From contig JAKJER010000003.1 of NCBI GenBank assembly GCA_022705325.1, positions 181,419-245,418 on the forward strand: DNA of 64,000 nt, read 5' to 3'. Shown piece by piece: positions 1 through 64,000 of the stretch. This stretch comes from Planctomycetota bacterium. Lineage in GTDB: Bacteria > Planctomycetota > Phycisphaerae > SM23-33. The translations under genes and the position numbers were made by a program. Positions within the stretch are counted from its first letter, which is position 1; each line of letters starts with the position of its first letter. The notes below the pieces were generated by a model. That model ran no database searches and was not told where the DNA came from. It worked only from the letters and a program-made list of their open reading frames with translations.

Positions 1-48
1 GGTATACTGCGTGTTTTCGCACATGCTCCGGATACGGGAAGGGCATCG

Positions 49-3198
<3,150 letters not shown>

Positions 3199-3307
3199 CG
3201 GCGCCCCGATCCTTGGCCGGTCCGGTCTGGCGTTCTCCCCTGCGGCGTCAGGCACTCCCCATGGATTCGCCCTGGAGCCCCGGGGGCCTCCCGACAAGAC
3301 GCGGCAG

Positions 3308-3400
3308 GGCGCACGCAGGGCGCAGGAGTTCGCGGGCAGGACGCGAAAGGGCGCACGTAGGGCGCGGGAGTTCGCGGGCAGGACGCGGAAAGGCGCACAT
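3308..3400. repeat. Intergenic tandem direct repeat, 42-43 bp unit, about 2.2 copies
   Basis: Unit 1 (3308-3349) is ggcgcacgcagggcgcaggagttcgcgggcaggacgcgaaag. Unit 2 (3350-3392) is ggcgcacgtagggcgcgggagttcgcgggcaggacgcggaaag. A partial third copy, gcgcacatg, follows. The repeat lies downstream of the uvrA stop. Confidence 0.8.
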
Positions 3401-3784
3401 GTAACTCCTTGCACACAGGGTGGTTTACCTCGTAGTCAGACGCCCGGCCAGCCCTTGACCGCCCGGAAAGAGCGAACTAAAGCGCCCTTCAGGGAACTCC
3501 CTGATTCCCCGACCGACCAGAGGCCGCGGCCCTGAGCCGGACCGAGAAGCGGACCGGCGAGGCCCGAGGCCTCACGGGTCGGCTGAGGGTCGAAAGCGGC
3601 CAAGGCGTCTGGCCGGTCCCAGGAGGCGTCGGCCGGCGCGGAGCGGGCGGTGGGAGTCGGTTCCTTCGGCCGATCGCGGCCTGAGCGATCCTGGCCGGTC
3701 CTGGGCGGGTCGGATAAAATGAGGGACGGGGCAAGAAAGACGGTTGAGGTCAGAGGCGGATGGCCCTACAATAACGTCATCCAC

Positions 3785-4633
3785 ATGCGAACGTCATGGG
3801 ACCAGGGAGAACGGCGACCCGGCCCGTTCGGACGTCGCCTATCCAAACCCGCCGCCCGCGGGCTCCGCCCGCCTTGCCGCAGGTCCCGCGCGGCATCGCC
3901 TGCCGCCTTCACCCTGGTCGAACTGCTCGTGGTGATCGCGATCCTGGCCCTGCTGCTGTCGATCCTGGCGCCGACCCTGGCGCGGTCGCGGGAACTTGTT
4001 CGCCGGGCCGTCTGCTGCTCGGGCATCCGCTCGACTGTGGCGGGCCACCAGACCTACGCCAGCATGTTTCGCGATCAATACGTCTACGGCACGCCGGCGG
4101 CGCCGGTGCAGGCCCGTTACGGGGCCTGGAGCGTCTGGACCTCAGGTTTCGCCAACAGCGGCGACAGCGATCAGGAGGGCTGGTTCGGCTGCGGGCTTCT
4201 CTTTCATCTGGGCTACCTGGGTGAGCCCGGCCTGCTCTATTGTCCGAGTTGGACCCACCCCTACTACCGCATGGGCGATCCGCTGTACGGGTTCGAGGAC
4301 GTCCCGGACCCGGCCACCAAGAAGTGGATCAGCCGCGGCTACCACTACCGGGCGACCCTGACCCTGGACACGGGCGGGAAGGCCCGCTCGGCCCGAGGCG
4401 TTCGCGACCCGAACGGAACGGCCATCCTGGCGGACGGTTTCGCCCAGGCGCCGCTGGTGGGCGCCGGGGCGGGCATGGACATGCATCACAAGGAAGGCTA
4501 CAACGCCGCGTACATGGACGGGCACGCACAATTCCTGATCGACGTCGACCGCGTCGTCGCCGACGCCATGACCAGCAACATGGCCTTCAGCGAACTGGAG
4601 GGCCACTGGCGGAACTTCTTCGACCGCCAGTAG
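3785..4633 (+). CDS. Prepilin-type N-terminal cleavage/methylation domain protein (DUF1559-like)
   Basis: Carries the motif AFTLVELLVVIAILALLLSILAPTL (class III signal-peptide-like, Glu at +5). The C-terminal motif HHKEGYNAAYMDGHAQFLID is typical of planctomycete DUF1559 proteins. I prefer ATG 3785 over the track start at 3650. The leader is unusually long (about 41 aa) and has Ala, not Gly, at -1. Confidence 0.75.
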   Translation: MRTSWDQGERRPGPFGRRLSKPAARGLRPPCRRSRAASPAAFTLVELLVVIAILALLLSILAPTLARSRELVRRAVCCSGIRSTVAGHQTYASMFRDQYVYGTPAAPVQARYGAWSVWTSGFANSGDSDQEGWFGCGLLFHLGYLGEPGLLYCPSWTHPYYRMGDPLYGFEDVPDPATKKWISRGYHYRATLTLDTGGKARSARGVRDPNGTAILADGFAQAPLVGAGAGMDMHHKEGYNAAYMDGHAQFLIDVDRVVADAMTSNMAFSELEGHWRNFFDRQ

Positions 4634-4748
4634 CCTTGCAGCCCTGGCCATTCGCCCTCTTGTCCCCGTGAACAGCGCCACTCGCGCTGGGTGTGCGCGC
4701 ACAAGCACACGGGCCCTGTCCGGGCCATCGCATCGGAGTCGCCCGCGG

Positions 4749-6176
4749 CTATTTCGTCTCCTGGGTGATCAGCGTGCCGAACCGTTTGCTGATGGCCAGG
4801 GCCGGGTCCAGCGGGACGGGCACGGGCTGGCAGTCGGCGGGGATGGAGATCGTCGGGCAGGGGCGGATCGTCTTGCCCTTGAAGTTGGGCAGCCACTGGC
4901 GCTGAGCATCGAGCATCTCGCTCGCCATGTCGCGGACCTGCTTGAGCGTGCAGACGGCGCCGGTCAGCGGGTCCATGGCCATGGCGTGGACGATGGCTTC
5001 CGGGTCGCTCTCCAGGGCGGCCTTGCCGGCCAGGGTCTGGACCTGGACGTTGCTCATGCAGGCGGCGGCACACTGGGCGGGCAGGTTCCCCACCCGCGTG
5101 GGATGCAGCCCGGCGTCGTCGGCGAAGACGGGCACTTCGACGCAGCAGCCGGCGGGCAGGTTGTCGATCAAGCCCTGGTTGCGGACGTTGCCCATGAAGC
5201 GGAAGGGCTTGCCCGTGGCCACCGCCTCCATGATGTACGAACAGTACTCGACGCTGCGCCCGGTGATTCTGGCCGACTCGTACTCCAACTCGTCGTGGGC
5301 GGCATACTTGTCCGCGATGGTCTTGCACCAGTTGTAGTAGGCCCCGCTGGCCCCTCCGAAAGCGGGCTCGTCGCAGTACAGGTCCAGGGCGAGCTTGTTC
5401 TTGCGGAACCAGGGCACGTACTCGCTGAGGTGCCCGGTGGACTCGGTCATGAAGTAGCCGAAGTGGCGGAAGACCTCGCCGCGGACCTTCTCGGTCTTGT
5501 AGTACTGGGGCTTCTCGAACTTCTCTCGCAGGTCGGGGTAGAGGTCGCGCCCCTTGTGCTCCAGGCGGAGGAACCAGTCCATGTGGTTGATCCCGCCGCA
5601 GGTGTAGGTGATCTCCTCCTTGGGCACGTTGCAGTAGCCGGCGATCAGGTCGAGCGTGGTCTGCACGCCGTGGCAAAGCCCGACGAACTGCACGTCGGTC
5701 GCCTTGCCCAGGGCCAGGCACACGCCGGCCATCGGGTTGGCGTACTGGAGCATGATGCAGTGGGGCTTGGCCAGTTCCTGCATGTCGCGGGCGATGTCCA
5801 CCACGACCGGGACAGCCCGCAGGGCGCGGAACACCCCGCCCGGGCCCAGCGAGTCTCCCACGCACTGGTCCACGCCGTACTTCATCGGGATCTCGTAGTC
5901 CAGCTTGAAGGCGTCCACGCCCCCCACCTGCACCATCACCACCACGAAGTCCGCGTCGCGGATGGCCTCGCGCCGGTCCAGCGTGGCCCACACCTTGGCC
6001 GGGCAGCCGTTCTCCCGGATCATCTTCTTCGCGAACGCCTCCATCCGCCTCAGCCGCGGCTCGGTCCGGCTCATCAGCGCGAACTCGCTGTCGGCCAGCG
6101 CGGGCGTGGCCAGGATGTCGCTCATCAGGGTCTTGCAGAACACGATACTGCCCGCACCGATCATCGCGATCTTCAT
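4749..6176 (-). CDS. Glycoside hydrolase family 4 (NAD+/Mn2+-dependent alpha-glucosidase/alpha-galactosidase type)
   Basis: 475 aa. The N-terminal Rossmann motif is MKIAMIGAGSIVF. GH4-typical blocks are present: YANPMAGVCLA, GLCHGVQ, GGINHMDWFL. Confidence 0.85.
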   Translation of the reverse strand: MKIAMIGAGSIVFCKTLMSDILATPALADSEFALMSRTEPRLRRMEAFAKKMIRENGCPAKVWATLDRREAIRDADFVVVMVQVGGVDAFKLDYEIPMKYGVDQCVGDSLGPGGVFRALRAVPVVVDIARDMQELAKPHCIMLQYANPMAGVCLALGKATDVQFVGLCHGVQTTLDLIAGYCNVPKEEITYTCGGINHMDWFLRLEHKGRDLYPDLREKFEKPQYYKTEKVRGEVFRHFGYFMTESTGHLSEYVPWFRKNKLALDLYCDEPAFGGASGAYYNWCKTIADKYAAHDELEYESARITGRSVEYCSYIMEAVATGKPFRFMGNVRNQGLIDNLPAGCCVEVPVFADDAGLHPTRVGNLPAQCAAACMSNVQVQTLAGKAALESDPEAIVHAMAMDPLTGAVCTLKQVRDMASEMLDAQRQWLPNFKGKTIRPCPTISIPADCQPVPVPLDPALAISKRFGTLITQETK

Positions 6177-6266
6177 GGTCCAGACTCCATGTAAAAGGGA
6201 CTCTTGCAGATCAACTGTTGCCCGGCAGGGACATTATGCAGTCAAGTCCGCGACGGTGCAACCGCC

Positions 6267-9200
6267 TCACCTGCCGCGGCACACGATGCTGCCGTCCTCC
6301 AGGACGAGCACGAGCCTCCCGCCGGCCAGCGCCGCCCCGTGCAGGACCGGCGGCGAGTGCAGCTTGAGTTCCGCCAGCCGCTCGCCGCTCGTCGAGTCGT
6401 ACACGTGCAGCAGGCCGCCCTTGCGCCCCTCGAAGCTGCCCAGCGGGTCGGCCGGGTCGATCTCGTCCGGCGGCCCGGCGAGTACCAACCGCTCGCCCGC
6501 CAATACCATTGTCCTCGCCCGCACGGCAATCCGCTTGGACCAGGCTGGCGCGGCCGCCTTGGAATCCTTGTCCCTCGCCAGCAGCAGGTAGCCCTTCTTG
6601 CCCGGGGCGAAGTACACCTCCGGATTGAGCCCCTGCAGCGAATCGAACATTCGCACGTAGCACGCCCGCCGCTGGTCGTGCACGATCAGACGGGCGTAGT
6701 CCTTCCCCAGCACCCACGGCACGCGCTTGAAGTACGTGCCATCCAGGATGCCGCTGACGATCTTCATCGTCGGCTGGCTCCGGACGGGCGAGAGCTTGTC
6801 GTCGAAGGCCGCCGTCCGCATGTAGACCGAGTTCGCCCCGTCCCCCACCAGCACGTCGTTAAGGTAGCCCATGGGCAGGTTGAAGTTCTGTTTGAAGGTG
6901 CCATCCACGTACTCCGGGCCCGACAGGGTTTTTTCGTGCAGCACCTTGCCCGTTGCCGGATCCAGGGCCAGCAGCACAATCCCGCCGTCCAGGTGCGACG
7001 ACCGCCCCGCCGCCGCGTACGCCACGTCGCCCTGCACCAGGATGCTGCCGTGGATCGGCCAGGGCGACTCCAGTTGACCCATTGCGGAAATGAGCCGATC
7101 GCCCGTTCCCGCCCGCAGCCGCCACGCCAGCGCACCGTCAGCCGCCCGCAGGCAGTAGACGTACCCGTCGACCGAGCCGAACAGCACCAGCCCCTTGTGG
7201 ATCGTCGGCGGGGAGTCGACGCGACCGTCGGCCGCGAACTCCCAGACTTGCCGCCCGTCGGCAGCGTCCAGGCAGATGACGTGATGCTCGTCCACCAGGG
7301 CCGCGTACACCCGCCCGCCAGCGACAACCGGGGCTGAGACCTTCACGCCCGGCCGCACGGTCCACAGCGGTCTCAACTCGCCGCTCAGCGCCGCGGGCGT
7401 TGAACCGGTCCGCATGGCGTCGTGGCGCAGCGTGGGCCAGTCGTCGAGCCCCTCCGGCTCCGCCTTGATCCTTCCCATCGCCGGCCCCGTCGTCAGGCGG
7501 GGTCCGGCTGCGGGACGCCGGGCGGACTCCCGCGCGGCCGTCAAGGCGTTGAAGCCGTTGAGCTTCTCGTCGATGTAGCACTGGCAGGGATGCGGCGGAG
7601 CGTACTGGAGCCCGTTGGCGGGCATCATGCCCACGTGGCAGGTCCCGCGGACCCAGTTGTCGACGACGTGCTTGCCGCCCTCGAGGCTGACGAACTCCGT
7701 GCCCCGCCGGCTGGCCAGGATGTACCGCACCGTCGCCTTGTCGCGGTAGCAGCGGTGGTGATGGTGCGTGGTGAAGATCTCGCCCACCTCGACCTGCTTC
7801 TTCCGCGCGCCGGTGTGCAGGTCGTAGCCGTTGGCCCATCGCGGGGCCAACGTGCCCCCCTGCTTCTTCGTGCCGCCCGTCAGCGGCTTGCGATCCAGTT
7901 CCGCCGACCACGTCCAGACCAGGCCGTCGATCACGAATACGTCTTTCCACTCGTACCACAGGTGCTGGATGAACTTCTTGGGCTGCTCCCACAGCAGCTT
8001 GCCCGTGTCGGCTGACAGGCCCGCCAGCTTGCTCGGGCTGGCGTGGACGACCACGCCGTCGGTCACGATCATCGCACCCACCCACAGGTGGTTGCGGAAG
8101 TTCTGCATGCCGCCGGCTGTGCGGTCGGCGGCGTCCAGCGGGAAGTCGGCCTTCCACTTCTCTTTGCCTGTGGCCAGGTCCAGGGCCGCGATCTGCGAAG
8201 CATCGATGAGGACCACGATCCGGCCGTCGGCGGCGAGGTTGGCCGCCGGGTCGAGCCTCTCCGGGGTCGACCCGCCGTGCATCTCCTTCCACCGGATGTA
8301 GTCGGTGGTCGTGCCCGCGTAGGTCTTGTCGGAAGTCCACAGCACCTTGCCGCTCGCGCCGTCGACCGCCTTCACCCTCAGCCGCTCGCCCTCCACCACG
8401 GAGATGATCAGCCGCCCGTCGAGGTACAGGATCTCGTTGGCGCCTTCCGTGCCCGCGTAGGTCTGGAGCACGGTCCCCGTCCGGGCGTCAAGCTGCGAGA
8501 CCGGCGCCCGGTAGCCCAGCGTGACGTAGACGAACTCCCCCGCCGCGACCAGTCGCTTCTGGATGTTCAGCGGGATGTCGCCCGGGCGGGTGTTGAACCA
8601 AGTGTGCTTCCACTCCCGCCAGCCCCAGCGGCGGATGGGGACCTGCCACAACACCACGCCGTTGAACGCGTCCTGGCAGACGAGCGACCACTTGTCGGGC
8701 AGGTCGTTTTGACCGGCCAGGCTGATCGGGGCTGCGTCCTGGATGGACAGGATACGCCCGTTGGCCGTGACCAGTGTGGAAGGGGTGGAGTCGGTTTCGT
8801 GCGAGCGGCTCCACACCGGATCGCTGATCCACTGGTAGTGCCTGGGCGGGCCGACGCGGAGGTCGCGGGCCACCGGGTTGCCGTCCGGCCCGTGGAGGTA
8901 GTGGCCCCACTGATCGATGTCGGCGGGCCAGGCCTTGGACAACTTCAGCCACGCCTGCCCCGTCTTTGCATCGACTGTCTGGGTTCCGGCGCCGGCTGCC
9001 TTGGCCTGGGCCGAAACCTCGCGGGCATCCACGGCCCCGCCCAGCCACGCCGTTCCCAGCGGGGCCAGCGCCCGCAGTACTTCTTTGACGGTCAAGCCCG
9101 CCTTGGCAGCCGCCGGCCAGTCCGGAACGACGATTACGTTGACCAGGTCGTCCACGTGCGGCAGGTACGGCGGCGACCAGGCGGTGACGGAGACTTGTCC

Positions 9201-9521
9201 GTAGAGTCCGGCTTCTCGCATGGCCTTGCGCAGGGAGTCGCAGGCGGATGCGTCCCCTTCCAGGCAATGCACGACCTGCGCGCCGTTGCGGGCCAGGGCG
9301 AGGGGCAGGACAGGCGACCGCGGAGCGACGAAGACGCAGACTCCGCCGGTCGGGGTCGAGCCGAGGACCTCGCGGGCAAACGGACCGAAATCGTCAGAAT
9401 CGCGCACGAACTCGAGCGAGGGCTGTGCGTCCGCGGCGGCGACCGACGAGGCCGAGCCCAGCAGAAGCGCCAAGACGCACATACCGGCAACTCCACAACA
9501 TCGTGTTCCGTTCATGTTCAT
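6267..9521 (-). CDS. Large exported PQQ-like beta-propeller repeat protein (BamB-like repeats)
   Basis: 1084 aa with signal peptide MNMNGTRCCGVAGMCVLALLLGSASSVAAA. Propeller-blade motifs recur (GRVYAALVDEHHVICLDAADGRQVWEF, GLVLFGSVDGYVYCLRAADGALAWR, GKVLWTS, GKEKWKA, GKLLWEQ). The N-terminal ~170 aa look Rossmann-like, but I cannot assign them. Confidence 0.7.
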   Translation of the reverse strand: MNMNGTRCCGVAGMCVLALLLGSASSVAAADAQPSLEFVRDSDDFGPFAREVLGSTPTGGVCVFVAPRSPVLPLALARNGAQVVHCLEGDASACDSLRKAMREAGLYGQVSVTAWSPPYLPHVDDLVNVIVVPDWPAAAKAGLTVKEVLRALAPLGTAWLGGAVDAREVSAQAKAAGAGTQTVDAKTGQAWLKLSKAWPADIDQWGHYLHGPDGNPVARDLRVGPPRHYQWISDPVWSRSHETDSTPSTLVTANGRILSIQDAAPISLAGQNDLPDKWSLVCQDAFNGVVLWQVPIRRWGWREWKHTWFNTRPGDIPLNIQKRLVAAGEFVYVTLGYRAPVSQLDARTGTVLQTYAGTEGANEILYLDGRLIISVVEGERLRVKAVDGASGKVLWTSDKTYAGTTTDYIRWKEMHGGSTPERLDPAANLAADGRIVVLIDASQIAALDLATGKEKWKADFPLDAADRTAGGMQNFRNHLWVGAMIVTDGVVVHASPSKLAGLSADTGKLLWEQPKKFIQHLWYEWKDVFVIDGLVWTWSAELDRKPLTGGTKKQGGTLAPRWANGYDLHTGARKKQVEVGEIFTTHHHHRCYRDKATVRYILASRRGTEFVSLEGGKHVVDNWVRGTCHVGMMPANGLQYAPPHPCQCYIDEKLNGFNALTAARESARRPAAGPRLTTGPAMGRIKAEPEGLDDWPTLRHDAMRTGSTPAALSGELRPLWTVRPGVKVSAPVVAGGRVYAALVDEHHVICLDAADGRQVWEFAADGRVDSPPTIHKGLVLFGSVDGYVYCLRAADGALAWRLRAGTGDRLISAMGQLESPWPIHGSILVQGDVAYAAAGRSSHLDGGIVLLALDPATGKVLHEKTLSGPEYVDGTFKQNFNLPMGYLNDVLVGDGANSVYMRTAAFDDKLSPVRSQPTMKIVSGILDGTYFKRVPWVLGKDYARLIVHDQRRACYVRMFDSLQGLNPEVYFAPGKKGYLLLARDKDSKAAAPAWSKRIAVRARTMVLAGERLVLAGPPDEIDPADPLGSFEGRKGGLLHVYDSTSGERLAELKLHSPPVLHGAALAGGRLVLVLEDGSIVCRGR

Positions 9522-9586
9522 ACTCCTGCTTTCGCCGCCCTGGGCGACTACGCCCTATGCCCTTACGGGCACACTACAAGCGCGCG

Positions 9587-11077
9587 CTATGAACGTTTGA
9601 ATTCCGCAGCGATCTCTTCCGCCGTCAGAGCCTTGTCGAACATCTTGACCTCGTCGATCAGGCCCCGGAAAGGCTCGACGACATCGACGCAACTGTTGGA
9701 CAGGTCGGCCCCGATCTCCATGGGCTGGCCGCAATTGCCCGGCACGGGGCCGGACGTCTTGGTTCGGGCGACCCGCACACCGTCCACGTACAGCTCGATG
9801 GCGTCCGCACCGACCACACCGGCGAGGTGGACCCACCGACCGGTCGCAACCGCGGCCGGGGCGACGGCCAGGAAGGGTTGCTCCTCCTGGGTGCGGCGGA
9901 TGCCGAAGCCAGCCTTGCCGCCCTTTAGGTGGAGCGAGAAGCCCTGGAAGGCGCCCCCGCGGGCGACTACCACCCCGCCGACTGCCTCGCTCTTGATCCA
10001 CGCACAGATCGTGAAGGGCCGGTCCGCGATGGCCAGCGCCTGCGGTTTGCCCAACTCGACGTACGCGTCCGGGCCGCACCGCACCGCCTTGCCGACCTTG
10101 CCAGGCTCGGCCTTGCACCCCTTGAACTGTCCGTCGCTCCCCCCGCCGGTCACGTCGCGGGCTTTGCCGTCGTCGAAGCTCCAGTGGGCCCAGAGTCCGC
10201 CTTTGGCGGCGGCCGGCGAGGGCGGGCCCAGGACGGCCAGCACAGCGGGTTCCTTCTCGATGGCCTGGCGTTTGGCAAGGGCGGCCTCGGCGTCTTTCTC
10301 GCTCATCCGCGACAGGGCGCAGGCGGCGGCAATGCGTACGCTCGTTTCGGCGTCCTTCAGGGCCCCTGCCAGAGGCGGCACCGCCGCCTCTCCGCCCAGC
10401 GCCCCCAAGGCTTCTGCCGCACGGGCGCGCAAGGCTGCGTCGTTGCTCTTGAGCAGCGCCGCCAGGGCGGCGGCAGGCTGGTCCGCCCGACCGCGGAGCA
10501 GCCAACCCACGTGGGCGGGTTGGACCTGCTCAGCCTTCAGCAGGGCCGCCAACTCGTTCGATGACTGGTTCCACCCGATCTCGCGGAGGGCCCAGGCCGC
10601 CTGGTCACGGACAGCCCACTCAGGATCGCCGAGTGCCTTGAGCAGCGCCGGCCCGGTCGTGGGCGACTTGATCTCGCCCAGGGCGAAGGCGGCGGCAGCC
10701 CGCACGTTGGCATCGTCGTCGCCCAGGGCGGCCATGAGGCCCTTGGCGGCTGCGGGGTCTCGCGTCGAGGCTAGAGACCTGGCGGCCGCCCGTCGGACAG
10801 CCGGGGCGGGGTCGGTCAGCGCCCGCACCAGAGCCGGGACCGCCGCACGATCCGCCAGCCGGCCCAGGCGCACGGCGGCTTGCTCGCGCACGGCCTGCTC
10901 CTTCGACTCCATGTCGCGCAGAGCTGCCTGGACCGCCGGAGCGGGGGGAACTTGGCCTGCGGCTTCTGCAGCATGCAGCGCACCGAACGCCGTCAGCACC
11001 ATCAGGAGGAGCCATTTCGCACGTGCCGGTCTCGATGGTTGATTCATGGCTCTACTGTATCCGCAGAAGCAGGGCAC
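9587..11077 (-). CDS. Exported HEAT-repeat / LamG (concanavalin A-like lectin) domain protein
   Basis: 496 aa with a signal-like N-terminus. HEAT/PBS-lyase-like repeats are present (AVPALVRALTDPAPAVRRAAARSLAS; LGDDDANVRAAAAFALGEI; LGDPEWAVRDQAAWALREIG). The C-terminal ~200 aa have a Laminin_G_3-like pattern (WVHLAGVVGADAIELYVDGVRVA ... GLIDEVKMFDKALTAEEI). Confidence 0.7.
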   Translation of the reverse strand: MPCFCGYSRAMNQPSRPARAKWLLLMVLTAFGALHAAEAAGQVPPAPAVQAALRDMESKEQAVREQAAVRLGRLADRAAVPALVRALTDPAPAVRRAAARSLASTRDPAAAKGLMAALGDDDANVRAAAAFALGEIKSPTTGPALLKALGDPEWAVRDQAAWALREIGWNQSSNELAALLKAEQVQPAHVGWLLRGRADQPAAALAALLKSNDAALRARAAEALGALGGEAAVPPLAGALKDAETSVRIAAACALSRMSEKDAEAALAKRQAIEKEPAVLAVLGPPSPAAAKGGLWAHWSFDDGKARDVTGGGSDGQFKGCKAEPGKVGKAVRCGPDAYVELGKPQALAIADRPFTICAWIKSEAVGGVVVARGGAFQGFSLHLKGGKAGFGIRRTQEEQPFLAVAPAAVATGRWVHLAGVVGADAIELYVDGVRVARTKTSGPVPGNCGQPMEIGADLSNSCVDVVEPFRGLIDEVKMFDKALTAEEIAAEFKRS

Positions 11078-11139
11078 GAACAGCCTTCTGCATGGGGAAT
11101 AGGCCTGGAGGTTCTGCTCCGGGCGGACTGGGCCAAAGC

Positions 11140-11172
11140 AACGGCCCCGCCGACAGGATCGACGGGGCCGTT
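11140..11172 (-). terminator. Putative intrinsic terminator after hyhL
   Basis: Perfect 10-bp GC-rich inverted repeat, aacggccccg (11140-11149) and cggggccgtt (11163-11172), with a 13-nt loop. It lies 42 nt downstream of the hyhL stop. On the minus strand it is followed by tgctttgg, a short T run. Confidence 0.45.
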
Positions 11173-11213
11173 GAAGCTTTCGCGAACGGACGCGGCGAGA
11201 CGCCGCATCTTCC

Positions 11214-12518
11214 CTACACCCAATCCACCTTCAGCAGATGGACCGAGCAGGAGATGCACGGGTCGTAGGAGCGGACGAGCATCTCCAGGTCGTGACCGAT
11301 CTGGTCCTGGGTGCGAGTGTTGATGACCTCGGGGACGTACTTCTGCATGTCGTGGTCGATGTTGGCCAGGTTCATCCCGGTCGGGATGATGCAGTTGGCC
11401 TTGGTGCAGACGCCCTTCTCGTCGTAGGTGTAGTCGTGGACGAGCAGGCCGCGGGGCACCTCGGTCAGGCCGATGCCGCGCCCGGCCTTGGGCGTGACAT
11501 TCGGGGCCAGCGTCGCTTCCGTGAGGTCCATCTTCATGATCTGGTCCATCAGCTTGACGGCCTCGTCGTAGAAATGGGCGATCTCGACGGTCTGGGCGAG
11601 GTTGTTGTAGTACGGGTTGTAGCACGGCGCCTTGAGGCCGAGCTTCTTGGCGGCGGCCTGCCCGCGATCATTGAGCTGGGCGGCGTTGTTGTTGAACCGC
11701 GACAGGGCGCCGACGGCCAGGCAGGCGTCCACGTTGCGGACGTGTTTGGAGGTCGAGTGCTCGACGCAGAACTCGTGGATGACCTTGGCGTAGTCGTGGA
11801 TGTCGTGCACGCCGGTCTTGGAGCTCTTGAGCTGCCCGTTGTAGAAGGCGTACTCGTCCGGGTGGGTCAGGCTGACGTCCTCTCGCTCGCGCTCGAACTT
11901 GGGGAAGGCCCCGCCGATGGCGGCGACGGTCTCGACGGTGGCGTCGACGTCGTCGTTGAGCATGAGGATGTAGTCCTGGACCTTCTTGAGGTCCTTCTTG
12001 CTGGGCACGTGGGTGAAGCCGCCCGGGACCAGGGCGATCGGGTGGACGTGCCGGCCCGCGACGGCGTCGCAGATGACGTTGCCGACCTTCTTCATCCGGA
12101 GGGCCCGTTTGACCACTTCCGGGTGGCTGGAGGCCAGCGGCAGGACGCTGCCGGCGCCCAGGGCGTCCGGAGCGGCCAGGAAGTACACGTGCAGGACGTG
12201 ACTTTGGATTTCCTCGGCCAGCAGCATGAGCTTGCGGAGGGCGAGCACCTCGGGCGTGAGTTTGAGTCCGAAGGCGTCGTCGGTGGCCTGGATGGAGGCG
12301 GTGGTGTGCCCGACCGAGCAGATGCCGCAGATCCGGCAGGTGAGCATGGCGGTGTCGCGCCAACTCAGGCCGCAGATCATGGACTCGAAGACGCGGGGCG
12401 TCTCGACGATCTGAAGGTGGCACTTCTCGACCTTGCCGTCGCTGGCCCGGACGATGATGTTGCCGTGGCCCTCGACGCGGGTCAGGTGATGGATGTTGAT
12501 GTCAAGTGTCTTTCCCAT
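11214..12518 (-). CDS. hyhL: [NiFe]-hydrogenase large (alpha) subunit, group 3b type
   Basis: 434 aa. The N-terminal Ni-binding motif is RICGICSVGH and the C-terminal motif is DPCISCSVH followed by LLKVDWV. The N-terminus (HHLTRVEGHG) is typical of group 3 enzymes. The gene is last in the 4-gene beta-gamma-delta-alpha order. Confidence 0.9.
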   Translation of the reverse strand: MGKTLDINIHHLTRVEGHGNIIVRASDGKVEKCHLQIVETPRVFESMICGLSWRDTAMLTCRICGICSVGHTTASIQATDDAFGLKLTPEVLALRKLMLLAEEIQSHVLHVYFLAAPDALGAGSVLPLASSHPEVVKRALRMKKVGNVICDAVAGRHVHPIALVPGGFTHVPSKKDLKKVQDYILMLNDDVDATVETVAAIGGAFPKFEREREDVSLTHPDEYAFYNGQLKSSKTGVHDIHDYAKVIHEFCVEHSTSKHVRNVDACLAVGALSRFNNNAAQLNDRGQAAAKKLGLKAPCYNPYYNNLAQTVEIAHFYDEAVKLMDQIMKMDLTEATLAPNVTPKAGRGIGLTEVPRGLLVHDYTYDEKGVCTKANCIIPTGMNLANIDHDMQKYVPEVINTRTQDQIGHDLEMLVRSYDPCISCSVHLLKVDWV

Positions 12519-12543
12519 ATGTATCTCCGTTCTCGGCTAGCGG

Positions 12544-13311
12544 TTAGCTCTTGAGGGCCCCGTCCGCCGGCGGCTCGGCCACCGGGAAGACGCCGTTGAA
12601 CATGCGGAACTCGGCCATCACCTGTTCAAGGGTCAGCCCATACTCCGCCAGCACGTCCTTGGCGGCGTTCTTGTTGAAGTCGGTGATCAGGCCCCGGCAG
12701 GCGTAGCACCGCCCGCCGTACGACGGGCACCAGGCGTTGCAGCCGGCCTTGGCGACCACGCCCATGCAGTACTCGCCCTTCTGGAAGAGGCAGACGTTCT
12801 CGCGCAGCTTGCACTCCACGCAGACCGGGTAGTCCGGGATCTGCGGGGTCCGCCCGGCCAGCACGCTCTTGACGACTTCCAGGAACTCCTGCTTGGGGAT
12901 GGGGCAGCCGTTGATCTTGACGTCGACCTTGATGGCGGCCTCGATGGGCAGGGCCGGGCTGGTCTCGTACCAGGAGGCGGCCTCGCCGTAGACCTTCTTC
13001 ATGGACTCGTCGATGCCTCGGAAGTTCTTGAGGACGTTGAGCCCGCCGGTGCAGGCGCAGGCGCCCAGGGCGACGACGATCTTGGCGCACTTGCGGATGT
13101 GCTCGAGGCGCTTGCGATCGCTCTCGCGGGTGAAGGCGCCCTCGATGAAGGCGATGTCATACTCGTCGCTCTTCTCGTCAATGGCCTCACGGAAGTTGAC
13201 GATGTCCACCGCGCCGACGATGCCCAGCAACTCGTCCTCGCAGTTGAGGACCTGGAGCTGGCAGCCTTCGCAGCTCGTGAAGTCGTGAAACGATACTCTC
13301 GGTTTTGCCAT
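12544..13311 (-). CDS. hyhS: [NiFe]-hydrogenase small (delta) subunit, group 3b type
   Basis: The N-terminus is MAKPRVSFHDFTSCEGCQ. Further Cys clusters (GACACTGG, CVECK, GCNAWCPSYGGRCYACRG) fit FeS ligands. I prefer ATG 13311, which lies 3 nt after the hyhG stop, over the track start at 13422. Confidence 0.85.
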   Translation of the reverse strand: MAKPRVSFHDFTSCEGCQLQVLNCEDELLGIVGAVDIVNFREAIDEKSDEYDIAFIEGAFTRESDRKRLEHIRKCAKIVVALGACACTGGLNVLKNFRGIDESMKKVYGEAASWYETSPALPIEAAIKVDVKINGCPIPKQEFLEVVKSVLAGRTPQIPDYPVCVECKLRENVCLFQKGEYCMGVVAKAGCNAWCPSYGGRCYACRGLITDFNKNAAKDVLAEYGLTLEQVMAEFRMFNGVFPVAEPPADGALKS

Positions 13312-13313
13312 AG

Positions 13314-14162
13314 TTAGATTCCTTCTCGAAGCCGCATGACCTCGGCGTAGTTGAAAATGGGCCCTTCCTGGCAGACGTAGACGTTGCGGATCTGGCAGTG
13401 CCCGCACTTGCCCAGCCCGCACTTCATCCGGCGCTCCAGGGAGCAGTAGATGCTGGTCTTTCGCAGACCCATCGCCAGGGCCTCCAGGACCGCGAACTTG
13501 AACATGATGGGCGGGCCGATGATGAAGGCGGCCGTGTTGGCCGGGTCCACCTTGGGCATCTTGCGGAACAGGGTGGTGATCACGCCCGTGTTGCCCTTCC
13601 AGTTCTCGTCGCCGCGGTCGACGGTCATCAGGAAGGTGGAGTCCTTACGCTGGGCCCAGGCTTCCAGGTCCTTGGTGAACAGCAGGTCCGCCGGCGTGCG
13701 GGCGCCGTAGAGGATAGTGACGTTGCGGAACTTCTCACGGTGGTTCAGGGCGTCCAGAATGAAGCTGCGGCAGGGCGCCAAACCAAGACCGCCGGCCACG
13801 AACAGCAGGTCCTTGCCGGCCACCTTGTCCATGTCAAAACCGTTTCCGAACGCGCCTCGCAGGCCGACCGTCTGCCCGACCTGCAGCGTGTGCAGGGCGT
13901 TGGTGACGTCGCCGACCGCCCGGATGCACATTTCCAGGTCGCCGCGCTTGCCCGGGGCCGAGCAGATCGAAATGGGCGCCTCGCCCACGCCGAACACGCT
14001 GACTTCCATGAACTGGCCGGCGGCGTACTGAATGCCCTGGCCGTCGGCAAACTCGAAGCGGAACCAGGCTTCCTTGGGGGTGAACTTGCAGGCCTCGGCA
14101 ACCGTGGCCACACGGGGCAGGTACGGAGAGGCCGACGCTGGATTGCTCATTGTCATCGTCAT
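13314..14162 (-). CDS. hyhG: Hydrogenase gamma subunit (FAD/NAD(P)-binding oxidoreductase with 2Fe-2S)
   Basis: 282 aa with a ferredoxin-NADP reductase-like fold (LLFVAGGLGLAPCRSF). The C-terminal cluster motif is CGLGKCGHCQ...C, as in sulfhydrogenase gamma / PyrK-like subunits. Confidence 0.85.
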   Translation of the reverse strand: MTMTMSNPASASPYLPRVATVAEACKFTPKEAWFRFEFADGQGIQYAAGQFMEVSVFGVGEAPISICSAPGKRGDLEMCIRAVGDVTNALHTLQVGQTVGLRGAFGNGFDMDKVAGKDLLFVAGGLGLAPCRSFILDALNHREKFRNVTILYGARTPADLLFTKDLEAWAQRKDSTFLMTVDRGDENWKGNTGVITTLFRKMPKVDPANTAAFIIGPPIMFKFAVLEALAMGLRKTSIYCSLERRMKCGLGKCGHCQIRNVYVCQEGPIFNYAEVMRLREGI

Positions 14163-14180
14163 GAATTTCCCTTTCTGGGC

Positions 14181-15233
14181 TTAGATCTCCGCCGCTGCCT
14201 CATCGGCGATCTGCTGGAAGGTCTCGAGAATGGAGATGCCGGCCACGCAATGGGTCGAACACCGCCCGCAGCCGACGCAACCCGGCTTGCCCGTCCGCTC
14301 GAGGATGAACTTCCCCTTGCGGAAGACGCGGTGTCGCAGACGGCTGTCAGCGTGCTCGCGGAAGTTCTCGCCGCCGGCGACTTCGGCGAAAACGCGGAGT
14401 TGACAGGAATCCCAGCTTCGCACGCGCTCGCCGCTGGCGGCGTCCAGGCCCAGCTTGTCCTGCACGTCGAAGCAGTAGCAGGTCGGGCAGACGTTGGTGC
14501 AGCTTCCGCAGCTGAAGCAACGACGAGCGACGGCGTTCCACAGCAGCGAGTCGTAGCTGTTGGCCAGAAGCTCGGGCAGGTAACGGGCGTCGTAGGGCAG
14601 CCGCTTGGAGCAGGCCGCCGCCTTGGCCTTGTCGAAGGCGACCTTGGCGGCGTGATCGTCGCTCTTGGCGGGGCTGAAGCCGGCGCACTTGGTGATCATC
14701 GCCTGCCCGGCCTCGCTGCCGACTTCGACGAACCAGCGATCGCCCAGGTCGGTCAGGAACAGGTCCCAACCGGAAGCAGGCGCATCGAGCGTGTCCATGT
14801 CGGCCATGAACTGGTAGTCGTTGGCGTACTGGGCGACGTTCAGGCCGACGATCTTCGTGACGGCCCGCTTGGCCTGGTAGTACGGGTCGGCGGGGTCCTT
14901 GGCCATGGCGGCATCGAGGGTGGCGATGGCGTGGAGGTCCATCGGCTGCACGCCCAGGATGACGGTGGGCTTGGCCTGCACCTGGGGCTGGACATTCTCG
15001 GGCCCTCGCCCGCCGAAGCTCAACAGCGTCTCTCGCTGGGGCATCAGGAACTTCTTGGGCGGCAGGATGGACAGGTCGTAGTCCATGCGGATGGCGGCCT
15101 GGTCCTCGGGCGTCTGGACCTCCTGGAAGGCGAAGGCCGGCCCCTTGGCCATGGGCGCCACGACCCGGTTGTCGGCGCTCAGGCTGCCGACAAACTCATC
15201 AAACTTCGACTTTGGAAGTATCTGCGGAAGCAT
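14181..15233 (-). CDS. hyhB: Hydrogenase beta subunit (4Fe-4S protein)
   Basis: Two ferredoxin-type motifs are present, CFSCGSCTNVCPTCYC and CVGCGRCSTHCV. The preferred start is ATG 15233 (MLPQILPKSKFDEF). The track start at 15275 is also possible. Confidence 0.8.
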   Translation of the reverse strand: MLPQILPKSKFDEFVGSLSADNRVVAPMAKGPAFAFQEVQTPEDQAAIRMDYDLSILPPKKFLMPQRETLLSFGGRGPENVQPQVQAKPTVILGVQPMDLHAIATLDAAMAKDPADPYYQAKRAVTKIVGLNVAQYANDYQFMADMDTLDAPASGWDLFLTDLGDRWFVEVGSEAGQAMITKCAGFSPAKSDDHAAKVAFDKAKAAACSKRLPYDARYLPELLANSYDSLLWNAVARRCFSCGSCTNVCPTCYCFDVQDKLGLDAASGERVRSWDSCQLRVFAEVAGGENFREHADSRLRHRVFRKGKFILERTGKPGCVGCGRCSTHCVAGISILETFQQIADEAAAEI

Positions 15234-16725
15234 CTTGGGTCCTTTCTTTGCCCGCCTGCGGCGGGCGGCGTTCACAAGACTCGGAATTCAAGCTCGCATT
15301 GCGATCAGTTGGGGGATGAGAATCGTCCGTGTCGCCCGCCGCAGTTTCGCCCGGTGCGCCCTGCACCTGGGCCAGCGGAAGAAGCACGGTTACGGTGGTG
15401 CCTTCTCCGTGCGTGCTGGACAGGCTTACGCGCCCGCCCAGCCGCTGGACCACCGTCTGCACGATGGGCAGACCCAGTCCGGTCCCGCCGGCCAACTGCC
15501 TGGCCTGGGGGGCGCGGTGGAACTCGTGGAACACCTGCTCCTGCTGGACGGGGGCGATGCCGATGCCGGTGTCAGCGACCACCAGTTCGGCCCGGTCCCC
15601 TGGCAGTCGCCTCAAGGTCACGTCCACCCGTCCGCCGGACAGGGTGTACTTGAGGGCATTGGACAGGAGGTTCTGGACCACCACCGCCAGGGCGTCGCTC
15701 CAGGCCTGTACGTACAGCGGCCCGTCCTCGGTGTGGACCGTGAGGGCGAGCCCCTTGTCGCGGGCCTGGGCCTTCAACGGGTCGACCGCCTCCGCCAGCA
15801 CCGACGCGAGGTCCACGCTCGACCGATTGCGGATCTCCACGCCGTTCTCGCGGACGGTGGACAGCAGCAGCATTTCGTCCATCTGCTCCACCAGTTCGCT
15901 CGCCCGGTCGCGGATGCGTCGGGCCAGGGCCGCCTGGCGGTCCGCCAGCGGGCTCACCGTCTCCATCGCGCCCAGCATGGAATGAATGGCCGCCACGTTG
16001 CCGCGAAGCTGGTGGCTGGAGAGCCTCAGGAAGCGGCTCTTGGTGCGGTCCAGCTCGGCCAGTTCCTCGTTGGCCCGGGTGAGCCGACGGTTGATGTTTC
16101 GCAGCCGTGACAGGATCGACCGGGTGAACCAGACGCTCAGCAGAAGCAACGCCCACCAGAAGGCCCCGGCCAGAAGAACCAGCGCGTTGTGGGCGACGGC
16201 CCCGGCGTGAGGCGAGCCCTGCCACTGCCCGGTCCAGAATGCCCCGCAGACCCACGCCCCGGCCAAACCGGCCTGAACGTAGGAGTCTCGCGAGGGCAGC
16301 AGGCTGGCCCCCACCGCGACGTGGAAGACCAGGATGGCGGCCAGGAACCATACGTCGGTGAAGGCGACCAGGAAGCCCAGCATGGCCAGATCCAGGGCCA
16401 TTTGGACGTTGGTTACGACGCGGACGAAGCGTCCGACCTGGGCCGGGTCGTGCCGCTCGCAGCGGCCGAGCACCCACCACATCAGGGCGCTGTGCAGGGC
16501 CATCAGGCCCGCCACCGTCAGCAGGGCTGCCGGGGTGGCCTGGGCGGCGTCCCAGGGGCGCACCGCCCGCACCCACACCGCGGCGGCGCCCAGCACCGCC
16601 AAGGCGCCCGCGTAGAACCAGCGCAGCACAACCAGCCACTGCACGCGGGCGACCAGGACGGCCACAAAGCTCGGCGTGAGCACCGGGTCGACGGGGCGGG
16701 AGGATGTCGCGGGGGCCTGGCTCAT
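15199..16725 (-). CDS. Membrane sensor histidine kinase
   Basis: 508 aa. The N-terminal ~190 aa have about six hydrophobic helices. Kinase motifs are the H-box LSSHQLRGNVAAIHS, N-box NLLSNALKYT, G1 DTGIGI and G2 GTGLGL. The stop codon at 15199-15201 overlaps the hyhB start region. Confidence 0.85.
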   Translation of the reverse strand: MSQAPATSSRPVDPVLTPSFVAVLVARVQWLVVLRWFYAGALAVLGAAAVWVRAVRPWDAAQATPAALLTVAGLMALHSALMWWVLGRCERHDPAQVGRFVRVVTNVQMALDLAMLGFLVAFTDVWFLAAILVFHVAVGASLLPSRDSYVQAGLAGAWVCGAFWTGQWQGSPHAGAVAHNALVLLAGAFWWALLLLSVWFTRSILSRLRNINRRLTRANEELAELDRTKSRFLRLSSHQLRGNVAAIHSMLGAMETVSPLADRQAALARRIRDRASELVEQMDEMLLLSTVRENGVEIRNRSSVDLASVLAEAVDPLKAQARDKGLALTVHTEDGPLYVQAWSDALAVVVQNLLSNALKYTLSGGRVDVTLRRLPGDRAELVVADTGIGIAPVQQEQVFHEFHRAPQARQLAGGTGLGLPIVQTVVQRLGGRVSLSSTHGEGTTVTVLLPLAQVQGAPGETAAGDTDDSHPPTDRNASLNSESCERRPPQAGKERTQDASADTSKVEV

Positions 16726-16741
16726 GGACGATCGGGCAATC

Positions 16742-17125
16742 CTACTTCAGCACCGTCTGGATCTTCTTCTGGAGCTGGGCCATGTCCAGCGGCTTGCGAA
16801 GGAAGCCCTGAACGGGCAGGAAGTCGCCGGCCTTGTCCGGCTCGAGCACCTCGCCCGTCTTCTCCTCGATGCAGGTAATCATGAGGATGGGAACGTCCTT
16901 GGTCTGGGGGTTCTCGCGGATCTTGTAGGCCAGGTGGAAACCTTCGGTGTCGGTTTCCATCATCACGTCCAGCAGGATGAGGTCGACAGCCTGCTTGTCC
17001 AGCAGCGCCATGGCCTCGGCCCCGCTGCTGGCGCCGACCACTTCGTAGCCGGCGCCGCTGAGCATGATCTGCGTCGCGTCCCGCAGGTCGGGGTCATCGT
17101 CAACGATCAGGATCTTCTTCGCCAT
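16742..17125 (-). CDS. Single-domain response regulator (CheY-like receiver only)
   Basis: 127 aa. Motifs are ILIVDDDPD, the phospho-acceptor context LILLDVMM and a conserved K in LRKP. There is no output domain. Confidence 0.9.
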   Translation of the reverse strand: MAKKILIVDDDPDLRDATQIMLSGAGYEVVGASSGAEAMALLDKQAVDLILLDVMMETDTEGFHLAYKIRENPQTKDVPILMITCIEEKTGEVLEPDKAGDFLPVQGFLRKPLDMAQLQKKIQTVLK

Positions 17126-17181
17126 TCAGGGACTCCTTCTCTGGTATTGGGACGGCCTTCGTAGCCGTCTTCCGTCTTGTC

Positions 17182-18201
17182 TTAACAGATCCGGGGCAAC
17201 TCCTCACCGTAAGGCATCTGCACGATCCGCCGACCACCGGCGGCGGTTGCCAATTCCACAATGGGACTCTCGCCGGCCGGGCCAATCGTCCCGATGACCG
17301 CCGCTCGCGAGCCGATCGCGTGTCGCCGCATCACGTCCACCGCGCGCCGGGCGGCGCCCTCGGCCACCACCGCCACCAGCTTGCCCTCGTTGGCTACCTG
17401 GAGCAGGTCCAGCCCGAGCATCTCGGCGGCCGAGCGGGCCGTCCGATGAGCGGGGATGGCCGACTCCTCGATCTCGATGTCCACGCCGCGCGACTCGGCG
17501 ATGTCCGCCAGCACGGCAGCCAGCCCGCTGCGGGTAGGGTCGCGCATGAAGCGGAGGTTCTCGCCCAACTCGTCCAGCAGGTCGCTCACCAGTTCGTGCA
17601 GCGGGGCGCAATCGCTGACCAGGTCGGCGGTAAAGCTCAGGCCTTTGCGCTGACTCATGACGGCCAGTCCGTGCTCGCCCAGCGGACCCGACAGGACGAC
17701 GCGATCGCCACTCTGGATGCGATCGAAACCCAGGCGGACGTCGGCGCCAATCAGGCCGACGCCGGAGGTATTGACGATGATCCCGTCGAGGGCGCTTCGC
17801 TCGACGACCTTGGTGTCGCCCGTGACGACGCGGATGCCGGCCTGGCGGGCCTGGCGCCCCGCGGAGTCCAGCACGCGCTGGAGCAGGTCGATCTCCAGAC
17901 CTTCCTGGAGGACCAGTCCCATGCTCAGGGCCAGCGGCTTGGCGCCGCAGACGGCCAGGTCGTTGATCGTGCCGCAGACAGCCAGCTTGCCGATGTCTCC
18001 GCCGGGAAACTCCAGCGGCTGGACGACGTACATGTCGGTCGTGAAGGCCAGCCGCCCGCCGCCGGTCTCCAGCACGGCGGCATCCGCCAGCGCGTGCGGA
18101 TCCTGGCCCCCGCCCAGCGCGGGCAGGATCACGTCGCGGATCAACTCGGCGGTCAGTTGACCTCCTCCGCCGTGTGCCAGTTGAATGCGGCTGGTATCCA
18201 C
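17182..18201 (-). CDS. hypE: Hydrogenase maturation protein HypE
   Basis: The protein has an AIR-synthase-like fold and the C-terminus ends ...PYGEELPRIC (HypE PRIC motif). The start is assigned to GTG 18201, which overlaps the hypD TAG stop by 1 nt (tagtg). The 641-aa track ORF extends upstream out of the conserved region. Confidence 0.9.
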   Translation of the reverse strand: MDTSRIQLAHGGGGQLTAELIRDVILPALGGGQDPHALADAAVLETGGGRLAFTTDMYVVQPLEFPGGDIGKLAVCGTINDLAVCGAKPLALSMGLVLQEGLEIDLLQRVLDSAGRQARQAGIRVVTGDTKVVERSALDGIIVNTSGVGLIGADVRLGFDRIQSGDRVVLSGPLGEHGLAVMSQRKGLSFTADLVSDCAPLHELVSDLLDELGENLRFMRDPTRSGLAAVLADIAESRGVDIEIEESAIPAHRTARSAAEMLGLDLLQVANEGKLVAVVAEGAARRAVDVMRRHAIGSRAAVIGTIGPAGESPIVELATAAGGRRIVQMPYGEELPRIC

Positions 18202-19295
18202 TATCGTTTCCTTGCGGGCATTTCGTACTTGAAGGCGGCGGCGCAAGCCCCTTCCGACGAGACCATGCACGGCCCGACCGGATCCCGCACGGTGCATCGC
18301 CGGGCGAACAAGGGGCACTCGGACGGGTGCAACCGTCCGCAGATCACGTCGCCGCATCGACAGCCGGGCATCTCGTAGCTTTCTTCGGCCGGCAGATCGA
18401 AGCGGCGCTCGGCGTCGAACTCGGCCCATTCGTCGCGCAAAGCCATTCCGCTGGCGGGAATGACGCCCAGTGCCCTCCAAGGCGCGTCGACGATCTCGAA
18501 GACCTCGTCCAGCACCTCTCGGGCGCGGGCGTTGCCCTCGCGGGAGACGCTCGGATAGACCGTCATGGCCCGGGGCTCGCCGGCCGACAGCTCGTCCAGA
18601 ATCTCCAGCACGCCCAGTAGGACCTGCTGGGGATCGAAGCCCGCGACCACGCAAGGCCGGCCGTAGTCGCGGACGATCTGGTCGTAGGCCCCGTAGCCGA
18701 GGATCACGCTGACGTGACCCGGGCAGAGGAAGGCGTCGATCTTGACGTCGCCGCCGGCCAGCAGGGCATTCATGGCGGGCAGGACCCACTTGTGGGCGGT
18801 CAGGACGCTGAAATTCCGGAGCCCTTCCTGTCGCGCATCGCGCACCGCCAGGGCCGTCCCCGGGGCGGTGGTCTCGAAGCCCACGCCGAGGAACACCACC
18901 TCGTGATCGGCGTGTTGGCGGGCCAGATCCAGCGCCTGCTGAATGGAGTAGACGACCTCGACGCGGGCGCCGACGGCGCGGGCCTCGCTCAGCGAACCCT
19001 GGCGTCCCGGCACGCGGACCATGTCGCCGTAGGTGGCTACGATAATGTCGGGGCGGTTTCGGGCCAGGCCAACTGCGCGGTCGATGTAGGACTGGTCGGT
19101 GACGCAAACGGGGCAGCCGGGTCCGCTCACGAGTCGGATGTCGGCGGGTTGAAGTATCGTTCTCAGCCCCCCTCGCGCAATAGCCATGGTGTGGGTGCCG
19201 CAGACCTCCATGATCTGGACGCCACCCATGTCCCGCGCCAGCCGCAATGCGGAGGCGTGAATTTTTTCACAAATGTCTGTGCAACCCGTCGTCAT
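18201..19295 (-). CDS. hypD: Hydrogenase maturation protein HypD
   Basis: 364 aa with HypD motifs MEVCGTHT, GPGCPVCVT and FLCPGHVS. Confidence 0.92.
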   Translation of the reverse strand: MTTGCTDICEKIHASALRLARDMGGVQIMEVCGTHTMAIARGGLRTILQPADIRLVSGPGCPVCVTDQSYIDRAVGLARNRPDIIVATYGDMVRVPGRQGSLSEARAVGARVEVVYSIQQALDLARQHADHEVVFLGVGFETTAPGTALAVRDARQEGLRNFSVLTAHKWVLPAMNALLAGGDVKIDAFLCPGHVSVILGYGAYDQIVRDYGRPCVVAGFDPQQVLLGVLEILDELSAGEPRAMTVYPSVSREGNARAREVLDEVFEIVDAPWRALGVIPASGMALRDEWAEFDAERRFDLPAEESYEMPGCRCGDVICGRLHPSECPLFARRCTVRDPVGPCMVSSEGACAAAFKYEMPARKR

Positions 19296-19432
19296 CGTCT
19301 CTGCGCCCTGGATTCTCTATCTCGGCGGTTGGCCTGCCCCCGCGGTTGCAGACGCCCACCCCGGCCAACGCCAACCCCCCGGCGTGATGCCGCTTGACCG
19401 TCCGTAGCCAAACACTTCTCTCCGCTGTCGCT

Positions 19433-19669
19433 TCACCCTGCCTCGCTCGTCGCGGCAGCATCCATCTGCCGCAGCAGGTCGTACGTAGCCAATGCATCCG
19501 CCTCGTCCAGCACCGTGATCGCATAGCCTGCGTGCACGAGCACCCAGTCGCCGATCTTGGCCTCCGGAACGAGCGTCAAAACAACATTCGTGCGGCTGCC
19601 GTCCAAGACGACCGTCGCACGATCATGCTCATTCATTGTCTCGATCTGGGCTGGAATGGCAAGGCACAT
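19433..19669 (-). CDS. hypC: Hydrogenase assembly chaperone HypC
   Basis: 78 aa starting MCLAIPAQI, the essential N-terminal Cys of the HypC/HupF family. The ATG at 19669 lies inside the 115-aa track ORF. Confidence 0.85.
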   Translation of the reverse strand: MCLAIPAQIETMNEHDRATVVLDGSRTNVVLTLVPEAKIGDWVLVHAGYAITVLDEADALATYDLLRQMDAAATSEAG

Positions 19670-19814
19670 TTTGCGATTTTTTCCTCTCGACCGAATGCAA
19701 GTCGTCCTTTTGTACGTCATGGGACCGCCGAGGTCCACTGGATTTCCAGAAAAGCACCCCGCAGATCGGGCGTGCAGCATCTGTCCCCCCCCGTCCGCAC
19801 TGGAAGTTCGCCGA

Positions 19815-22199
19815 CTATCCGCTATGCCTCCTGTCGCCGCGGCGATCGCCGCCCGCGCTCCGGCGGGCAGCCGCGATCACCGCCTGACCCAGGGCCACCC
19901 CCGCATCGTTGCACGGAATCTGCCGGTGGGTCAGCACGGTAAAGCTCATCGCCTTCAGTCTCGCCTCCAGGCGCGTGGCCAGGTACCGGTTGATGAAGCA
20001 CCCCCCCGACAGGGCGACCACGTCCAGGCCGGTCTCGGCCCGGGCTCGACCGGCCCCGTCGGCCAGGAAGGCCACCGCCGTGTTGTGGAACTTGGCCGAG
20101 ATCAATCCGATGTCGGCGCCGGCGTCGGCGTCGGCGACGATCTGCTCGACCATGGGTCGCAGGTCGATGACGAAGGGTCCTCCGGCGGTCACACGGTAGC
20201 TGTAGCAGTCGGCGATGCCCTGACGGGCGGCGACTTCCAGGCGCGCAGGCGCCTGGGCCTCGTAGGCGTTGCGGTCGGCGATCCGACAGAAGGCAGCCAC
20301 CGCATCGAACCATCGCCCCAGCGAACTGCTGGGCGGACAGTTCACGCCAATGGAGAGCATCTCCACGGCGTTGCGCACGGCCTCGCGGGCGGCCTCCAGC
20401 TTGCGCGCGATGTCCATCTCCATGCACTCGGGCCCGAAGGCGTCGAACAGGGCCGCCACAGCCGGACGGTAGGTCTCGACGGCCGCGGCGTCGCCCCCCA
20501 CCAGGGGCAAGTACCGCAGGTGGCCCAGTCGCTCGTAGGTGCACAGGTCGGCACGGAAGATCTCGCAGCCCCAATTGGCCCCGTCGTCGCCATGGCCCGT
20601 GCCGTCGCAGGCGATGCCGATGACCGGGGCGGTGTGCCCGTTCTCCGCCAGGCACGAGACCACGTGGGCGTGGTGGTGCTGAACGCGGGCGATGGGGATG
20701 GCCCAGCGCCCGGCCAGTTCGCCGTGATGGCGCCTCACCGCGTACTCGGTGGACAGGTAATGCGGGTGCATGTCGCAGGCCACCAACTCGGGGGTGACGT
20801 CGTACAGGGCCTCCAGGTGGCTGACAGTGTCGATGAACTGGCGATAGGTGCGCCCGTCCTTGAGGTCGCCGATGTGCTCGCTGAGCACCGCGTGGTCGCC
20901 TTTAAGCAGGCAGATGGTGTTCTTTAACTCGCCGCCGACAGCCAGAACGGCCGGGCCGCCGGCCACGGGGGCGGCCAGGCGGACGGGCTGGGGCGCGTAG
21001 CCGCGAGCGCGGCGGACGACAATCAGTTGACCGTCGTCTCTCCCGAGCACGACGCTGTCGTCCACACGGCGTTCGATGCGACGGTTGTGGAGCATGAGGG
21101 CGTCGGCGATGCGCCCGAGGTGCGCGATGGCCGAGTCGTTGTCTTTGACCAGGGGCTCGTCGCTGTAGTTTCCGCTGGTCATCACCAGGGGGCCCAGCCC
21201 CTGCTGGAAAAGCAGATGATGCAGGGGCGCGTAGGGCAGCATGACGCCCAGCGTGTTGAGGCCCTGGGCGACGGAAGCAGCCACTCGATCGCCGTCTTTG
21301 TTCACGGGCAGGATCACGATCGGCCGTAGCGACCCGCTCAGCAGCTTACGGGCCTCGCCGGTCAGGCGCACCAGACGCCCGGCCTGCTCGATGTCGGCGA
21401 CCATGATGGCGAAGGGCTTGGCGTCGCGGCGTTTCCGTTGTCGCAGGCGGCGGACGACGTGGTCGTCGTCGGCCCGGCAGACCAGGTGAAAACCGCCCAG
21501 GCCTTTGATGGCCAGTATCTTGCCCTCCTGCAGCATCCGGGCCGCCGAGGCGATCGGGTCATTGGAAGGAATCTGCTGGCCGCGCGTGTCCACCAGCCAG
21601 ACCGCCGGACCGCACTTCTCGCAGGCGGTCGGCTGGGCGTGGAAACGCCGGCTCGACGGGTCGCCGTACTCGCTCGCGCACGCCGGGCACAGGGCGAAGT
21701 CCGCCATCGTCGTGTTCGGGCGGTCATACGGAATCCGCGTCACGATGCTGTATCGCGGGCCGCAGTTGGTGCAGTTGATGAACGGGTACTTGTATCGCGG
21801 GTCGCCCGGGGCGTTCATCTCCCGCAGGCAGTCGCCGCAGGTGGCCGTGTCCACCGTCACCTGGGCGTCGGCGATTTCGCCCCCTTCGCTGGCGAGGATC
21901 TCGAAGTGTTTCTCGCCCACGATGACCTCGGCCGGAAGTTGGCTGCACCGGTCGATGGCCGCCAGCGGGGGCGACTCCTCCTGAAGCCGTCGGACGAACT
22001 CGGTCAGGCGATCGGGACTTCCCTGGACCTGGATGCTGACGCCGCGGGCGTCGTTGAGCACCCAACCGGTCAGGTGCAGTTCGCTGGCCAGGCGGTACGC
22101 GAAGGGACGAAACCCCACCCCCTGGACCTGCCCGGTGACGAACAGACAGGTCCGCTGGAGATCACCCGAAAGCTTCTGGATATTGGCCACGGTAGTCAC
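19815..22199 (-). CDS. hypF: Carbamoyltransferase HypF
   Basis: 794 aa. It has an acylphosphatase-like N-terminus (VQGVGFRPFAYRLA) and two zinc-finger pairs (CGDCLRE..CTNCGPRYS; CPACASEY..CEKCGP). YrdC-like and Kae1-like C-terminal parts follow. Confidence 0.93.
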   Translation of the reverse strand: MTTVANIQKLSGDLQRTCLFVTGQVQGVGFRPFAYRLASELHLTGWVLNDARGVSIQVQGSPDRLTEFVRRLQEESPPLAAIDRCSQLPAEVIVGEKHFEILASEGGEIADAQVTVDTATCGDCLREMNAPGDPRYKYPFINCTNCGPRYSIVTRIPYDRPNTTMADFALCPACASEYGDPSSRRFHAQPTACEKCGPAVWLVDTRGQQIPSNDPIASAARMLQEGKILAIKGLGGFHLVCRADDDHVVRRLRQRKRRDAKPFAIMVADIEQAGRLVRLTGEARKLLSGSLRPIVILPVNKDGDRVAASVAQGLNTLGVMLPYAPLHHLLFQQGLGPLVMTSGNYSDEPLVKDNDSAIAHLGRIADALMLHNRRIERRVDDSVVLGRDDGQLIVVRRARGYAPQPVRLAAPVAGGPAVLAVGGELKNTICLLKGDHAVLSEHIGDLKDGRTYRQFIDTVSHLEALYDVTPELVACDMHPHYLSTEYAVRRHHGELAGRWAIPIARVQHHHAHVVSCLAENGHTAPVIGIACDGTGHGDDGANWGCEIFRADLCTYERLGHLRYLPLVGGDAAAVETYRPAVAALFDAFGPECMEMDIARKLEAAREAVRNAVEMLSIGVNCPPSSSLGRWFDAVAAFCRIADRNAYEAQAPARLEVAARQGIADCYSYRVTAGGPFVIDLRPMVEQIVADADAGADIGLISAKFHNTAVAFLADGAGRARAETGLDVVALSGGCFINRYLATRLEARLKAMSFTVLTHRQIPCNDAGVALGQAVIAAARRSAGGDRRGDRRHSG

Positions 22200-22490
22200 G
22201 CGCCTCCGGGGACATTGTACAGACCGCCCGTGCCCCCAACCAAGCCAATCTGCGAAGCCGGGCGGGAACGCCTCTCACGTGGTGATATGTTTGTCGCCCC
22301 CGCAGGGCTCGCGTGCCGCCCGGGGGCATCGGGACGGAACGGTCCGGCAGACTCTTCGGTTCCGCCCGTCGTCTGCCTTCGCCCGCCGATTCGCGGAATC
22401 GCGCGATCCCCCCCCTTCCGTTCGTGGGCTGGTTCGACTATCCTGTCCGTCCAGTCACCGGGTCACTTCCGGACCTCTCAGGAGACCGAC

Positions 22491-23333
22491 ATGACCGCGA
22501 TCAATCTGCTGTGCGCGATGTGGACGCTGACCCTGGCCGCCGGGCCCGCTCAAAGCGTGGGCGAACCGATGGTGTACAAGACCGTAGAGGGCAAGCCGCT
22601 CAGGCTGTACGTCGTCAAGCCCGCCGACTGGAAGGCCTCCGACCACCGCCCCGCGATCGTCTTCTTCCATGGCGGCGGATGGACGGGCGGCCAGCCGACC
22701 CAGTTCAACGAGCACTGCGACCACTTCGCCGCCCGCGGGATGGTGTGTATCCAGGTCCAGTACCGTCTGATCGGGCGAGGAGCGAAGGAGACGCCGCAGG
22801 CGTGCGTGTACGATGCCCGCTCGGCGATGCGGTGGGTGCGTGGGCGGGCCGATCAGTTGGGCATCGACCCCAAGCGGATCGCCTCGGCCGGCGGCTCGGC
22901 CGGGGGCCACCTGGCCGCCCACGTAGGGATGGTGGACGCCCTGGACGATCCGGCCGATGACAAGAGCGTCTCGCCGAAGTCCAACGCGATGTTGCTGTTC
23001 AATCCGGTATTCGACAACGGTCCCGACGGCTGGGGCCATGCCCGCGTCGGCGACCGGTACAAGGAGTTCTCGCCCGCCCACAATGTCAGCCGGGATGACC
23101 CGCCGGCCATCGTATTCCTGGGATCCGAGGACAAGCTCATCCCGGTCAAGACTCTCGACGCGTTCAAGACGGCCATGGAGAAGGCGGGCGTGCGGTGCGA
23201 GGCGCGGGTCACGCAGGGCGCCGGCCACGGGTTCTTCAATCCCAACCGCGACGGCGGGGCGCACTTCAAGAAGACGCTGGCCGAAACGGATGCGTTCCTG
23301 GTCTCGCTGGGATGGCTGAAGGCGAAGTCCTGA
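22491..23333 (+). CDS. Secreted alpha/beta-hydrolase (esterase/lipase type)
   Basis: ATG 22491 is preceded by GGAG at 22481. The protein has signal peptide MTAINLLCAMWTLTLAAGPAQS, an oxyanion HGGG motif (FFHGGGWTGG) and a nucleophile elbow GGSAGGHLA. The 631-aa track ORF is an upstream extension antisense to hypF. Confidence 0.75.
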   Translation: MTAINLLCAMWTLTLAAGPAQSVGEPMVYKTVEGKPLRLYVVKPADWKASDHRPAIVFFHGGGWTGGQPTQFNEHCDHFAARGMVCIQVQYRLIGRGAKETPQACVYDARSAMRWVRGRADQLGIDPKRIASAGGSAGGHLAAHVGMVDALDDPADDKSVSPKSNAMLLFNPVFDNGPDGWGHARVGDRYKEFSPAHNVSRDDPPAIVFLGSEDKLIPVKTLDAFKTAMEKAGVRCEARVTQGAGHGFFNPNRDGGAHFKKTLAETDAFLVSLGWLKAKS

Positions 23334-23359
23334 CCTTGGAAATCACGCCCGGGTCGGGG

Positions 23360-24202
23360 CTACTTGCCTCCTCGTTGCGGCTTGCCGTCATCGGCGTCGT
23401 AGGGTCCGCCTTCGAGGATCGTGCCCTTGATCTCGACGCGCTCGGCGAACTCGGCCCGCCCGTTGGACGGGTTGACGCCCACCAGCAGACCCGAGAGACG
23501 CGGATCTCCACAGGAGATCTCGAAGTGCGTGGGCATGGAGGTGGTAAGGGCCGACAGAACGCGGTCCTTGCGTCGGCCCAGGACGCCATCGTACGGACCC
23601 GTCATCCCCAGGTCGCTGATGTACGCGGTGCCCTTGTCCAGGACTCGAGCGTCGGCGGTGGGAATGTGGGTGTGCGTACCGAAAACGATGCTGGCCCTCC
23701 CGTTGAGGTGCCAGCCCATGGCGATCTTCTCGCTGGAGGCCTCGGCGTGAAAGTCAACGATGCGGATTCTGGCCTCTGCGGGCATCTCGTTCATGACGCG
23801 ATCGATCGCCTGCCAGGGCGAGTCGGCCGCGTTCATATACATCTGCCCCAGCAGGCAGGCGACGCCGGCCAGGTGGCCCGAGCGGGTCTGGACGACGGTC
23901 CATCGCTTGCCCACGGCCTGGGGTGCGAGGTTGGCGGGGCGGACGATCCGGTCGCTGCTCTCGAGGACCTGGATGACCTCGCGCTTGCGGTAGACATGGT
24001 CGCCCATGGTCACCACGTCCACACCGTAGTTCATGAGTTTCTTGAAGATCTGCGGCGTCAGACCGCTGCCGCCGGCGGCGTTCTCGGCGTTGCAGACCAC
24101 CAGGTCGATCTGCCGCTCGGCGATCAGGCCCTTGAGATGCTCGGCCAGCACGGCCCGACCGGGCCTGCCGACCACGTCTCCGATACACAGAATATTGATC
24201 AC
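23360..24202 (-). CDS. ymdB: YmdB-like metallophosphoesterase (TIGR00282 family)
   Basis: 280 aa starting MINILCIGDVVGRPGR, with the blocks NAENAAGG, GDHVY and GTHTHIPTAD. Confidence 0.85.
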   Translation of the reverse strand: MINILCIGDVVGRPGRAVLAEHLKGLIAERQIDLVVCNAENAAGGSGLTPQIFKKLMNYGVDVVTMGDHVYRKREVIQVLESSDRIVRPANLAPQAVGKRWTVVQTRSGHLAGVACLLGQMYMNAADSPWQAIDRVMNEMPAEARIRIVDFHAEASSEKIAMGWHLNGRASIVFGTHTHIPTADARVLDKGTAYISDLGMTGPYDGVLGRRKDRVLSALTTSMPTHFEISCGDPRLSGLLVGVNPSNGRAEFAERVEIKGTILEGGPYDADDGKPQRGGK

Positions 24203-24376
24203 TACGTCCGTTCGCTTTCCAGGCCGATTCCGGCAAAGGTATTATAGGTTGAACGCCGGCGGGGCGGAATGATTGACCCGTAAGCCCAAGAATCCGAGGC
24301 GGCATTCGTTTGCCCCGCCTGAGCCCGGTGGATATGATGGCAGCTTGTGACGAATCCTCCGGCCCGGAGAGGCGAT

Positions 24377-24700
24377 ATGATTCAATGCAATGACTGCGAG
24401 TTCTTCCGCAAGAGCCCCACAGGCGAAATCTCCTTCGCCTGCGACCCGTTCACCAACGTCAAAGAGCCCGAGTGCCTGACCAAGTGGCAGTTGATCAAGA
24501 TCAACCAGATGGTCGCAGGCTACCAGGCTACCCTCAACTACTATCGCAAGCTGGCCCCCATGCAGGAGAAGATGTTCAAGGTCATGGAGCGAGAGCTGGA
24601 TGACATCAGCGAGGCCGACCGCTGGAAGGTGAACGAGGAAGACGAACCCCCGGCGGACGAAGACCCCGACGACTGGAACGGACCGCCCATCGGGCGATGA
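24377..24700 (+). CDS. Hypothetical small Cys-containing protein
   Basis: ATG 24377 is preceded by GGAGAGG at 24366-24372. The 107-aa protein starts MIQCNDCEFF...FACDPF...EPEC (4 Cys, zinc-ribbon-like) and has an acidic C-terminal tail. I recognise no family. Confidence 0.5.
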   Translation: MIQCNDCEFFRKSPTGEISFACDPFTNVKEPECLTKWQLIKINQMVAGYQATLNYYRKLAPMQEKMFKVMERELDDISEADRWKVNEEDEPPADEDPDDWNGPPIGR

Positions 24701-24738
24701 CGAGGCGGTGACGGACGACGCGCCGGAACGAACCAGCG

Positions 24739-24770
24739 CCGGCGAGACCGATGGGAATCGGCCTCGCCGG
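24739..24770. terminator. Hairpin between convergent genes (possible bidirectional terminator)
   Basis: The sequence ccggcgagaccgat-ggga-atcggcctcgccgg pairs at 13 of 14 positions with a 4-nt loop. It lies between the stop of the small Cys protein (24700) and the stop of bfr (24827). There is no clear U tract. Confidence 0.35.
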
Positions 24771-24826
24771 TGCTGTCGCGTTGGCGCAAGGAACGCGAGG
24801 ATCGCTCGATCACAAGCCGGCGCACA

Positions 24827-25297
24827 CTACTCGCGGACCTGGTGGACCAGGTAGAGCTGAGTGCCGAGCTGGCTGATCTGGTCGAGGTTCTCCTCGATCT
24901 CGTCGAGGTGTCCGTCCTCATCGGCCAGGATCGACTCCAGGAGCTGCTTGGTGGCGTTGTCGCCGACATCCTGGGCCAGCTTGATGGCGTCGTTGTACGC
25001 CTTGATCGCGCCGCTCTCCGCGCCGAGATCGTTCTGGAACATCTTGGGCACTTCCGAGCCGATCATCATCGGATTGAGCTTGCTGACCACCGGCAGGCCC
25101 TCCAGGAAGAGGATGCGGCCGATCAGCTTCTCGGCGTGCTTCATCTCCACAATAGCCCGGGCCTCGATCATTTTGTGGAGGCGGGCATAGCCCCAGTTGT
25201 CGCACATCTCGGAATGGACCATGTACTGGCTGATGGCGGTCAGTTCGTCGGCCAGTAGACTGTTCAGTCTGTCGATCAGAGCCTGGTTGCCTTTCAT
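24827..25297 (-). CDS. bfr: Bacterioferritin
   Basis: 156 aa starting MKGNQALIDRLNSLLADELTAISQYMVHSEM. Ferroxidase-centre residues fit the Bfr pattern (E..EE..H, EDGHLDEIE), as does the heme-ligand Met context EMKHAEKLI. I prefer ATG 25297 over the track start at 25468. Confidence 0.9.
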   Translation of the reverse strand: MKGNQALIDRLNSLLADELTAISQYMVHSEMCDNWGYARLHKMIEARAIVEMKHAEKLIGRILFLEGLPVVSKLNPMMIGSEVPKMFQNDLGAESGAIKAYNDAIKLAQDVGDNATKQLLESILADEDGHLDEIEENLDQISQLGTQLYLVHQVRE

Positions 25298-25452
25298 CGG
25301 TCGTGCTCCCGTTATGGATGGTCGGCCCACACGGTCCCGTCCGGCCCTTCCGGGGGGAACCTTCCGGCCTGTGTCTGCCGGCGTCGGCCGCAAAGGTGAC
25401 AGTATACGCACTGGCGGCCGGCGAGAAAATCCCCAAGCCAGAAATTCACCCC

Positions 25453-25707
25453 ATGTACCACCTTGCACCCGGAGGGGGCGGTGGGAATAATGAGGGCGTG
25501 GAACCTTTGCCCGAACAGGCTGTCTGGTTCTGGAAATTGGCCTGCTGTCTGCTGCCGCTGGCTGTCGCGTGCCTCGGCGCCCACGCCTTGGCCGGTCGGG
25601 GCGGGACGTATCTTCTGGGCCGGCTCTGGCACGCCCTGTCGACCTTGTCGCTGGCCGGCGCGGGAATGGTGGCGCTGGCGGGGTTGGTCGTCTGCGCCAT
25701 CGCGTGA
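25453..25707 (+). CDS. Possible small two-helix membrane protein
   Basis: The 84-aa reading from ATG 25453 has two hydrophobic stretches (AVWFWKLACCLLPLAVACLGAHAL; LSTLSLAGAGMVALAGLVVCAIA). No family is recognised, so it may be non-coding. Confidence 0.25.
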   Translation: MYHLAPGGGGGNNEGVEPLPEQAVWFWKLACCLLPLAVACLGAHALAGRGGTYLLGRLWHALSTLSLAGAGMVALAGLVVCAIA

Positions 25708-25798
25708 GCGACTGCAGGAACCAGCAAAGCCACGGGAGCCGCGGGACGACTCCCGGGGCTCCCGTGGCCTGTTACGCTCGCGACTCCTCGACGGGCTC

Positions 25799-27016
25799 CT
25801 AGAACAGCTTGCCTTGCACCGGCAACTCGCCGACCAGCGGGGCGGCGTATCTTCGGAAGGCCTCGGTGATGCCGTTGCCCGCGGTGTTGATGAACTCGAT
25901 GGGCAGGTCCTTCGTCTCGCGGGCCACGTCTTTCAGTTCGGCGCGGAAGCACTCGACGGCGTAGTCCTTGCCTTCGCCGATCCGCTTGAAGGCGACCGAT
26001 CCGTCGACGTTGCCGGCCATGGCGTACTCCACGGCCTTCGTGCCGGCCAGGCGGGCCTCCGCCTGGTCGACCGGCGAGGCGTAGCCGGCGAAGCTGCGCT
26101 GCAGATAGCCGAACGTATCCGCCCGGACGCGCATCTTCTTGACGCCCAGCTTCTGGGCGACCTTGAGCTTGACCAGGTTGGCCAGGTAGTCGCCCAGGGC
26201 GCCGCTGCCGGAGAGTTGCACGTTGCCGTGACTGTCGCGCTCGACGTCCTCGGCCAGCTTCTCGCCCCAGGCCTTGCCGTCCTCGTCCTCGATGCCCTCG
26301 CTGACGGCGACCAGGCAGCGCCCGAGCTTGCCGTACACCTCGGCGACCTCGTTGACGAACTTGTCCTGGCTGACCGGCGCCTCGGGGACGTAGATCAGGT
26401 GCGGTCCGTCGCTGTCGTCCTGACGGGCCAGGTGGCTGGCGGCCGTGAGCCAGCCGGCGTGGCGACCCATGATGACGTCGATCTTCACCCCGGGAAGGGC
26501 GGCGTTGTCGCGGTCGTCGCCCATGATGGCGCTGGCGACGAATCGACCGGCCGAGCCGTACCCCGGGCAGTGATCGGTCACGCGAAGATCATTATCGATG
26601 GTCTTGGGGATGTGAAACACCCGCAGTTCGTAGTTGGACTGGGCCGCCAACTCGTTGACGATGCGGGCGGTGTCGGCGGAATCATTGCCGCCGATATAGA
26701 AGAAGTAGCGGATATTGTGCTTCTCGAAGACCTCGAAGATTCGAGTGCAGTAGTCGGCATCGGGCTTGTCGCGGGTGGAGCCCAAGGCGGCCGCCGGCGT
26801 GACGGCGATCCGCTCGAGCAGGCCGGCGTCGAGCTTCTTGAGATGGAGGAAGTCCTCCTCGACAATCCCGCGGACGCCGTGGCGCGCGCCCAGGAGATTC
26901 TCGATGGCGTCGCAGTCGGCAATGCCCTGGATCACGCCCACCAGGGACTGATTGATGACGGCCGTCGGCCCCCCGGACTGCCCGATGACGGCATTGCCTC
27001 TAATGACGTTGCTCAT
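25799..27016 (-). CDS. pfp: Phosphofructokinase family A, probably PPi-dependent (pyrophosphate--fructose-6-phosphate 1-phosphotransferase)
   Basis: 405 aa with the blocks GQSGGPTAVINQ, IGGNDS and PKTIDNDL. Lys in PKTIDND (Gly in ATP-dependent enzymes) is the classical discriminator favouring PPi. Asn in GGNDS is atypical for either class. Confidence 0.8.
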   Translation of the reverse strand: MSNVIRGNAVIGQSGGPTAVINQSLVGVIQGIADCDAIENLLGARHGVRGIVEEDFLHLKKLDAGLLERIAVTPAAALGSTRDKPDADYCTRIFEVFEKHNIRYFFYIGGNDSADTARIVNELAAQSNYELRVFHIPKTIDNDLRVTDHCPGYGSAGRFVASAIMGDDRDNAALPGVKIDVIMGRHAGWLTAASHLARQDDSDGPHLIYVPEAPVSQDKFVNEVAEVYGKLGRCLVAVSEGIEDEDGKAWGEKLAEDVERDSHGNVQLSGSGALGDYLANLVKLKVAQKLGVKKMRVRADTFGYLQRSFAGYASPVDQAEARLAGTKAVEYAMAGNVDGSVAFKRIGEGKDYAVECFRAELKDVARETKDLPIEFINTAGNGITEAFRRYAAPLVGELPVQGKLF

Positions 27017-27018
27017 GG

Positions 27019-28365
27019 CTATCCTTTCAGCATTTCACGTTCGATGAAGGTGGTGTCCCACTCGCCATTGACGAACCGCTCGTGGCGAAGGACGTCTTTG
27101 CACAAGGCGATAGTCGTCTTGGTGGGATGGATGACGAACTCGTCCAGGGCCCGCCGAGCAGTGGCGATGGCCTCGTTGCGGGTGGGGCGGTGGACGATGA
27201 GCTTGCCGATCAGCGAATCGTAGGTGGACGGGATCTCGTAACCCTGGTAGATATGGGAGTCCCACCGCACTCCCAGCCCGCCTGGGGCGACGAACGCCTC
27301 CACCCGCCCGGGGCTGGGGCGGAAGTTGTGGACCGGGTCCTCGGCGTTGATGCGACACTCGATGGCGCAGCCCTGCTGACGGATGTCTTCCTGGCGCAGC
27401 GTCAGCGGCTCGCCCGCGGCCACGCGGATCTGCCACTTGACCAGATCCTCGCCCGTGACCATCTCGGTCACCGGATGCTCGACCTGGATGCGGGTGTTGA
27501 CCTCCAGGAAGTAGAACTGTCCACGCTGGTCGAGCATGAACTCGACCGTGCCGGCGGAGTAATACCCCACGCTGCGGGCCAGACGGACGGCGGCATCGCA
27601 GATTTCCTGGCGGAGCTTGGGGTCCAGGGCGGCCGACGGGCTCTCCTCGATGACCTTCTGGCGGCGCCGTTGGACGGAGCACTCGCGTTCGGCCAGGTGG
27701 ACAACGTTGCCCTGCTGGTCGCCCAGAAGCTGGATCTCGATGTGGCGGAAGTTCTCGATGCACCGCTCCATGTAGCATCGCCCGTCCTTGAAGGCGATCT
27801 CGGCCTCGCTCTGGGCCTGCTTGAAGCTCGAGCGAAGGGTCGCCTCGTTGTGGGCAAAGCGGATGCCGCGTCCGCCGCCGCCGGCGGCGGCCTTGATGGC
27901 CACCGGGTAGCCGATCTGCTCGGCGATCTGGACGGCCTGCTCGACGCTGTCGACCGGGCCGTTGGAGTCGGGGGCCATGGGGACGCCGGCCTTGCGGGCG
28001 AGTTCCTTGGCCTTGATCTTGTCGCCCAAGGCCCGCATGGACTCCACGCTGGGCCCGATGAACTCGATCTTGCAGTCGCGGCAGACTTCCGCAAAGTGGG
28101 CGTTCTCGGCCAGGAAGCCATAGCCGGGATGGATCGCCTCGACGTCGGCGATTTCCGCGGCCGCGATGATCCGGGGGATGTTGAGATAGCTTTCGACGGA
28201 CGGCGCCCCGCCGATGCAGATCCGTTCGTCGGCCAGGTGGAGATAGCTGGCGTTGCGGTCGGCCTGGGAGAAGACGGCCACCGTTTCGATGCCCATCTCC
28301 TTGCAGGCACGGATGATTCGCAGAGCGACTTCGCCGCGGTTGGCTACGAGAATACGTCGAAACAT
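27019..28365 (-). CDS. accC: Acetyl-CoA carboxylase biotin carboxylase subunit
   Basis: 448 aa from ATG 28365, starting [34 protein letters not shown]-grasp blocks are present ([31 protein letters not shown]). The track ORF (678 aa) runs upstream through accB in another frame. Confidence 0.95.
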
Positions 28366-28379
28366 GCGAGGCTCCTGCG

Positions 28380-28922
28380 TCAGCTCGGACGAACGCGGAA
28401 CAGAACCTGTCCGTACTCGACCGGCTGGGCGTTCTGGACACAGACCTCGACGATCTTGCCGACGCACTCGGCCCGGATCTCGTTCATGACCTTCATGGCC
28501 TCGATGATGCAGACGACCGTGTCGTCTCCGACGGCCGATCCGACGGTAACGTAGGGGTCGCTGTCGGGGCTGGGGGCACTGTAGAAGGTGCCGACCATGG
28601 GGCTCTTGATTTCCAGGAGGGTCTCGGCTGGGGGTTTGGGAGGCTCGACGTGGGCCGCAGAGGCAGCCGCCGCCAGGGAGGGCGTCAGTTGCGGGGCCGT
28701 CACCACGTGTCCCGCGACCGGCATGTGCGGCAGGGAGACCACCGAGGGACCTCGCTTCAGGTGCACCTTTACTTCGCCATCGGTAATGTCCACCTCGCTC
28801 AGGTCGTTGTCGACCATGAGTTGGACCAGCAGGCGGATCGAATCGATGTCCGTCCCGCTTCCGATCTTCCGCTCGCCCGCCTCGGCGGGCGCCGCAGCCG
28901 GCACCGCTGTTTTCTTGGCCAT
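28380..28922 (-). CDS. accB: Biotin carboxyl carrier protein
   Basis: 180 aa with a Pro/Ala linker and the biotinylation motif [10 protein letters not shown]. Confidence 0.9.
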
Positions 28923-28987
28923 GTCGCTCTCTCTCTGTTAGATCCGCCGTCCGGTCCGCATTTGCTCGCCGTCGGCCATCTTGCCGC

Positions 28988-30109
28988 CTACCGCAACACC
29001 ATGGCTTGCAGGTCGCGGCTGAGGCGGCTGAGACGCCGAGGTCCCTGGCGGGCAACCAGCACGTCGTCCTCGATCCGCACCCCGCCGACGCCAGGCAGGT
29101 AAATCCCCGGCTCGACCGTCACGACCATCCCGCAACGCAGTCGGGTGTCGCTGGTCCTGGCCAGGGAGGGAGCCTCGTGAACTTGCCGTCCCAGCCCATG
29201 GCCCAGACCGTGTACGAATTGCTTTCCGTACCCGCCGTCCTCGACCACCTGCCGGGCGGCCGCGTCAACCTTCTTGCAGGAGGCGCCGACTGACAGAGCG
29301 GCGATGCCCGCCTGCTGAGCTCGAAGGACGATCTCGTACAATTCCGCGATTTTCGGCGGAATTGTACCGGTGAACACCACTCGCGTCAAGTCGCTGCAAT
29401 ATCCGTCAACCATCGCGCCCCAGTCGATCAGCACCGCCTCGCCCTTTCGCACCACCCGGTCCCGCGGACGATAGTGAGGCTTGGAGCCGTTAGGCCCGGC
29501 CGCGATGATCGACTCGAACGAGGGCTTGTCCGCCCCCAACATCCTCATGCGGTATTCCAGTTCGGCGGCAATCTGGCGCTCGGTGCGCCCGATCAAGGCC
29601 TTGGCCCCCCCACCGGTAAGCTCCACGAACGCCTGCTCGGCCACCCGCAGCGCCCGCTCGATCGCGCGAACCTCCTGCTGGTCCTTGATCACGCGGAGTT
29701 GGTCGACCAGGTCGTCGCTCGCGCGCACCTTGGCCGCCCCCAGCGTCTGGCCCAGCGCGCCGTGCAGTCCGACGGTGACGTTGCCCTTCTGGACGCCCAG
29801 CCGGCGAACGCCTCGGCCCTTGAGGCACTCCTTGACCGCCGCCGCCAGGCCCGCCGGACGAACGAACACTTCCAGGCCCGGACACTCCAGCCGGGCCTGC
29901 TCGTCATAGCGACCGTCGGTGATCAGGATGGCGCTCCACTCTTCGCCCACCAGCAGCCAACTGTCGTGGCCCGTGAAGCCGCTGAGATAGCCCACATCCT
30001 CAACGCGCGTAACGAGCATAGCCTGGACCTTGTGCTTGCGGGCCAGCCTGATCAACCCCCGCCGCCGTTCGGCCGTGCGGGCGGACTGCGATTGCTTTGC
30101 CTTTGCCAT
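28988..30109 (-). CDS. pepP: M24 family Xaa-Pro aminopeptidase/dipeptidase
   Basis: 373 aa with a creatinase-like N-domain and pita-bread fold metal ligands ([39 protein letters not shown]). Confidence 0.85.
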
Positions 30110-30194
30110 GCAGACTCCCGATTGGATGCAAGTCGTTTATTAGAGGCTACGCAGAGCGGCAAGTCCACCTTTTCTTGAAGCTGAAATGGCCGAA

Positions 30195-31436
30195 CTAGAA
30201 CTTCTCCGCCTTCGCGGTAGTACGGACGAACCCGAATGGCAAACCACGGCCGCCGACGAAAGACCCGATTCCAGCCTCCAGGGCCTGGAACTCCTCGATG
30301 CATGCGCGTATCTGCCTGGCCCGGCGAAAGCTGGCCGCAACGTCATACCAGGTCACCGGATCGCAATTCTTGAATAGGAAGCCGGCCGCCAACGCGGCAA
30401 ACCAACCAAGAGCGACCAACGGCAGGAGCATGAGCTGCGCGATCCCCGTCAACAGGTAGCGCCTATGCAGTCGCGACGCCATCTCCGTCACACGCTGAAT
30501 GTTGAGCAGACGGTCAGTCGACTGGGGCGGGAGAAACTCGCCACTCGCTAGGTCCAGGCGAAAGCTGTGCAGACAAACCAAGTGGAGGTAGCGGGCGATA
30601 GGCCAGATCAACGGCAGCTTCGTTGAGAACCGAAAGGCACCACGGCGGGATTCAATCCGGACGCGCCCATGCCACGGCGGCATGTCTTGGAAAAACCCCG
30701 TGCCCAACAAGTCGATGTCGCCCCACGGGATGAACTGATGGGACAAGAGCCTCGTCCTGACGATGCCTTCCCGTGACAGGACGATCTTTTCGCTGCTAAT
30801 TCGCCAGCCTCGAAGCAATCCACCCATCCCGATAGCCGTAAGCAAGGCCGCCACCCACCAGTCCGCGTCCCCGCGCAGCCAGACCGCCGTGACAGCGCTG
30901 GCTCCCAGGAGCACGACGGCCGATACGGCAATCCAGGCCCCTGCGGGCAAGAAACTGCGCAGGTAGAGCGGGACATTGCGACGCCCCGATCCCGTGACCC
31001 CACGCCGCCACGCCCTGTGCAAGCGGCTGTAACAGTCTCCGTCCTCGGCACCTCCCGGGATTCGCAGATCAAGATACCTTCCGCCGATGTTCAAGTGGAC
31101 ATACCTACCCTCGCTCGGCCTCATGCGGCAGATGTCCGTCCAGGAGACACTCTCTCTCATCCACAGCAACCGCCCCTGCAAGCCTTCCTCGGTGGCTTCA
31201 AACAAGGCAAACGACCAGACCATGCCATCGCGCAGGGTCTTCATGCATATCAGGCCCACCGGGAGCATGAGGAGCATTGCCTCAGGCTTCGGTTGCCCAA
31301 CTTTCGTTGCGGTAGCGCCGACCCACAACACCGCGCCCAGGAAGAACAAGGCGCCTCCCGCAATTCCCATGGAAAAAAGGTGCGAGAAGAAATTGGCCGC
31401 TCGCAACTTTACAGTCTGATCGGCGGAATCACACAT
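30195..31436 (-). CDS. Hypothetical polytopic membrane protein in a lower-GC segment
   Basis: 413 aa from ATG 31436 (MCDSADQTVKLRAANFF...). Three pairs of hydrophobic helices are separated by two ~90-aa soluble segments. No family is recognised. Sampled 60-nt lines here are 50-62% G+C versus about 66-68% in the flanks. Confidence 0.5.
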   Translation of the reverse strand: MCDSADQTVKLRAANFFSHLFSMGIAGGALFFLGAVLWVGATATKVGQPKPEAMLLMLPVGLICMKTLRDGMVWSFALFEATEEGLQGRLLWMRESVSWTDICRMRPSEGRYVHLNIGGRYLDLRIPGGAEDGDCYSRLHRAWRRGVTGSGRRNVPLYLRSFLPAGAWIAVSAVVLLGASAVTAVWLRGDADWWVAALLTAIGMGGLLRGWRISSEKIVLSREGIVRTRLLSHQFIPWGDIDLLGTGFFQDMPPWHGRVRIESRRGAFRFSTKLPLIWPIARYLHLVCLHSFRLDLASGEFLPPQSTDRLLNIQRVTEMASRLHRRYLLTGIAQLMLLPLVALGWFAALAAGFLFKNCDPVTWYDVAASFRRARQIRACIEEFQALEAGIGSFVGGRGLPFGFVRTTAKAEKF

Positions 31437-31593
31437 TGCACACCCACTCTCAACCGTAAACGTGCGCAAAGCCACCCTGCAGCAAGGGGCACCGCGAATT
31501 AGCACTGGCGCCAATTCGCCAGGCTCAGCCTTCCCGCCAGGTGTTACAGCCCTGCTGCGAAGAAGTCGCCCGCTGGAGCGGACCGCCGAATGT

Positions 31594-33219
31594 TCAATGG
31601 TTGAAGTGCCTGGTCCCGGTGAAGACCATGGCCAGGCCAAGCTCGTCGGCGCGAGCGATGACGTCGGCGTCCTTCTTGGCCCCGCCGGGCTCGATAACAG
31701 CGGTCGCACCGGCCTCGACGGCCCAGTCCAGGCTGTCGGGGAACGGGAAGAAGGCGTCGCTGGCCAGGGCGCAACCCTTGGTGTCCAGCGCGCCGCCCCC
31801 GGCATACTGCTGGGCGAGCATGTTGGCCAGGCGGGCCGAGTTGACGCGGCTCATCTGCCCCGCGCCGGCGCCCAGCAGCGTCTTGTCCTTGGCCAGGACG
31901 ATCGCGTTGGACTTCACGTGTTTGGCCACCAGCCAGGCGAAGCGCAGGTCGTCCATCTCGCCGGCCGAGGGCTGGCGCTTCGAGACGACCTTCCAGTTCG
32001 ACTCGTTGAGGGCCAGGAGATCGCGGTCCTGCACCAGCAGACCGCCGACGACGTACTTGAGGAACTTCTCGTGGTTGCGCCGCGCGCTGAACGGGCCGGT
32101 CTCCAGCAGGCGGACCTCGCCGCCCCAGCCCTCGCGGGCGCGGATGATCTCCAGGCTGCCCGGCTCGAACGACGGGGCGATGATGATCTCCGCGAAGAAC
32201 CCGCCCGCGCCGGCCTGCTTGCCCCAACGCTTGTAGCTCTCCACGATCGCCTGCGCCAGCTCCGGGGTGACCGGGCGGTTGACCGCGACGATGCCGCCCA
32301 TGGCCGCGTTCACGTCGGCCAGGTACGCTTTGCGATACGCCTCGACCAGGTCCTGATCGATCGCGCAGCCGGCGGGATTGGCGTGCTTGATGATGGCGAT
32401 GGCGGGATCGGTGAAGTCCTTCACCAGTTCCAGCGCGCCGTTGGCATCGAAGTAGTTGTTGTAGGAGATCTCCTTGCCGCCCAGCAGCCTGGCCCGGCCC
32501 ACACAGGCCTCGCCGCCGTCAGGCGCGACGTAGAAGGCCCCTTTCTGGTGCGGGTTCTCGCCGTAGCGAAGGTCGCCCACTTTGCGATAGCTGAAACTGA
32601 TCCGCTCGGGGAACTCCTCGCCAAGCTGGCACGCGAGGTAGGCGGAGATGGCCGAGTCATACCCGCAGGTGGTGGCGAAGGCCTGGCGGGCCAGCTTCTG
32701 GCGCAGCCGCCCGTTGATCTGCCCGTCGTTGGCCCGCATCTGATCCAGGACGATGTTGTACTGGCTCTTGTCGGTCACGACGGTGACGAACTTGTGGTTC
32801 TTGGCCGCGGCCCGGACCATGGTGGGCCCGCCAATGTCGATCATCTCGACCGCGTCGGCGAGTGTGCAGCCTTCCTTGGCGATGGCCTGCTCAAAGGGAT
32901 AGAGCCCCACGCAGACCAGGTCGATCAGTTCGAGATTGTGCTTGGCGATGTCGGCCTGGTGGGCGGGATCGTCCCGCAAGGCCAGGATCGCCCCGTGCAC
33001 CTTGGGGTGCAGCGTGACGACTCGGTGGCCGAGCATCTCGGGGAACCCGGTCCATTCCTGGACATACCGCACCTTCAGGCCGGCCTTTTCCAGGGCCTTG
33101 GCCGTGCCGCCGGAGGAGATGATCTCCACGCCCATGTCCGCCAAGGCGCGGGCGAACTCCTCGATGCCCGTCTTGTCGAAAACGCTGATCAGTGCCCGAC
33201 GAATCTTCACGCCGTCCAT
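31594..33219 (-). CDS. purH: Bifunctional AICAR transformylase / IMP cyclohydrolase
   Basis: 541 aa starting MDGVKIRRALISVFDKTGIEEFARALADMGVEIISSGGTAKAL (MGS-like domain). The C-terminal AICARFT domain ends FTGTRHFNH. Confidence 0.95.
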   Translation of the reverse strand: MDGVKIRRALISVFDKTGIEEFARALADMGVEIISSGGTAKALEKAGLKVRYVQEWTGFPEMLGHRVVTLHPKVHGAILALRDDPAHQADIAKHNLELIDLVCVGLYPFEQAIAKEGCTLADAVEMIDIGGPTMVRAAAKNHKFVTVVTDKSQYNIVLDQMRANDGQINGRLRQKLARQAFATTCGYDSAISAYLACQLGEEFPERISFSYRKVGDLRYGENPHQKGAFYVAPDGGEACVGRARLLGGKEISYNNYFDANGALELVKDFTDPAIAIIKHANPAGCAIDQDLVEAYRKAYLADVNAAMGGIVAVNRPVTPELAQAIVESYKRWGKQAGAGGFFAEIIIAPSFEPGSLEIIRAREGWGGEVRLLETGPFSARRNHEKFLKYVVGGLLVQDRDLLALNESNWKVVSKRQPSAGEMDDLRFAWLVAKHVKSNAIVLAKDKTLLGAGAGQMSRVNSARLANMLAQQYAGGGALDTKGCALASDAFFPFPDSLDWAVEAGATAVIEPGGAKKDADVIARADELGLAMVFTGTRHFNH

Positions 33220-33389
33220 GGTAAAGCTCCTTTAGCCAGGAAACGTGCGCCCCGCCACCGCTCCACCAGGCCCAAAGGCCCTGGCGGCTCCTGCGCGACA
33301 GGTCGCGTTAGCTTTTCCCGCCTCGATTGGGCGGGCGACAGCGGCGCGGGCCAGACCGGACCTCGCGCCAGACCGTTAGATTGGCACGA

Positions 33390-34709
33390 TCAGCTCACGT
33401 CGAGCCCACCGGCATCGGCGGCCGGCTTCTTCGGCGCCGCCTTGGGCGCCGGCTTCGCAGCGGGCTTGCTTGTGGGCGCCTCGGGCTGAATGAGCTGAGG
33501 AGCGTTGGGATAGACCTCTTCGATCTTGATCGCCGCCGCATCCGACGGACGGATCGAGAACAACCTGCCGCACCGCGTCGCCACGTACATCGTCGGGGCC
33601 GTCGTGTTGGGCAGGAAGAGGTCCAGACCCTGCATGGGCGTCGAACTGAGCGCGGTGCCCTGGATTTCGTCCTTGATGTACAGCGTGTGGTCCTTATCGA
33701 GCAGGAAGGCCTTGCCGCCCATCGTGGCCAGAACGAACAGCCCGCCGGGCTGCTTCCACCGCTGCTGTCCGTTGACCAGGTTCAGGGCGTACAGGCCGTC
33801 GCCCCGAACGCACTGGAAGACCGTCGCCTGCCCCACTTGCGGACTGTCGTACAGGTGACGGCGGAAGTAGACGGGGTCCCACAGCGGACGGCCCGTGACG
33901 GCGTCCAGGGCGTACAGGCGCCCGTTGTTGGCGGCGACGAAGCAGCCCCGCTCGTCCACGTGGAAGGGACGGGTGAAGTCGCCCTCGAGCTTGGCCGACC
34001 AGGCGTCCTGGCGCGTTCGCCCCACCCGAGCGACGCGGACGTTGCCCCTCCGGCTGACCGAGTAGACGCTGTGGTTGTACACCTGGACCGGGGCGCTGAT
34101 CATGTCGTCGGCGGGGAACGTCCAGCTCTGCACCTCTTCGGCCAGGCTGACGGCGAAGGTCAGGCCCTTGGTGTCGGGAGCGAAGTAGTAGCCGCCCTCA
34201 AACGCGCCGCCGGAGGCCGCGGCGTAGGGCAGCTCGGCCCGCCGGACCTGCCGCCCGGTAGCCCGGTCCAACACGATCACGTGCGTCAACGAATTGAACA
34301 TGACCGCGTTAAACGGCTTGAGCACGGGCAGCTTCTGGCCGACCATGTCGATGATGCTGGTGGGCTTGTCCGACATCATCACCTTGTCCGCGTGAATCGG
34401 ACGGAAAACGGGATTGTCGCGGGGATCGATCTGGTAGGACCACCGCATGGCCAGCGAGCGGGCGTCACAGGCGATCAGGCGGTGATGGTCGGTCAGCAGA
34501 TACAGGTGTTCGTCCAGCCGGTGCATGGAGAGGATGTCCTCCCCGTCGTCCAGCTTGACCTTGAAGTGCGCGTAATAGTGCAGCCCGGAGCGAGCCAGCA
34601 CTTCCGGCTGGGGCACCCCGGCAAACTCGCCGCCCTGCTGCGGGCGACCGCAGCCGCCCAGCAACGCACCCAACGCCAACACCACCAACCAGCGTACCCA
34701 AACGTGCAT
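33390..34709 (-). CDS. PQQ-like beta-propeller lipoprotein (BamB-like)
   Basis: 439 aa with lipobox-like signal LVVLALGALLGGCG. Propeller motifs recur (GRLYALDAVTGRPLW, DGLYALNLVNGQQRWK). The protein ends in a Lys/Pro/Ala-rich tail. Confidence 0.7.
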   Translation of the reverse strand: MHVWVRWLVVLALGALLGGCGRPQQGGEFAGVPQPEVLARSGLHYYAHFKVKLDDGEDILSMHRLDEHLYLLTDHHRLIACDARSLAMRWSYQIDPRDNPVFRPIHADKVMMSDKPTSIIDMVGQKLPVLKPFNAVMFNSLTHVIVLDRATGRQVRRAELPYAAASGGAFEGGYYFAPDTKGLTFAVSLAEEVQSWTFPADDMISAPVQVYNHSVYSVSRRGNVRVARVGRTRQDAWSAKLEGDFTRPFHVDERGCFVAANNGRLYALDAVTGRPLWDPVYFRRHLYDSPQVGQATVFQCVRGDGLYALNLVNGQQRWKQPGGLFVLATMGGKAFLLDKDHTLYIKDEIQGTALSSTPMQGLDLFLPNTTAPTMYVATRCGRLFSIRPSDAAAIKIEEVYPNAPQLIQPEAPTSKPAAKPAPKAAPKKPAADAGGLDVS

Positions 34710-34755
34710 GGCAGACTCCTAAACGGCAAGTCAAGACGGCGGCCTGAAGCCGGAG

Positions 34756-35031
34756 CTAAGGCTCCAGCGTCACGTATTCGCTCAGATCGACGCGGTGGTC
34801 CCGCTCGAACTCCCGCAGGCGTTCGATCCGCACCAGATCGTCGTTGATGCGGTTGGCCAGTTTGAAGATGAAAGGCCGGCCTTCCAGCCGGGCTCGCAGG
34901 TCCGCGACCATCTCGTCCCAACTCCCCTCGTACAACTCGTGCTTGAGGACCACCAGCATGCGTTCCTCGCCGCTGAGGCCTTGCACAAACTGCCGTACGA
35001 TCTCGTCAGTCCGGGTCGAGGGGGTCGACAC
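34756..35031 (-). CDS. Hypothetical small protein
   Basis: The 91-aa ORF has normal composition (MSTPSTRTDEIVRQFVQGLSGEERMLVVLKHELYEGSWDEMVADLRARLEG...). No family is recognised. Confidence 0.5.
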   Translation of the reverse strand: MSTPSTRTDEIVRQFVQGLSGEERMLVVLKHELYEGSWDEMVADLRARLEGRPFIFKLANRINDDLVRIERLREFERDHRVDLSEYVTLEP

Positions 35032-35293
35032 TCCGGCACCTCGTCCTGCAGGGTCCGATCACCTTCGCCGTCCGCGACTGCTGCGTACGGCGTCCGCGCC
35101 AGGTTCGTACTCTAAGGCCCGAATTTTGATTTTGCAATACTATTTCCCTGTCGTGCCTTGCGGCGAGCCATCACCGCGAGCGGCGACAAATGGACTCCCG
35201 TTTGGCCGTTTGGATGCCCGGCGCCGGGGGCGGGATTTCTTCTTGCCCCCGAAAGTGCACCGGGCGACAATGCCGCCAACTGCGAGGTGAATC

Positions 35294-36175
35294 ATGATCC
35301 GATCGATCGTTGCCGCTGCGACCGTAACGCTGAGTCTGGCTGGCGGGCTGTGGGCTCAGGACGCCCCCACGGTCATGCCCCTGTGGGCTGACGGGGCCCC
35401 CGGAGCGACAGGCGACAAGGACGCGGACAAGCCCACGCTGACCCTCTGGCCCGCCCCGGCCGACAAGGCCACCGGCGCCGCCGTCGTCATCTGTCCCGGC
35501 GGCGGGTACGGCCATCTTGCCGTCGGCCACGAGGGCAAGGACGTCGCCGCATGGCTCAACAGCTTCGGCGTTTCGGGATACATGCTCAAATACCGCATCG
35601 CCCCCTACAAGCACCCCATCCCGCTGGGCGACGCGCAACGGGCTGTCCGCATCGTGCGGGCCAATGCTGAGAAGTGGAAGATCGATCCCGCCCGCATCGG
35701 CATCCTGGGCTTCTCCGCGGGCGGGCACCTGGCCTCGTCGGCGGCCACCCACTTCGACGCCGGCCAGGCCGACGCCGCCGACCCCATCGACCGCGCATCG
35801 TGCCGCCCGGACTTCGCCGTGTTCGTCTACCCGGTCATCACCATGGGCAGCTTCACCCACGGCGGGTCAAGGAACAACCTGCTGGGCAAGAACCCCGACC
35901 AGGCCCTGGTGGACCTGATGAGCAACGAGAAGCAGGTCACCGCCCAGACGCCGCCGACCTTCCTGGCCCACACGGGCGACGACCGGGCCGTTCCCGTCGA
36001 GAACAGCCTGGCGTTCTGGGCCGCCTGCCGCGCCGCCAAGGTGCCGGTCGAGTTGCACGTCTTCGAGTCCGGCCCGCACGGCTTCGGCCTGGGCAAGGCC
36101 GACAAGCCCTACGCCGCCTGGCCCAAGCTGTGCGAAGAGTGGATGCGCGGCCGCAAGCTGTTGGAGAAGAAATGA
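35294..36175 (+). CDS. Secreted alpha/beta-hydrolase (esterase, BD-FAE/acetyl-esterase-like)
   Basis: 293 aa with signal peptide MIRSIVAAATVTLSLAGGLWAQ, an oxyanion motif ICPGGGYGHL and a nucleophile elbow GFSAGGHLAS. The stop overlaps the next start (ATGA at 36172-36175). Confidence 0.8.
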   Translation: MIRSIVAAATVTLSLAGGLWAQDAPTVMPLWADGAPGATGDKDADKPTLTLWPAPADKATGAAVVICPGGGYGHLAVGHEGKDVAAWLNSFGVSGYMLKYRIAPYKHPIPLGDAQRAVRIVRANAEKWKIDPARIGILGFSAGGHLASSAATHFDAGQADAADPIDRASCRPDFAVFVYPVITMGSFTHGGSRNNLLGKNPDQALVDLMSNEKQVTAQTPPTFLAHTGDDRAVPVENSLAFWAACRAAKVPVELHVFESGPHGFGLGKADKPYAAWPKLCEEWMRGRKLLEKK

Positions 36176-36918
36176 CCGAGCCAATCGGCCGGCAGTTCAT
36201 GCGTCTGACCCGGTACGCGGAGATGGGGCCCGGCGACGAAGCGTTGGGCAAGCCCCAGCCTCCTTTGGAGACCGCCCCGGCTGCGGGGGCGACCATCATC
36301 AAGCTGACCCCTCCGACCGCCCTTGGCATTCCGCCCGTCGAACTGCGCGATGCGATCGAGCAGCGGCGCAGCCTTCGCGACTTCCGCGATCAACCATTGG
36401 AGGAGGTGGAGCTGTCGTGGCTGCTGTGGGCTTGCCAGGGCGTGAGGATGGTCTCGTCCTTGGCCACCTTCCGCAACGTGCCGTCGGCCGGGGCCAGGCA
36501 CGCCCTGGACACGTACCTGCTGGTCAACCGCGTTGAGGGCGTGACAGCCGGGCTCTATCGCTTCATCGCCGCGCGGCACGAGCTGGAACTGATCCGTCCG
36601 GACGAGGGCGGGGCGCACTCGCTCAAGGCCCGGTTCGCCCATGCCTGCCTCGGTCAGCACTTCATCGCGTCGGCTGGGGTCGTGCTGATCTGGGCTGCCG
36701 ACGTCTACCGCATGGCCTGGCGCTACGGGCAACGCGGTTACCGCTACCTGCACCTGGACGCCGGGCACATCTGTCAGAACGCCGCCCTGGCAGCCGAGGC
36801 AATCGGTTGCGGGCTGTGCCCCGTGGCCGCCTTTGACGATGATCTGCTCAACGCCGCCCTGGGACTGGATGGCTGCGACCATCTGGCCTTGTACCTGGCG
36901 GCAGTGGGAAAGCGATAA
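36172..36918 (+). CDS. SagB/ThcOx-type nitroreductase-fold dehydrogenase
   Basis: 248 aa with the blocks RRSLRDF, PSAGARHALDTYLLV and YRYLHLDAGHICQNAALAAEAIGCGLCPVAAFDD. This pattern fits the SagB-type dehydrogenase domain family. The gene is translationally coupled to the upstream esterase. Confidence 0.7.
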   Translation: MTEPIGRQFMRLTRYAEMGPGDEALGKPQPPLETAPAAGATIIKLTPPTALGIPPVELRDAIEQRRSLRDFRDQPLEEVELSWLLWACQGVRMVSSLATFRNVPSAGARHALDTYLLVNRVEGVTAGLYRFIAARHELELIRPDEGGAHSLKARFAHACLGQHFIASAGVVLIWAADVYRMAWRYGQRGYRYLHLDAGHICQNAALAAEAIGCGLCPVAAFDDDLLNAALGLDGCDHLALYLAAVGKR

Positions 36919-36942
36919 CAGCACCCGCACACCCTCCTGGTA

Positions 36943-38631
36943 ATGGACATTCTGCAGCCAAGCGTCTACAATCCGCGTGGGATGAATGTCAGTCGTATCT
37001 TATTGAAACCTGTGGCCTTTGCGGCCGGCCTGCACGCTTCCCGCCAAACGCGGGCGTTTCTCGACGCGCACAGGCGGACCGAACAAGTCCAGGCGGACCT
37101 GCTGGGCCGGCTGGTCGCTGCCCACGCCGACACCGATTTCGGGCGCACGCACGGGTTCGCTTCCATCCGGGGATACGAGGACTTCGTCCGGGCCGTTCCA
37201 ATCGCCTCGTACGAGACCTTCCGCCCGTACGTGGAACGGGTACTGGCCGGCGAGACGACCGCCCTGCTGCCTGCCGGCGTGCCCGTGCTCATGTTCAGCC
37301 AGACGTCCGGCACGACCGCTCAGCCCAAGCACATCCCCGTCACCGCCGCCTTCCTGGCGTCTATCCGAATGGGCTGGAACGTCTTCGGGCTCTTGGCGCT
37401 CCAGGACCACCCGGAAGCATGGCTGCGCCCCATCCTCCAGATTTCGTCGAGCATGCACGAGGCCACCAGTCCCACGGGCCTGCCCTGCGGGGCGATCAGC
37501 GGCCTGCTGGCGGCCACCCAGAAGAAGATCGTCCGCCGCATGTACTGCGTTCCGCAGGCGGTGGCGTCGATCGCCGATCCGGCCGCCAAGTATTACGCCA
37601 CCGTTCGCTGCGGTGTGATGCATGACGTATCGTTTATCACGACGGCCAACCCGTCCAGCACAATCAAGATGATCGAGACCGGCCAAGCCCACGCCGAACG
37701 GCTGATCCGAGACGTGGCCGACGGGACGATCACGGCTCCGGGCGAGCTGGGCAGCGAGGCCGAGGCCGTCTTGCGTTTTCGCCCCGCGCCGGGGCTGGCT
37801 CGTCGCCTCCAGGCGGGCCTGGACCGTGACGGTCAGCTCCTGCCCCGTCACTTCTGGAACCTCGCGTTCGCGGCCAACTGGACCGGCGGAACGCTGCGCC
37901 TGTACCTGCGCCGTCTGCGGGAGTTGCTGGACGACCCGCCCATTCGCGACATTGGACTGTTGGCCAGCGAGGGACGTTTCTCCATCCCCCTGGTCGACAA
38001 CACGCCGGCCGGCGTGGCCGAGATCCTGGGCAACTTCCTGGAGTTCATTCCCGCCGAGCATCGCGACGAGGACGACCCGCCTGCCCTCCGGGCTCACGAG
38101 GTGGAGGTCGGACGGGAGTACTTCCTGGTCTTCAGCAACTGGACGGGCCTGTTCCGCTACAATCTGGACGACCGCGTCCGCGTGGTGGAACGGCTCGGCG
38201 ACAGTCCCGTATTCGAGTTCCTTTGCCGGGGCCAGCACACCGCCAGCATCACCGGCGAGAAGATCACCGAGCACCAGGTGGTCGAAGCCATGCACAGGGC
38301 CTGTCTCCGCGCCGCCGCCCGCGTCGACCGTTTTGTCTTGCAGGGCTGTTTCGCCGCCCAGCCCTACTATCAACTCCGCATGGAGATCGACGGTCGGGCC
38401 CACGCCCTGTGCAGCTCGCTGGACGAGGAACTGGCCGCCCTGAACCTGGAGTACGCGTCCAAGCGCAAGAGCGGGCGGCTGGGTCCCATTCAGCCCGTCC
38501 ACCTGCCGGCAGGCAGCCTGGAACTACAGGAACGTCGGCAGATCCAATGCCGTCACGGCCGCGGCGAACAGTACAAGCACCAGTATCTGATGACCGACGT
38601 GCTGGACGAGCAAGGCTCCGCCCCGGACTGA
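36943..38631 (+). CDS. GH3 family (auxin-responsive-promoter-like) acyl-acid amido synthetase homolog
   Basis: 562 aa. The adenylating motif is FSQTSGTTAQPKHIPVT. Overall collinearity fits bacterial GH3 proteins (YEDFVRAVPIASYETFRPYVERV ... FRYNLDDRV ... SITGEKITEHQV). Confidence 0.8.
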   Translation: MDILQPSVYNPRGMNVSRILLKPVAFAAGLHASRQTRAFLDAHRRTEQVQADLLGRLVAAHADTDFGRTHGFASIRGYEDFVRAVPIASYETFRPYVERVLAGETTALLPAGVPVLMFSQTSGTTAQPKHIPVTAAFLASIRMGWNVFGLLALQDHPEAWLRPILQISSSMHEATSPTGLPCGAISGLLAATQKKIVRRMYCVPQAVASIADPAAKYYATVRCGVMHDVSFITTANPSSTIKMIETGQAHAERLIRDVADGTITAPGELGSEAEAVLRFRPAPGLARRLQAGLDRDGQLLPRHFWNLAFAANWTGGTLRLYLRRLRELLDDPPIRDIGLLASEGRFSIPLVDNTPAGVAEILGNFLEFIPAEHRDEDDPPALRAHEVEVGREYFLVFSNWTGLFRYNLDDRVRVVERLGDSPVFEFLCRGQHTASITGEKITEHQVVEAMHRACLRAAARVDRFVLQGCFAAQPYYQLRMEIDGRAHALCSSLDEELAALNLEYASKRKSGRLGPIQPVHLPAGSLELQERRQIQCRHGRGEQYKHQYLMTDVLDEQGSAPD

Positions 38632-38636
38632 AGACA

Positions 38637-38676
38637 AGACCCCCCGACGAACGGTCCTGCCATTCGCCGGGGGTCT
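38637..38676. terminator. Hairpin between convergent GH3 and EF-hand genes
   Basis: 9-bp perfect inverted repeat, agacccccg (38637-38645) and cgggggtct (38668-38676), with a loop of about 22 nt. It lies in the 80-nt convergent spacer. Confidence 0.35.
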
Positions 38677-38711
38677 GTACGTGGTGCGGTATGCTCTTTG
38701 GGTTCCGCCCG

Positions 38712-40163
38712 CTACTCGTTCTGCCGCACCGGCCTCACCCCGAGATCTTCTCCGAACTGCTGCATCAAGGCGACCGTCTCTTCCGCGCTGAGCCTTCCGT
38801 CGCCGTCGGTGTCGGCCTTGGCAATGCGGTCGCTCCAACTGGCTCGCATCCCTTCGACGACTTTCTCCCGCTCGGCCTGGTCGAGCCGCCCGTCCCGGTT
38901 CTGGTCGTATTTCAAGCCGAACTCGTCCATGTAGCGGATCAAGCCGGACGTGACCCTGGTCTGAAACTCCTTTCGCTCTTCCGGCGAAATCTTCCCGTCG
39001 CCGTCGTTGTCCATGTATCGCGGAGCCTGGCCCAGCAGTTTCAGGCCTGCCTCGCGCATCTGTTCGCCGGCCTGGCGGCGTTCCTCTTCGCTGATCTTTC
39101 CGTCGCCGTCGCGATCCATCATCCGGTCGCGAAGCTGCTGGCCGACGTTCATGATCTTCTTCCCGTACTCCTCGGCCTCGGCCAGTTCCTTCTCGTCCAG
39201 CCGCCCGTCGCCGTCGCCGTCGAAATCGCGCAGGCCCCACTGGAGGGCCGCAGCTTCCATGTTCGTGCGGGCCTGCTCGGCGAGGGCCTCGCGTTCGGAC
39301 CCGACGATCCTGCCGTCACCGTCGGCATCGAACTTGCGGATGGTCTCCTCACGCCGGCGCTCCCGGGTCCGGTCGACTCGGGCCTGGCGCTCGGCGTCGC
39401 TCTCGCCGGGGCGGCGAGCGAACATGCCGCCTCCGCCTCGCCCCTCGCCCGACTCGCCGCCGCGCCCCTCTCGGCCCGCCGGCGCGTCCGGCGGGGGCTT
39501 GATGTCGTCGTAGCGGGTGATGGGTTCGCTCGGACCGAACGGCGCGGCCTCGGCGCGATGTTCCTGCTCGCGACGGGCCCGATACTCTTCGAGGGCGGCG
39601 CGGCGCTCGGTCTCATTCAGCTTGCCATCGCCGTCCTTGTCGTGACGCTTGATCATCTCGGCGCGGCGCTGTTCCCAATTGTCGGACCCCGGACCGGCAT
39701 CGCGGCCGCTCGGGCCCGCAGCCAGACGCCTCTCCAGGCCCGGCACCTTGCCGGCGGCCAGGCTCTTGTTGGCCGCCTCGCGCTCCGCCCCGGTCAGACG
39801 CCCGTCCTTGTTCTCGTCGAACGCGTCGAGGACCAGGCGGCGGACCTCCCGGCGATAGGCGTCCACCTCGAACCAGTCCAGGGTCTTGTTGTTGTTCTTG
39901 TCGAACTGGATCATCCGCTCCCATTTGTCGAAAACGGCCGCCAGGCCCGCCCTACCCCGCGAGGCGGCGAACTCCTCCGCCGTCAGTTCGTTGTCCACCC
40001 CCGCGGCGGTAAAGAACAGGTTTCGTTGAGCGGTCGGGTCGTAGGGGTCCACCCGCCCGGCGCAGTGATCCACGGCGGCTGGCGCAGACGACTCCTGCGC
40101 CTGGCCCCGCAGCGCGCCAGCCGCAACGATCAGCAGCACAACCACGAGTTGCGTCCTTTTCAT
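38712..40163 (-). CDS. Secreted multi-EF-hand calcium-binding protein
   Basis: 483 aa with signal peptide MKRTQLVVVLLIVAAGALRGQAQ. It has about nine DxDxDG-type loops (DKDGDGKLNETE, DADGDGRIVGSE, DGDGDGRLDEKE, DRDGDGKISEEE, DNDGDGKISPEE, DQNRDGRLDQAE, DTDGDGRLSAEE, DENKDGRLTGAE, DKNNNKTLDWFE). Confidence 0.8.
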   Translation of the reverse strand: MKRTQLVVVLLIVAAGALRGQAQESSAPAAVDHCAGRVDPYDPTAQRNLFFTAAGVDNELTAEEFAASRGRAGLAAVFDKWERMIQFDKNNNKTLDWFEVDAYRREVRRLVLDAFDENKDGRLTGAEREAANKSLAAGKVPGLERRLAAGPSGRDAGPGSDNWEQRRAEMIKRHDKDGDGKLNETERRAALEEYRARREQEHRAEAAPFGPSEPITRYDDIKPPPDAPAGREGRGGESGEGRGGGGMFARRPGESDAERQARVDRTRERRREETIRKFDADGDGRIVGSEREALAEQARTNMEAAALQWGLRDFDGDGDGRLDEKELAEAEEYGKKIMNVGQQLRDRMMDRDGDGKISEEERRQAGEQMREAGLKLLGQAPRYMDNDGDGKISPEERKEFQTRVTSGLIRYMDEFGLKYDQNRDGRLDQAEREKVVEGMRASWSDRIAKADTDGDGRLSAEETVALMQQFGEDLGVRPVRQNE

Positions 40164-40470
40164 GTCTGCACTCCTCTGGCCCGGCCAATACGGTCCACCT
40201 CGTCTCCTGTAACCGCTGGGGCCTGCTCAAGAGTATACACGTCTGAAAGGGCGCCGGTTACATGTGATTTCCCGGGCCCTGCACCGGCAATGGGCTCACG
40301 CGTCTGTTCCGTCTCGACCGATTAGGATATTGCTGTCTGACCGCGCCGCGAAAAGGGGCCTCTCCGCGGTTGGCGGCAACAATATAGTTGTAGAGGCGGC
40401 GTTAAGCCGTGCAGCGGCCGGTGAGGGTAAACCGGAGGGCGCGTGGGCTGCGGATCTGTGACCGGAGACG

Positions 40471-40499
40471 TGCAAGTTCAGCCAATATAGCGACTTGCA
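40471..40499 (+). promoter_or_regulatory. Inverted repeat / hairpin immediately upstream of the gspE start
   Basis: tgcaagt (40471-40477) and acttgca (40493-40499) form a perfect 7-bp inverted repeat with an AT-rich 15-nt spacer (tcagccaatatagcg). The repeat ends 8 nt before ATG 40508 and overlaps the likely RBS. The octamer caatatag also occurs at 40380-40387. Confidence 0.3.
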
Positions 40500-40507
40500 G
40501 GATAGAC

Positions 40508-42184
40508 ATGAGTATTGCCGAAGAACTGTTGGATCGCGGAATGATCACGGCGGAGCAGTTCGCCGAGGCCATGACTCTACACAAGAGCGAGGGGCTTCGT
40601 GTGGACCGGGCCCTGGTGAAGCTTGGCTGCCTGAGCGAGGATGCCCTGCTTCGGATCATGAGCGAGCAGTTGTCCATCCCCATGGTCGACCTGAGCAAGG
40701 TGAGCGTCGACGTGGAGATTCTCAAGAACCTCCCGGCCAAGCTGGTCTACCGCAAGCGCCTTGTGCCGGTCAGCCAGCACAACGGCTCGCTCACCGTCGC
40801 CACCAGCGACCCCTTCGACCTCTACGCTTTCGACGAGCTTCGCCTTCTGACGGGACTTGAGATCCGCCCCGTGCTGGCCAGTGAGGATGACATCAGCAAG
40901 ATCATCAAGGCCAACTACGGCGTCGGCGGCGACACCATCGACGAGATGATGATGTCCACCGACGACCTGGAAGTCATCAAGGACAGCAACGGGGACACCG
41001 AGGACCTCCTGGAGATGGCCCAGGAGGCCAGCGTCATCAAGCTGGTCAACGAGATCTTCCTGGAGGCCCTCAACGAGCGGGCCAGCGACATCCACATCGA
41101 GCCCTACGAGAAGGACCTCAAGATTCGCTACCGCATCGACGGCGTCCTCCATGATGCCTCGGTCCCCCCCCAGATCCGGCGATTCCAGGCCGCCATCATC
41201 AGCCGCATCAAGATCATGGCCTCCCTTAACATCGCCGAGAAACGCCTCCCCCAGGACGGGCGCATCAAGCTTCAGGCCGGCGGTCGCCAGATCGATATCC
41301 GCGTCAGCGTCATCCCGATGCTCTTCGGCGAGGGGATCGTGATGCGCTTGCTGGACAAGGCCAACGTCCTGTTCACCCTGCCGCAACTGGGCATGGACGA
41401 GACCACATTCGGCACGTTCAAGGAACTGATCGACCGCCCGCACGGTATCATCCTGGTCACCGGCCCGACCGGCAGCGGCAAGACCACCACCCTGTACGCC
41501 GCCCTCCAGGCGATCGTCAGCCCCGAGATCAAGGTTCTCACCGTCGAAGACCCCGTCGAGTACAACCTCGAGGGCGTCAATCAGATTCAGGTCCACCCGA
41601 AGATCAACATGACCTTCGCCGCCGGGCTGCGGGCCATCCTCCGCCACGACCCCGACGTGGTCATGATCGGCGAAATCCGCGATTCCGAAACCGCCGAGGC
41701 CGCCATCCAGGCCTCCCTTACCGGGCACCTGGTGTTATCCACCTTGCACACCAACGACGCCTGCTCGGCCGCCACCCGCCTGCTGGACATGGGCATCGAG
41801 CCGTTCCTGGTCTCCAGCACGCTGATGGCCGCCATGGCCCAGCGACTGGTGAGGACCATTTGCTCCGAGTGCAAGGAAGCCTACAAAGCCGACCGCGAGA
41901 ACCTGCCCGCCGACTTCACGCCTCCCGACGACCTCAAGCTCTACCGCGGGGCCGGCTGCCGAAAATGTCGCGGCACCGGCTATCACGGACGAACGGGGGT
42001 CTACGAAATGATGCTGGTCAACGAGCCGATCCGCCAGCTCATCATGGCGCGCCGCACCGCCGGCGAGATCGTCCGGGAAGCCAGGAAGATCGGGCTGCGA
42101 TTGCTGCGGGAGGACGGCTGGGACAAGGTTCGCCATGGGATTACCACCCCGGAAGAGGTTACGCGAAACACCAGCTTCGCGTAG
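40508..42184 (+). CDS. gspE: Type II secretion / type IV pilus assembly ATPase (GspE/PilB family)
   Basis: 558 aa from ATG 40508. It has an N-terminal MshEN/T2SSE_N-like domain and Walker A GPTGSGKTTT. Further motifs are the Asp box, Walker B DPDVVMIGEIRD and His box GHLVLSTLHTND. The tetracysteine motif is CSECKEAY...CRKCRGTG. Confidence 0.92.
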   Translation: MSIAEELLDRGMITAEQFAEAMTLHKSEGLRVDRALVKLGCLSEDALLRIMSEQLSIPMVDLSKVSVDVEILKNLPAKLVYRKRLVPVSQHNGSLTVATSDPFDLYAFDELRLLTGLEIRPVLASEDDISKIIKANYGVGGDTIDEMMMSTDDLEVIKDSNGDTEDLLEMAQEASVIKLVNEIFLEALNERASDIHIEPYEKDLKIRYRIDGVLHDASVPPQIRRFQAAIISRIKIMASLNIAEKRLPQDGRIKLQAGGRQIDIRVSVIPMLFGEGIVMRLLDKANVLFTLPQLGMDETTFGTFKELIDRPHGIILVTGPTGSGKTTTLYAALQAIVSPEIKVLTVEDPVEYNLEGVNQIQVHPKINMTFAAGLRAILRHDPDVVMIGEIRDSETAEAAIQASLTGHLVLSTLHTNDACSAATRLLDMGIEPFLVSSTLMAAMAQRLVRTICSECKEAYKADRENLPADFTPPDDLKLYRGAGCRKCRGTGYHGRTGVYEMMLVNEPIRQLIMARRTAGEIVREARKIGLRLLREDGWDKVRHGITTPEEVTRNTSFA

Positions 42185-42402
42185 CAGAGCGCCGGCGGTC
42201 TTGCGTTGGTAACTGGAAGTTGGCAGCCTGGAGCGGTAGACAACCTCCGCGAACCTGCCTTGCGGGCCAAGCAGCCTGTGGGGCGTGAGGGACGGTTGGA
42301 TCGCTCGCATGGATTGGTTGACCCGCCTCTTGCCTTCGGCGGGCCCGAGGCCGCGAGGGGCCAAGAGACCGACGGACAGCGATCGACAGTCGAAGACCGA
42401 AC

Positions 42403-43605
42403 ATGAGTCGCTTCTACGAGTATGTCGCCCGGAACACGGCCGGGGAAGAAGTCGCCGGCACGATGCAGGCCGACAGCGAGGCGGCCGTTGCCCGCACGCT
42501 CAACGAGCGTCAACTCTTTCCGGTCCGCGTAAGCGAGCAGGCTGACGCCGGCCAGTCCACCCGGCGCCGCAGGGGCAAGATCGCTCTGCGCCATGTCGGG
42601 GCGTTCTATGGGCAACTCAGCGACCTGCTCCAGGCCGGCGTGCCCATGATGCGGGCCCTGGACACCCTAGTCCGCTCATCGGTCAACCCCGTGTTCACGC
42701 CGATCATGCAGAAGGTTCGCGATGAGGTGTCGGCGGGCAAGACGCTGGCCGACGCGATGGCGGAGCATCCCGAGGCCTTCACCTCGCTCCATACCGCCAT
42801 GATCCGCGCCGGCGAGGCTGCGGGTTTCCTGGAAGACGTGCTGGCCAACCTGGCCCAGTTCATCGAGCGCGTGGACGACCTCCGCAGCCGTGTCCGCGGG
42901 GCCATGATCTACCCCATGATGCTCACGATTTTCGGGCTGGCGGCCATGGTGTTCATCCTCATTGTCCTGGTACCCCAGTTCAAGCCGGTCTTTAAGAACA
43001 TGCCCCTGCCTCTGCCCACTCTGGCGCTGTTTGGCCTGAGCGACCTGCTGGTCCAGTACTGGCATGTGGCGGGCGCCATGGCGCTACTGGGCCTGCTGGG
43101 GCTGCAGTTCGCACTCTCCAGTTCCTGGGGCAAGCAAAAGTGGGAGCGATGGCGCCTCAAGCTGCCCCTGCTGGGCCGCGTGACCACCATGGTCAGCATC
43201 ACCCGGTTCTGCCGCATCCTGGGCACCATGCTGGCCAACGGTGTGCCCATCATCCAGGCCCTGAACATCTCCAAGGACGCCACCGGCTGCACGGTCCTGG
43301 CCGGCCATATCGAAAAGGCCACCGACAACGTCCGCGCGGGCGAACCCCTGGCCCATCCGCTCAAAGAGAGCGGACTCTTCCCAGCCGAGATCATCGAGAT
43401 GATCGCCGTCGCCGAGGAGTCCAACCAACTCGACAAGGTTCTTGTCCAGATCGCCGATACCGTTGAACGCAGGACCAACCGCCAGGTAGACGTGGCCGTC
43501 CGCCTGGTCGAACCGCTCATCCTGGCCCTGATCGCAGGGGCCATCGGGTTCATGGCCGTCGGGCTTTATTACCCGATCTTCAACATGGCCAAGACGTTGC
43601 GCTAG
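42403..43605 (+). CDS. gspF: Type II secretion system platform protein (GspF/PilC family)
   Basis: 400 aa with two T2SSF repeats (FYGQLSDLLQAGVPMMRAL; FCRILGTMLANGVPIIQAL) and three TM segments. Confidence 0.92.
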   Translation: MSRFYEYVARNTAGEEVAGTMQADSEAAVARTLNERQLFPVRVSEQADAGQSTRRRRGKIALRHVGAFYGQLSDLLQAGVPMMRALDTLVRSSVNPVFTPIMQKVRDEVSAGKTLADAMAEHPEAFTSLHTAMIRAGEAAGFLEDVLANLAQFIERVDDLRSRVRGAMIYPMMLTIFGLAAMVFILIVLVPQFKPVFKNMPLPLPTLALFGLSDLLVQYWHVAGAMALLGLLGLQFALSSSWGKQKWERWRLKLPLLGRVTTMVSITRFCRILGTMLANGVPIIQALNISKDATGCTVLAGHIEKATDNVRAGEPLAHPLKESGLFPAEIIEMIAVAEESNQLDKVLVQIADTVERRTNRQVDVAVRLVEPLILALIAGAIGFMAVGLYYPIFNMAKTLR

Positions 43606-43741
43606 CCGCCCAGGGGCGAGAGAGGGTTTCGATGGAATTTCACGCCGACGCGCCAAGCAATTCGCCGCAGCAGCGTTAACCATATAACAGAAGTTGGGCG
43701 GCACCGAGGCCGCCGGACGCGAGACAGGAGAAAGGAACACA

Positions 43742-44209
43742 ATGATTGCGTCGCGAACAACTGGAAGAGGCTTTACGCTGGTCGAGGTGCTGCTGGTCAT
43801 CGTGATCATTGCCATGCTGGCTGGCGTGGCGATCGTGGCCTTCCCGGGCATTCTCAGCGGGGCCAAGGAAGATACCACGCGCCAGAAGCTCAAGGCCGTC
43901 GCCAACGTCCTGGACACGTACAACCTCCACATGGGGCACTACCCCACCGAAGAAGAGGGCGGTCTCAAGGCGCTGACGGTCAAGCCCGAGGTGGATGAGA
44001 AAGCCGCCGAGAAGTGGCGGGGGCCTTATCTTACCGAAGACCCCGTGGACGCCTGGGGCAATGAGTTCGTCTACATGCCCACGGCCCCCGAGACCTCCGG
44101 AGAGAAGACCGGCCCGGCCTACACCCTTTTCTCCAAGGGCCCCGACGGGCAGGAAAACACCGAGGATGATGTGTCGGCCCAACCCAAGAGCGAAGACTAC
44201 GAGAAGTAG
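43742..44209 (+). CDS. gspG: Major pseudopilin GspG
   Basis: ATG 43742 is preceded by AGGAGAAAGG. The prepilin motif is MIASRTTGRG/FTLVEVLLVIVIIAML. The T2SS_G signature WRGPYLTEDPVDAWGNEFVY argues for a T2SS-type pseudopilin rather than a T4 pilin. Confidence 0.9.
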   Translation: MIASRTTGRGFTLVEVLLVIVIIAMLAGVAIVAFPGILSGAKEDTTRQKLKAVANVLDTYNLHMGHYPTEEEGGLKALTVKPEVDEKAAEKWRGPYLTEDPVDAWGNEFVYMPTAPETSGEKTGPAYTLFSKGPDGQENTEDDVSAQPKSEDYEK

Positions 44210-45029
44210 CCTCGCAACGGCTGGCAATAGACAGGAGCGGCGCCGGACGCGTCTGCAGGCTTCGGCGCCGTCTCTTTGCGCTGCGCACCGGGGCCGAGGC
44301 GGCTTCACGCTCATAGAGACCTTCGTCACCCTTGTCCTGCTGAGCCTGCTGGGCGGACTGGTTATCGTCAACTTCCATTCCTGGCGGCGGGGCTACAACC
44401 TGGAGGAAGGCGCCCTCCAGGTGGAGACGCTTCTGCGCCTGACGCGAGCCGAGGCTGCACGCGTGGGCCTTCGCTTCCGCCTGCAGGCCGACGAGGAGAC
44501 CGGCACACTCCAGGTCCTCTACGAGCCCAAGCCTCTGGAAGAACCCGGGACCTTCGTCCCCTATCGCGACGCTTCGTGGGTCACCTACACCCCCGAGGCG
44601 ATGGTCCTCGTCAAACGTATCCGCCTGAGCGGCCCGGCGGCCTTCCGCACCATGAGTATTCAGCAGATCGAGGGCGGCGAGCAGAGCGAGTTCGAGCCGA
44701 TCACGCTCTACCCCGACGGCTCGTGTGACTCGGCCCTGATTGAGTTGGCCGACACGGAAGAACTCGAAGACGATCCGACACAAGCCCATCGCGCCTTGCT
44801 GATCCTGGACGGCGTGCACTGCGTGATCAATCCGCATTACATCACGCCGTCCCAATACGAAGAGTACAAGACGACCCCGTTCAACCCGGAGAATCCCAAG
44901 GCGGTCATCCCCCCGCCCCCAGAGGAAGAGGGCGAGGACCCGTACGCCCCGCCGCCGGAACCGCCCCCGCCGGGCAAGATCATCAACAAACCCTCCGGCA
45001 ACGGAAAGAACCCCAGCCTCATGGGGTAG
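44166..45029 (+). CDS. Minor pseudopilin (GspH-like), start uncertain
   Basis: The prepilin motif is RGRGG/FTLIETFVTLVLLSLLGGLVIV and a GspH-like region follows (NLEEGALQVETLLRLTRAEAARVG). No ATG, GTG or TTG lies between the gspG stop and the motif. The candidates are ATG 44166 (overlaps gspG, 42-aa leader) or CTG 44253. The C-terminus has a Pro-rich tail (PPPPEEEGEDPYAPPPEPPPPGK). Confidence 0.6.
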   Translation: MMCRPNPRAKTTRSSLATAGNRQERRRTRLQASAPSLCAAHRGRGGFTLIETFVTLVLLSLLGGLVIVNFHSWRRGYNLEEGALQVETLLRLTRAEAARVGLRFRLQADEETGTLQVLYEPKPLEEPGTFVPYRDASWVTYTPEAMVLVKRIRLSGPAAFRTMSIQQIEGGEQSEFEPITLYPDGSCDSALIELADTEELEDDPTQAHRALLILDGVHCVINPHYITPSQYEEYKTTPFNPENPKAVIPPPPEEEGEDPYAPPPEPPPPGKIINKPSGNGKNPSLMG

Positions 45030-45101
45030 TCGCAGGCATGCCGCACTCCCTGGACCGCAGACCCATGCAGCAACCGGCAAGAAAGGAATCGCACAAGTCC
45101 G

Positions 45102-45593
45102 ATGGCTCCCCTGGCTGACAGCTTCGGTGCCTGGTCGGCGAGTCGGCGCGGCGGCATCCTGTTGGAGGTCGTCCTGGCGATGGTGCTGTTCTTCTCGGCC
45201 GGGGCGGTCATTCTGGCCGGGCTGGGCAGCGCCGTGCGCGGCATGGAGCAGCTTCGCCTGGACGCCCAGGCGGCCGACCTGGCTGTCACGCTGCTTTCGC
45301 GCCTGCAGATCGGCGACCTGGAACTGACCGACGCCGGGCCCACCGAGTTCGAACCCATTGAGGGCCCCGAGCAGGAACTGGAAGGCTGGACGTGGCAGGT
45401 GATCACCACCGAGATGCAGGACACCATCGATGCCGGCGGGCCCACGGGCAAACTCGTCCAGGTGATCGTGAAGAACGAACAGAAAGGATACTCCTACCGC
45501 CTTTCGCAGTGGTTGGCCACCGATGAGTCGGGCCAGGTGGTGACCGCCGCGACCCAACCCGCCGCCAGCGCCAGCGAGGAGGACCTGCCATGA
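45102..45593 (+). CDS. Minor pseudopilin (GspI-like) with atypical cleavage motif
   Basis: 163 aa. The motif SRRGG/ILLEVVLAMVLFFSAGAVIL has Ile instead of Phe at +1 but retains Glu at +5. Size and position fit GspI. Confidence 0.55.
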   Translation: MAPLADSFGAWSASRRGGILLEVVLAMVLFFSAGAVILAGLGSAVRGMEQLRLDAQAADLAVTLLSRLQIGDLELTDAGPTEFEPIEGPEQELEGWTWQVITTEMQDTIDAGGPTGKLVQVIVKNEQKGYSYRLSQWLATDESGQVVTAATQPAASASEEDLP

Positions 45594-46303
45594 AGCGGGG
45601 CGGCTTCACACTCTTCGAGGCCCTGTTGGCCATTGGATTGTCCATCGGCATCGTCGGCGGGACGATGGCCCTGTACCAGCAGGCCGTCATGATCCGCCAA
45701 CGCATCAGCGAGGACCTCGAGGTCCTGACGGCCGAGCGGATCATCATGGACCGCATGACGCAAGAGATGCGTGCCGCGATCGTCTACCCGTTCCTTGGCT
45801 TTGGCCTGGAAGGCCAGGCCGACAGCATCACGTTCATGACCGCGACCGTCCCGGGCCCGGCTGCCTGGGCGGTTCGATCAGGATCCGAAGACCCCGTCCC
45901 ACCGGAGACGGACCTGCAACTGGTGACGTATCGCATGCGAACGTACGAGGATGACTACGGCATGCTCCAGGTCGCGGGGATCGAGCGAAGCTGCCAGCGG
46001 ATCCTGTCCTCCCCCACCGCCCAGGAAGGGGCCGACGTGTCCACCGTCCTGCTGACCCCCTACATTCAGCACATGCAGTTCGCCTTCTTTGACGGATCAG
46101 GCTGGACCAACATCTGGCAGGACAAGGGGCTCCCCCTGGCCGTCGAGGTGACGATGGGTTTCCCGCCCCTGCCCGAAGAGGTCGAGGCCCAGGATTATCC
46201 CTACCCGGTCTTTCGGCGCATGATCTACCTGCCCGGCGCGACCACCTCGCTCCAGGGCCCGCTCATCCGCGGGCTGGGCGGACGGAGAGGAGGGGGACGA
46301 TGA
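45590..46303 (+). CDS. Minor pseudopilin (GspJ-like)
   Basis: 237 aa starting MKRGG/FTLFEALLAIGLSIGIV. The start overlaps the previous stop (ATGA at 45590-45593) and is preceded by GAGGAGGA. Confidence 0.6.
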   Translation: MKRGGFTLFEALLAIGLSIGIVGGTMALYQQAVMIRQRISEDLEVLTAERIIMDRMTQEMRAAIVYPFLGFGLEGQADSITFMTATVPGPAAWAVRSGSEDPVPPETDLQLVTYRMRTYEDDYGMLQVAGIERSCQRILSSPTAQEGADVSTVLLTPYIQHMQFAFFDGSGWTNIWQDKGLPLAVEVTMGFPPLPEEVEAQDYPYPVFRRMIYLPGATTSLQGPLIRGLGGRRGGGR

Positions 46304-46324
46304 TGATTGCTGATTACGGATCGC

Positions 46325-46376
46325 GGATTGCCGATTGCAGACGATTGACGATTGTCGATTGTCGATTCTCGACTCG
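46325..46376. repeat. Degenerate heptamer tandem array (CGATTGN) in the gspJ-like / gspK spacer
   Basis: The units are ggattgc cgattgc (aga) cgattga cgattgt cgattgt cgattct cgactcg. This AT-richer patch lies in the 158-nt spacer. A direct decamer repeat ccgcagtccg (46436-46445 and 46451-46460) follows just before ATG 46462. Confidence 0.7.
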
Positions 46377-46461
46377 TCCTCGGTGTCCCAGCGTCCAGTC
46401 GCGAGTTGGGAATCGAAGATCGCATACGGAGAATTCCGCAGTCCGTGATCCGCAGTCCGCA

Positions 46462-47865
46462 ATGGCGAAGGGCACGATCCTGGTGGCGGTGCTCGTCGTG
46501 ACGGCCCTGGCGTCGATGGTGGCGGTGACGGCAATGTACCGCATGCACAGCGAAAGCGCCGCTTGCGCCGCCAGCACCCTCAACGAGCAGGCGCACGCCG
46601 CGGCCATGAGCGGCATCGCCCGCGTGACCGCACTGCTGCGCGTCGTTCGCGAGAGCGGGATCGATCTGTACGACAACCCCGGCCTGCTTCGCACCCAACT
46701 CGTCTGCGACGACGGCATTAACAAGTGGTACTTCACCATCTACGCGGGGGTTGACGCCCCGGGCTTCGGCGGCTCGACATTCGACTCCGCCGGGGACGCC
46801 AAGGTCCGCTACGGCGTGATCGACGAGGCCGCCAAGATCAACATCAACTTCGCCACGCCCGAGTCGCTGCTGGCCCTGCCCGGCATGAACGAGGAACTGG
46901 CCGACTGCCTTGTCGACTTCCGCGACCGCGACAACGAACCCCTGCCTAACGGCGCCGAGCAGGAATACTACGACCAACTCCCCCGTCCTTACAAAGCCAA
47001 GAACGGGTTCTTCTTCACCCTGGAAGAGACGCTGCTGGTCAAGGGCTTCAACGGATCGATCCTGTACGGCGAAGACGCCAACCTCAACGGGATGCTCGAG
47101 CCGAACGAGGACGACGGGGACGCGACCTTCCCGGCCGACGACTCGGACGGGCAACTCAATCCCGGCCTGCGCGGGCTGGCCACCACGCTGACCTACGAAC
47201 CCGACGTCGACAACGAGGGCCAGGCCCGCACCAACCTCAATACGGCCGTCCGCTCCGTCGAGGGCCTCGACCCGCGCACAACGGCGTTCATCCAGGCGTA
47301 CCTGGCCGACAAGAACGTCTTCACGCATCCGAGTCAACTGCTGAACATGGAGTACCGTCTGAAAGCGGACCAGCCGACCAAGGCCGGCCAAACGGGCCGA
47401 AAGGCCGGCGAGGTCATCTACTCCTACGTAGACGCCTCGACGCTGCCGCTGGTGCTGGATCGCCTGACAACCAATCCTTCCAAGATGCCCCTTTTCGGGC
47501 TGCTCAACGTGAACAGCGCACCGGCGGGCGCGCTAGCCGCCGTGCCGGGCATGGACGCCGACCTGGCGCGGCGGATCGTGGACGCTCGGGCTTCCATCGC
47601 CCCCGAAGCCCGCGCCACGACGGCGTGGCTGTTCACCGAGGGACTGATGGATGCCGATCGCTTCAAGCAGGTCGCCCCCCGGCTGACCGCACGCACCTTC
47701 CAGTACCGCGTCCAATGCGTGGGCTTCGGCTGGCCTTGCGGGCGGTATCGGGTCATCGAGGCCGTGGTGGACCTGGCCGGCGGGACGCCGAGACTGCTGT
47801 ACATGCGCGACCTGACGCGCATGGGAGTCCCCCTGCCGCTGAACGTGGACTCGGGCGAAGGATGA
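46462..47865 (+). CDS. gspK: Minor pseudopilin GspK
   Basis: 467 aa from ATG 46462. The hydrophobic N-terminus MAKGTILVAVLVVTALASMV lacks Glu+5, as is typical for GspK. GspK blocks are present (RYGVIDEAAKININFATPESLLALPGMNEELADCLVDFRD, EEYYDQLPRPYKAKNGFFFTLEETLLVKGF) along with a second HhH-like segment (LLNVNSAPAGALAAVPGMDADLARRIVDAR). Confidence 0.8.
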   Translation: MAKGTILVAVLVVTALASMVAVTAMYRMHSESAACAASTLNEQAHAAAMSGIARVTALLRVVRESGIDLYDNPGLLRTQLVCDDGINKWYFTIYAGVDAPGFGGSTFDSAGDAKVRYGVIDEAAKININFATPESLLALPGMNEELADCLVDFRDRDNEPLPNGAEQEYYDQLPRPYKAKNGFFFTLEETLLVKGFNGSILYGEDANLNGMLEPNEDDGDATFPADDSDGQLNPGLRGLATTLTYEPDVDNEGQARTNLNTAVRSVEGLDPRTTAFIQAYLADKNVFTHPSQLLNMEYRLKADQPTKAGQTGRKAGEVIYSYVDASTLPLVLDRLTTNPSKMPLFGLLNVNSAPAGALAAVPGMDADLARRIVDARASIAPEARATTAWLFTEGLMDADRFKQVAPRLTARTFQYRVQCVGFGWPCGRYRVIEAVVDLAGGTPRLLYMRDLTRMGVPLPLNVDSGEG

Positions 47866-48070
47866 TCGCGGATGCAGGAGACACAAGCGAAGAAAGGCCC
47901 GGCGCAGCAGGCGGCGGAGCGACGCAGTTCAGATGGCACATGGGAGCCCTTGCTGCTTTGCGGAACCGCCCCGAGGCGATTGTGTCTCTTTGAGGCCCTA
48001 AGACGTCGAATTTCCTTCCCGGTCCTGCGTTTAACTTGAACAGGATGCGCATGGACGCTGGAGATCGAGA

Positions 48071-50029
48071 ATGTCGGTTCTGTCGGGCGTGAAAAAGCTG
48101 GTGTCCGGTTTGCCGAGGCGGTTCACCGCGGTGGACTTCGACTCGCGCCAGATGCGCATCGTCCACGCCGAGCACGTGGGTGGGCGCATGCGGGTGCTCA
48201 AGCTGCATCAACTGGCCATGCCGCCGGAAACGGACCTGTCCAACGCCCAGTTGGTCGGACAGGTCCTGGGCAAGGGCATCCGCGATCTGGGGCTGTCCGG
48301 AACGGGCGTGCTGATGAATGTGCCCCGCGGACAGGCGGTGCTCAAGCCCCTCACGCTCCCCGCGCAGACTCCGCGACAGGAACTGCCAGCCATGGTCCAG
48401 TTCCAGATGGAGAAGGAACTCCCCTTCCGCCCCGAGGAAGCGGTTATCGACTTCACCATGGCTGAGCATTTCGACGCGGTCGCCAGCGCCGAACTCAGCG
48501 CCGCCGGCGCGGGCGTCAGCCTGTTGGTGTCGGCGGTGCGCCTGCCTGTCGTCGACTACTATCGCCGCGTCGCCGAAGCCGCGGGAGTCAAGCTCGCTCG
48601 CCTGGGGCTGAGACCCTACGCCAGCATTCAGTGCGTCGATGCCTGCACCCTGCGGGCGGAGAGCGAGACGGTCGCCATCGTCCACGTCACCCCGGACGAG
48701 ACGGAGATCAACGTCCTCCTGGGCGGGGGCCTGACGTTCAGCCGCTCGGCCGTCGTCACCGTCCTGCCCCCCAAGACCGGCAGCGACCCGGCGGTCAAGG
48801 AGACCGTAGACGCTCTGGCCACCGAGGTCGCCCGGAGCCTCCAGAGCTACCAGGCTGTCCAGGGCGGCAAGAAGGTCGACGCCATCCTCGTCGCCGGCGG
48901 GACGGGCATCGAGTCGCGGCTGGCCAGCCACCTGGCGCAGCGCCTGCTGACCAAGTGCGAGATATTCCACCCCGGCCCGGCCCTCGGCGTGCACAGCGAT
49001 GCGCCGGAGACCTCCGCCTTCATTGCGGCCCTTGGGCTGGCCGTCGGGCACTGCAGCAAGATCCTGCCTTTCGACTTCCTCGCCCCCAAGCGCCCCGTGG
49101 TCCGGCGCGATCTCAAGAAGATCCGCCGCATCGCCGCCCTGGCGATGGCCGGCGTTGTCCTCCTGGGCGCCGGCATCGCCTTCACCGCTCACCTCCAGGC
49201 CAAGCGGACCGTCCTGCAGAACCTTCGCAACAAGGTTGCCTCCGCACAGAAGGAGAACAAGGACGTCAAGGCCCTGCAGAAGCGGGTGAAGGCTTTCGAC
49301 ACGTGGCTGTCCGACAGCCGCAACTGGCTCGATCACTGGACCTATCTCAGTTGTCTCTTCCCGCCCTGCCAAGACGCTTATATCTCCGACTTCCGCGTCA
49401 ACCGCAGCGATGGCTCGATCAGCTTCATCGTCAAGGCCCGTGAGGCCGAAATCATCACCGACCTCGGAAAACGCCTCACCGAAGCCGGCTACGAGTTCCG
49501 CGCCGGGCGCGAGACCGCCACCGAGCAGGACCGTTACGGGTACCTCCACGCCGCCGACATGAAGGTGATCCTCCCGCCGAACCTGGAGATGAACCTGGCC
49601 AACATGGAGAAGCCCAAGCGCCCGGTCGACGACTCTTCCCTGGAGGACTTTCTCCGGCCCGGCTACAAGCCTGTGGGTTCGCCGAACCTGCGTCCGCCTG
49701 AAGGCTCCCCCCCCTCCGCCTCCGGCCCGGCGCCCTCGTCGTTGCCATCGTCACCGGAAGCGCCCGAGGCGCCCGCAGCTCCGACGGCGGCATCGCCTCC
49801 TCCTCAGCCCGCCGACGGATACATCGGAACCGACGGCAAGACCTACACGGGCCGGCTCGCCGTCGACCGCAAGCAGCACGAGAAGACGACGGAGCTGTAT
49901 TGGCAGAAGAAGGTGCGAGACCGCGAGAGAGAGAGCCAGCGAGAGGTCGAGAAGAAACGCGAGTTGGAGAAGGCGCGCGAGCGGGAACGCGAACGACGCT
50001 CCAGCCGCCGGGGGGACGGCAATGAATAA
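48071..50029 (+). CDS. PilM-like / PilN-like fusion protein (GspL-analogous assembly-platform component)
   Basis: 652 aa with GGAG 8 nt upstream. The N-terminal ~330 aa resemble the PilM/GspL actin-like cytoplasmic domain (VDFDSRQMRIVHAE, MVQFQMEKELPF, VAIVHVTPDETEINVLLGG, AILVAGGTG). One TM helix (IAALAMAGVVLLGAGIAFTA) and a PilN-like coiled-coil/periplasmic part follow. The protein ends in a Pro-rich segment and an Arg/Glu-rich tail (RDRERESQREVEKKRELEKARERERERR). Confidence 0.65.
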   Translation: MSVLSGVKKLVSGLPRRFTAVDFDSRQMRIVHAEHVGGRMRVLKLHQLAMPPETDLSNAQLVGQVLGKGIRDLGLSGTGVLMNVPRGQAVLKPLTLPAQTPRQELPAMVQFQMEKELPFRPEEAVIDFTMAEHFDAVASAELSAAGAGVSLLVSAVRLPVVDYYRRVAEAAGVKLARLGLRPYASIQCVDACTLRAESETVAIVHVTPDETEINVLLGGGLTFSRSAVVTVLPPKTGSDPAVKETVDALATEVARSLQSYQAVQGGKKVDAILVAGGTGIESRLASHLAQRLLTKCEIFHPGPALGVHSDAPETSAFIAALGLAVGHCSKILPFDFLAPKRPVVRRDLKKIRRIAALAMAGVVLLGAGIAFTAHLQAKRTVLQNLRNKVASAQKENKDVKALQKRVKAFDTWLSDSRNWLDHWTYLSCLFPPCQDAYISDFRVNRSDGSISFIVKAREAEIITDLGKRLTEAGYEFRAGRETATEQDRYGYLHAADMKVILPPNLEMNLANMEKPKRPVDDSSLEDFLRPGYKPVGSPNLRPPEGSPPSASGPAPSSLPSSPEAPEAPAAPTAASPPPQPADGYIGTDGKTYTGRLAVDRKQHEKTTELYWQKKVRDRERESQREVEKKRELEKARERERERRSSRRGDGNE

Positions 50030-51098
50030 GCGCGAGAAGACGATGGCTGGCCTGACCGCCGCCATGGCGGGGATCTTCCTGGGTTTCCTGACGATCAACG
50101 GCTTCGTGCTCAAACCGCTGCAGAAGATGGATGTCGACGCCCAGAAGCTCAGCGGGCAACTGGCGAGCTTGCAGCGAGAGAATGCAGCCCGCAAGAGCCT
50201 CGAGCCGCGTCTCAAGGAGTTGGTGTCGCGCTGCTTCGGCGGCGACGAACTCAAGGCGGGCGAGGAACTGCGGGCCCGGCTGGTGACGCTGATGGACCAG
50301 GCGGGGCTGTCCACCGAGAAGCGTCTGCTGAACCCGGTCACCGGACAGTCGGTCAGTGGCGCGTACAAGGAGATCGGACGGCGGGTACAGGTCAGCGGGA
50401 AGCTCGGCAACGCCGTCGACTTCCTCTATTTGCTCAATGCAGAGCCGCACCTGCACCGCCTGGACTCGCTCAGCCTCACACCCGCCCAGGGAGGCACCGT
50501 GGAGTTGAACCTGACCTACTCCACGCTCGTGCCAGCGGAGGGCTTGCCAGCCTCCAAGGACATCAAGCCGCTTCCCACGCAGCCCGCGCCCAACCTGCGA
50601 GAAGGCGAGCGGACACTGTACGATCCGATCGCGTCGCGAGATCTTCTGCGCCCGTACATCAAGCGCCCCCCGCCGCCTCCCCCGGTGCCGCAGCCCGTGC
50701 CCGCTGTTGCACGCCGCCATGATCCGCCCCCACCGCCTCCCCCGCCGCCAAAGACCAGCAGCGAGGGACGCTATCGCCTGGTCCTCATGCCGATGGCGCC
50801 GGGAGAGCCGTTCTCCGTGCTGGACCAGAGCACGCGCCAGACCTACTCCTACAACATCGGGCAGTTCCTGGGCGGCGGAAAGGTCGTCATGGTCGACTTC
50901 CGCCCCTGTCCCCTCCCGGACGACCCCGACACGATCTCGCCCAGCAGGCTCATTCTCCAGATCGGCGACGCCTACTGGGCCGTCGAGTATGGACAGACCC
51001 TCTCGGCCAAGCGACAATTGCGGAAGGATGAATTGCCTCCTGAATTGTCTGGCGCCGCAGCAGCGCCGGCCAGTCAACCGGCCTCGCCAGCCTCCTGA
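50022..51098 (+). CDS. PilO/GspM-like protein with C-terminal PilP/GspC-HR-like domain
   Basis: 358 aa, with an 8-nt overlap with the previous gene. It has an N-terminal TM (LTAAMAGIFLGFLTINGFVL), a coiled coil and a PilO-like domain (VSGKLGNAVDFLYLLNAEPHLHRLDSLSLTP). A Pro-rich linker (PPPPPPVPQPVP...PPPPPPPPK) follows. The last part is a ~90-aa beta-rich domain (YRLVLMPMAPGEPFSVLDQSTRQTYSYNIGQFLGGGKVVMVDF...LILQIGDAYWAVEYGQTL). Domain calls are by pattern only. Confidence 0.55.
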   Translation: MNKREKTMAGLTAAMAGIFLGFLTINGFVLKPLQKMDVDAQKLSGQLASLQRENAARKSLEPRLKELVSRCFGGDELKAGEELRARLVTLMDQAGLSTEKRLLNPVTGQSVSGAYKEIGRRVQVSGKLGNAVDFLYLLNAEPHLHRLDSLSLTPAQGGTVELNLTYSTLVPAEGLPASKDIKPLPTQPAPNLREGERTLYDPIASRDLLRPYIKRPPPPPPVPQPVPAVARRHDPPPPPPPPPKTSSEGRYRLVLMPMAPGEPFSVLDQSTRQTYSYNIGQFLGGGKVVMVDFRPCPLPDDPDTISPSRLILQIGDAYWAVEYGQTLSAKRQLRKDELPPELSGAAAAPASQPASPAS

Positions 51099-51311
51099 GC
51101 CGGAGGCAGAGCAAGGTCTTACAACCGATGCATCAACGCGCACCGCCCCCGGAGAGGGTGCGTGCCCCAGGAGGGGCCACTGCAAGCTCCCCAGGTCGCA
51201 GTCCAAGCCCCTGTATCCTGTGGGACAGTTGGCCCCAAACGCGGTGCAAAATGCGGCAGTCCGGGCGTATGATCGCCTGGTTCCTGCGTTAGACATGAGA
51301 TGAACGAACTC

Positions 51312-51336
51312 AAGCCTTCTTGCGTGTGTAAGGCTT
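51312..51336 (+). promoter_or_regulatory. Hairpin immediately upstream of the giant ORF RBS
   Basis: aagcctt (51312-51318) and aaggctt (51330-51336) form a perfect 7-bp stem with an 11-nt loop. The stem ends 2 nt before GGAG (51339-51342) and 14 nt before ATG 51351. Confidence 0.3.
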
Positions 51337-51350
51337 CAGGAGATCAGACG

Positions 51351-54300
51351 ATGCGAACTAACTGGATACTGGCTTTCGCGGTTATCTCCGCCCTTGCCGT
51401 GGCCCTGACTGCCCAGACGACCAAACCGTCGCCGCAGCCGGCCACCCAGCCAGCCGCCGCACCGACCACCCAGCCCGCCGTCGCTGCCGCGCCGACCACC
51501 AAGCCGGCCGTTGCCGCTGCGCCGACTACCCAGCCCGCCGTCGCTGCCGCACCGACCACCAAGCCGGCCGTTGTCGCTGCGCCGACTACCCAGCCCGCCG
51601 TCGCTGCCGCACCGACCACCAAGCCGGCCGTTGCCGCTGCGCCGACCACCCAGCCCGCCGTCGCTGCCGCACCGACCACCAAGCCGGCCGTTGCCGCTGC
51701 GCCGACCACCAAGCCCGCCGTCGCTGCCGCGCCGACCACCAAGCCGGCCGTTGCCGCTGCGCCGACCACCCAGCCCGCCGTCGCTGCCGCGCCGACTGTG
51801 AGACCGGCCGGGACGTACAGTAAGGACTCACCCAAGATCTTCCTCTTCCAGTTTAGCGGCTGTCCGTATCATGAGGTGATTCGCAAGTTCGCCCAGGCCT
51901 GTAAGAAACCGTTGTTGGGGGAAGTCGAGATTCCGGGCAGTCTCACGTTCTTCGACAGCGAACCTTACTGCTACGAAGAAGCCCTGGACACCCTCAACAT
52001 CCTCTTGAACATGCGGGGCTTCGCCCTGATCGAGTTCAAGCGGTATCTCCGCGTGGTGCAGGTAACCGAACTGGCCAACAACGCGAGCATCCTCCGCGGA
52101 CTGGACCAGGTCGGGGACATCCGGAACGAGCAGGTCGTCACCGTCTTGCTTCCGGTGGAGAATCTCGATCCGGAGGCCGCCTCCAAAGCCATCGTCCGCA
52201 TGGTGTCTTCGTACGGCTCGATCACTCCCATGCCTCGAGGCAAGGGTGTTCTCATCACCGACCGTCTGTCCAGCGTTCGCCGCATTCAGGACATGATCCA
52301 GATGCTGGACGCCGAGCGGGCGACCGCCAGCGACATCAAGACCATCCAGATCAAGAAGGCTTCGGCCAAGTCCGTCGCTTCGGTCATCAATCAGGTCCTG
52401 GGCGGTCCGTCTTCCAGCCCCGAACGCAGGTCGTCATCGGCTCCGCCGGCCTCTTCGGGTGACAGCGTGTCAGCCTACAGCGATGACCGCACCAATCTCC
52501 TGTTCCTGCGCGGTGTGGGCGCCAAGCTGCAACTGGCCGAGCAACTCGTGGAGAAGTTGGACAGCGAAGCGACCAGCGATGTCAGCGACATGCGCCTGAT
52601 CGAGTTGAAGAACGCCCGCGCCGAGGACGTAGCCAAGACCATCAGCGAAGTCATGCCCCGCGACCAGATCCAGGTGGCGGGCCCGCCCAGCAGCGACTCC
52701 AGCCGACGCCACTATCCCGTCACCGTGGCCAAGGGCAAGGTCGTCGCCGAGCCGGAGACCAACCGCCTGATCGTCTCCGCTCCGCTGGACGTGATGGTCA
52801 AGATCGAGGAACTGATCAAGAAGCTCGACGTGGCCAGCGACACCAGCGGCGGGGTCAAGGTCCTGCGTCTCAAGACCGCCGACGCCGCCCAGCTTGCCCC
52901 TATTGTCTCGGCCGCGGTGGCCAAGCAAACCCTCGCCGCTGGCGGGGCGAGAAGGGGAATGGTCACTGTCACCGCAGACAGCCGCACGAATTCTCTGGTG
53001 ATCGTGGGCCCGGCCGGCGACATCCAGGCAGCCGAGAAGCTCGTCGCCGAACTCGACCGCCCGCTGGACAAGGAAGAGGAACGCCAGATCCGCATCATCC
53101 AGTTACCCTCGGGCAACGCCGAGAAGCTGGCCAGTGCCATCTCCCGCGTGCTGGACAGCTCCCCGTCTTCGCATTACGGCTCCAGCCGCTATGGGTCGTC
53201 CTCGTCCCGCTCCCAGACCAGCCGCCCGCGTATCGAGGCCGACTCCGGCACCAACAGTCTGCTGATCTCGGCTGCCCCAAGCGACTGGCCGCAGATCGAA
53301 TCCATCCTGAAGCAGATCATTCCGCCCCCACCGCCTGACCAGCCCGCGGCCGCCACGCCGCTGGCCTTGACGACTCCGGTGCTGCGCCACGTGCCGCTCA
53401 AGTTCGCCAAGGCGGAGGATCTCGCCACCACGCTGCTGTCCGTGTTCGGCACGCGCCGGCGCAGCGAGGCCGTTTCCATCATCATCACCCCGTCGGCCCG
53501 CACCAACAGTCTGCTCATCTCGGCCGCCGAACCCGACCAGATCGCCATGGGGGAGTTGATCAAGACTCTCGACGTCGACTCCAGCGAGAAGCTCGACCCG
53601 GTCCGCATCGTCGAACTGAAGGTGGCTGACGCCGCCAAGGTCGCCGACGCCATCCAGGCCGTCCTGCCCCCGCGCCCCGTCGGGCGACGCGGCGAGACCC
53701 ACCAGGTCACCATCCACGCCGACACCGCCACCAACACCCTCTTTATCCGCGCCGGCGAGGCCGAGCAGAAGCTCATCGACGAGGTTATAGCCCGGATGGA
53801 CAAGGGCGCAATCGACCCCACCATTGTCCGCGAGACGCGAATCATCGCCCTCAAGTTCGTCCCTGCCAGCCAGATGGCGGCCAGTGTCCAGCAGTTCTTC
53901 CAGTCGGCCGGCGGCTCGCCCTCCAGCCCATACGGCTCGTCGTATTATCGCCGCCGGAGCTACTCCTCCGCCTCCGGAGAAAAGGCCTTCGATTCGCTGG
54001 TCGTCGCCGCCGCACCGGGAGACCAGGCCCTCATCGTGGAAGGACCCAAGAAGAAGGTCGACGAGGTCGCCGCCTTCGTCGCCAAACTCGACACCCAGGA
54101 CACCGGCCAGGCGACAATTGTCCGCGTCTATACCCTCAAGGAAGCCGACGCCGGCGAAATCTCCCGGACCCTGTCGGCCACTTTCTCCAAGAAGTGGCAG
54201 GACCAGAAGCGACGCGATCCGAAGCTGGCCGACCCCGAGCCGTCGTTTGAAATCAACGCCGGCGCCAACCAGCTCATCATCGCCGCCACCGAGAAGCAGC

Positions 54301-57300
54301 TTACCGAGATAGACGCGTTGATCGCCCAACTCGAGAAGGCCCCGGCTGTGACCAGCCAGACCAAGACCTTCCCCCTCAAGCACGCCAAGGCCGAGGAACT
54401 GGTCAACGTCCTCCAGACGATGCTGACCTCAGGCGCTCCCAGCCCCTACAGCGGCTATGCGTACAGTCGGCGATCCAGAAGCGTCGAGGGCGAGTTGAAG
54501 ATCGCCGCCATCGCCGCCTCCAATTCGCTGGTCATCCAGGGCCCGCCAGCCAAGATGGCCAAGGCCGAGCAACTCATCGCCTCCTTCGACACGCCCCAGG
54601 CGGGCGAGTCCTCGCTGATCAGCATCGTGCCGCTCAAGGCCGCCTCCGCCTCCCAACTCGCGGTCACCCTCAAGAACATGCTGCCTCCCCAGAGTCGAGA
54701 GCGAGAAAGCGAGTTGGTCATTCAGGCGGACACGGCGAGCAACTCCCTGCTCATCCGCGCCAGCGCCACGCAGCGAAAGATCATCGACGAACTGATCCCC
54801 AAGCTCGACGTCGAGTTGGCCGAAGGCACCCGCGAGATGCGGGTCGTGCCCGTAATGTTCGTCTCGGCCTCTCAGATCGCCCAGACCGTGTCGCAGGTCT
54901 TCCGCGGCCAGAACGGGACATCTTCGTCGTCTTCCTCCTATCGACGATCGTACTATCGGTCGTACGACGCCCCGCAGGCGGGTCCGGGCAGCGACGAGAT
55001 TCTTATCACGCCCGCCCCCAACGACCGCAGCATCGTCATCGAAGCCCCCAAGAAGAAGATCGAGCCGATTGTTCAGCTCATCGCAACCCTTGACGTTGCC
55101 GAAGGCACCGCCAAGGCCAACCAGATCCGCACCTACCAGCTCAAGAACGCCAACGCAGCCGAAGTTTCCCGCGTTCTTTCGGGCATGTACACCCAGCGAA
55201 CCAGCGGATACGGCGAGGCCCCTTCCGCGCGAGGCGGCTCGGGCCCGACCGCCACCCCGCCCAAGTTCGACCACGACACCGCGACCAATCAGCTCGTCGT
55301 CTCGGCCAGCGACGAACAGTTCGTCGAGATCGACGCACTGATCAAGAAGCTGGAAGAGGCGCCCCAACTGGCCACCCAGACCAAGACCTTCCCGCTCAAG
55401 CACGTGCGGGCGAGCGAGGTCCTGCCGGTGCTGACCAACCTGCTGAGCGAAACGCCCGCCTCCACCCCCGAGGGCTACGCGGGCTACTCGCCCTACTCCT
55501 CCCGTCGGCGCTACGGAGCGTCTGCGTCGTCGGAGCTTCGCCTGGCCGCCCTCCCCGGCGCCAATAGCATCGTCGCCCAGGGCCCGCCGCCCAAGATGCT
55601 CAAGGTCGAGCAACTCATCGCTTCCTTCGACACGCCCCAGGCGGGCGAGTCCTCGCTGATCACGATGGTGCCGCTGAAGAACGCCTCGGCCGCCAAACTC
55701 GCCGAGACCCTCAAGTCCATGCTGCCCGCCGCCTCGCGAGACAAGCCAAGCGAACTGGTCGTCCAGGCCGACACCGCGACCAACTCTCTGCTCATCCGCG
55801 CCGACGGCACCCAGCGGAAGATGCTCGACGAGTTGATCCTCAAACTCGACGTCGAGGTCGTCCAGACCGCCCGCGAAATGCGGGTCGTTCCGGTGCAGTT
55901 CGTCTCCGCCGCCCAGATCGCCCAGACCGTCTCCCAAGTCTTCCTGAAACAGGACGCTTCGTCGTCCTCCTACCGGCGATCCTCGTACTACTACCGCTCG
56001 TATTACCGCTCCTACGACGAGCCCGAAGAACCCACCCGCACCGGCGCGGATGCCGACAAGATCGTCGTGACGGCCTCCCCCAACGACCGCTCCGTCATCG
56101 TCGAGGCCCCCAAGCTGAAGATCGAGCCTGTCGTTCAGCTCATCACGACCCTGGACGTGCCCGAGGGCACGGCCAAGCCCCAGCAGATCCGCACCTACCA
56201 GCTCAAGAACGCCAACGCAGCTGAAACCGCCCGCATCCTGAGCAATATGTACGCCCAGCGTCAGAACGGCAGCGTCAGCAGCTACGGCGAGGAAGGCAGT
56301 CCAAGCCGGACCGCCAAGTCGAAGATCCCCGCGCCGAAGTTCGACCACGACGCCGGATCCAATCAGCTTGTCATCTCGGCCAACGACGAGCAGTTCGTCG
56401 AAATCGAAGCCCTGATCAAGACGCTGGATGAGACGCCCCAACTGGCCACGCAGACCAAGACGTTCCCGCTCAAGCACGCCAGGGCCAGCGAGATCGTCCC
56501 GCTGCTGACCAGCCTGTTGAGCGACACGCCCTCGTCCCCGGCGGTCGGCAGCTACTCGCGGTATTCATCGCGAAGTCGCTACGGCGCGTCGGCGACCGCC
56601 GGAGAGGTCCACGTCGCCACCCTGCCCGGGACCAACTCTGTGATTGTGCAGGGCCCGCCGGCCAAACTCACCCAGGCCGAGCAGTTGATCTCCACGTTCG
56701 ACACGCCCGAAGCGGGCGGCTCGTCGCTGGTGACGGTGATCCCGCTCAAGAACGCCTCGGCCGTCACGCTCGCCGAGACGTTGCGGAGCATGCTGCCCCC
56801 GCCCGTGCGGGGAAGGCCCGAGGAGATCGTCATCCAGGCCGACAGCCTGACCAACTCGCTGTTGGTCCGAGCTCCCGAAGACCAGCGCAAGACTATCGAC
56901 GACCTCATCGCCAAGCTCGACGGCGGCCTGGCCGATAATGCCCAGACCCGCGAGATGCGGATCATCCCGGTCAAGCACCTGTCGGCCGCCCAACTCGCAG
57001 AGACCGTCAGCGTCATGTACCAGCAACTCCGCGAGGCCCGGCGCGGGCTCCGCGCCCGTCCCGTTGACCCGGGCGAGCAGGTCGTCATCACCCCCTCTCC
57101 CAATGACCGCTCGATCGTCGTCGAAGCCCCCAAGAAGAAGGTAGAGGAGATCGCCAAGCTGGTGGCCGATCTGGACACCGAGGAGAACAGCTTCCAGATC
57201 CTCGTGCGGACCTACCAGCTCAAGACCGCCAGTGCATCGGAGCTGGCCCGTTCCCTGACCAACATCTTCGCCGCCAAAGTCGCCGGCTCCGCCTCGCCCG

Positions 57301-60300
57301 GCCGGCGCCCCGGCGCCGTGCCCAATCGCGCCGGTCCGCAGCCCACCTTCGACGTCGACGCCGCCAGCAACCAACTCCTGGTCGCCGCCACGTCTGAACA
57401 ACTCATCGAGATCGAGCAGCTCATCCAGAAGATGGACAATCCGGAGGTGCAGGCCGTCCAGACCCGCATCTTCCCCATCCAGCACGCCAAGGCCGACGAG
57501 CTGGTCACTCTCCTTCAGACGATGCTGAATGAGAATCCCCCCTCGGCCGCCTACGGCAGCTCGGCGTACTACTCGCGACGCTACCGCCCGACCGGGTCGT
57601 CCAGTGGAGACGACATCCGCATTTCCACGCTGCCCGGCACGAACAGCATTGTCGTCCAGGGGCCGCCCAACAAGCTTACGCGGGCCGAACAGCTCATCAA
57701 GAGCTTTGACACGCCCGAGGCGGCCGTCGCCGCCACCGTCACCATCATCCCCATCAAGAACGCCTCCGCGGCCACCCTGGTCGAGACCCTGCGGGCCATG
57801 CTCCCGCCGGTCAAGGGTCGGGCCGAGGAAGTGTTCATCCAGGCCGACATCCTGACCAACTCCGTGCTCATCCGCGCTCCCGAGACCCAACGGAAAATGG
57901 TCACCGAGTTGGTCGCCAAGCTGGACACCCAGAGCGAGCTTACCCGCGAGATGCGCGTTATCCCGCTCACCTTCACCAGCGCCACCCAACTCGCCAGCGC
58001 CCTGCAGGTCATGTACCAGCAGCACATGGCCACCCGGGGCGGCCCGCGGGCCAAGCCGGTGGACCCGGCCGAGCAGGTCATCTTCACCCCCGCGCCGCAC
58101 GACCAGGCCCTGGTCGTCGAGGCGCCCAAGAAGAAGATGGAGGAGATCGCCGCCCTCATCGAGAAGCTGGACGTCCAGGAAAGCCCCGACCGCCTCACGG
58201 TACGCACCTACCAGTTGGCCGAGAACTCCGACGCGGTCGAGACCGCCCGTACGCTGGCCAAGCTCTTTACCGAGACCCGCGTTCGCCCGGGCGCGATCGC
58301 GGGCAATCAACAGCAGCCCCGCTTCGAGGCCGACGGAGTGGGCAACCAGCTCATCATCGCCGCCACGCCCAAGCAGTTCGAGGAGATCGAGCCGCTGCTG
58401 AAGAAGCTCCAGGACTCCGCCCAGCTTGCCGTGCGAAGCAAAACCTACCAGCTCAAGTTCGCCAAGGCCGCCGACATCGTCCAGATGCTCCAGTCCATGC
58501 TGACCGGGACCACCGGCCGGTCGCGGTACTCCGCCTATGGGGACCCGGCCGCCGCGTCGAGCGAGGTCCGTGTCGCTGCCGTCAACGGCAGCAACAGTGT
58601 CTTCGTCCAGGGGCCGCCGGCCAAGCTGGCCATGGCCGACGAACTGATCCGCACCTTCGACACCGAGCAGGCGGCTGCCCGCAGCGTGATTCAGATCATC
58701 AAGCTCAAGAACGCCCAGGCGGCCTCGCTGGCCCAGGCCGTCAACGCCACGCTGGAGGCCCGGGCCGCCCGCCGTCCTTACGGCGAGCAGGCCGGCGCCG
58801 ACGACGGAAAGGTCACCGTCACGCCCGAGCCCAACTCCAACAGCCTTCTGGTCCGCGGGCCGCTGGCCGAGATTCCCTCCGTGCTGGAGATGATCCGCGA
58901 CCTGGATGAGGGCGGGACGAGCGCCAAGAGCGAAGTCCGCATCTTCCCGATCAAGAACTCCGACGCATACGAGCTTTCGACAACCCTGGGCAGACTGGTG
59001 CAGGACATGATCGCCCAGCAGACGCGCGCTCGCGGCGACGTGCCCGTGCCGGCCTTCAGCATCGCCGCCGACACCCGCACCAACTCGCTCATCGTCTCCA
59101 CCACCTCCGCCTACTTCGCCATCGTCGAGCAACTCCTGGAGAACCTCGACAAGGAACAGCCCATCCGCGACGTTCAGTACATCGCTCTGACCAACGCCCA
59201 AGCCGTCGACGTAGCCGAGAAGGTCAACGCCCTCTTCACCGACCGCAAAGGGTCCGACAAGCCTGTCATCGAGGCGGAGGAGTACACCAATTCCCTCACC
59301 GTCATCGCCAAGGCGGTGGACCTGCTGACGATCCAGGAAATGGTGGAGAAGCTCGACAAGGGACGGCGCGAACTTCAGGTCCGGGTCGTCCCCATCAAGC
59401 AGATCAAGGCCGAACGGATGGCCGAGATCATCCAGCGGGTATACGGGCAGACGACGAGCAGCCGTGTCATCGTCACCGGCCAGTCCCCCCCGACGCGGAT
59501 GGGGATCGAGTTGCCCGCCCCTCAACCGACGCCCGCTCCGCCCCCGCCGGCGGGCAAAGGCCCCGCCGCTTCGGCCAAGCCGTGGACCGGCAGCGTTCCT
59601 CGCCCGGCGACGCAGCCAGCCACCCGGCCCACCACGCGACCGGAGAGCGCCCCAGCCGCCAAGGACGATGGCGAGTTGGAGGAGAACCCTCCGATCACCA
59701 TCGCCATCGACCATAAGAGCAACACGCTGATCATCTCGGGCCCGCCCCAGGAGATCGACAACATCCAGGGCCTCATCGACCAGATGATGACCTCGCCCGA
59801 GGAGGCCGAGGCTGAGTTCCGGACCTATAGGATCGAGCACGCCGACCCGGTGGTTCTGGCCCAGACGCTGGAGGACATGTTCAACCCCAAGCCCAAGGTA
59901 GTCTACCTCCAAGCCCGTACCGGACAGCCGGCGCAGGCCCCGGCTGAACCGCCCCCGCCCATTACTGTACAGGCCGACGCCCGCACTCGCTCCATTGTCG
60001 TCCGGGCGAAAGTCATCGACTTCGACATGATCGAGCCGCTGATCAAGTACCTCGACCAGGAGACTTCCGCCCACAGCGAACTGCGCGTCTTCCCGCTGGA
60101 GAACACCGAGGCCGGCGAGGTCGCCGACAACCTCAAGGAGATGTTCAACCTGGCCCAGAAGGGGACCGCGGCCCAGCCCGCGCCCCAGCCTCAGGCCGGG
60201 CGCACGGCCCAGCGCGGCCGGGCCGACCGTGTCCGCCAGGTCATGGACCTGCAGGTCGCTGCCGGCGGCTCAGCCAAGGTCGATCCCTATTCGGCCATCT

Positions 60301-63300
60301 CCATCTCCGCCAACCGCAACACCAACAGCGTGGTCGTCTCGGCGCCTAAGGAAGTCATGAAGCTCGTCGAGTCGATCATTCAGGAGTTGGACCAGTCGGC
60401 TCTCCAGTCCAAGACCGTGGTCCGCATGTACCCGCTCAAGCACGCCGAGGTCACGCCGACGGTGTCGGCCCTGCGGGAGATCTTCTCGCAGGCGGCCCGC
60501 ACCAGCCCGCTGCGCTCGTCCCGCACCGGTTCGACGCCCGGAGCCTCGCTGCGAGACGCCCCGATCGTCGTCACCGGCGACGAGGTCGGCAGGCAGATCA
60601 TCGTGTCCGCCCCCGTCACCCAGCATGAAACGGTCGCCAAGGTCATCCAGGACATCGACACCGCCCAGGGAGTCGGGCAGATCCTGGTGCAGGTCTACCG
60701 CATCCAGAACGCGGAGGCGACCAGCGTCGCCGCTTCACTCAGTACCATGTTCTCGTCGACGGCCTCCGCCGCCGGCACGGGGCGGCGTGTCCGCACTGCC
60801 ACCGGAGGCGGCGGCCCCAGGATCAGCGCCGACGCCAGCAGCAACTGCATCGTGGTGCGGGCCGTCCAGGAGGACCACGCCGAGATCACCCGTCTGCTGG
60901 AGGAACTGGACGCCTCGCCGGCCGACAAGTATCCCGTGCGCCGCATCCCCATCCAGAACGCAAGCCCCACCGTCCTGGCCACCAACCTGCGGGCGGTCTT
61001 CGCCGGCCGTTCAGGCACGGCTGGCGGGCGGCGAGGCGGTGCCGCCGGACGCGACGGACTGGTCATACAGCCTGACGAGGACGCCCGCATGCTCCTGGTC
61101 CGAGCGGACGAGGAGACCTACAAGAAGATCGAGGAGATGGTCCAGGCCCTCGATGCCGTCAGCGTCTCCGACAAGCTCCAGACCGTCATCATCCCGCTCG
61201 AACACGGGCAGGCGACCAGCGTGGCCGCCGCATTATCCCAGGCGTTCGGCGCCTCCGCACGCGGGGGACGCCGCTCCACCAGCCCCGAAGACGAAGTCCG
61301 CATCGCTGCGGAGACGTTCACCAACTCCATCCTGATCACCGCCAGCGAGAAGAATCTGCTGAAGATCCAGGCGATGGTCCAGAAGCTTGAGAAGGACACG
61401 GCCGGCGGGGTCAAGAGCGAGTTCCTTGTGCTCACCAACGCCAAGGCCGACGACCTGGCGACCGTCCTGGCACGCCTGGCCGGCGCGAGCGGACGCGGCG
61501 CCCGGGGCGCAGCCGGGACCGGCGGGGTCACCGTGGCCGCCGATGCCGCCGCCAACGCCCTGGTGTTCTCCGGACCGGCCGCCGAGGTCGCGAAGCTCTC
61601 GACGATGGCCAAGCAACTCGACCAGGCGGCTCAGGGCTCGGCTGTCCAGGTGTTCATGATCCCGTTGAAGAACAACATCGCGTCGGAGGTGGCAGCCGCC
61701 ATCCAGCAACTCCACGCCCAGCAGGCGGTGCGCCGCGGCGGGGCCGCTTCCCGCGAACCGCTCTCGGTCACGTTCGACGACTCCGCCAACGTCGTCGTCC
61801 TGTCCACCACCAAGCGACAGTATGACGAGATTTCACAGTGGGTGACCAAGTTCGAGGAACTGAAGGTCACGCGCGAAGCCCCGAAGATCATCGCCCTGGT
61901 CAACAGCGACCCGCAGGAGATCGAGCGGGCCCTTCGCCAGATGTTCGCCGGCGGGTCGGCCCCTGGAGGGCGCGGCTCGCGGACCGTTCGCACCACCGGC
62001 AAGGTCGAGATCGCCTCTCTGCCACAGCAGCGTGCCCTGCTGGTCAAGGCTGGCGCCGAGGACTTCAAGCTCATCAGCGATCTGGTCAAGTCGCTGGACG
62101 AGTCGGCCCCGACCGCCATGCCCAAGCAGACAATGGTCGCGCTGAAGCACGCGCCGGCCGCCAGCGTGGCCTCCGCCTTGACGGCGGCCTTCGGCCCCGG
62201 CAGGCGAGGGCGCACCGCCCTGGCCCGACCCGAGGATGAGGTCCGCGTCGTGGCCGAGGCGGCCTCCAACTCCGTCATCATCACCGCCGACGAGAAGAAC
62301 ACGACCGCCGTGCTGAGCCTGATCGCCAAGCTGGACACCGACGAGGCCTCGGGCAAGGCCCAGTTCCTGATCCTCAAGAAGGCCAAAGCCGTCGAGTTGG
62401 CCCGCGTGCTCAGCGCGGCCACGTCGCGGGGCGCCCGCAAGCCGGGCCAGCAGCCGCTGGTAGTCACGGCGGATGCCGCCAGCAACGCCCTGGTCCTCTC
62501 GGGCCCGCCCAACGACATCGAAGCCGCCATCGCCATGGCCACCAAGCTGGACGAGGCCGCCACGGCGGGCATCTCGGAAGTCTTCCTGATCCCGCTCAAG
62601 ACGGGCCAGGCCAGCGAGGTCGCCGCCACCGTACAGCAGATCTACCAGCAGCAGGCCGCGGCGACGCGCTCGGCGGGGCGGACGATCGACCCCCTCGCCG
62701 TCTCGGCTGATGACTCGGCCAACGTGATCATCCTGGCCACCACCAAGGTCATGCATGACCAGGTGAACCAGTGGATCGGCAAGGTCGAAGAGATGAAGGT
62801 CGGCCAGGGCGAGCCGCGCCTGGTCACGCTCGAGAACGCCGATGTGGCCGAGGTAGAGAAGGCCGTGCGGGCGTTGTTCATCACTGTCCGGGCGACCGCC
62901 GGGCGTGGCGCCCGCGGGGCGGCCGGGGCCACCGGCGCCCGTATCGAGGTGGCTTCCCTGCCCCAGCAGCGGGCCTTGCTGATCAAGTCCGGCGAGGAAG
63001 ACTTCAAGGCCATCAACGACCTGATCATGGCACTGGACGCAGCCGCCGTCACCCGCCTGAACAAGCAGACGATCATTCCGCTGAAGCACGCCCAGGCCAC
63101 CAGCGTAGCTCCGGCTTTGCAGTCGGCATTTCAGCAGCAGATTCGCGGGCGCGGAGCGGCGGTGAAGCCAGAAGATGAGGTCCGCATCATCGCCGAGCCG
63201 ATCTCCAACACATTGATCGTGGCTGCCAGCGACAAGAACACGGTCCTCGTGCAGGGCCTGGTGGCCAAGCTGGATACGGACGAGGCCTCGGGCAAGGCCC

Positions 63301-64000
63301 AGTTCCTGATTCTCCAGAAGGCCAAGGCGGTCGAACTGGCCAAGGTGCTGTCTACGGTGTCGGCCAGTCGCAGCCGTAAGCCCGGCCAGCAACCGCTGAT
63401 CATCACCGCCGACGTTGCCAGCAACGCCTTGGTCATGTCGGGCTCCGCGACCGAGATGGACGCGGCGATCAAGATGGCGCAGGAGTTGGACGGCGCCGCC
63501 AGCGAGAGCCTCGCGCAGGTATTCCTGATCACGCTCAAGAGCGGACAGGCCAGCGACGTGGCTGCCACGGTTCAGCAGATTTATCAGCAGCAGACGGCGG
63601 CCGCCCGCACCGCGGGCCGCTCCATCGATCCCCTGGCGGTCTCGGCGGATGACTCCGCCAACGTGCTCATCCTCTCAACCACCAAGGCGATGCATGACCA
63701 GGTGAACCAGTGGGTGCAGAAGGTTGAGGAGATGAAACTCAACCAGGAAGCGCCCCAGTTGGTCACCCTCGAGAACGCCGACGTCCAGGAAGTGGAGAAG
63801 GCCATCCGACAGATCTTCGTCTCCGGGAAGGTCAGCCGAACGGGAAAGGCCATCGGGAAGATCGAATTGGCCGTGTTGCCCCAGCAGCGAGCCTTGTTGA
63901 TCAAGGCGGGCGAGGAGGACTTCAAGGCCATCAACGAGTTGATCAAGTCCCTGGACGCTGCGGCCGTTGCCGCCAAGCACCAGCAGACGCTGATTACACT
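51351..64000 (+). CDS. Giant secretin (GspD)-like protein with about 47 tandem secretin N-domain-like modules; 5' partial, continues beyond the window
   Basis: This ORF is not in the supplied track. ATG 51351 has GGAG 8 nt upstream, and the frame with codons starting at positions divisible by 3 has no stop through nt 64000 (>=4,216 codons). I translated it manually end to end. It has signal peptide MRTNWILAFAVISALAVALTAQ, an (APTT[QK]PAVAA)x11 linker and an N0-like domain (KIFLFQFSGCPYHEVIRKFAQACKKPLLGEVEIPGSLTFFDSEPYCYEEALDTLNILLNMRGFALIEFKRYLRVVQV). Repeated modules of the form xxTFPLKHAKAEELVNVLQTML...(loop)...IQADTASNSLLIRASATQRKIIDELIPKLD follow. All checked repeat anchors (54360, 55380, 56454, 57462, 58437, 61416, 62358, 63297) are in this frame. 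It is co-directional with, and directly downstream of, the T2SS genes. Confidence 0.85.
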   Translation, partial: MRTNWILAFAVISALAVALTAQTTKPSPQPATQPAAAPTTQPAVAAAPTTKPAVAAAPTTQPAVAAAPTTKPAVVAAPTTQPAVAAAPTTKPAVAAAPTTQPAVAAAPTTKPAVAAAPTTKPAVAAAPTTKPAVAAAPTTQPAVAAAPTVRPAGTYSKDSPKIFLFQFSGCPYHEVIRKFAQACKKPLLGEVEIPGSLTFFDSEPYCYEEALDTLNILLNMRGFALIEFKRYLRVVQVTELANNASILRGLDQVGDIRNEQVVTVLLPVENLDPEAASKAIVRMVSSYGSITPMPRGKGVLITDRLSSVRRIQDMIQMLDAERATASDIKTIQIKKASAKSVASVINQVLGGPSSSPERRSSSAPPASSGDSVSAYSDDRTNLLFLRGVGAKLQLAEQLVEKLDSEATSDVSDMRLIELKNARAEDVAKTISEVMPRDQIQVAGPPSSDSSRRHYPVTVAKGKVVAEPETNRLIVSAPLDVMVKIEELIKKLDVASDTSGGVKVLRLKTADAAQLAPIVSAAVAKQTLAAGGARRGMVTVTADSRTNSLVIVGPAGDIQAAEKLVAELDRPLDKEEERQIRIIQLPSGNAEKLASAISRVLDSSPSSHYGSSRYGSSSSRSQTSRPRIEADSGTNSLLISAAPSDWPQIESILKQIIPPPPPDQPAAATPLALTTPVLRHVPLKFAKAEDLATTLLSVFGTRRRSEAVSIIITPSARTNSLLISAAEPDQIAMGELIKTLDVDSSEKLDPVRIVELKVADAAKVADAIQAVLPPRPVGRRGETHQVTIHADTATNTLFIRAGEAEQKLIDEVIARMDKGAIDPTIVRETRIIALKFVPASQMAASVQQFFQSAGGSPSSPYGSSYYRRRSYSSASGEKAFDSLVVAAAPGDQALIVEGPKKKVDEVAAFVAKLDTQDTGQATIVRVYTLKEADAGEISRTLSATFSKKWQDQKRRDPKLADPEPSFEINAGANQLIIAATEKQLTEIDALIAQLEKAPAVTSQTKTFPLKHAKAEELVNVLQTMLTSGAPSPYSGYAYSRRSRSVEGELKIAAIAASNSLVIQGPPAKMAKAEQLIASFDTPQAGESSLISIVPLKAASASQLAVTLKNMLPPQSRERESELVIQADTASNSLLIRASATQRKIIDELIPKLDVELAEGTREMRVVPVMFVSASQIAQTVSQVFRGQNGTSSSSSSYRRSYYRSYDAPQAGPGSDEILITPAPNDRSIVIEAPKKKIEPIVQLIATLDVAEGTAKANQIRTYQLKNANAAEVSRVLSGMYTQRTSGYGEAPSARGGSGPTATPPKFDHDTATNQLVVSASDEQFVEIDALIKKLEEAPQLATQTKTFPLKHVRASEVLPVLTNLLSETPASTPEGYAGYSPYSSRRRYGASASSELRLAALPGANSIVAQGPPPKMLKVEQLIASFDTPQAGESSLITMVPLKNASAAKLAETLKSMLPAASRDKPSELVVQADTATNSLLIRADGTQRKMLDELILKLDVEVVQTAREMRVVPVQFVSAAQIAQTVSQVFLKQDASSSSYRRSSYYYRSYYRSYDEPEEPTRTGADADKIVVTASPNDRSVIVEAPKLKIEPVVQLITTLDVPEGTAKPQQIRTYQLKNANAAETARILSNMYAQRQNGSVSSYGEEGSPSRTAKSKIPAPKFDHDAGSNQLVISANDEQFVEIEALIKTLDETPQLATQTKTFPLKHARASEIVPLLTSLLSDTPSSPAVGSYSRYSSRSRYGASATAGEVHVATLPGTNSVIVQGPPAKLTQAEQLISTFDTPEAGGSSLVTVIPLKNASAVTLAETLRSMLPPPVRGRPEEIVIQADSLTNSLLVRAPEDQRKTIDDLIAKLDGGLADNAQTREMRIIPVKHLSAAQLAETVSVMYQQLREARRGLRARPVDPGEQVVITPSPNDRSIVVEAPKKKVEEIAKLVADLDTEENSFQILVRTYQLKTASASELARSLTNIFAAKVAGSASPGRRPGAVPNRAGPQPTFDVDAASNQLLVAATSEQLIEIEQLIQKMDNPEVQAVQTRIFPIQHAKADELVTLLQTMLNENPPSAAYGSSAYYSRRYRPTGSSSGDDIRISTLPGTNSIVVQGPPNKLTRAEQLIKSFDTPEAAVAATVTIIPIKNASAATLVETLRAMLPPVKGRAEEVFIQADILTNSVLIRAPETQRKMVTELVAKLDTQSELTREMRVIPLTFTSATQLASALQVMYQQHMATRGGPRAKPVDPAEQVIFTPAPHDQALVVEAPKKKMEEIAALIEKLDVQESPDRLTVRTYQLAENSDAVETARTLAKLFTETRVRPGAIAGNQQQPRFEADGVGNQLIIAATPKQFEEIEPLLKKLQDSAQLAVRSKTYQLKFAKAADIVQMLQSMLTGTTGRSRYSAYGDPAAASSEVRVAAVNGSNSVFVQGPPAKLAMADELIRTFDTEQAAARSVIQIIKLKNAQAASLAQAVNATLEARAARRPYGEQAGADDGKVTVTPEPNSNSLLVRGPLAEIPSVLEMIRDLDEGGTSAKSEVRIFPIKNSDAYELSTTLGRLVQDMIAQQTRARGDVPVPAFSIAADTRTNSLIVSTTSAYFAIVEQLLENLDKEQPIRDVQYIALTNAQAVDVAEKVNALFTDRKGSDKPVIEAEEYTNSLTVIAKAVDLLTIQEMVEKLDKGRRELQVRVVPIKQIKAERMAEIIQRVYGQTTSSRVIVTGQSPPTRMGIELPAPQPTPAPPPPAGKGPAASAKPWTGSVPRPATQPATRPTTRPESAPAAKDDGELEENPPITIAIDHKSNTLIISGPPQEIDNIQGLIDQMMTSPEEAEAEFRTYRIEHADPVVLAQTLEDMFNPKPKVVYLQARTGQPAQAPAEPPPPITVQADARTRSIVVRAKVIDFDMIEPLIKYLDQETSAHSELRVFPLENTEAGEVADNLKEMFNLAQKGTAAQPAPQPQAGRTAQRGRADRVRQVMDLQVAAGGSAKVDPYSAISISANRNTNSVVVSAPKEVMKLVESIIQELDQSALQSKTVVRMYPLKHAEVTPTVSALREIFSQAARTSPLRSSRTGSTPGASLRDAPIVVTGDEVGRQIIVSAPVTQHETVAKVIQDIDTAQGVGQILVQVYRIQNAEATSVAASLSTMFSSTASAAGTGRRVRTATGGGGPRISADASSNCIVVRAVQEDHAEITRLLEELDASPADKYPVRRIPIQNASPTVLATNLRAVFAGRSGTAGGRRGGAAGRDGLVIQPDEDARMLLVRADEETYKKIEEMVQALDAVSVSDKLQTVIIPLEHGQATSVAAALSQAFGASARGGRRSTSPEDEVRIAAETFTNSILITASEKNLLKIQAMVQKLEKDTAGGVKSEFLVLTNAKADDLATVLARLAGASGRGARGAAGTGGVTVAADAAANALVFSGPAAEVAKLSTMAKQLDQAAQGSAVQVFMIPLKNNIASEVAAAIQQLHAQQAVRRGGAASREPLSVTFDDSANVVVLSTTKRQYDEISQWVTKFEELKVTREAPKIIALVNSDPQEIERALRQMFAGGSAPGGRGSRTVRTTGKVEIASLPQQRALLVKAGAEDFKLISDLVKSLDESAPTAMPKQTMVALKHAPAASVASALTAAFGPGRRGRTALARPEDEVRVVAEAASNSVIITADEKNTTAVLSLIAKLDTDEASGKAQFLILKKAKAVELARVLSAATSRGARKPGQQPLVVTADAASNALVLSGPPNDIEAAIAMATKLDEAATAGISEVFLIPLKTGQASEVAATVQQIYQQQAAATRSAGRTIDPLAVSADDSANVIILATTKVMHDQVNQWIGKVEEMKVGQGEPRLVTLENADVAEVEKAVRALFITVRATAGRGARGAAGATGARIEVASLPQQRALLIKSGEEDFKAINDLIMALDAAAVTRLNKQTIIPLKHAQATSVAPALQSAFQQQIRGRGAAVKPEDEVRIIAEPISNTLIVAASDKNTVLVQGLVAKLDTDEASGKAQFLILQKAKAVELAKVLSTVSASRSRKPGQQPLIITADVASNALVMSGSATEMDAAIKMAQELDGAASESLAQVFLITLKSGQASDVAATVQQIYQQQTAAARTAGRSIDPLAVSADDSANVLILSTTKAMHDQVNQWVQKVEEMKLNQEAPQLVTLENADVQEVEKAIRQIFVSGKVSRTGKAIGKIELAVLPQQRALLIKAGEEDFKAINELIKSLDAAAVAAKHQQTLIT
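51459..51800 (+). repeat. In-frame 30-nt tandem repeat (11 copies plus a degenerate 12th) encoding APTT[Q/K]PAVAA
   Basis: Units start at 51459, 51489 and so on up to 51759. Two nucleotide variants largely alternate (gcaccgaccacccagcccgccgtcgctgcc and gcgccgaccaccaagccggccgttgccgct), giving a 60-nt higher-order period. The track ORFs 51344..51835(-) and 51511..51801(+) are shadows of this repeat. Confidence 0.95.
54360..58436 (+). repeat. Super-repeat family 1 inside the giant ORF: four copies of a 4-module (~1 kb) unit
   Basis: Anchors are TKTFPLKHAKAEE (54360), TKTFPLKHVRASE (55380), TKTFPLKHARASE (56454) and TRIFPIQHAKADE (57462). A diverged fifth copy starts at SKTYQLKFAKAAD (58437). Periods are 1020, 1074, 1008 and 975 nt. 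Each copy holds four distinct module types in fixed order. Confidence 0.85.
61416..64000 (+). repeat. Super-repeat family 2 inside the giant ORF: 4-module (~0.94 kb) unit, at least 2.7 copies, continuing past the window
   Basis: Anchors are SEFLVLTNAKADDLA (61416), AQFLILKKAKAVELA (62358) and AQFLILQKAKAVELA (63297). Periods are 942 and 939 nt. A 60-nt stretch aligned by eye (62341-62400 against 63281-63340) is identical at 54 of 60 positions. Confidence 0.85.

What the first reader, a model, noticed from the sequence alone, without database searches (positions are those of the whole stretch)
51459..51800. Perfectly in-frame 30-nt tandem repeat (11-12 copies) forming the N-terminal linker of the giant protein
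The array (APTTQPAVAA/APTTKPAVAA)n lies directly after the signal peptide. The units are near-identical at DNA level, with a 60-nt higher-order alternation. Because the unit is a multiple of 3, copy-number change by slippage or recombination keeps the frame, so linker length could vary between strains or cells. Pro/Thr/Ala linkers are classical extended spacers and frequent O-glycosylation targets. The repeat also generates long spurious ORFs in other frames and on the other strand.
Basis: seen in the sequence. Interest (0 to 1): 0.5.

Follow-up and report, generated by a model that had tools for sequence, protein, structure and literature searches.

The report
Repeat-encoded disordered tail on giant secretin
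A real, in-frame 30/60-base tandem repeat encodes a floppy, roughly 140-residue Pro/Thr/Ala-rich tail at the start of a giant secretion-channel (secretin-like) protein of an anaerobic-digester planctomycete; related bacteria carry an equally variable tail at the same spot, so it is an ordinary, fast-evolving spacer, and its exact copy number is not independently confirmed.

Summary
Bases 51459-51788 hold 11 complete 30-nt units, with a degenerate 12th unit after them. They are in frame with an ORF that starts at ATG 51351 and stays open to the window end (more than 4216 aa). The true DNA period is 60 nt: a Q-type and a K-type unit alternate, giving 5.7 copies at 96% identity.

The protein has a signal peptide, then this tail (aa 22-163; AlphaFold pLDDT below 50, coil), then an N0-like domain and 46 Secretin_N repeats. 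It closes a type II secretion operon (GspE/F/G/J/K, a PilM-like gene and others).

In all 29 Phycisphaerae orthologues with a recognisable signal peptide, the same position holds an Ala/Pro-rich low-complexity segment of 24-181 aa. Its sequence and charge are not conserved. At least five orthologues carry their own recent in-frame tandem repeats. So this is a position-conserved, sequence-free, length-variable spacer or tail that grows by slippage or unequal recombination.

Two caveats apply:
- The signal peptide looks cleavable, so this is a free N-terminal tail rather than a linker between two domains.
- None of 9 other public assemblies of the same population spans the array (7 end at or in it, 1 has an N gap, 1 shows 3 units and looks like a collapse). 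Strain-level copy-number variation is therefore untested.

There is no evidence for glycosylation. The closest known analogue is the polymorphic N-terminal octapeptide repeat region of Neisseria PilQ.

The parts
51338..51342 (+). Shine-Dalgarno-like AGGAG, 8 nt upstream of the start codon
   Evidence: Read directly from the sequence.
51351..51413 (+). Signal peptide (aa 1-21, MRTNWILAFAVISALAVALTA). It has a basic n-region, a 15-residue hydrophobic core and AVA/LTA small-residue motifs. There is no Cys, so it is not a lipoprotein.
   Evidence: Translation. AlphaFold predicts a helix at aa 3-17. Cleavage is inferred from the motif and was not tested.
51414..51458 (+). Degenerate leader of the repeat region (aa 22-36, QTTKPSPQPATQPAA)
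   Evidence: TRF reports a 24-nt degenerate repeat at 51430-51489.
51459..51788 (+). Tandem array of 11 complete 30-nt units (10 aa each), organised as 5.5 copies of a 60-nt Q-type/K-type higher-order unit. It encodes aa 37-146, with composition A 39%, P 20%, T 20%, V 11%, K 5% and Q 5%.
51789..51839 (+). Degenerate 12th unit and junction (aa 147-163, APTVRPAGTYSKDSPKI), ending the disordered tail
   Evidence: pLDDT is below 50 up to aa 158.
51840..52085 (+). N0-like domain (about aa 164-245)
   Evidence: Pfam PF21305 scores 22.4 bits, E 1.1e-4 (below the gathering score of 27). All 6 of 6 aligned family members hit it, best E 9.2e-8. The AlphaFold pLDDT 10-residue block means across aa 161-240 are 81-91.
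51351..64000 (+). Giant secretin-like ORF, open to the window end (more than 4216 aa), with 46 Secretin_N stretches. No C-terminal secretin domain lies inside the window.
40409..51098 (+). Upstream type II secretion operon: GspE 40409-42184, GspF 42403-43605, pseudopilins (G/J/K-like) 43995-47865, PilM/GspL-like 48071-50029, and a 358-aa TM + poly-Pro protein 50022-51098
   Evidence: Pfam scans, called genes in L001/L045, translations.
51344..51835 (-). Spurious 163-aa ORF created by the repeat on the opposite strand. Two more spurious ORFs lie at 51511-51801 (+) and 51586-51831 (-).

Best explanation
The array is a coding, in-frame minisatellite. Its 60-nt unit (two diverged 30-nt subunits) was recently amplified by replication slippage or unequal recombination.

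It makes up most of an intrinsically disordered Pro/Thr/Ala-rich segment of about 142 residues (aa 22-163). This segment sits between the cleavable Sec signal peptide and the N0 domain of a giant, multi-Secretin_N, GspD-like protein encoded at the end of a type II secretion operon of a Phycisphaerae-class planctomycete (MAG 'Planctomycetes bacterium ADurb.Bin126').

**Shown:**
- The repeat anatomy, the reading frame and the domain order.
- The disorder prediction.
- Orthologues always carry an Ala/Pro-rich low-complexity segment at the same position. Neither its sequence, nor its charge, nor its length is conserved, and it has repeatedly been rebuilt by lineage-specific in-frame tandem duplications.

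**Inferred:**
- What is selected is a physical property rather than a binding motif: an extended, flexible periplasmic tail or spacer at the base of each secretin subunit, with a contour length of roughly 45-50 nm.
- Its length is easily tuned in 20-aa steps.
- After signal-peptide cleavage it is a free N-terminal tail rather than a tether.
- It may help the N0 ring find or keep its distance from the inner-membrane platform. The neighbouring GspL-like and 358-aa proteins also carry long Pro-rich segments.
For: - **Repeat and frame:**
- **Recombination register:** exact matches reach 63 nt at offset 60 but only 17 nt at offset 30.
- **Constraint on the peptide:** Q-type and K-type units differ at 5 nt, of which 4 are synonymous (P about 0.035 under random change). 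This is a weak sign of constraint on the peptide.
- **Protein identity:** 46 Secretin_N stretches and an N0-like hit. A T2SS operon lies immediately upstream.
- **Disorder:** aa 18-158 have pLDDT below 50 and no secondary structure, whereas N0 and N1 are confidently folded.
- **Comparative evidence:** 36 orthologous loci come from Phycisphaerae/Planctomycetota MAGs. In all 29 with a recognisable signal peptide, the segment between signal peptide and N0 is 24-181 aa and A/P-rich, with K, E or T. Recent DNA-level repeats, all with periods that are multiples of 3, occur in L010 (96 nt x3.1, 96%), L015 (39 nt x3.9, 94%), L029 (108 nt x2.1, 99%), L037 (30 nt x5.1, 98%) and L042 (63 nt x2.8, 94%).
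- **Protein homologues:** P0001, P0002, P0003 and P0006 show the same pattern.
- **Faster evolution of the array:** L001 differs from the window at 3 positions within 205 nt of array. It has only 1 difference in 11.5 kb upstream and none in the last 9.1 kb compared.
- **Neighbouring proteins:** Pro-rich segments in the GspL-like and 358-aa proteins.
Against: - No experiment or read-level data exist.
- The functional step (spacer or entropic tail) is inference from composition and conservation of position only.
- A free tail has nothing to 'space' unless it binds a partner or the signal peptide is retained.
- One homologue (P0005) has almost no tail (about 10 aa), so the segment may be dispensable.
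- The copy number of 11 is seen only in this assembly. Seven other assemblies end at or in the array, one has a 100-N gap and one has 3 units.
- The C-terminal secretin pore domain of the giant protein was not seen. It lies beyond the window, if it exists.
Confidence: 0.6

Rival explanations
1. Neutral low-complexity expansion. The segment after the signal peptide is simply a permissive site where slippage-prone GC-rich sequence accumulates and turns over. The tail has no function of its own.
For: No sequence, charge or length conservation among orthologues. One homologue has almost no tail (P0005). Array turnover is fast. Similar decapeptide Pro/Thr repeats occur in hundreds of unrelated proteins (342 hits; examples).
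Against: A low-complexity A/P-rich segment of at least 24 aa is present in 29 of 29 orthologues that have diverged to about 45-55% identity in N0. Purely neutral inserts would be expected to be lost in many lineages. Four of 5 differences between the two subunits are synonymous.
Confidence: 0.25
2. The array is real, but its copy number or order in this window is an assembly product. The true allele, or the mixture of alleles, differs.
For: Of 9 other assemblies of the same population (99.6-100% identical flanks), none spans 11 units. L002, L003, L005-L008 and L046 end at or in the array. L001 has 100 Ns inside it. L004 has 3 units. Two orthologous MAG loci (L020, L036) also have N gaps in their linkers.
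Against: Marker substitutions make every stretch longer than 63 nt inside the array unique, so a k>=77 short-read assembly can thread it unambiguously. Units 1-7/8 are reproduced exactly by two JGI assemblies. L001's two sides already give at least 8.5 units. L004 also mis-threads a paralogous module at its contig end (18 clustered mismatches at 56849-57170), so its 3 units look like a collapse.
Confidence: 0.25
3. Sequence-specific module. The decapeptide P-T-T-(Q/K/R)-P-A-V-A is a functional motif associated with secretins, for example a site for O-glycosylation or for binding a wall or envelope component. It would not be a featureless spacer.
For: A sub-clade of orthologues shares the PTT(Q/K/R)PA core despite only about 52% identity in N0 (L011, L012, L014, L015, P0006). 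Three other secretins of a different type (P0055, P0056, P0123; PF00263-positive) carry C-terminal tails of the same decapeptide, with PTTKPAVA matching exactly.
Against: Most orthologues use quite different tails (AAEKAAA, KPEPKPEP, acidic EP-rich). The best global hits are a mixed bag of unrelated Pro/Thr-repeat proteins, and only 2 of the 150 listed hits (P0123, P0056) are secretins; P0055 came from a separate search. GC-rich codon bias favours A/P/T/Q-rich low complexity. No glycosylation data exist.
Confidence: 0.1
4. Signal-anchor tether. The N-terminal hydrophobic segment is not cleaved, and the tail ties the N0 ring to the inner membrane, doing the job of a TonB-like or GspC-like periplasm-spanning connector.
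For: The composition resembles known periplasm-spanning rigid spacers, such as the TonB (EP)n(KP)n region (own knowledge). Orthologue L010 has a KPEPKPEP tail. No recognisable GspC gene is present in the operon.
Against: The hydrophobic core is only about 15 residues and is followed by AVA/LTA motifs. Nearly all orthologues show canonical AXA-like cleavage motifs. The 358-aa neighbour already has a TM segment plus a poly-Pro linker plus a C-terminal domain that could connect to the secretin.
Confidence: 0.07

Closest known systems
Neisseria PilQ N-terminal 'small basic repeats' (octapeptide PAKQQAAA)
   Same: Both are short in-frame tandem repeats, rich in Ala/Pro/Gln/Lys, in the N-terminal periplasmic part of a secretin. 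In Neisseria the copy number is polymorphic: 4-7 copies in N. meningitidis and 2-3 in N. gonorrhoeae (PMC3031610; PMC2884949, citing Tonjum et al. 1998).
   Different: The unit here is 10 aa (20 aa at the DNA level) against 8 aa. It is Thr-rich and only weakly basic (net +9 over 142 aa). The host is a giant T2SS-type protein rather than a T4P PilQ. Charge is not conserved among orthologues (some are strongly acidic), so the DNA-binding role proposed for the SBR region (PMC2884949) is unlikely. Strain polymorphism is not demonstrated here.
TonB proline-rich (Glu-Pro)n(Lys-Pro)n periplasmic spacer, and Ala-Pro hinges of OmpA / E2 acyltransferase linkers (own knowledge)
   Same: Pro-rich, low-complexity, extended segments of envelope proteins. 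Length rather than sequence matters. Orthologue L010 carries a TonB-like KPEPKPEP repeat at this position.
   Different: Those segments connect two anchored or folded parts. Here the N-terminal end is probably free after signal-peptide cleavage. There is no sequence homology.
Pro/Thr 'PT-box' linkers of secreted carbohydrate-active enzymes (e.g. Cellulomonas fimi cellulases; own knowledge)
   Same: Pro/Thr-rich tandem decapeptide-like repeats that are disordered and extended. A global hit, P0206, carries (APTTQPATTA)x5 as an interdomain linker.
   Different: PT-boxes join a catalytic domain to a binding module and are often O-glycosylated in actinobacteria. Here no upstream domain exists and no glycosylation evidence is available.
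Liposecretins such as Pseudomonas HxcQ (lipidated N-terminus plus extension, self-piloting; PMC3542185 citing Viarre et al. 2009)
   Same: A secretin with an N-terminal extension preceding N0.
   Different: The window protein has no lipobox Cys. Only some homologues (P0001/L012, P0008) have an IAAC-like motif, and a close relative (L015) lacks it.

Membership tests
Secretin superfamily (GspD/PilQ-type) | Sec signal peptide at the N-terminus | tested here: met
   aa 1-21 have a basic n-region, a hydrophobic core and small residues at -3/-1. AlphaFold predicts a helix at aa 3-17. This is a motif-level test only.
Secretin superfamily (GspD/PilQ-type) | N0 domain | tested here: inconclusive
   PF21305 scores 22.4 bits, below the gathering score of 27. 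However, 6 of 6 aligned orthologues hit it (best E 9.2e-8), and the region is confidently folded (10-residue block mean pLDDT 81-91 across aa 161-240). No fold search was run.
Secretin superfamily (GspD/PilQ-type) | Secretin_N (N1-N3 type) ring-building domains | tested here: met
   PF03958, 46 stretches, 1520.8 bits.
Secretin superfamily (GspD/PilQ-type) | C-terminal secretin pore domain (PF00263) | not testable with these tools
   None is present within the 4216 aa in the window. The ORF runs off the window and off the L001 contig. A search with the last 616 aa found only a partial 30%-identical homologue. The orthologue fragments contain none within about 1150 aa.
Secretin superfamily (GspD/PilQ-type) | Encoded with T2SS/T4P assembly genes | tested here: met
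   GspE, GspF, pseudopilins G/J/K and a PilM-like gene lie directly upstream on the same strand.
Liposecretin | Lipobox with an invariant Cys at the signal-peptide cleavage site | tested here: not met
   No Cys in aa 1-40.
Neisseria-type polymorphic secretin repeat region (SBR) | Short in-frame tandem repeats in the N-terminal region of a secretin | tested here: met
Neisseria-type polymorphic secretin repeat region (SBR) | Copy number differs between strains | tested here: inconclusive
   Nine other assemblies of the same population: 7 end at or in the array, 1 has an N gap, and 1 has 3 units but is probably collapsed. Variation between species is clear.
Neisseria-type polymorphic secretin repeat region (SBR) | Sequence homology to, or basic character of, the PAKQQAAA unit | tested here: not met
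   The unit is different (APTT[QK]PAVAA) and only 6 Lys occur in 110 aa. Several orthologue tails are acidic.
Interdomain Pro/Thr linker (PT-box), O-glycosylated | Joins two folded domains | tested here: not met
   Only the signal peptide lies upstream.
Interdomain Pro/Thr linker (PT-box), O-glycosylated | O-glycosylation of Thr/Ser | not testable with these tools
   Requires glycoproteomics.
Contingency locus / phase-variable simple-sequence repeat | Repeat-number change switches expression on or off (frame or promoter spacing) | tested here: not met
   Units of 30/60 nt preserve the frame. The array is inside the ORF, 108 nt after the start codon.

The most novel reading that the evidence does not exclude
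The decapeptide P-T-T-(Q/K/R)-P-A-V-A is not just filler. It would be a portable, secretin-associated repeat module in planctomycete-like bacteria, appended to the N-terminus of giant T2SS-type secretins and to the C-terminus of CpaC-type and other secretins (P0055, P0056, P0123). Possible specific roles include a glycosylated or wall-engaging stalk whose copy number sets the reach of the channel within an unusually wide periplasm.
Probability: 0.1. Interest if true: 0.55.

Novelty: new member of a known kind. Interest (0 to 1): 0.3.

Why it matters
Taken alone, this is a routine example of how low-complexity spacers in envelope proteins evolve by in-frame tandem duplication. It has three practical consequences:

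- It is a recurrent breakpoint for short-read assemblies of this gene. Public MAGs truncate or mis-start the secretin here: the NCBI gene model in L001 begins after the N gap and so loses the signal peptide.
- The comparative pattern is a tail that is always present, never conserved, 24-181 aa long and repeatedly rebuilt. This marks a defined clade of Phycisphaerae giant multi-Secretin_N proteins and suggests that the length of a disordered N-terminal tail is a tunable parameter of this unusual machine.
- The array is a convenient strain marker (VNTR) for this digester organism, if long reads confirm variation.

The host protein is the more remarkable object. It has 46 or more Secretin_N domains and no pore domain seen so far.

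Tried and rejected
- **Metagenome DNA scans.** Two exact-pattern scans of metagenome contigs were run to find array-spanning or 3'-side contigs, one for the 3' junction and one for the K-unit junction. Both returned nothing, although JGI contigs with the 5' side exist.
- **More array-spanning assemblies.** Looking these up through the GspF gene with 10-kb flanks gave only one more contig, which ends about 50 nt before the array.
- **Word-indexed protein search with aa 1-200.** It did not return the protein's own fragments. It returned only two CpaC-like secretin tails.
- **Search with the last 616 aa of the window ORF.** This aimed to find the full-length protein and its C-terminal domain. It gave one partial 30%-identical hit.
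- **phmmer of the repeat region against 1.84 billion representatives.** Most hits are unrelated 10-aa-period Pro/Thr repeats (CAZyme linkers, transporters, eukaryote-like proteins). Only P0123 and P0056 among the 150 listed hits are secretins (P0056's remnant). Taken alone, this is too thin to claim a secretin-specific module.
- **Literature searches.** Searches for giant or planctomycete secretins found nothing relevant.
- **Lipoprotein or liposecretin reading.** Rejected, because there is no Cys.
- **Phase-variation (on/off) reading.** Rejected, because every unit preserves the frame.
- **Downstream start codon (as in the NCBI model of L001).** Rejected, because it is caused by the N gap and would remove the only signal peptide.
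- **HxcQ paper (PMC2797151).** Not held.
Full report

Yes. Tandem Repeats Finder reports two overlapping arrays. One lies at 51456-51796 (period 30, 11.4 copies, 80% matches, score 458). The other lies at 51453-51796 (period 60, 5.7 copies, 96% matches, score 625).

Reading the region codon by codon from ATG 51351 gives 11 complete decapeptide units at 51459-51788 (aa 37-146). Each is APTTQPAVAA or APTTKPAVAA, and one is APTTKPAVVA. A degenerate 12th unit (APTVRPAG) follows, and a degenerate leader, QTTKPSPQPATQPAA, precedes them.

At the DNA level two unit types alternate:
- Q-type: GCGCCGACCACCCAGCCCGCCGTCGCTGCC
- K-type: GCGCCGACCACCAAGCCGGCCGTTGCCGCT

They differ at 5 of 30 positions. Individual units are 0-2 mismatches from their type. 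Unit 9 is a Q-type unit with a CAG-to-AAG change.

The spurious ORFs in other frames and on the other strand also exist: 51344-51835 (-), 51511-51801 (+) and 51586-51831 (-).

**2. What carries it?**

The ORF starts at ATG 51351, with an AGGAG 8 nt upstream. It remains open for 4216 codons to the end of the window.

Pfam finds 46 Secretin_N stretches (1520.8 bits) and a weak N0 hit at aa 174-234. The N0 assignment is stronger at family level. All six aligned orthologues hit PF21305 (best E 9.2e-8), and the window sequence scores 22.4 bits against a cut-off of 27.

Directly upstream, on the same strand, lie these genes:
- GspE (40409-42184)
- GspF (42403-43605)
- G/J/K-type pseudopilins
- a PilM/GspL-like gene (48071-50029)
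- a 358-aa protein with a TM segment and poly-Pro runs (50022-51098)

The array is thus the N-terminal part of a giant GspD-like protein that closes a type II secretion operon.

The 358-aa neighbour is identical to OQB85540.1 of 'Planctomycetes bacterium ADurb.Bin126' and to HOD82650.1 of a second MAG. No C-terminal secretin pore domain (PF00263) is present in the window, and I could not retrieve the rest of the protein.

**3. Structure of the segment.**

An AlphaFold model of aa 1-360, built with seven homologues, gives the following:
- a signal-peptide helix at aa 3-17
- pLDDT below 50 and no secondary structure for aa 18-158
- confident N0 (about aa 164-245, 10-residue block mean pLDDT 81-91 across aa 161-240) and N1 domains

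The array is 39% Ala, 20% Pro, 20% Thr, 11% Val, 5% Lys and 5% Gln. The whole tail (aa 22-163, 142 residues) has a net charge of +9. Fully extended, it would reach roughly 45-50 nm (inference from 0.31-0.36 nm per residue).

**4. Comparative evidence.**

The closest proteins in the 5.8-billion-protein collection are only 37-44% identical. They come from Phycisphaerae/Planctomycetes MAGs and are mostly contig-end fragments.

Those with an N-terminus show a low-complexity segment between the signal peptide and the conserved (I/V)RFQF start of N0:
- P0001 has four copies of APTTQPAxKVAAK.
- P0006 has a degenerate APATQP/ATRP stretch.
- P0002 and P0003 have Pro/Ala-rich stretches of about 65-90 aa.
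- P0005 has almost none.

A pattern scan of GTDB species representatives returned 36 orthologous loci, with 42-55% identity over N0/N1 (one outlier at 26%).

In all 29 loci where a signal peptide could be recognised, the intervening segment is 24-181 aa and dominated by Ala and Pro. The accompanying residues differ by lineage:
- Lys/Glu helical-spacer-like AAEKAAA in L009
- TonB-like KPEPKPEP in L010
- Thr/Gln/Lys PTTxPA in L011, L012, L014 and L015
- strongly acidic EP-rich in L025, L031 and L032

Recent DNA-level tandem repeats occur independently in L010 (96 nt x3.1, 96%), L015 (39 nt x3.9, 94%), L029 (108 nt x2.1, 99%), L037 (30 nt x5.1, 98%) and L042 (63 nt x2.8, 94%). Every period is a multiple of three. 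L020 and L036 have scaffold gaps in the same place.

The window's array is the largest of these. In 35 of 36 loci the ORF stays open for the full stretch fetched downstream of N0 (about 1150 aa in most loci, less where the contig ends) without a pore domain, so the whole clade is 'long'.

**5. Copy number and the assembly question.**

Nine other public assemblies carry this locus, with 99.6-100% identical flanks. None spans 11 units:
- L002, L003, L005, L006, L007 and L008 end inside the array.
- L046 ends about 50 nt before it.
- L001 (NCBI MAG GCA_035357775.1) has 100 Ns inside it. As a result, its gene model starts after the gap and lacks the signal peptide.
- L004 (a k141 contig from ENA assembly ERZ27257425, probably MEGAHIT) has only three units.

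L004 also shows 18 clustered mismatches at its contig end (56849-57170). That pattern is typical of threading into a paralogous Secretin_N module, so its short array is more likely a collapse than an allele.

Several points favour the window's version:
- Marker substitutions make the longest exact internal repeat only 63 nt, so a large-k short-read assembly can resolve it.
- L006 reproduces the window exactly through 51632, and L002 through 51670.
- The two sides of the gap in L001 already give at least 8.5 units.

The array does evolve faster than its surroundings. L001 differs from the window at 51611, 51671 and 51711, all inside the array. It differs at only one position in 11.5 kb upstream and at none in the last 9.1 kb compared.

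The array is real and has at least 8 units. Eleven is plausible but rests on one assembly. Strain-level length variation is neither shown nor excluded.

**6. Mechanism.**

Exact identity between array positions reaches 63 nt at a 60-nt offset and 57 nt at 120 nt. It reaches only 17 nt at 30 nt and 14 nt at 90 nt. Slippage or unequal recombination should therefore add or remove 20-aa blocks, always in frame.

Shared markers trace earlier duplications of the 60-nt unit: ACT in units 3 and 5, and GCA in units 1, 4, 6 and 8.

Four of the five differences between the Q and K subunits are synonymous (P about 0.035). This hints weakly at constraint on the peptide.

Across orthologues, position and composition class are conserved, but sequence, charge and length are not. 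The most economical reading is a disordered periplasmic tail selected for a physical property such as reach, flexibility or excluded volume.

The signal peptides of the family show ordinary AXA-like cleavage motifs and cores of about 15 residues. The segment is therefore most likely a free N-terminal tail on each subunit at the base of the N0 ring, not a linker between two anchored parts.

The neighbouring GspL-like and 358-aa proteins also contain long Pro-rich stretches. This fits a machine built to bridge large periplasmic distances, but the link is inference.

**7. A lead that cuts the other way.**

A search with aa 1-200 returned only two proteins. Both are CpaC-annotated secretin C-terminal fragments whose tails are degenerate decapeptide repeats of the same type (TPATQPAVAW, TPTTKPAVAI).

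An exhaustive phmmer search with the repeat region found 342 proteins at E<=0.001. Most are unrelated 10-aa-period Pro/Thr repeats. Among the more similar ones is P0123, a complete 818-aa secretin (STN, Secretin_N and Secretin domains) with a C-terminal PTTRPAVA repeat tail.

Together with the PTT(Q/K/R)PA core shared by a sub-clade of orthologues, this leaves room for a motif-specific function. The numbers are small, though, and GC-rich codon bias is a sufficient alternative explanation.

**8. Comparison with known systems.**

The closest documented analogue is the N-terminal 'small basic repeat' region of Neisseria PilQ. It consists of the octapeptide PAKQQAAA, with 4-7 copies in N. meningitidis and 2-3 in N. 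gonorrhoeae. It is described as a feature unique among secretins and has been linked to DNA binding (PMC3031610; PMC2884949, citing Tonjum et al. 1998).

The present case shares the location, the repeat nature and the Ala/Pro/Gln/Lys flavour. It does not share the unit, the strong basic charge or the demonstrated strain polymorphism.

Functionally it resembles Pro-rich envelope spacers (TonB, the OmpA hinge, E2 linkers) and PT-box linkers of secreted enzymes (own knowledge). It differs from them in probably having a free end.

It is not a liposecretin, because there is no Cys. It is not an on/off contingency locus, because the frame is always preserved.

**9. Verdict.**

It is ordinary in kind: an in-frame minisatellite encoding a disordered Ala/Pro/Thr tail.

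What this analysis adds:
- the 60-nt register
- the family-wide pattern of a tail that is always present and never conserved
- the warning that the copy number is unverified and that the array breaks public assemblies and gene models
- the correction from 'linker' to 'free tail'

Glycosylation and strain-level variability remain untested. Interest is modest (0.3). The host protein is the more unusual object.

Noticed in passing
window 51351-64000 (+): The host ORF has 46 Secretin_N stretches in 4216 aa and still has not reached a stop or a secretin pore domain (PF00263). In 35 of 36 orthologous loci the ORF is likewise open for the full stretch fetched past N0 (about 1150 aa in most) without a pore domain. 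A stack of that many ring-forming domains would be far longer than a normal periplasm.
   Followed up: partly
window 54504-56861: The giant ORF contains higher-order internal modules of about 1041 nt (about 347 aa, several Secretin_N domains) that are about 75% identical to each other (54504-55790 vs 55545-56861). Contig L004 appears to mis-thread into a paralogous module at 56849-57170.
   Followed up: partly
window 50022-51098 (+): The 358-aa protein just upstream of the secretin has no Pfam hit. It shows a TM segment, a coiled/alpha-beta region, two poly-Pro runs (PPPPPPVPQPVP..., PPPPPPPPPK) and a C-terminal domain of about 100 aa. It could be a GspM/PilO-like protein fused to a GspC-HR/PilP-like secretin-binding domain. 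This was not tested.
   Followed up: no
window 48071-50029 (+): The PilM/GspL-like protein (652 aa) has a long Pro/Ser/Ala-rich segment near its C-terminus, followed by a highly charged Arg/Glu-rich tail (…EKKRELEKARERERERRSSRRGDGNE).
   Followed up: no
window 51956-51969: MAG contig L001 differs from the window by three SNPs within 14 nt inside the N0 domain. One changes Cys to Gly in the conserved PY(C/G/T)YEE motif (orthologues have Thr). The following 9.1 kb is identical. This looks like a small conversion or recombination tract, or a strain marker.
   Followed up: no
L001 11496-11595 (NCBI GCA_035357775.1, DAOPOD010000070.1): A 100-N scaffold gap sits inside the array. The deposited gene model therefore starts after the gap (locus 11596) and lacks the signal peptide and tail. 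This is an annotation artefact caused by the repeat.
   Followed up: yes
P0055, P0056, P0123 (proteins): Three other secretins (PF00263-positive; two annotated CpaC) carry C-terminal tails made of the same P(A/T)T(Q/K/R)PAVA decapeptide repeat. P0115, a TPR lipoprotein, carries APTTAPAIIAK repeats.
   Followed up: partly
L028 (CAYGZE010000098.1), upstream of locus position 3001: This orthologue has an extra, non-low-complexity insert of about 100 aa between the signal peptide and the Pro/Ala-rich tail (…LVLREDVEGSTIRVLPGTEIQIALGP…TWRYTLTVKV…). It looks like a small beta-rich domain.
   Followed up: no
window 59500-59700 (aa about 2740-2790 of the giant ORF): An internal Pro-rich linker (…PAPQPTPAPPPPAGKG…PRPATQPATRPTTRPESAPAAK…) reuses the ATQPA/TTRP motif and divides the Secretin_N array into two blocks.
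   Followed up: no

What the first reader, a model, noticed from the sequence alone, without database searches (positions are those of the whole stretch)
51351..64000. Assembly caveat: the near-identical ~1-kb super-repeats are prone to collapse or expansion
Copies about 0.94-1.07 kb long with up to ~90% local nucleotide identity, plus a 30-nt perfect tandem array, exceed short-read lengths. The true module number may differ from what is in this window. The absence of frame disruption over 12.65 kb argues that the assembly is at least self-consistent.
Basis: inference. Interest (0 to 1): 0.3.

Follow-up and report, generated by a model that had tools for sequence, protein, structure and literature searches.

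The report
Giant 75-domain secretin gene, repeats real
The region is the first 61% of a real 20.7-kb gene for a giant outer-membrane secretion channel with about 75 copies of one small domain; the large repeats inside the window assemble reliably, and only a short 30-base array and two repeat units just past the window's end confuse assemblers.

Summary
Window 51351-64000 (+) is one unbroken reading frame. It encodes residues 1-4216 of a 6,885-aa type II secretion secretin (GspD) of an uncultured Phycisphaerae bacterium, the last gene of a gspE-F-G-H-I-J-K-L-M operon. It has a signal peptide, 11 APTT[Q/K]PAVAA decapeptides (the 30-nt array), a weak N0, then 46 tandem Secretin_N domains.

The ~1-kb super-repeats are real four-domain cassettes: family A x5, family B x3 in the window. 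They are not near-identical: 55-72% nucleotide identity, 90% only in 100-nt windows, longest shared exact word 40 nt. The array is not perfect: 80% match at period 30, 96% at period 60.

Other public assemblies allow a partial test.
- Two reproduce window 51797-64000 with no mismatch or indel.
- The array is 11 units here and 3 in ADurb.Bin126. It holds a 100-N gap in GCA_035417265.1 and is cut, with a different unit order, in a fourth assembly.
- Three assemblies break 0.2-1.3 kb past the window's end. There unit B4 is a mosaic of B5 (157-nt exact repeat) and B2 (63-nt exact repeat).

The caveat is therefore right for the array and the distal B units, and wrong for most of the flagged interval. 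The gene is deposited and auto-annotated; I found no paper describing such giant secretins.

The parts
51351..64000 (+). 5' 12,650 nt (aa 1-4216) of a 20,658-nt, 6,885-aa giant secretin (GspD) gene. The gene would end at window-equivalent position 72008.
   Evidence: Stop-free frame. Pfam Secretin_N E=0 with 46 stretches. The composite with L002 and L001 is identical to database protein P0190.
51351..51416 (+). Signal peptide MRTNWILAFAVISALAVALTAQ, judged by inspection.
   Evidence: Read directly from the sequence. ADurb.Bin126 (P0185/L003) starts with the same N-terminal residues; the composite built from ATG 51351 is identical to P0190.
51453..51796 (+). Imperfect 30/60-nt tandem array encoding 11 APTT[Q/K]PAV[A/V]A decapeptides. 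This is the one assembly-unstable element inside the window.
   Evidence: TRF. Longest exact self-match 63 nt. 3 units in L003, N gap in L002, different unit order in P0187.
51870..52052 (+). Weak N0-like domain (aa 174-234).
   Evidence: PF21305 at 20.4 bits, below its 27-bit cut-off. TIGR02517 aligns profile positions 9-334 to aa 174-495.
52143..52319 (+). First Secretin_N (N1-like) domain, aa 265-323.
   Evidence: Pfam PF03958, 28.8 bits.
52335..63968 (+). 46 consecutive Secretin_N-type domains (66-141 aa each), joined mostly by 3-6-residue linkers.
   Evidence: Iterated HMM built from the protein itself. Pfam reports 46 stretches. Domain alignment A2.
53826..58928 (+). Super-repeat family A: five tandem four-domain cassettes (A1-A5), 55-72% nucleotide identity.
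   Evidence: AF2 model of A2 shows four beta-alpha-beta-beta-alpha domains. Foldseek top hits are T2SS secretin N domains.
61179..63977 (+). Super-repeat family B: cassettes B1-B3, 60-72% nucleotide identity to each other. B4-B6 lie beyond the window.
63978..64000 (+). First 23 nt of cassette B4, cut by the window's end.
62447..63040 (+). Second half of B2. It has a 93.4%-identical partner (B4b) 1,857 nt downstream, outside the window, including a 63-nt exact match at 62900-62962.
   Evidence: The HOD83940.1 fragment starts inside the B4 copy of that 63-nt repeat.
40409..42184 (+). gspE ATPase.
   Evidence: TIGR02533 at 658.8 bits, above the 630.25 cut-off. Pfam T2SSE.
42403..43605 (+). gspF platform protein.
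   Evidence: Pfam T2SSF, two stretches.
43694..44209 (+). gspG major pseudopilin.
   Evidence: TIGR01710 at 108 bits, above the 88.85 cut-off. Pfam T2SSG and N_methyl.
43995..46303 (+). Minor pseudopilins: H-like (prepilin motif inside ORF 43995-45029), I-like (45102-45593) and J (45590-46303).
   Evidence: GFTLxE-type N-terminal motifs read in the translations. T2SSJ at 25.4 bits, below its cut-off.
46300..47865 (+). gspK.
   Evidence: Pfam T2SSK_1st and T2SSK.
48071..50029 (+). PilM/GspL-like assembly-platform protein.
   Evidence: PF11104 at 75.8 bits.
50022..51098 (+). Possible GspM/GspC-like protein; hits are weak.
   Evidence: NF040576 at 30.9 bits and NF041515 at 19.2 bits, both below their cut-offs.

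Best explanation
The flagged interval is the 5' 61% of a genuine gene. It encodes a 6,885-residue type II secretion secretin (GspD family) of an uncultured Phycisphaerae bacterium (Planctomycetota), and it is the last gene of a gspE-F-G-H-I-J-K-L-M(-like) operon.

ARCHITECTURE. Sec signal peptide; Pro/Thr/Ala decapeptide linker (the 30-nt array); weak N0; about 75 tandem Secretin_N (beta-alpha-beta-beta-alpha) domains; C-terminal secretin pore domain.

ORIGIN OF THE SUPER-REPEATS. The ~1-kb repeats are tandem duplications of four-domain cassettes. Family A has 5 copies and family B has 6, so they account for 44 of the domains. Inside the window the copies are old and diverged, so they do not threaten assembly, and the cassette number seen here is reproduced by other assemblies.

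WHERE THE RISK REALLY LIES. There are two sites.
- The decapeptide array at 51453-51796 has an uncertain or polymorphic unit number and order.
- The young mosaic cassette B4 lies just outside the window. Its first half is 94.9% identical to B5 and its second half 93.4% identical to B2. Short-read contigs break there.

INFERRED MECHANISM (not shown). As in solved secretins, a 12-15-mer would form the outer-membrane pore. The N domains would stack as rings into a periplasmic conduit towards the inner-membrane platform. With about 75 domains the conduit or tether would be more than ten times longer than any characterised one. That could be an adaptation to the enlarged periplasm of Planctomycetota. 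Cassette duplication and gene conversion would be the means of changing its length.

The confidence given applies to the identity of the gene, the reality of the repeats and the location of the assembly hazards. The stacked-conduit mechanism is much less certain (see the section on the most novel reading).
For: GENE AND FAMILY.
- Open frame.
- Pfam Secretin_N at 1520.8 bits with 46 stretches.
- 46 contiguous domains with short linkers.
- The continuation in L001/L003 carries PF00263 Secretin. Its last 1,305 aa pass the GspD equivalog TIGR02517 at 600.8 bits against a 351.35 cut-off.
- The operon is supported.
- The AF2 model of cassette A2 has four beta-alpha-beta-beta-alpha domains. All its significant Foldseek PDB hits are secretins, and the top ones are T2SS secretin N domains. 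PDB sequence hits are to GspD.

FULL LENGTH.
- Window + L002 + L001 tile into 20,658 nt and 6,885 aa with no internal stop, giving 74 domains by my HMM plus one further N1-like domain.
- This composite is identical to database protein P0190, which sits on a 348,935-nt contig.

REPEATS IN THE WINDOW ARE OLD.
- 55-72% nucleotide identity and dS 0.7-1.0.
- Exact repeats no longer than 40 nt outside the array.

REPRODUCIBILITY.
- L002 is 100% identical over 12,265 nt.
- L003 is colinear over 23.3 kb with 0 gaps, and none of its mismatches fall inside the window.

HAZARDS.
- Array.
- The 157-nt and 63-nt exact repeats, with contig ends exactly at them.

RELATIVES. At least 150 clusters of relatives with 21-61 domains; 111 of them look complete.
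Against: - No expression, localisation or structural data exist for this protein or for any giant relative found here.
- Ring stacking of about 75 domains is extrapolated from 3-6-ring secretins.
- AF2 gave low inter-domain confidence (pTM 0.32). A flexible beads-on-a-string tether is therefore equally compatible.
- N0 is below Pfam's cut-off.
- The assemblies compared may share read sets or sequencing technology, so concordance is not full independence.
- Extra passes through the B4/B5 loop cannot be excluded without long reads or depth data.
Confidence: 0.85

Rival explanations
1. The cassette number inside the window is an assembly artefact. Super-repeats would have been collapsed or expanded, so the true gene has a different number of A or B1-B3 units.
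For: Units are 0.9-1.1 kb, longer than short reads. All unit lengths are multiples of 3, so an error would stay in frame. Relatives are often fragmented on short contigs.
Against: Units share only 55-72% identity and exact words of 40 nt or less. Any k-mer above 40, and every read, is therefore unique. Two other assemblies reproduce the 12.2 kb without a single mismatch or indel. All 46 domains are intact with regular linkers.
Confidence: 0.03
2. The 3-unit versus 11-unit difference in the decapeptide array is genuine population polymorphism (a coding VNTR), not assembly collapse in ADurb.Bin126.
For: Short in-frame tandem arrays slip easily. A fourth assembly shows a different unit order, K Q K Q K Q against K Q K K K Q, which could be allelic. 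L003 differs from the composite by 6 SNPs elsewhere, so it is a distinct consensus.
Against: Q-K-Q is exactly the shortest path through a collapsed de Bruijn graph. L003 is otherwise identical to the window across 12 kb. Two other assemblies hold at least 6-7 units yet still fail inside the array, which shows the array does defeat assemblers.
Confidence: 0.35
3. The gene holds more B4/B5-like cassettes than the 6,885-aa version shows. The loop flanked by the 157-nt repeat would be traversed more than once, so even the complete assemblies are collapsed there.
For: The 157-nt exact repeat is longer than typical k-mers and about as long as 150-nt reads. Three assemblies stop there. The same position in both repeat copies is A/A in one assembly and G/G in another. 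That could mean reads from several copies are merged.
Against: Two complete assemblies on 127-kb and 349-kb contigs agree on one pass. L002 spans B4a-R-B4b and L001 spans B5a-R-B5b, which together give the minimal path with a 1,022-nt overlap and 1 mismatch.
Confidence: 0.12
4. The protein is not a secretion channel with a stacked conduit. It would be a secretin-anchored flexible tether, or a type IV pilus or DNA-uptake secretin, with the N domains acting as spacers or binding modules.
For: AF2 gives no fixed inter-domain geometry (pTM 0.32). The C-terminus also passes the PilQ subfamily model at 308.7 bits against a 284.35 cut-off. The assembly protein is PilM-like. Long disordered Ser/Tyr/Arg loops sit inside many domains.
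Against: The best model is the GspD equivalog at 600.8 bits. The GspE and GspG equivalogs pass their cut-offs, and GspJ/K-type minor pseudopilins are present. The domain is the ring-building fold of all solved secretins.
Confidence: 0.3

Closest known systems
OQB85541.1, 'Type II secretion system protein D precursor' of Planctomycetes bacterium ADurb.Bin126 (GCA_002071695.1, contig MWDR01000013.1)
   Same: Essentially the same gene. It is colinear, with 6 mismatches in 23.3 kb downstream of the array and none inside the window part. It has the same cassette number and the same flanking genes.
   Different: It is 80 aa (240 nt) shorter: 3 instead of 11 decapeptide units in the N-terminal array.
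Classical T2SS secretin GspD/PulD/XcpQ (e.g. PDB 5wq7, 5wq8, 6hcg, 5wln)
   Same: C-terminal secretin domain and GspD equivalog model passed. N domains have the same fold. Encoded with gspE, F, G and K.
   Different: Classical GspD has N0-N3 and about 650-750 aa (chain lengths). This protein has about 75 N domains and 6,885 aa, plus a decapeptide linker ahead of N0. No clear GspC was found.
Thermus thermophilus PilQ (PMC5745081)
   Same: A secretin whose extra N domains, six stacked rings N0-N5, let it span most of an unusually wide periplasm. [quoted passage not shown] It is the nearest functional precedent for adding length by adding N domains.
   Different: 757 aa and six rings, against 6,885 aa and about 75 domains. 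It belongs to a type IV pilus and DNA-uptake system, not a T2SS operon. No sequence-level orthology was tested.
Uncharacterised giant multi-Secretin_N proteins in metagenomes and MAGs (P0035-P0183; names include 'type II secretion system protein D' and 'hypothetical protein [Phycisphaeraceae bacterium]')
   Same: Same architecture, with an N0-like region, dozens of Secretin_N domains and a C-terminal secretin. 111 of 150 cluster representatives look complete. The C-terminal 2,500 aa are 46-55% identical to the best of them.
   Different: They have 21-61 domains and at most 5,532 aa. This one is the longest seen here. Its A and B cassette families are lineage-specific expansions (32-39% identity over the window part).

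Membership tests
Secretin superfamily / T2SS secretin GspD | C-terminal outer-membrane secretin pore domain (PF00263) | tested here: met
   The domain is not in the window. It is present in the continuation: L001 aa 2305-2471, 183.8 bits; L003, 184.7 bits. The continuation is tied to the window by a 1,022-nt overlap and by identity of the composite to P0190.
Secretin superfamily / T2SS secretin GspD | Score above NCBIfam's curated cut-off for the GspD equivalog TIGR02517 | tested here: met
   The last 1,305 aa score 600.8 bits against a 351.35 cut-off. PilQ (308.7) and SctC (268.2) score lower.
Secretin superfamily / T2SS secretin GspD | Periplasmic Secretin_N (N1-N3 type, beta-alpha-beta-beta-alpha) domains | tested here: met
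   PF03958 E=0 with 46 stretches in the window. AF2 secondary structure. Foldseek hits to GspD, PulD and XcpQ N domains.
Secretin superfamily / T2SS secretin GspD | N-terminal N0 domain | tested here: inconclusive
   PF21305 scores 20.4 bits, below its 27-bit cut-off. TIGR02517 profile positions 9-334 align to aa 174-495.
Secretin superfamily / T2SS secretin GspD | Encoded with T2SS core genes (GspE ATPase, GspF, GspG major pseudopilin, minor pseudopilins) | tested here: met
   GspE TIGR02533 at 658.8 bits against 630.25. GspG TIGR01710 at 108 against 88.85. T2SSF and T2SSK pass Pfam cut-offs; T2SSJ is weak.
Secretin superfamily / T2SS secretin GspD | Canonical four-domain periplasmic part (N0-N3) contacting GspC | tested here: not met
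   About 75 N domains instead of 3. Only a very weak GspC-like hit, 19.2 bits against a 150 cut-off, in ORF 50022-51098.
Secretin superfamily / T2SS secretin GspD | Homo-oligomeric (12-15-mer) ring in the outer membrane; secretion of folded proteins | not testable with these tools
   Needs biochemistry or cryo-EM.
Collapsed or expanded repeat (assembly artefact) | Repeat copies share exact words longer than the assembler's k-mer or the read length | tested here: not met
   For the window's super-repeats the longest shared exact word is 40 nt. The feature is met only by the array (63 nt) and, outside the window, by B4/B5 (157 nt) and B2/B4 (63 nt).
Collapsed or expanded repeat (assembly artefact) | Different assemblies of the same locus disagree in copy number or break at the repeat | tested here: met
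   Met for the array (11 units, 3 units, an N gap, a truncation) and for B4/B5. Not met for window 51797-64000, where two other assemblies agree.
Collapsed or expanded repeat (assembly artefact) | Read depth over the repeat deviates from the flanks; long reads contradict the structure | not testable with these tools
   No reads are available.

The most novel reading that the evidence does not exclude
The roughly 75 Secretin_N domains of each protomer stack into a continuous multi-ring tube. From memory of about 3-4 nm per ring in solved secretins, it would be of the order of 0.2-0.3 micrometres long; this was not computed here. It would be by far the longest secretion conduit known, built to bridge the enlarged and variable periplasm of Planctomycetota. 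Its length would be tuned in evolution by duplication and gene conversion of four-domain cassettes, as seen in the young B2/B4/B5 mosaic and in the paired A/A versus G/G variant in the two 157-nt repeat copies.
Probability: 0.2. Interest if true: 0.75.

Novelty: new variant of a known kind. Interest (0 to 1): 0.4.

Why it matters
PRACTICAL. The result shows which parts of this 20.7-kb gene can be trusted. The cassette count in the window can. The decapeptide array and the B4/B5 junction cannot without long reads. It also shows that an intact frame says nothing about unit-level errors. Anyone counting domains in giant repetitive genes from MAGs should compare assemblies in this way.

BIOLOGICAL. 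The largest secretin characterised so far has six periplasmic rings (PMC5745081). A family of secretins with 20-75 N domains is widespread in uncultured Phycisphaerae and is complete on many contigs. That raises a testable question: how does a type II secretion machine connect two membranes in cells with a very wide periplasm? Four literature searches here found no description of these proteins.

Tried and rejected
- The word-indexed protein search with the whole 4,216-aa fragment timed out.
- Two shorter searches returned only 25-42%-identical, mostly partial hits. Identical and near-identical proteins do exist in the larger collection. They surfaced only through the exhaustive profile search and the cluster look-up.
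- The GTDB genome scan with family-B patterns found nothing.
- The metagenome scan gave one locus, L001. I first read it as an ortholog from a related strain, because L001 1-590 is 93-97% identical to window B2. That reading was rejected once L002 showed that L001 is the downstream part of the same gene, and that the match is to paralogous unit B4.
- The look-up of P0190, probably the window's own record, returned nothing. I therefore could not learn the sequencing technology of the source.
- Literature searches found nothing on giant secretins. The terms were secretin + Planctomycetes + giant; N domains / periplasm; giant genes; crateriform. Two candidate papers mention giant genes but not secretins.
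- The antisense ORFs of up to 1,169 aa inside the gene are treated as GC-rich shadow frames and were not pursued.
Full report
WHAT IS AT THE COORDINATES

Frame +3 is free of stop codons from 51273 to the last base of the window. An ATG at 51351, preceded by GGAG, opens a protein that starts MRTNWILAFAVISALAVALTAQ, a typical Sec signal peptide by inspection.

The ORF listing does not show this ORF because it runs off the window. The long antisense ORFs it does list, up to 1,169 aa, are what a 66% G+C coding region produces.

Pfam scores the 4,216 residues at 1520.8 bits for Secretin_N (PF03958) with 46 separate stretches, plus a weak GspD N0 hit. An HMM iterated on the protein itself places 46 domains of 66-141 residues back to back from residue 329 to 4206. 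Their linkers are mostly 3-6 residues. One further N1-like domain lies at residues 265-323.

CHECKING THE OBSERVATION

The ~1-kb periodicity is real and lies far beyond chance: self-BLASTN hits reach 837 and 636 bits. It comes from two families of four-domain cassettes.
- Family A has five copies, starting at 53826, 54828, 55869, 56946 and 57942.
- Family B has three copies in the window, starting at 61179, 62124 and 63063. A fourth begins 23 nt before the window ends.

Codon-aware alignments give these values:
- whole-unit nucleotide identity: 55-72%
- amino-acid identity: 38-67%
- Nei-Gojobori dS: 0.7-1.0
- best 100-nt window: 90% (A1/A2 and A2/A3)
- best 300-nt window: 80%

The title's 'near-identical' is not.

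The longest exact word shared by any two places in the gene part of the window is 40 nt outside the array. That is shorter than the k-mers of current assemblers and shorter than any read.

The '30-nt perfect tandem array' is 11.4 copies with 80% matches at period 30, or 5.7 copies with 96% at period 60. It encodes eleven APTT[Q/K]PAV[A/V]A decapeptides in the order Q K Q K Q K Q K K K Q. Its longest internal exact match is 63 nt.

The argument that an intact frame shows self-consistency is weak, because every unit length is a multiple of three.

FINDING THE REST OF THE GENE

Word-indexed protein searches found only distant partial relatives, and the GTDB scan found nothing.

A metagenome scan with a family-B alignment returned one contig end, L001 (Ga0116149_1000310). 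It carries 27 more Secretin_N domains, a C-terminal Secretin domain (PF00263) and a stop codon.

An exhaustive profile search with the 46 window domains put P0034 on top. P0034 is identical to window residues 176-4216, apart from the Met of a GTG start, and runs 443 residues further. Its contig is L002 (GCA_035417265.1, DAOLOT010000126.1, 14,990 nt).

L002 relates to the other sequences as follows.
- It matches window 51736-64000 with 0 mismatches in 12,265 nt.
- Its last 1,022 nt overlap the first 1,022 nt of L001 with one mismatch.

Tiling window + L002 + L001 gives 20,658 nt and 6,885 codons with no internal stop and 74 HMM-defined N domains. The cluster look-up then showed a protein of exactly that sequence, P0190, on a 348,935-nt NCBI contig. 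It also showed OQB85541.1 (6,805 aa, 'Type II secretion system protein D precursor', Planctomycetes bacterium ADurb.Bin126) and six fragments from NCBI, ENA and JGI assemblies. P0190's record could not be fetched; it is probably the window's own source.

TESTING THE ASSEMBLY CAVEAT AGAINST OTHER ASSEMBLIES

(a) Super-repeats inside the window. L002 is base-identical from 51736 to 64000. The ADurb.Bin126 contig (L003) is colinear with the composite over 23,316 nt with no gap. Its only mismatches downstream of the array lie at window-equivalent 64289, 65228, 65573, 70571, 72621 and 73006, all outside the window. The cassette count in the flagged interval is therefore reproduced.

(b) The decapeptide array.
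- L003 has three units (Q K Q) where the window has eleven, an in-frame difference of exactly 240 nt.
- L002 has a run of 100 N in the middle of the array.
- HOD82649.1 (P0187) begins without a Met inside the array. Its last six units read K Q K Q K Q against the window's K Q K K K Q.

(c) Family B beyond the window. Unit B4 (window-equivalent 63978-64916) is a mosaic.
- Its first 448 nt are 94.9% identical to B5, including a 157-nt exact repeat at 64233-64389 and 65172-65328.
- Its second half is 93.4% identical to the second half of B2 (62447-63040), including a 63-nt exact repeat.

Contig ends coincide with these repeats.
- L002 ends on the last base of the second 157-nt copy.
- L001 begins 74 nt into the first copy.
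- P0187 ends inside the first copy.
- P0186 begins inside the B4 copy of the 63-nt repeat.

L002 spans B4a-R-B4b and L001 spans B5a-R-B5b, where R is the 157-nt repeat. The one-pass path is therefore supported, and the two complete versions agree with it. Extra passes through the loop still cannot be formally excluded without depth or long reads.

I could not determine whether these assemblies rest on independent read sets. The six SNPs show that L003 is at least a different consensus.

WHAT THE GENE IS

The last 1,305 residues pass NCBIfam's GspD equivalog (600.8 bits, cut-off 351.35), ahead of PilQ and SctC.

Upstream, on the same strand, lie these genes:
- gspE (TIGR02533, 658.8 bits against 630.25)
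- gspF
- gspG (TIGR01710, 108 bits against 88.85)
- three minor pseudopilins with prepilin motifs
- gspK
- a PilM/GspL-like protein
- a weak GspM/C-like ORF

An AlphaFold2 model of cassette A2 has mean pLDDT 69.3 and pTM 0.32. It shows four beta-alpha-beta-beta-alpha domains, separated by disordered Ser/Tyr/Arg-rich loops. All 25 Foldseek PDB hits with E at or below 0.001 are secretins; the top 19 are T2SS secretins or their N domains. Sequence hits in the PDB are to GspD.

HOW IT PROBABLY WORKS

Shown: family membership, domain fold, operon context, architecture and repeat history.

Inferred from solved secretins: a 12-15-mer forms the outer-membrane pore, and the N domains form stacked periplasmic rings reaching the inner-membrane platform. 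In Thermus thermophilus PilQ, six rings are described as letting the complex span most of a wide periplasm, and that complex is called one of the largest characterised (PMC5745081).

With about 75 N domains the periplasmic part here would be more than ten times longer. From memory of about 3-4 nm per ring, that is roughly 0.2-0.3 micrometres if fully stacked. The enlarged periplasm of Planctomycetota is an obvious candidate reason. The low inter-domain confidence of the model leaves a flexible tether equally possible.

EVOLUTION OF THE REPEATS

Forty-four of the domains come from the two cassette families. Families A and B1-B3 are old. B4 is a recent chimera of B5-like and B2-like halves.

The same position in both 157-nt copies is A/A in one assembly and G/G in the other. 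That fits ongoing gene conversion, or else merging of reads from the two copies.

COMPARISON AND NOVELTY

The exact gene is already deposited and auto-annotated (OQB85541.1).

At least 150 clusters at 50% identity share the architecture. Of these, 111 look complete, with a median of 4,205 aa and 39 domains and a maximum of 5,532 aa and 57-58 domains. All those inspected come from MAGs or metagenomes, and several are annotated Phycisphaerae. This protein is the longest seen here.

Four literature searches found no description of such secretins. A preprint on giant genes stresses repeat-driven assembly fragmentation but does not mention secretins.

VERDICT

The hazards are real but localised to the 344-nt array and to B4/B5 just outside the window. 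The cassette count across about 53.8-64.0 kb is robust.

As an assembly note the finding is routine. The underlying object, an extreme variant of a well-known machine component, is moderately interesting.

Noticed in passing
window-equivalent 64289 and 65228 (L003 15699 and 16638; outside the window, in units B4 and B5): The same position in both copies of the 157-nt exact repeat is A/A in the window-lineage composite and G/G in ADurb.Bin126. This suggests gene conversion between cassettes, or reads from both copies being merged into one consensus.
   Followed up: partly
window 54900-55000, 55450-55540, 55950-56060, 56520-56610 (loops within family A domains 1 and 3): Many N domains carry 15-30-residue Ser/Tyr/Arg-rich low-complexity insertions between helix 1 and strand 2, for example SSSYRRSSYYYRSYYRSYDEPEE. 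AF2 predicts them disordered (pLDDT below 50). Their role, for instance lining or plugging the channel, is unknown.
   Followed up: no
window 36943-38631 (+): A 562-aa protein with all three GH3-family domains (PF03321, PF23571, PF23572). These are acyl-acid amido synthetases best known from plants. It lies two ORFs upstream of the T2SS operon.
   Followed up: no
window 38223-40325 (+) and 50022-51098 (+): ORFs of 700 aa and 358 aa flank or sit within the T2SS operon, and neither has a Pfam hit. The second has only sub-threshold GspM and GspC similarity. It may be the platform component that contacts the giant secretin.
   Followed up: partly
window 54429-60074 (-) and others: Long antisense ORFs of 682 and 1,169 aa lie opposite the secretin gene. 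They are most likely shadow frames of a 66% G+C gene with repetitive codon usage, not genes.
   Followed up: no
L001 1 / L002 14990: The JGI contig starts exactly 83 nt before the end of the first 157-nt repeat copy. The NCBI contig ends exactly at the end of the second copy. This is a textbook signature of de Bruijn-graph contig termination at a repeat, and 83 may reflect the k-mer used.
   Followed up: partly
database searches (versus 38, 52): The word-indexed homology search missed proteins identical to the query that are present in the larger collection. Negative results from that tool for long repetitive proteins should not be read as absence.
   Followed up: yes
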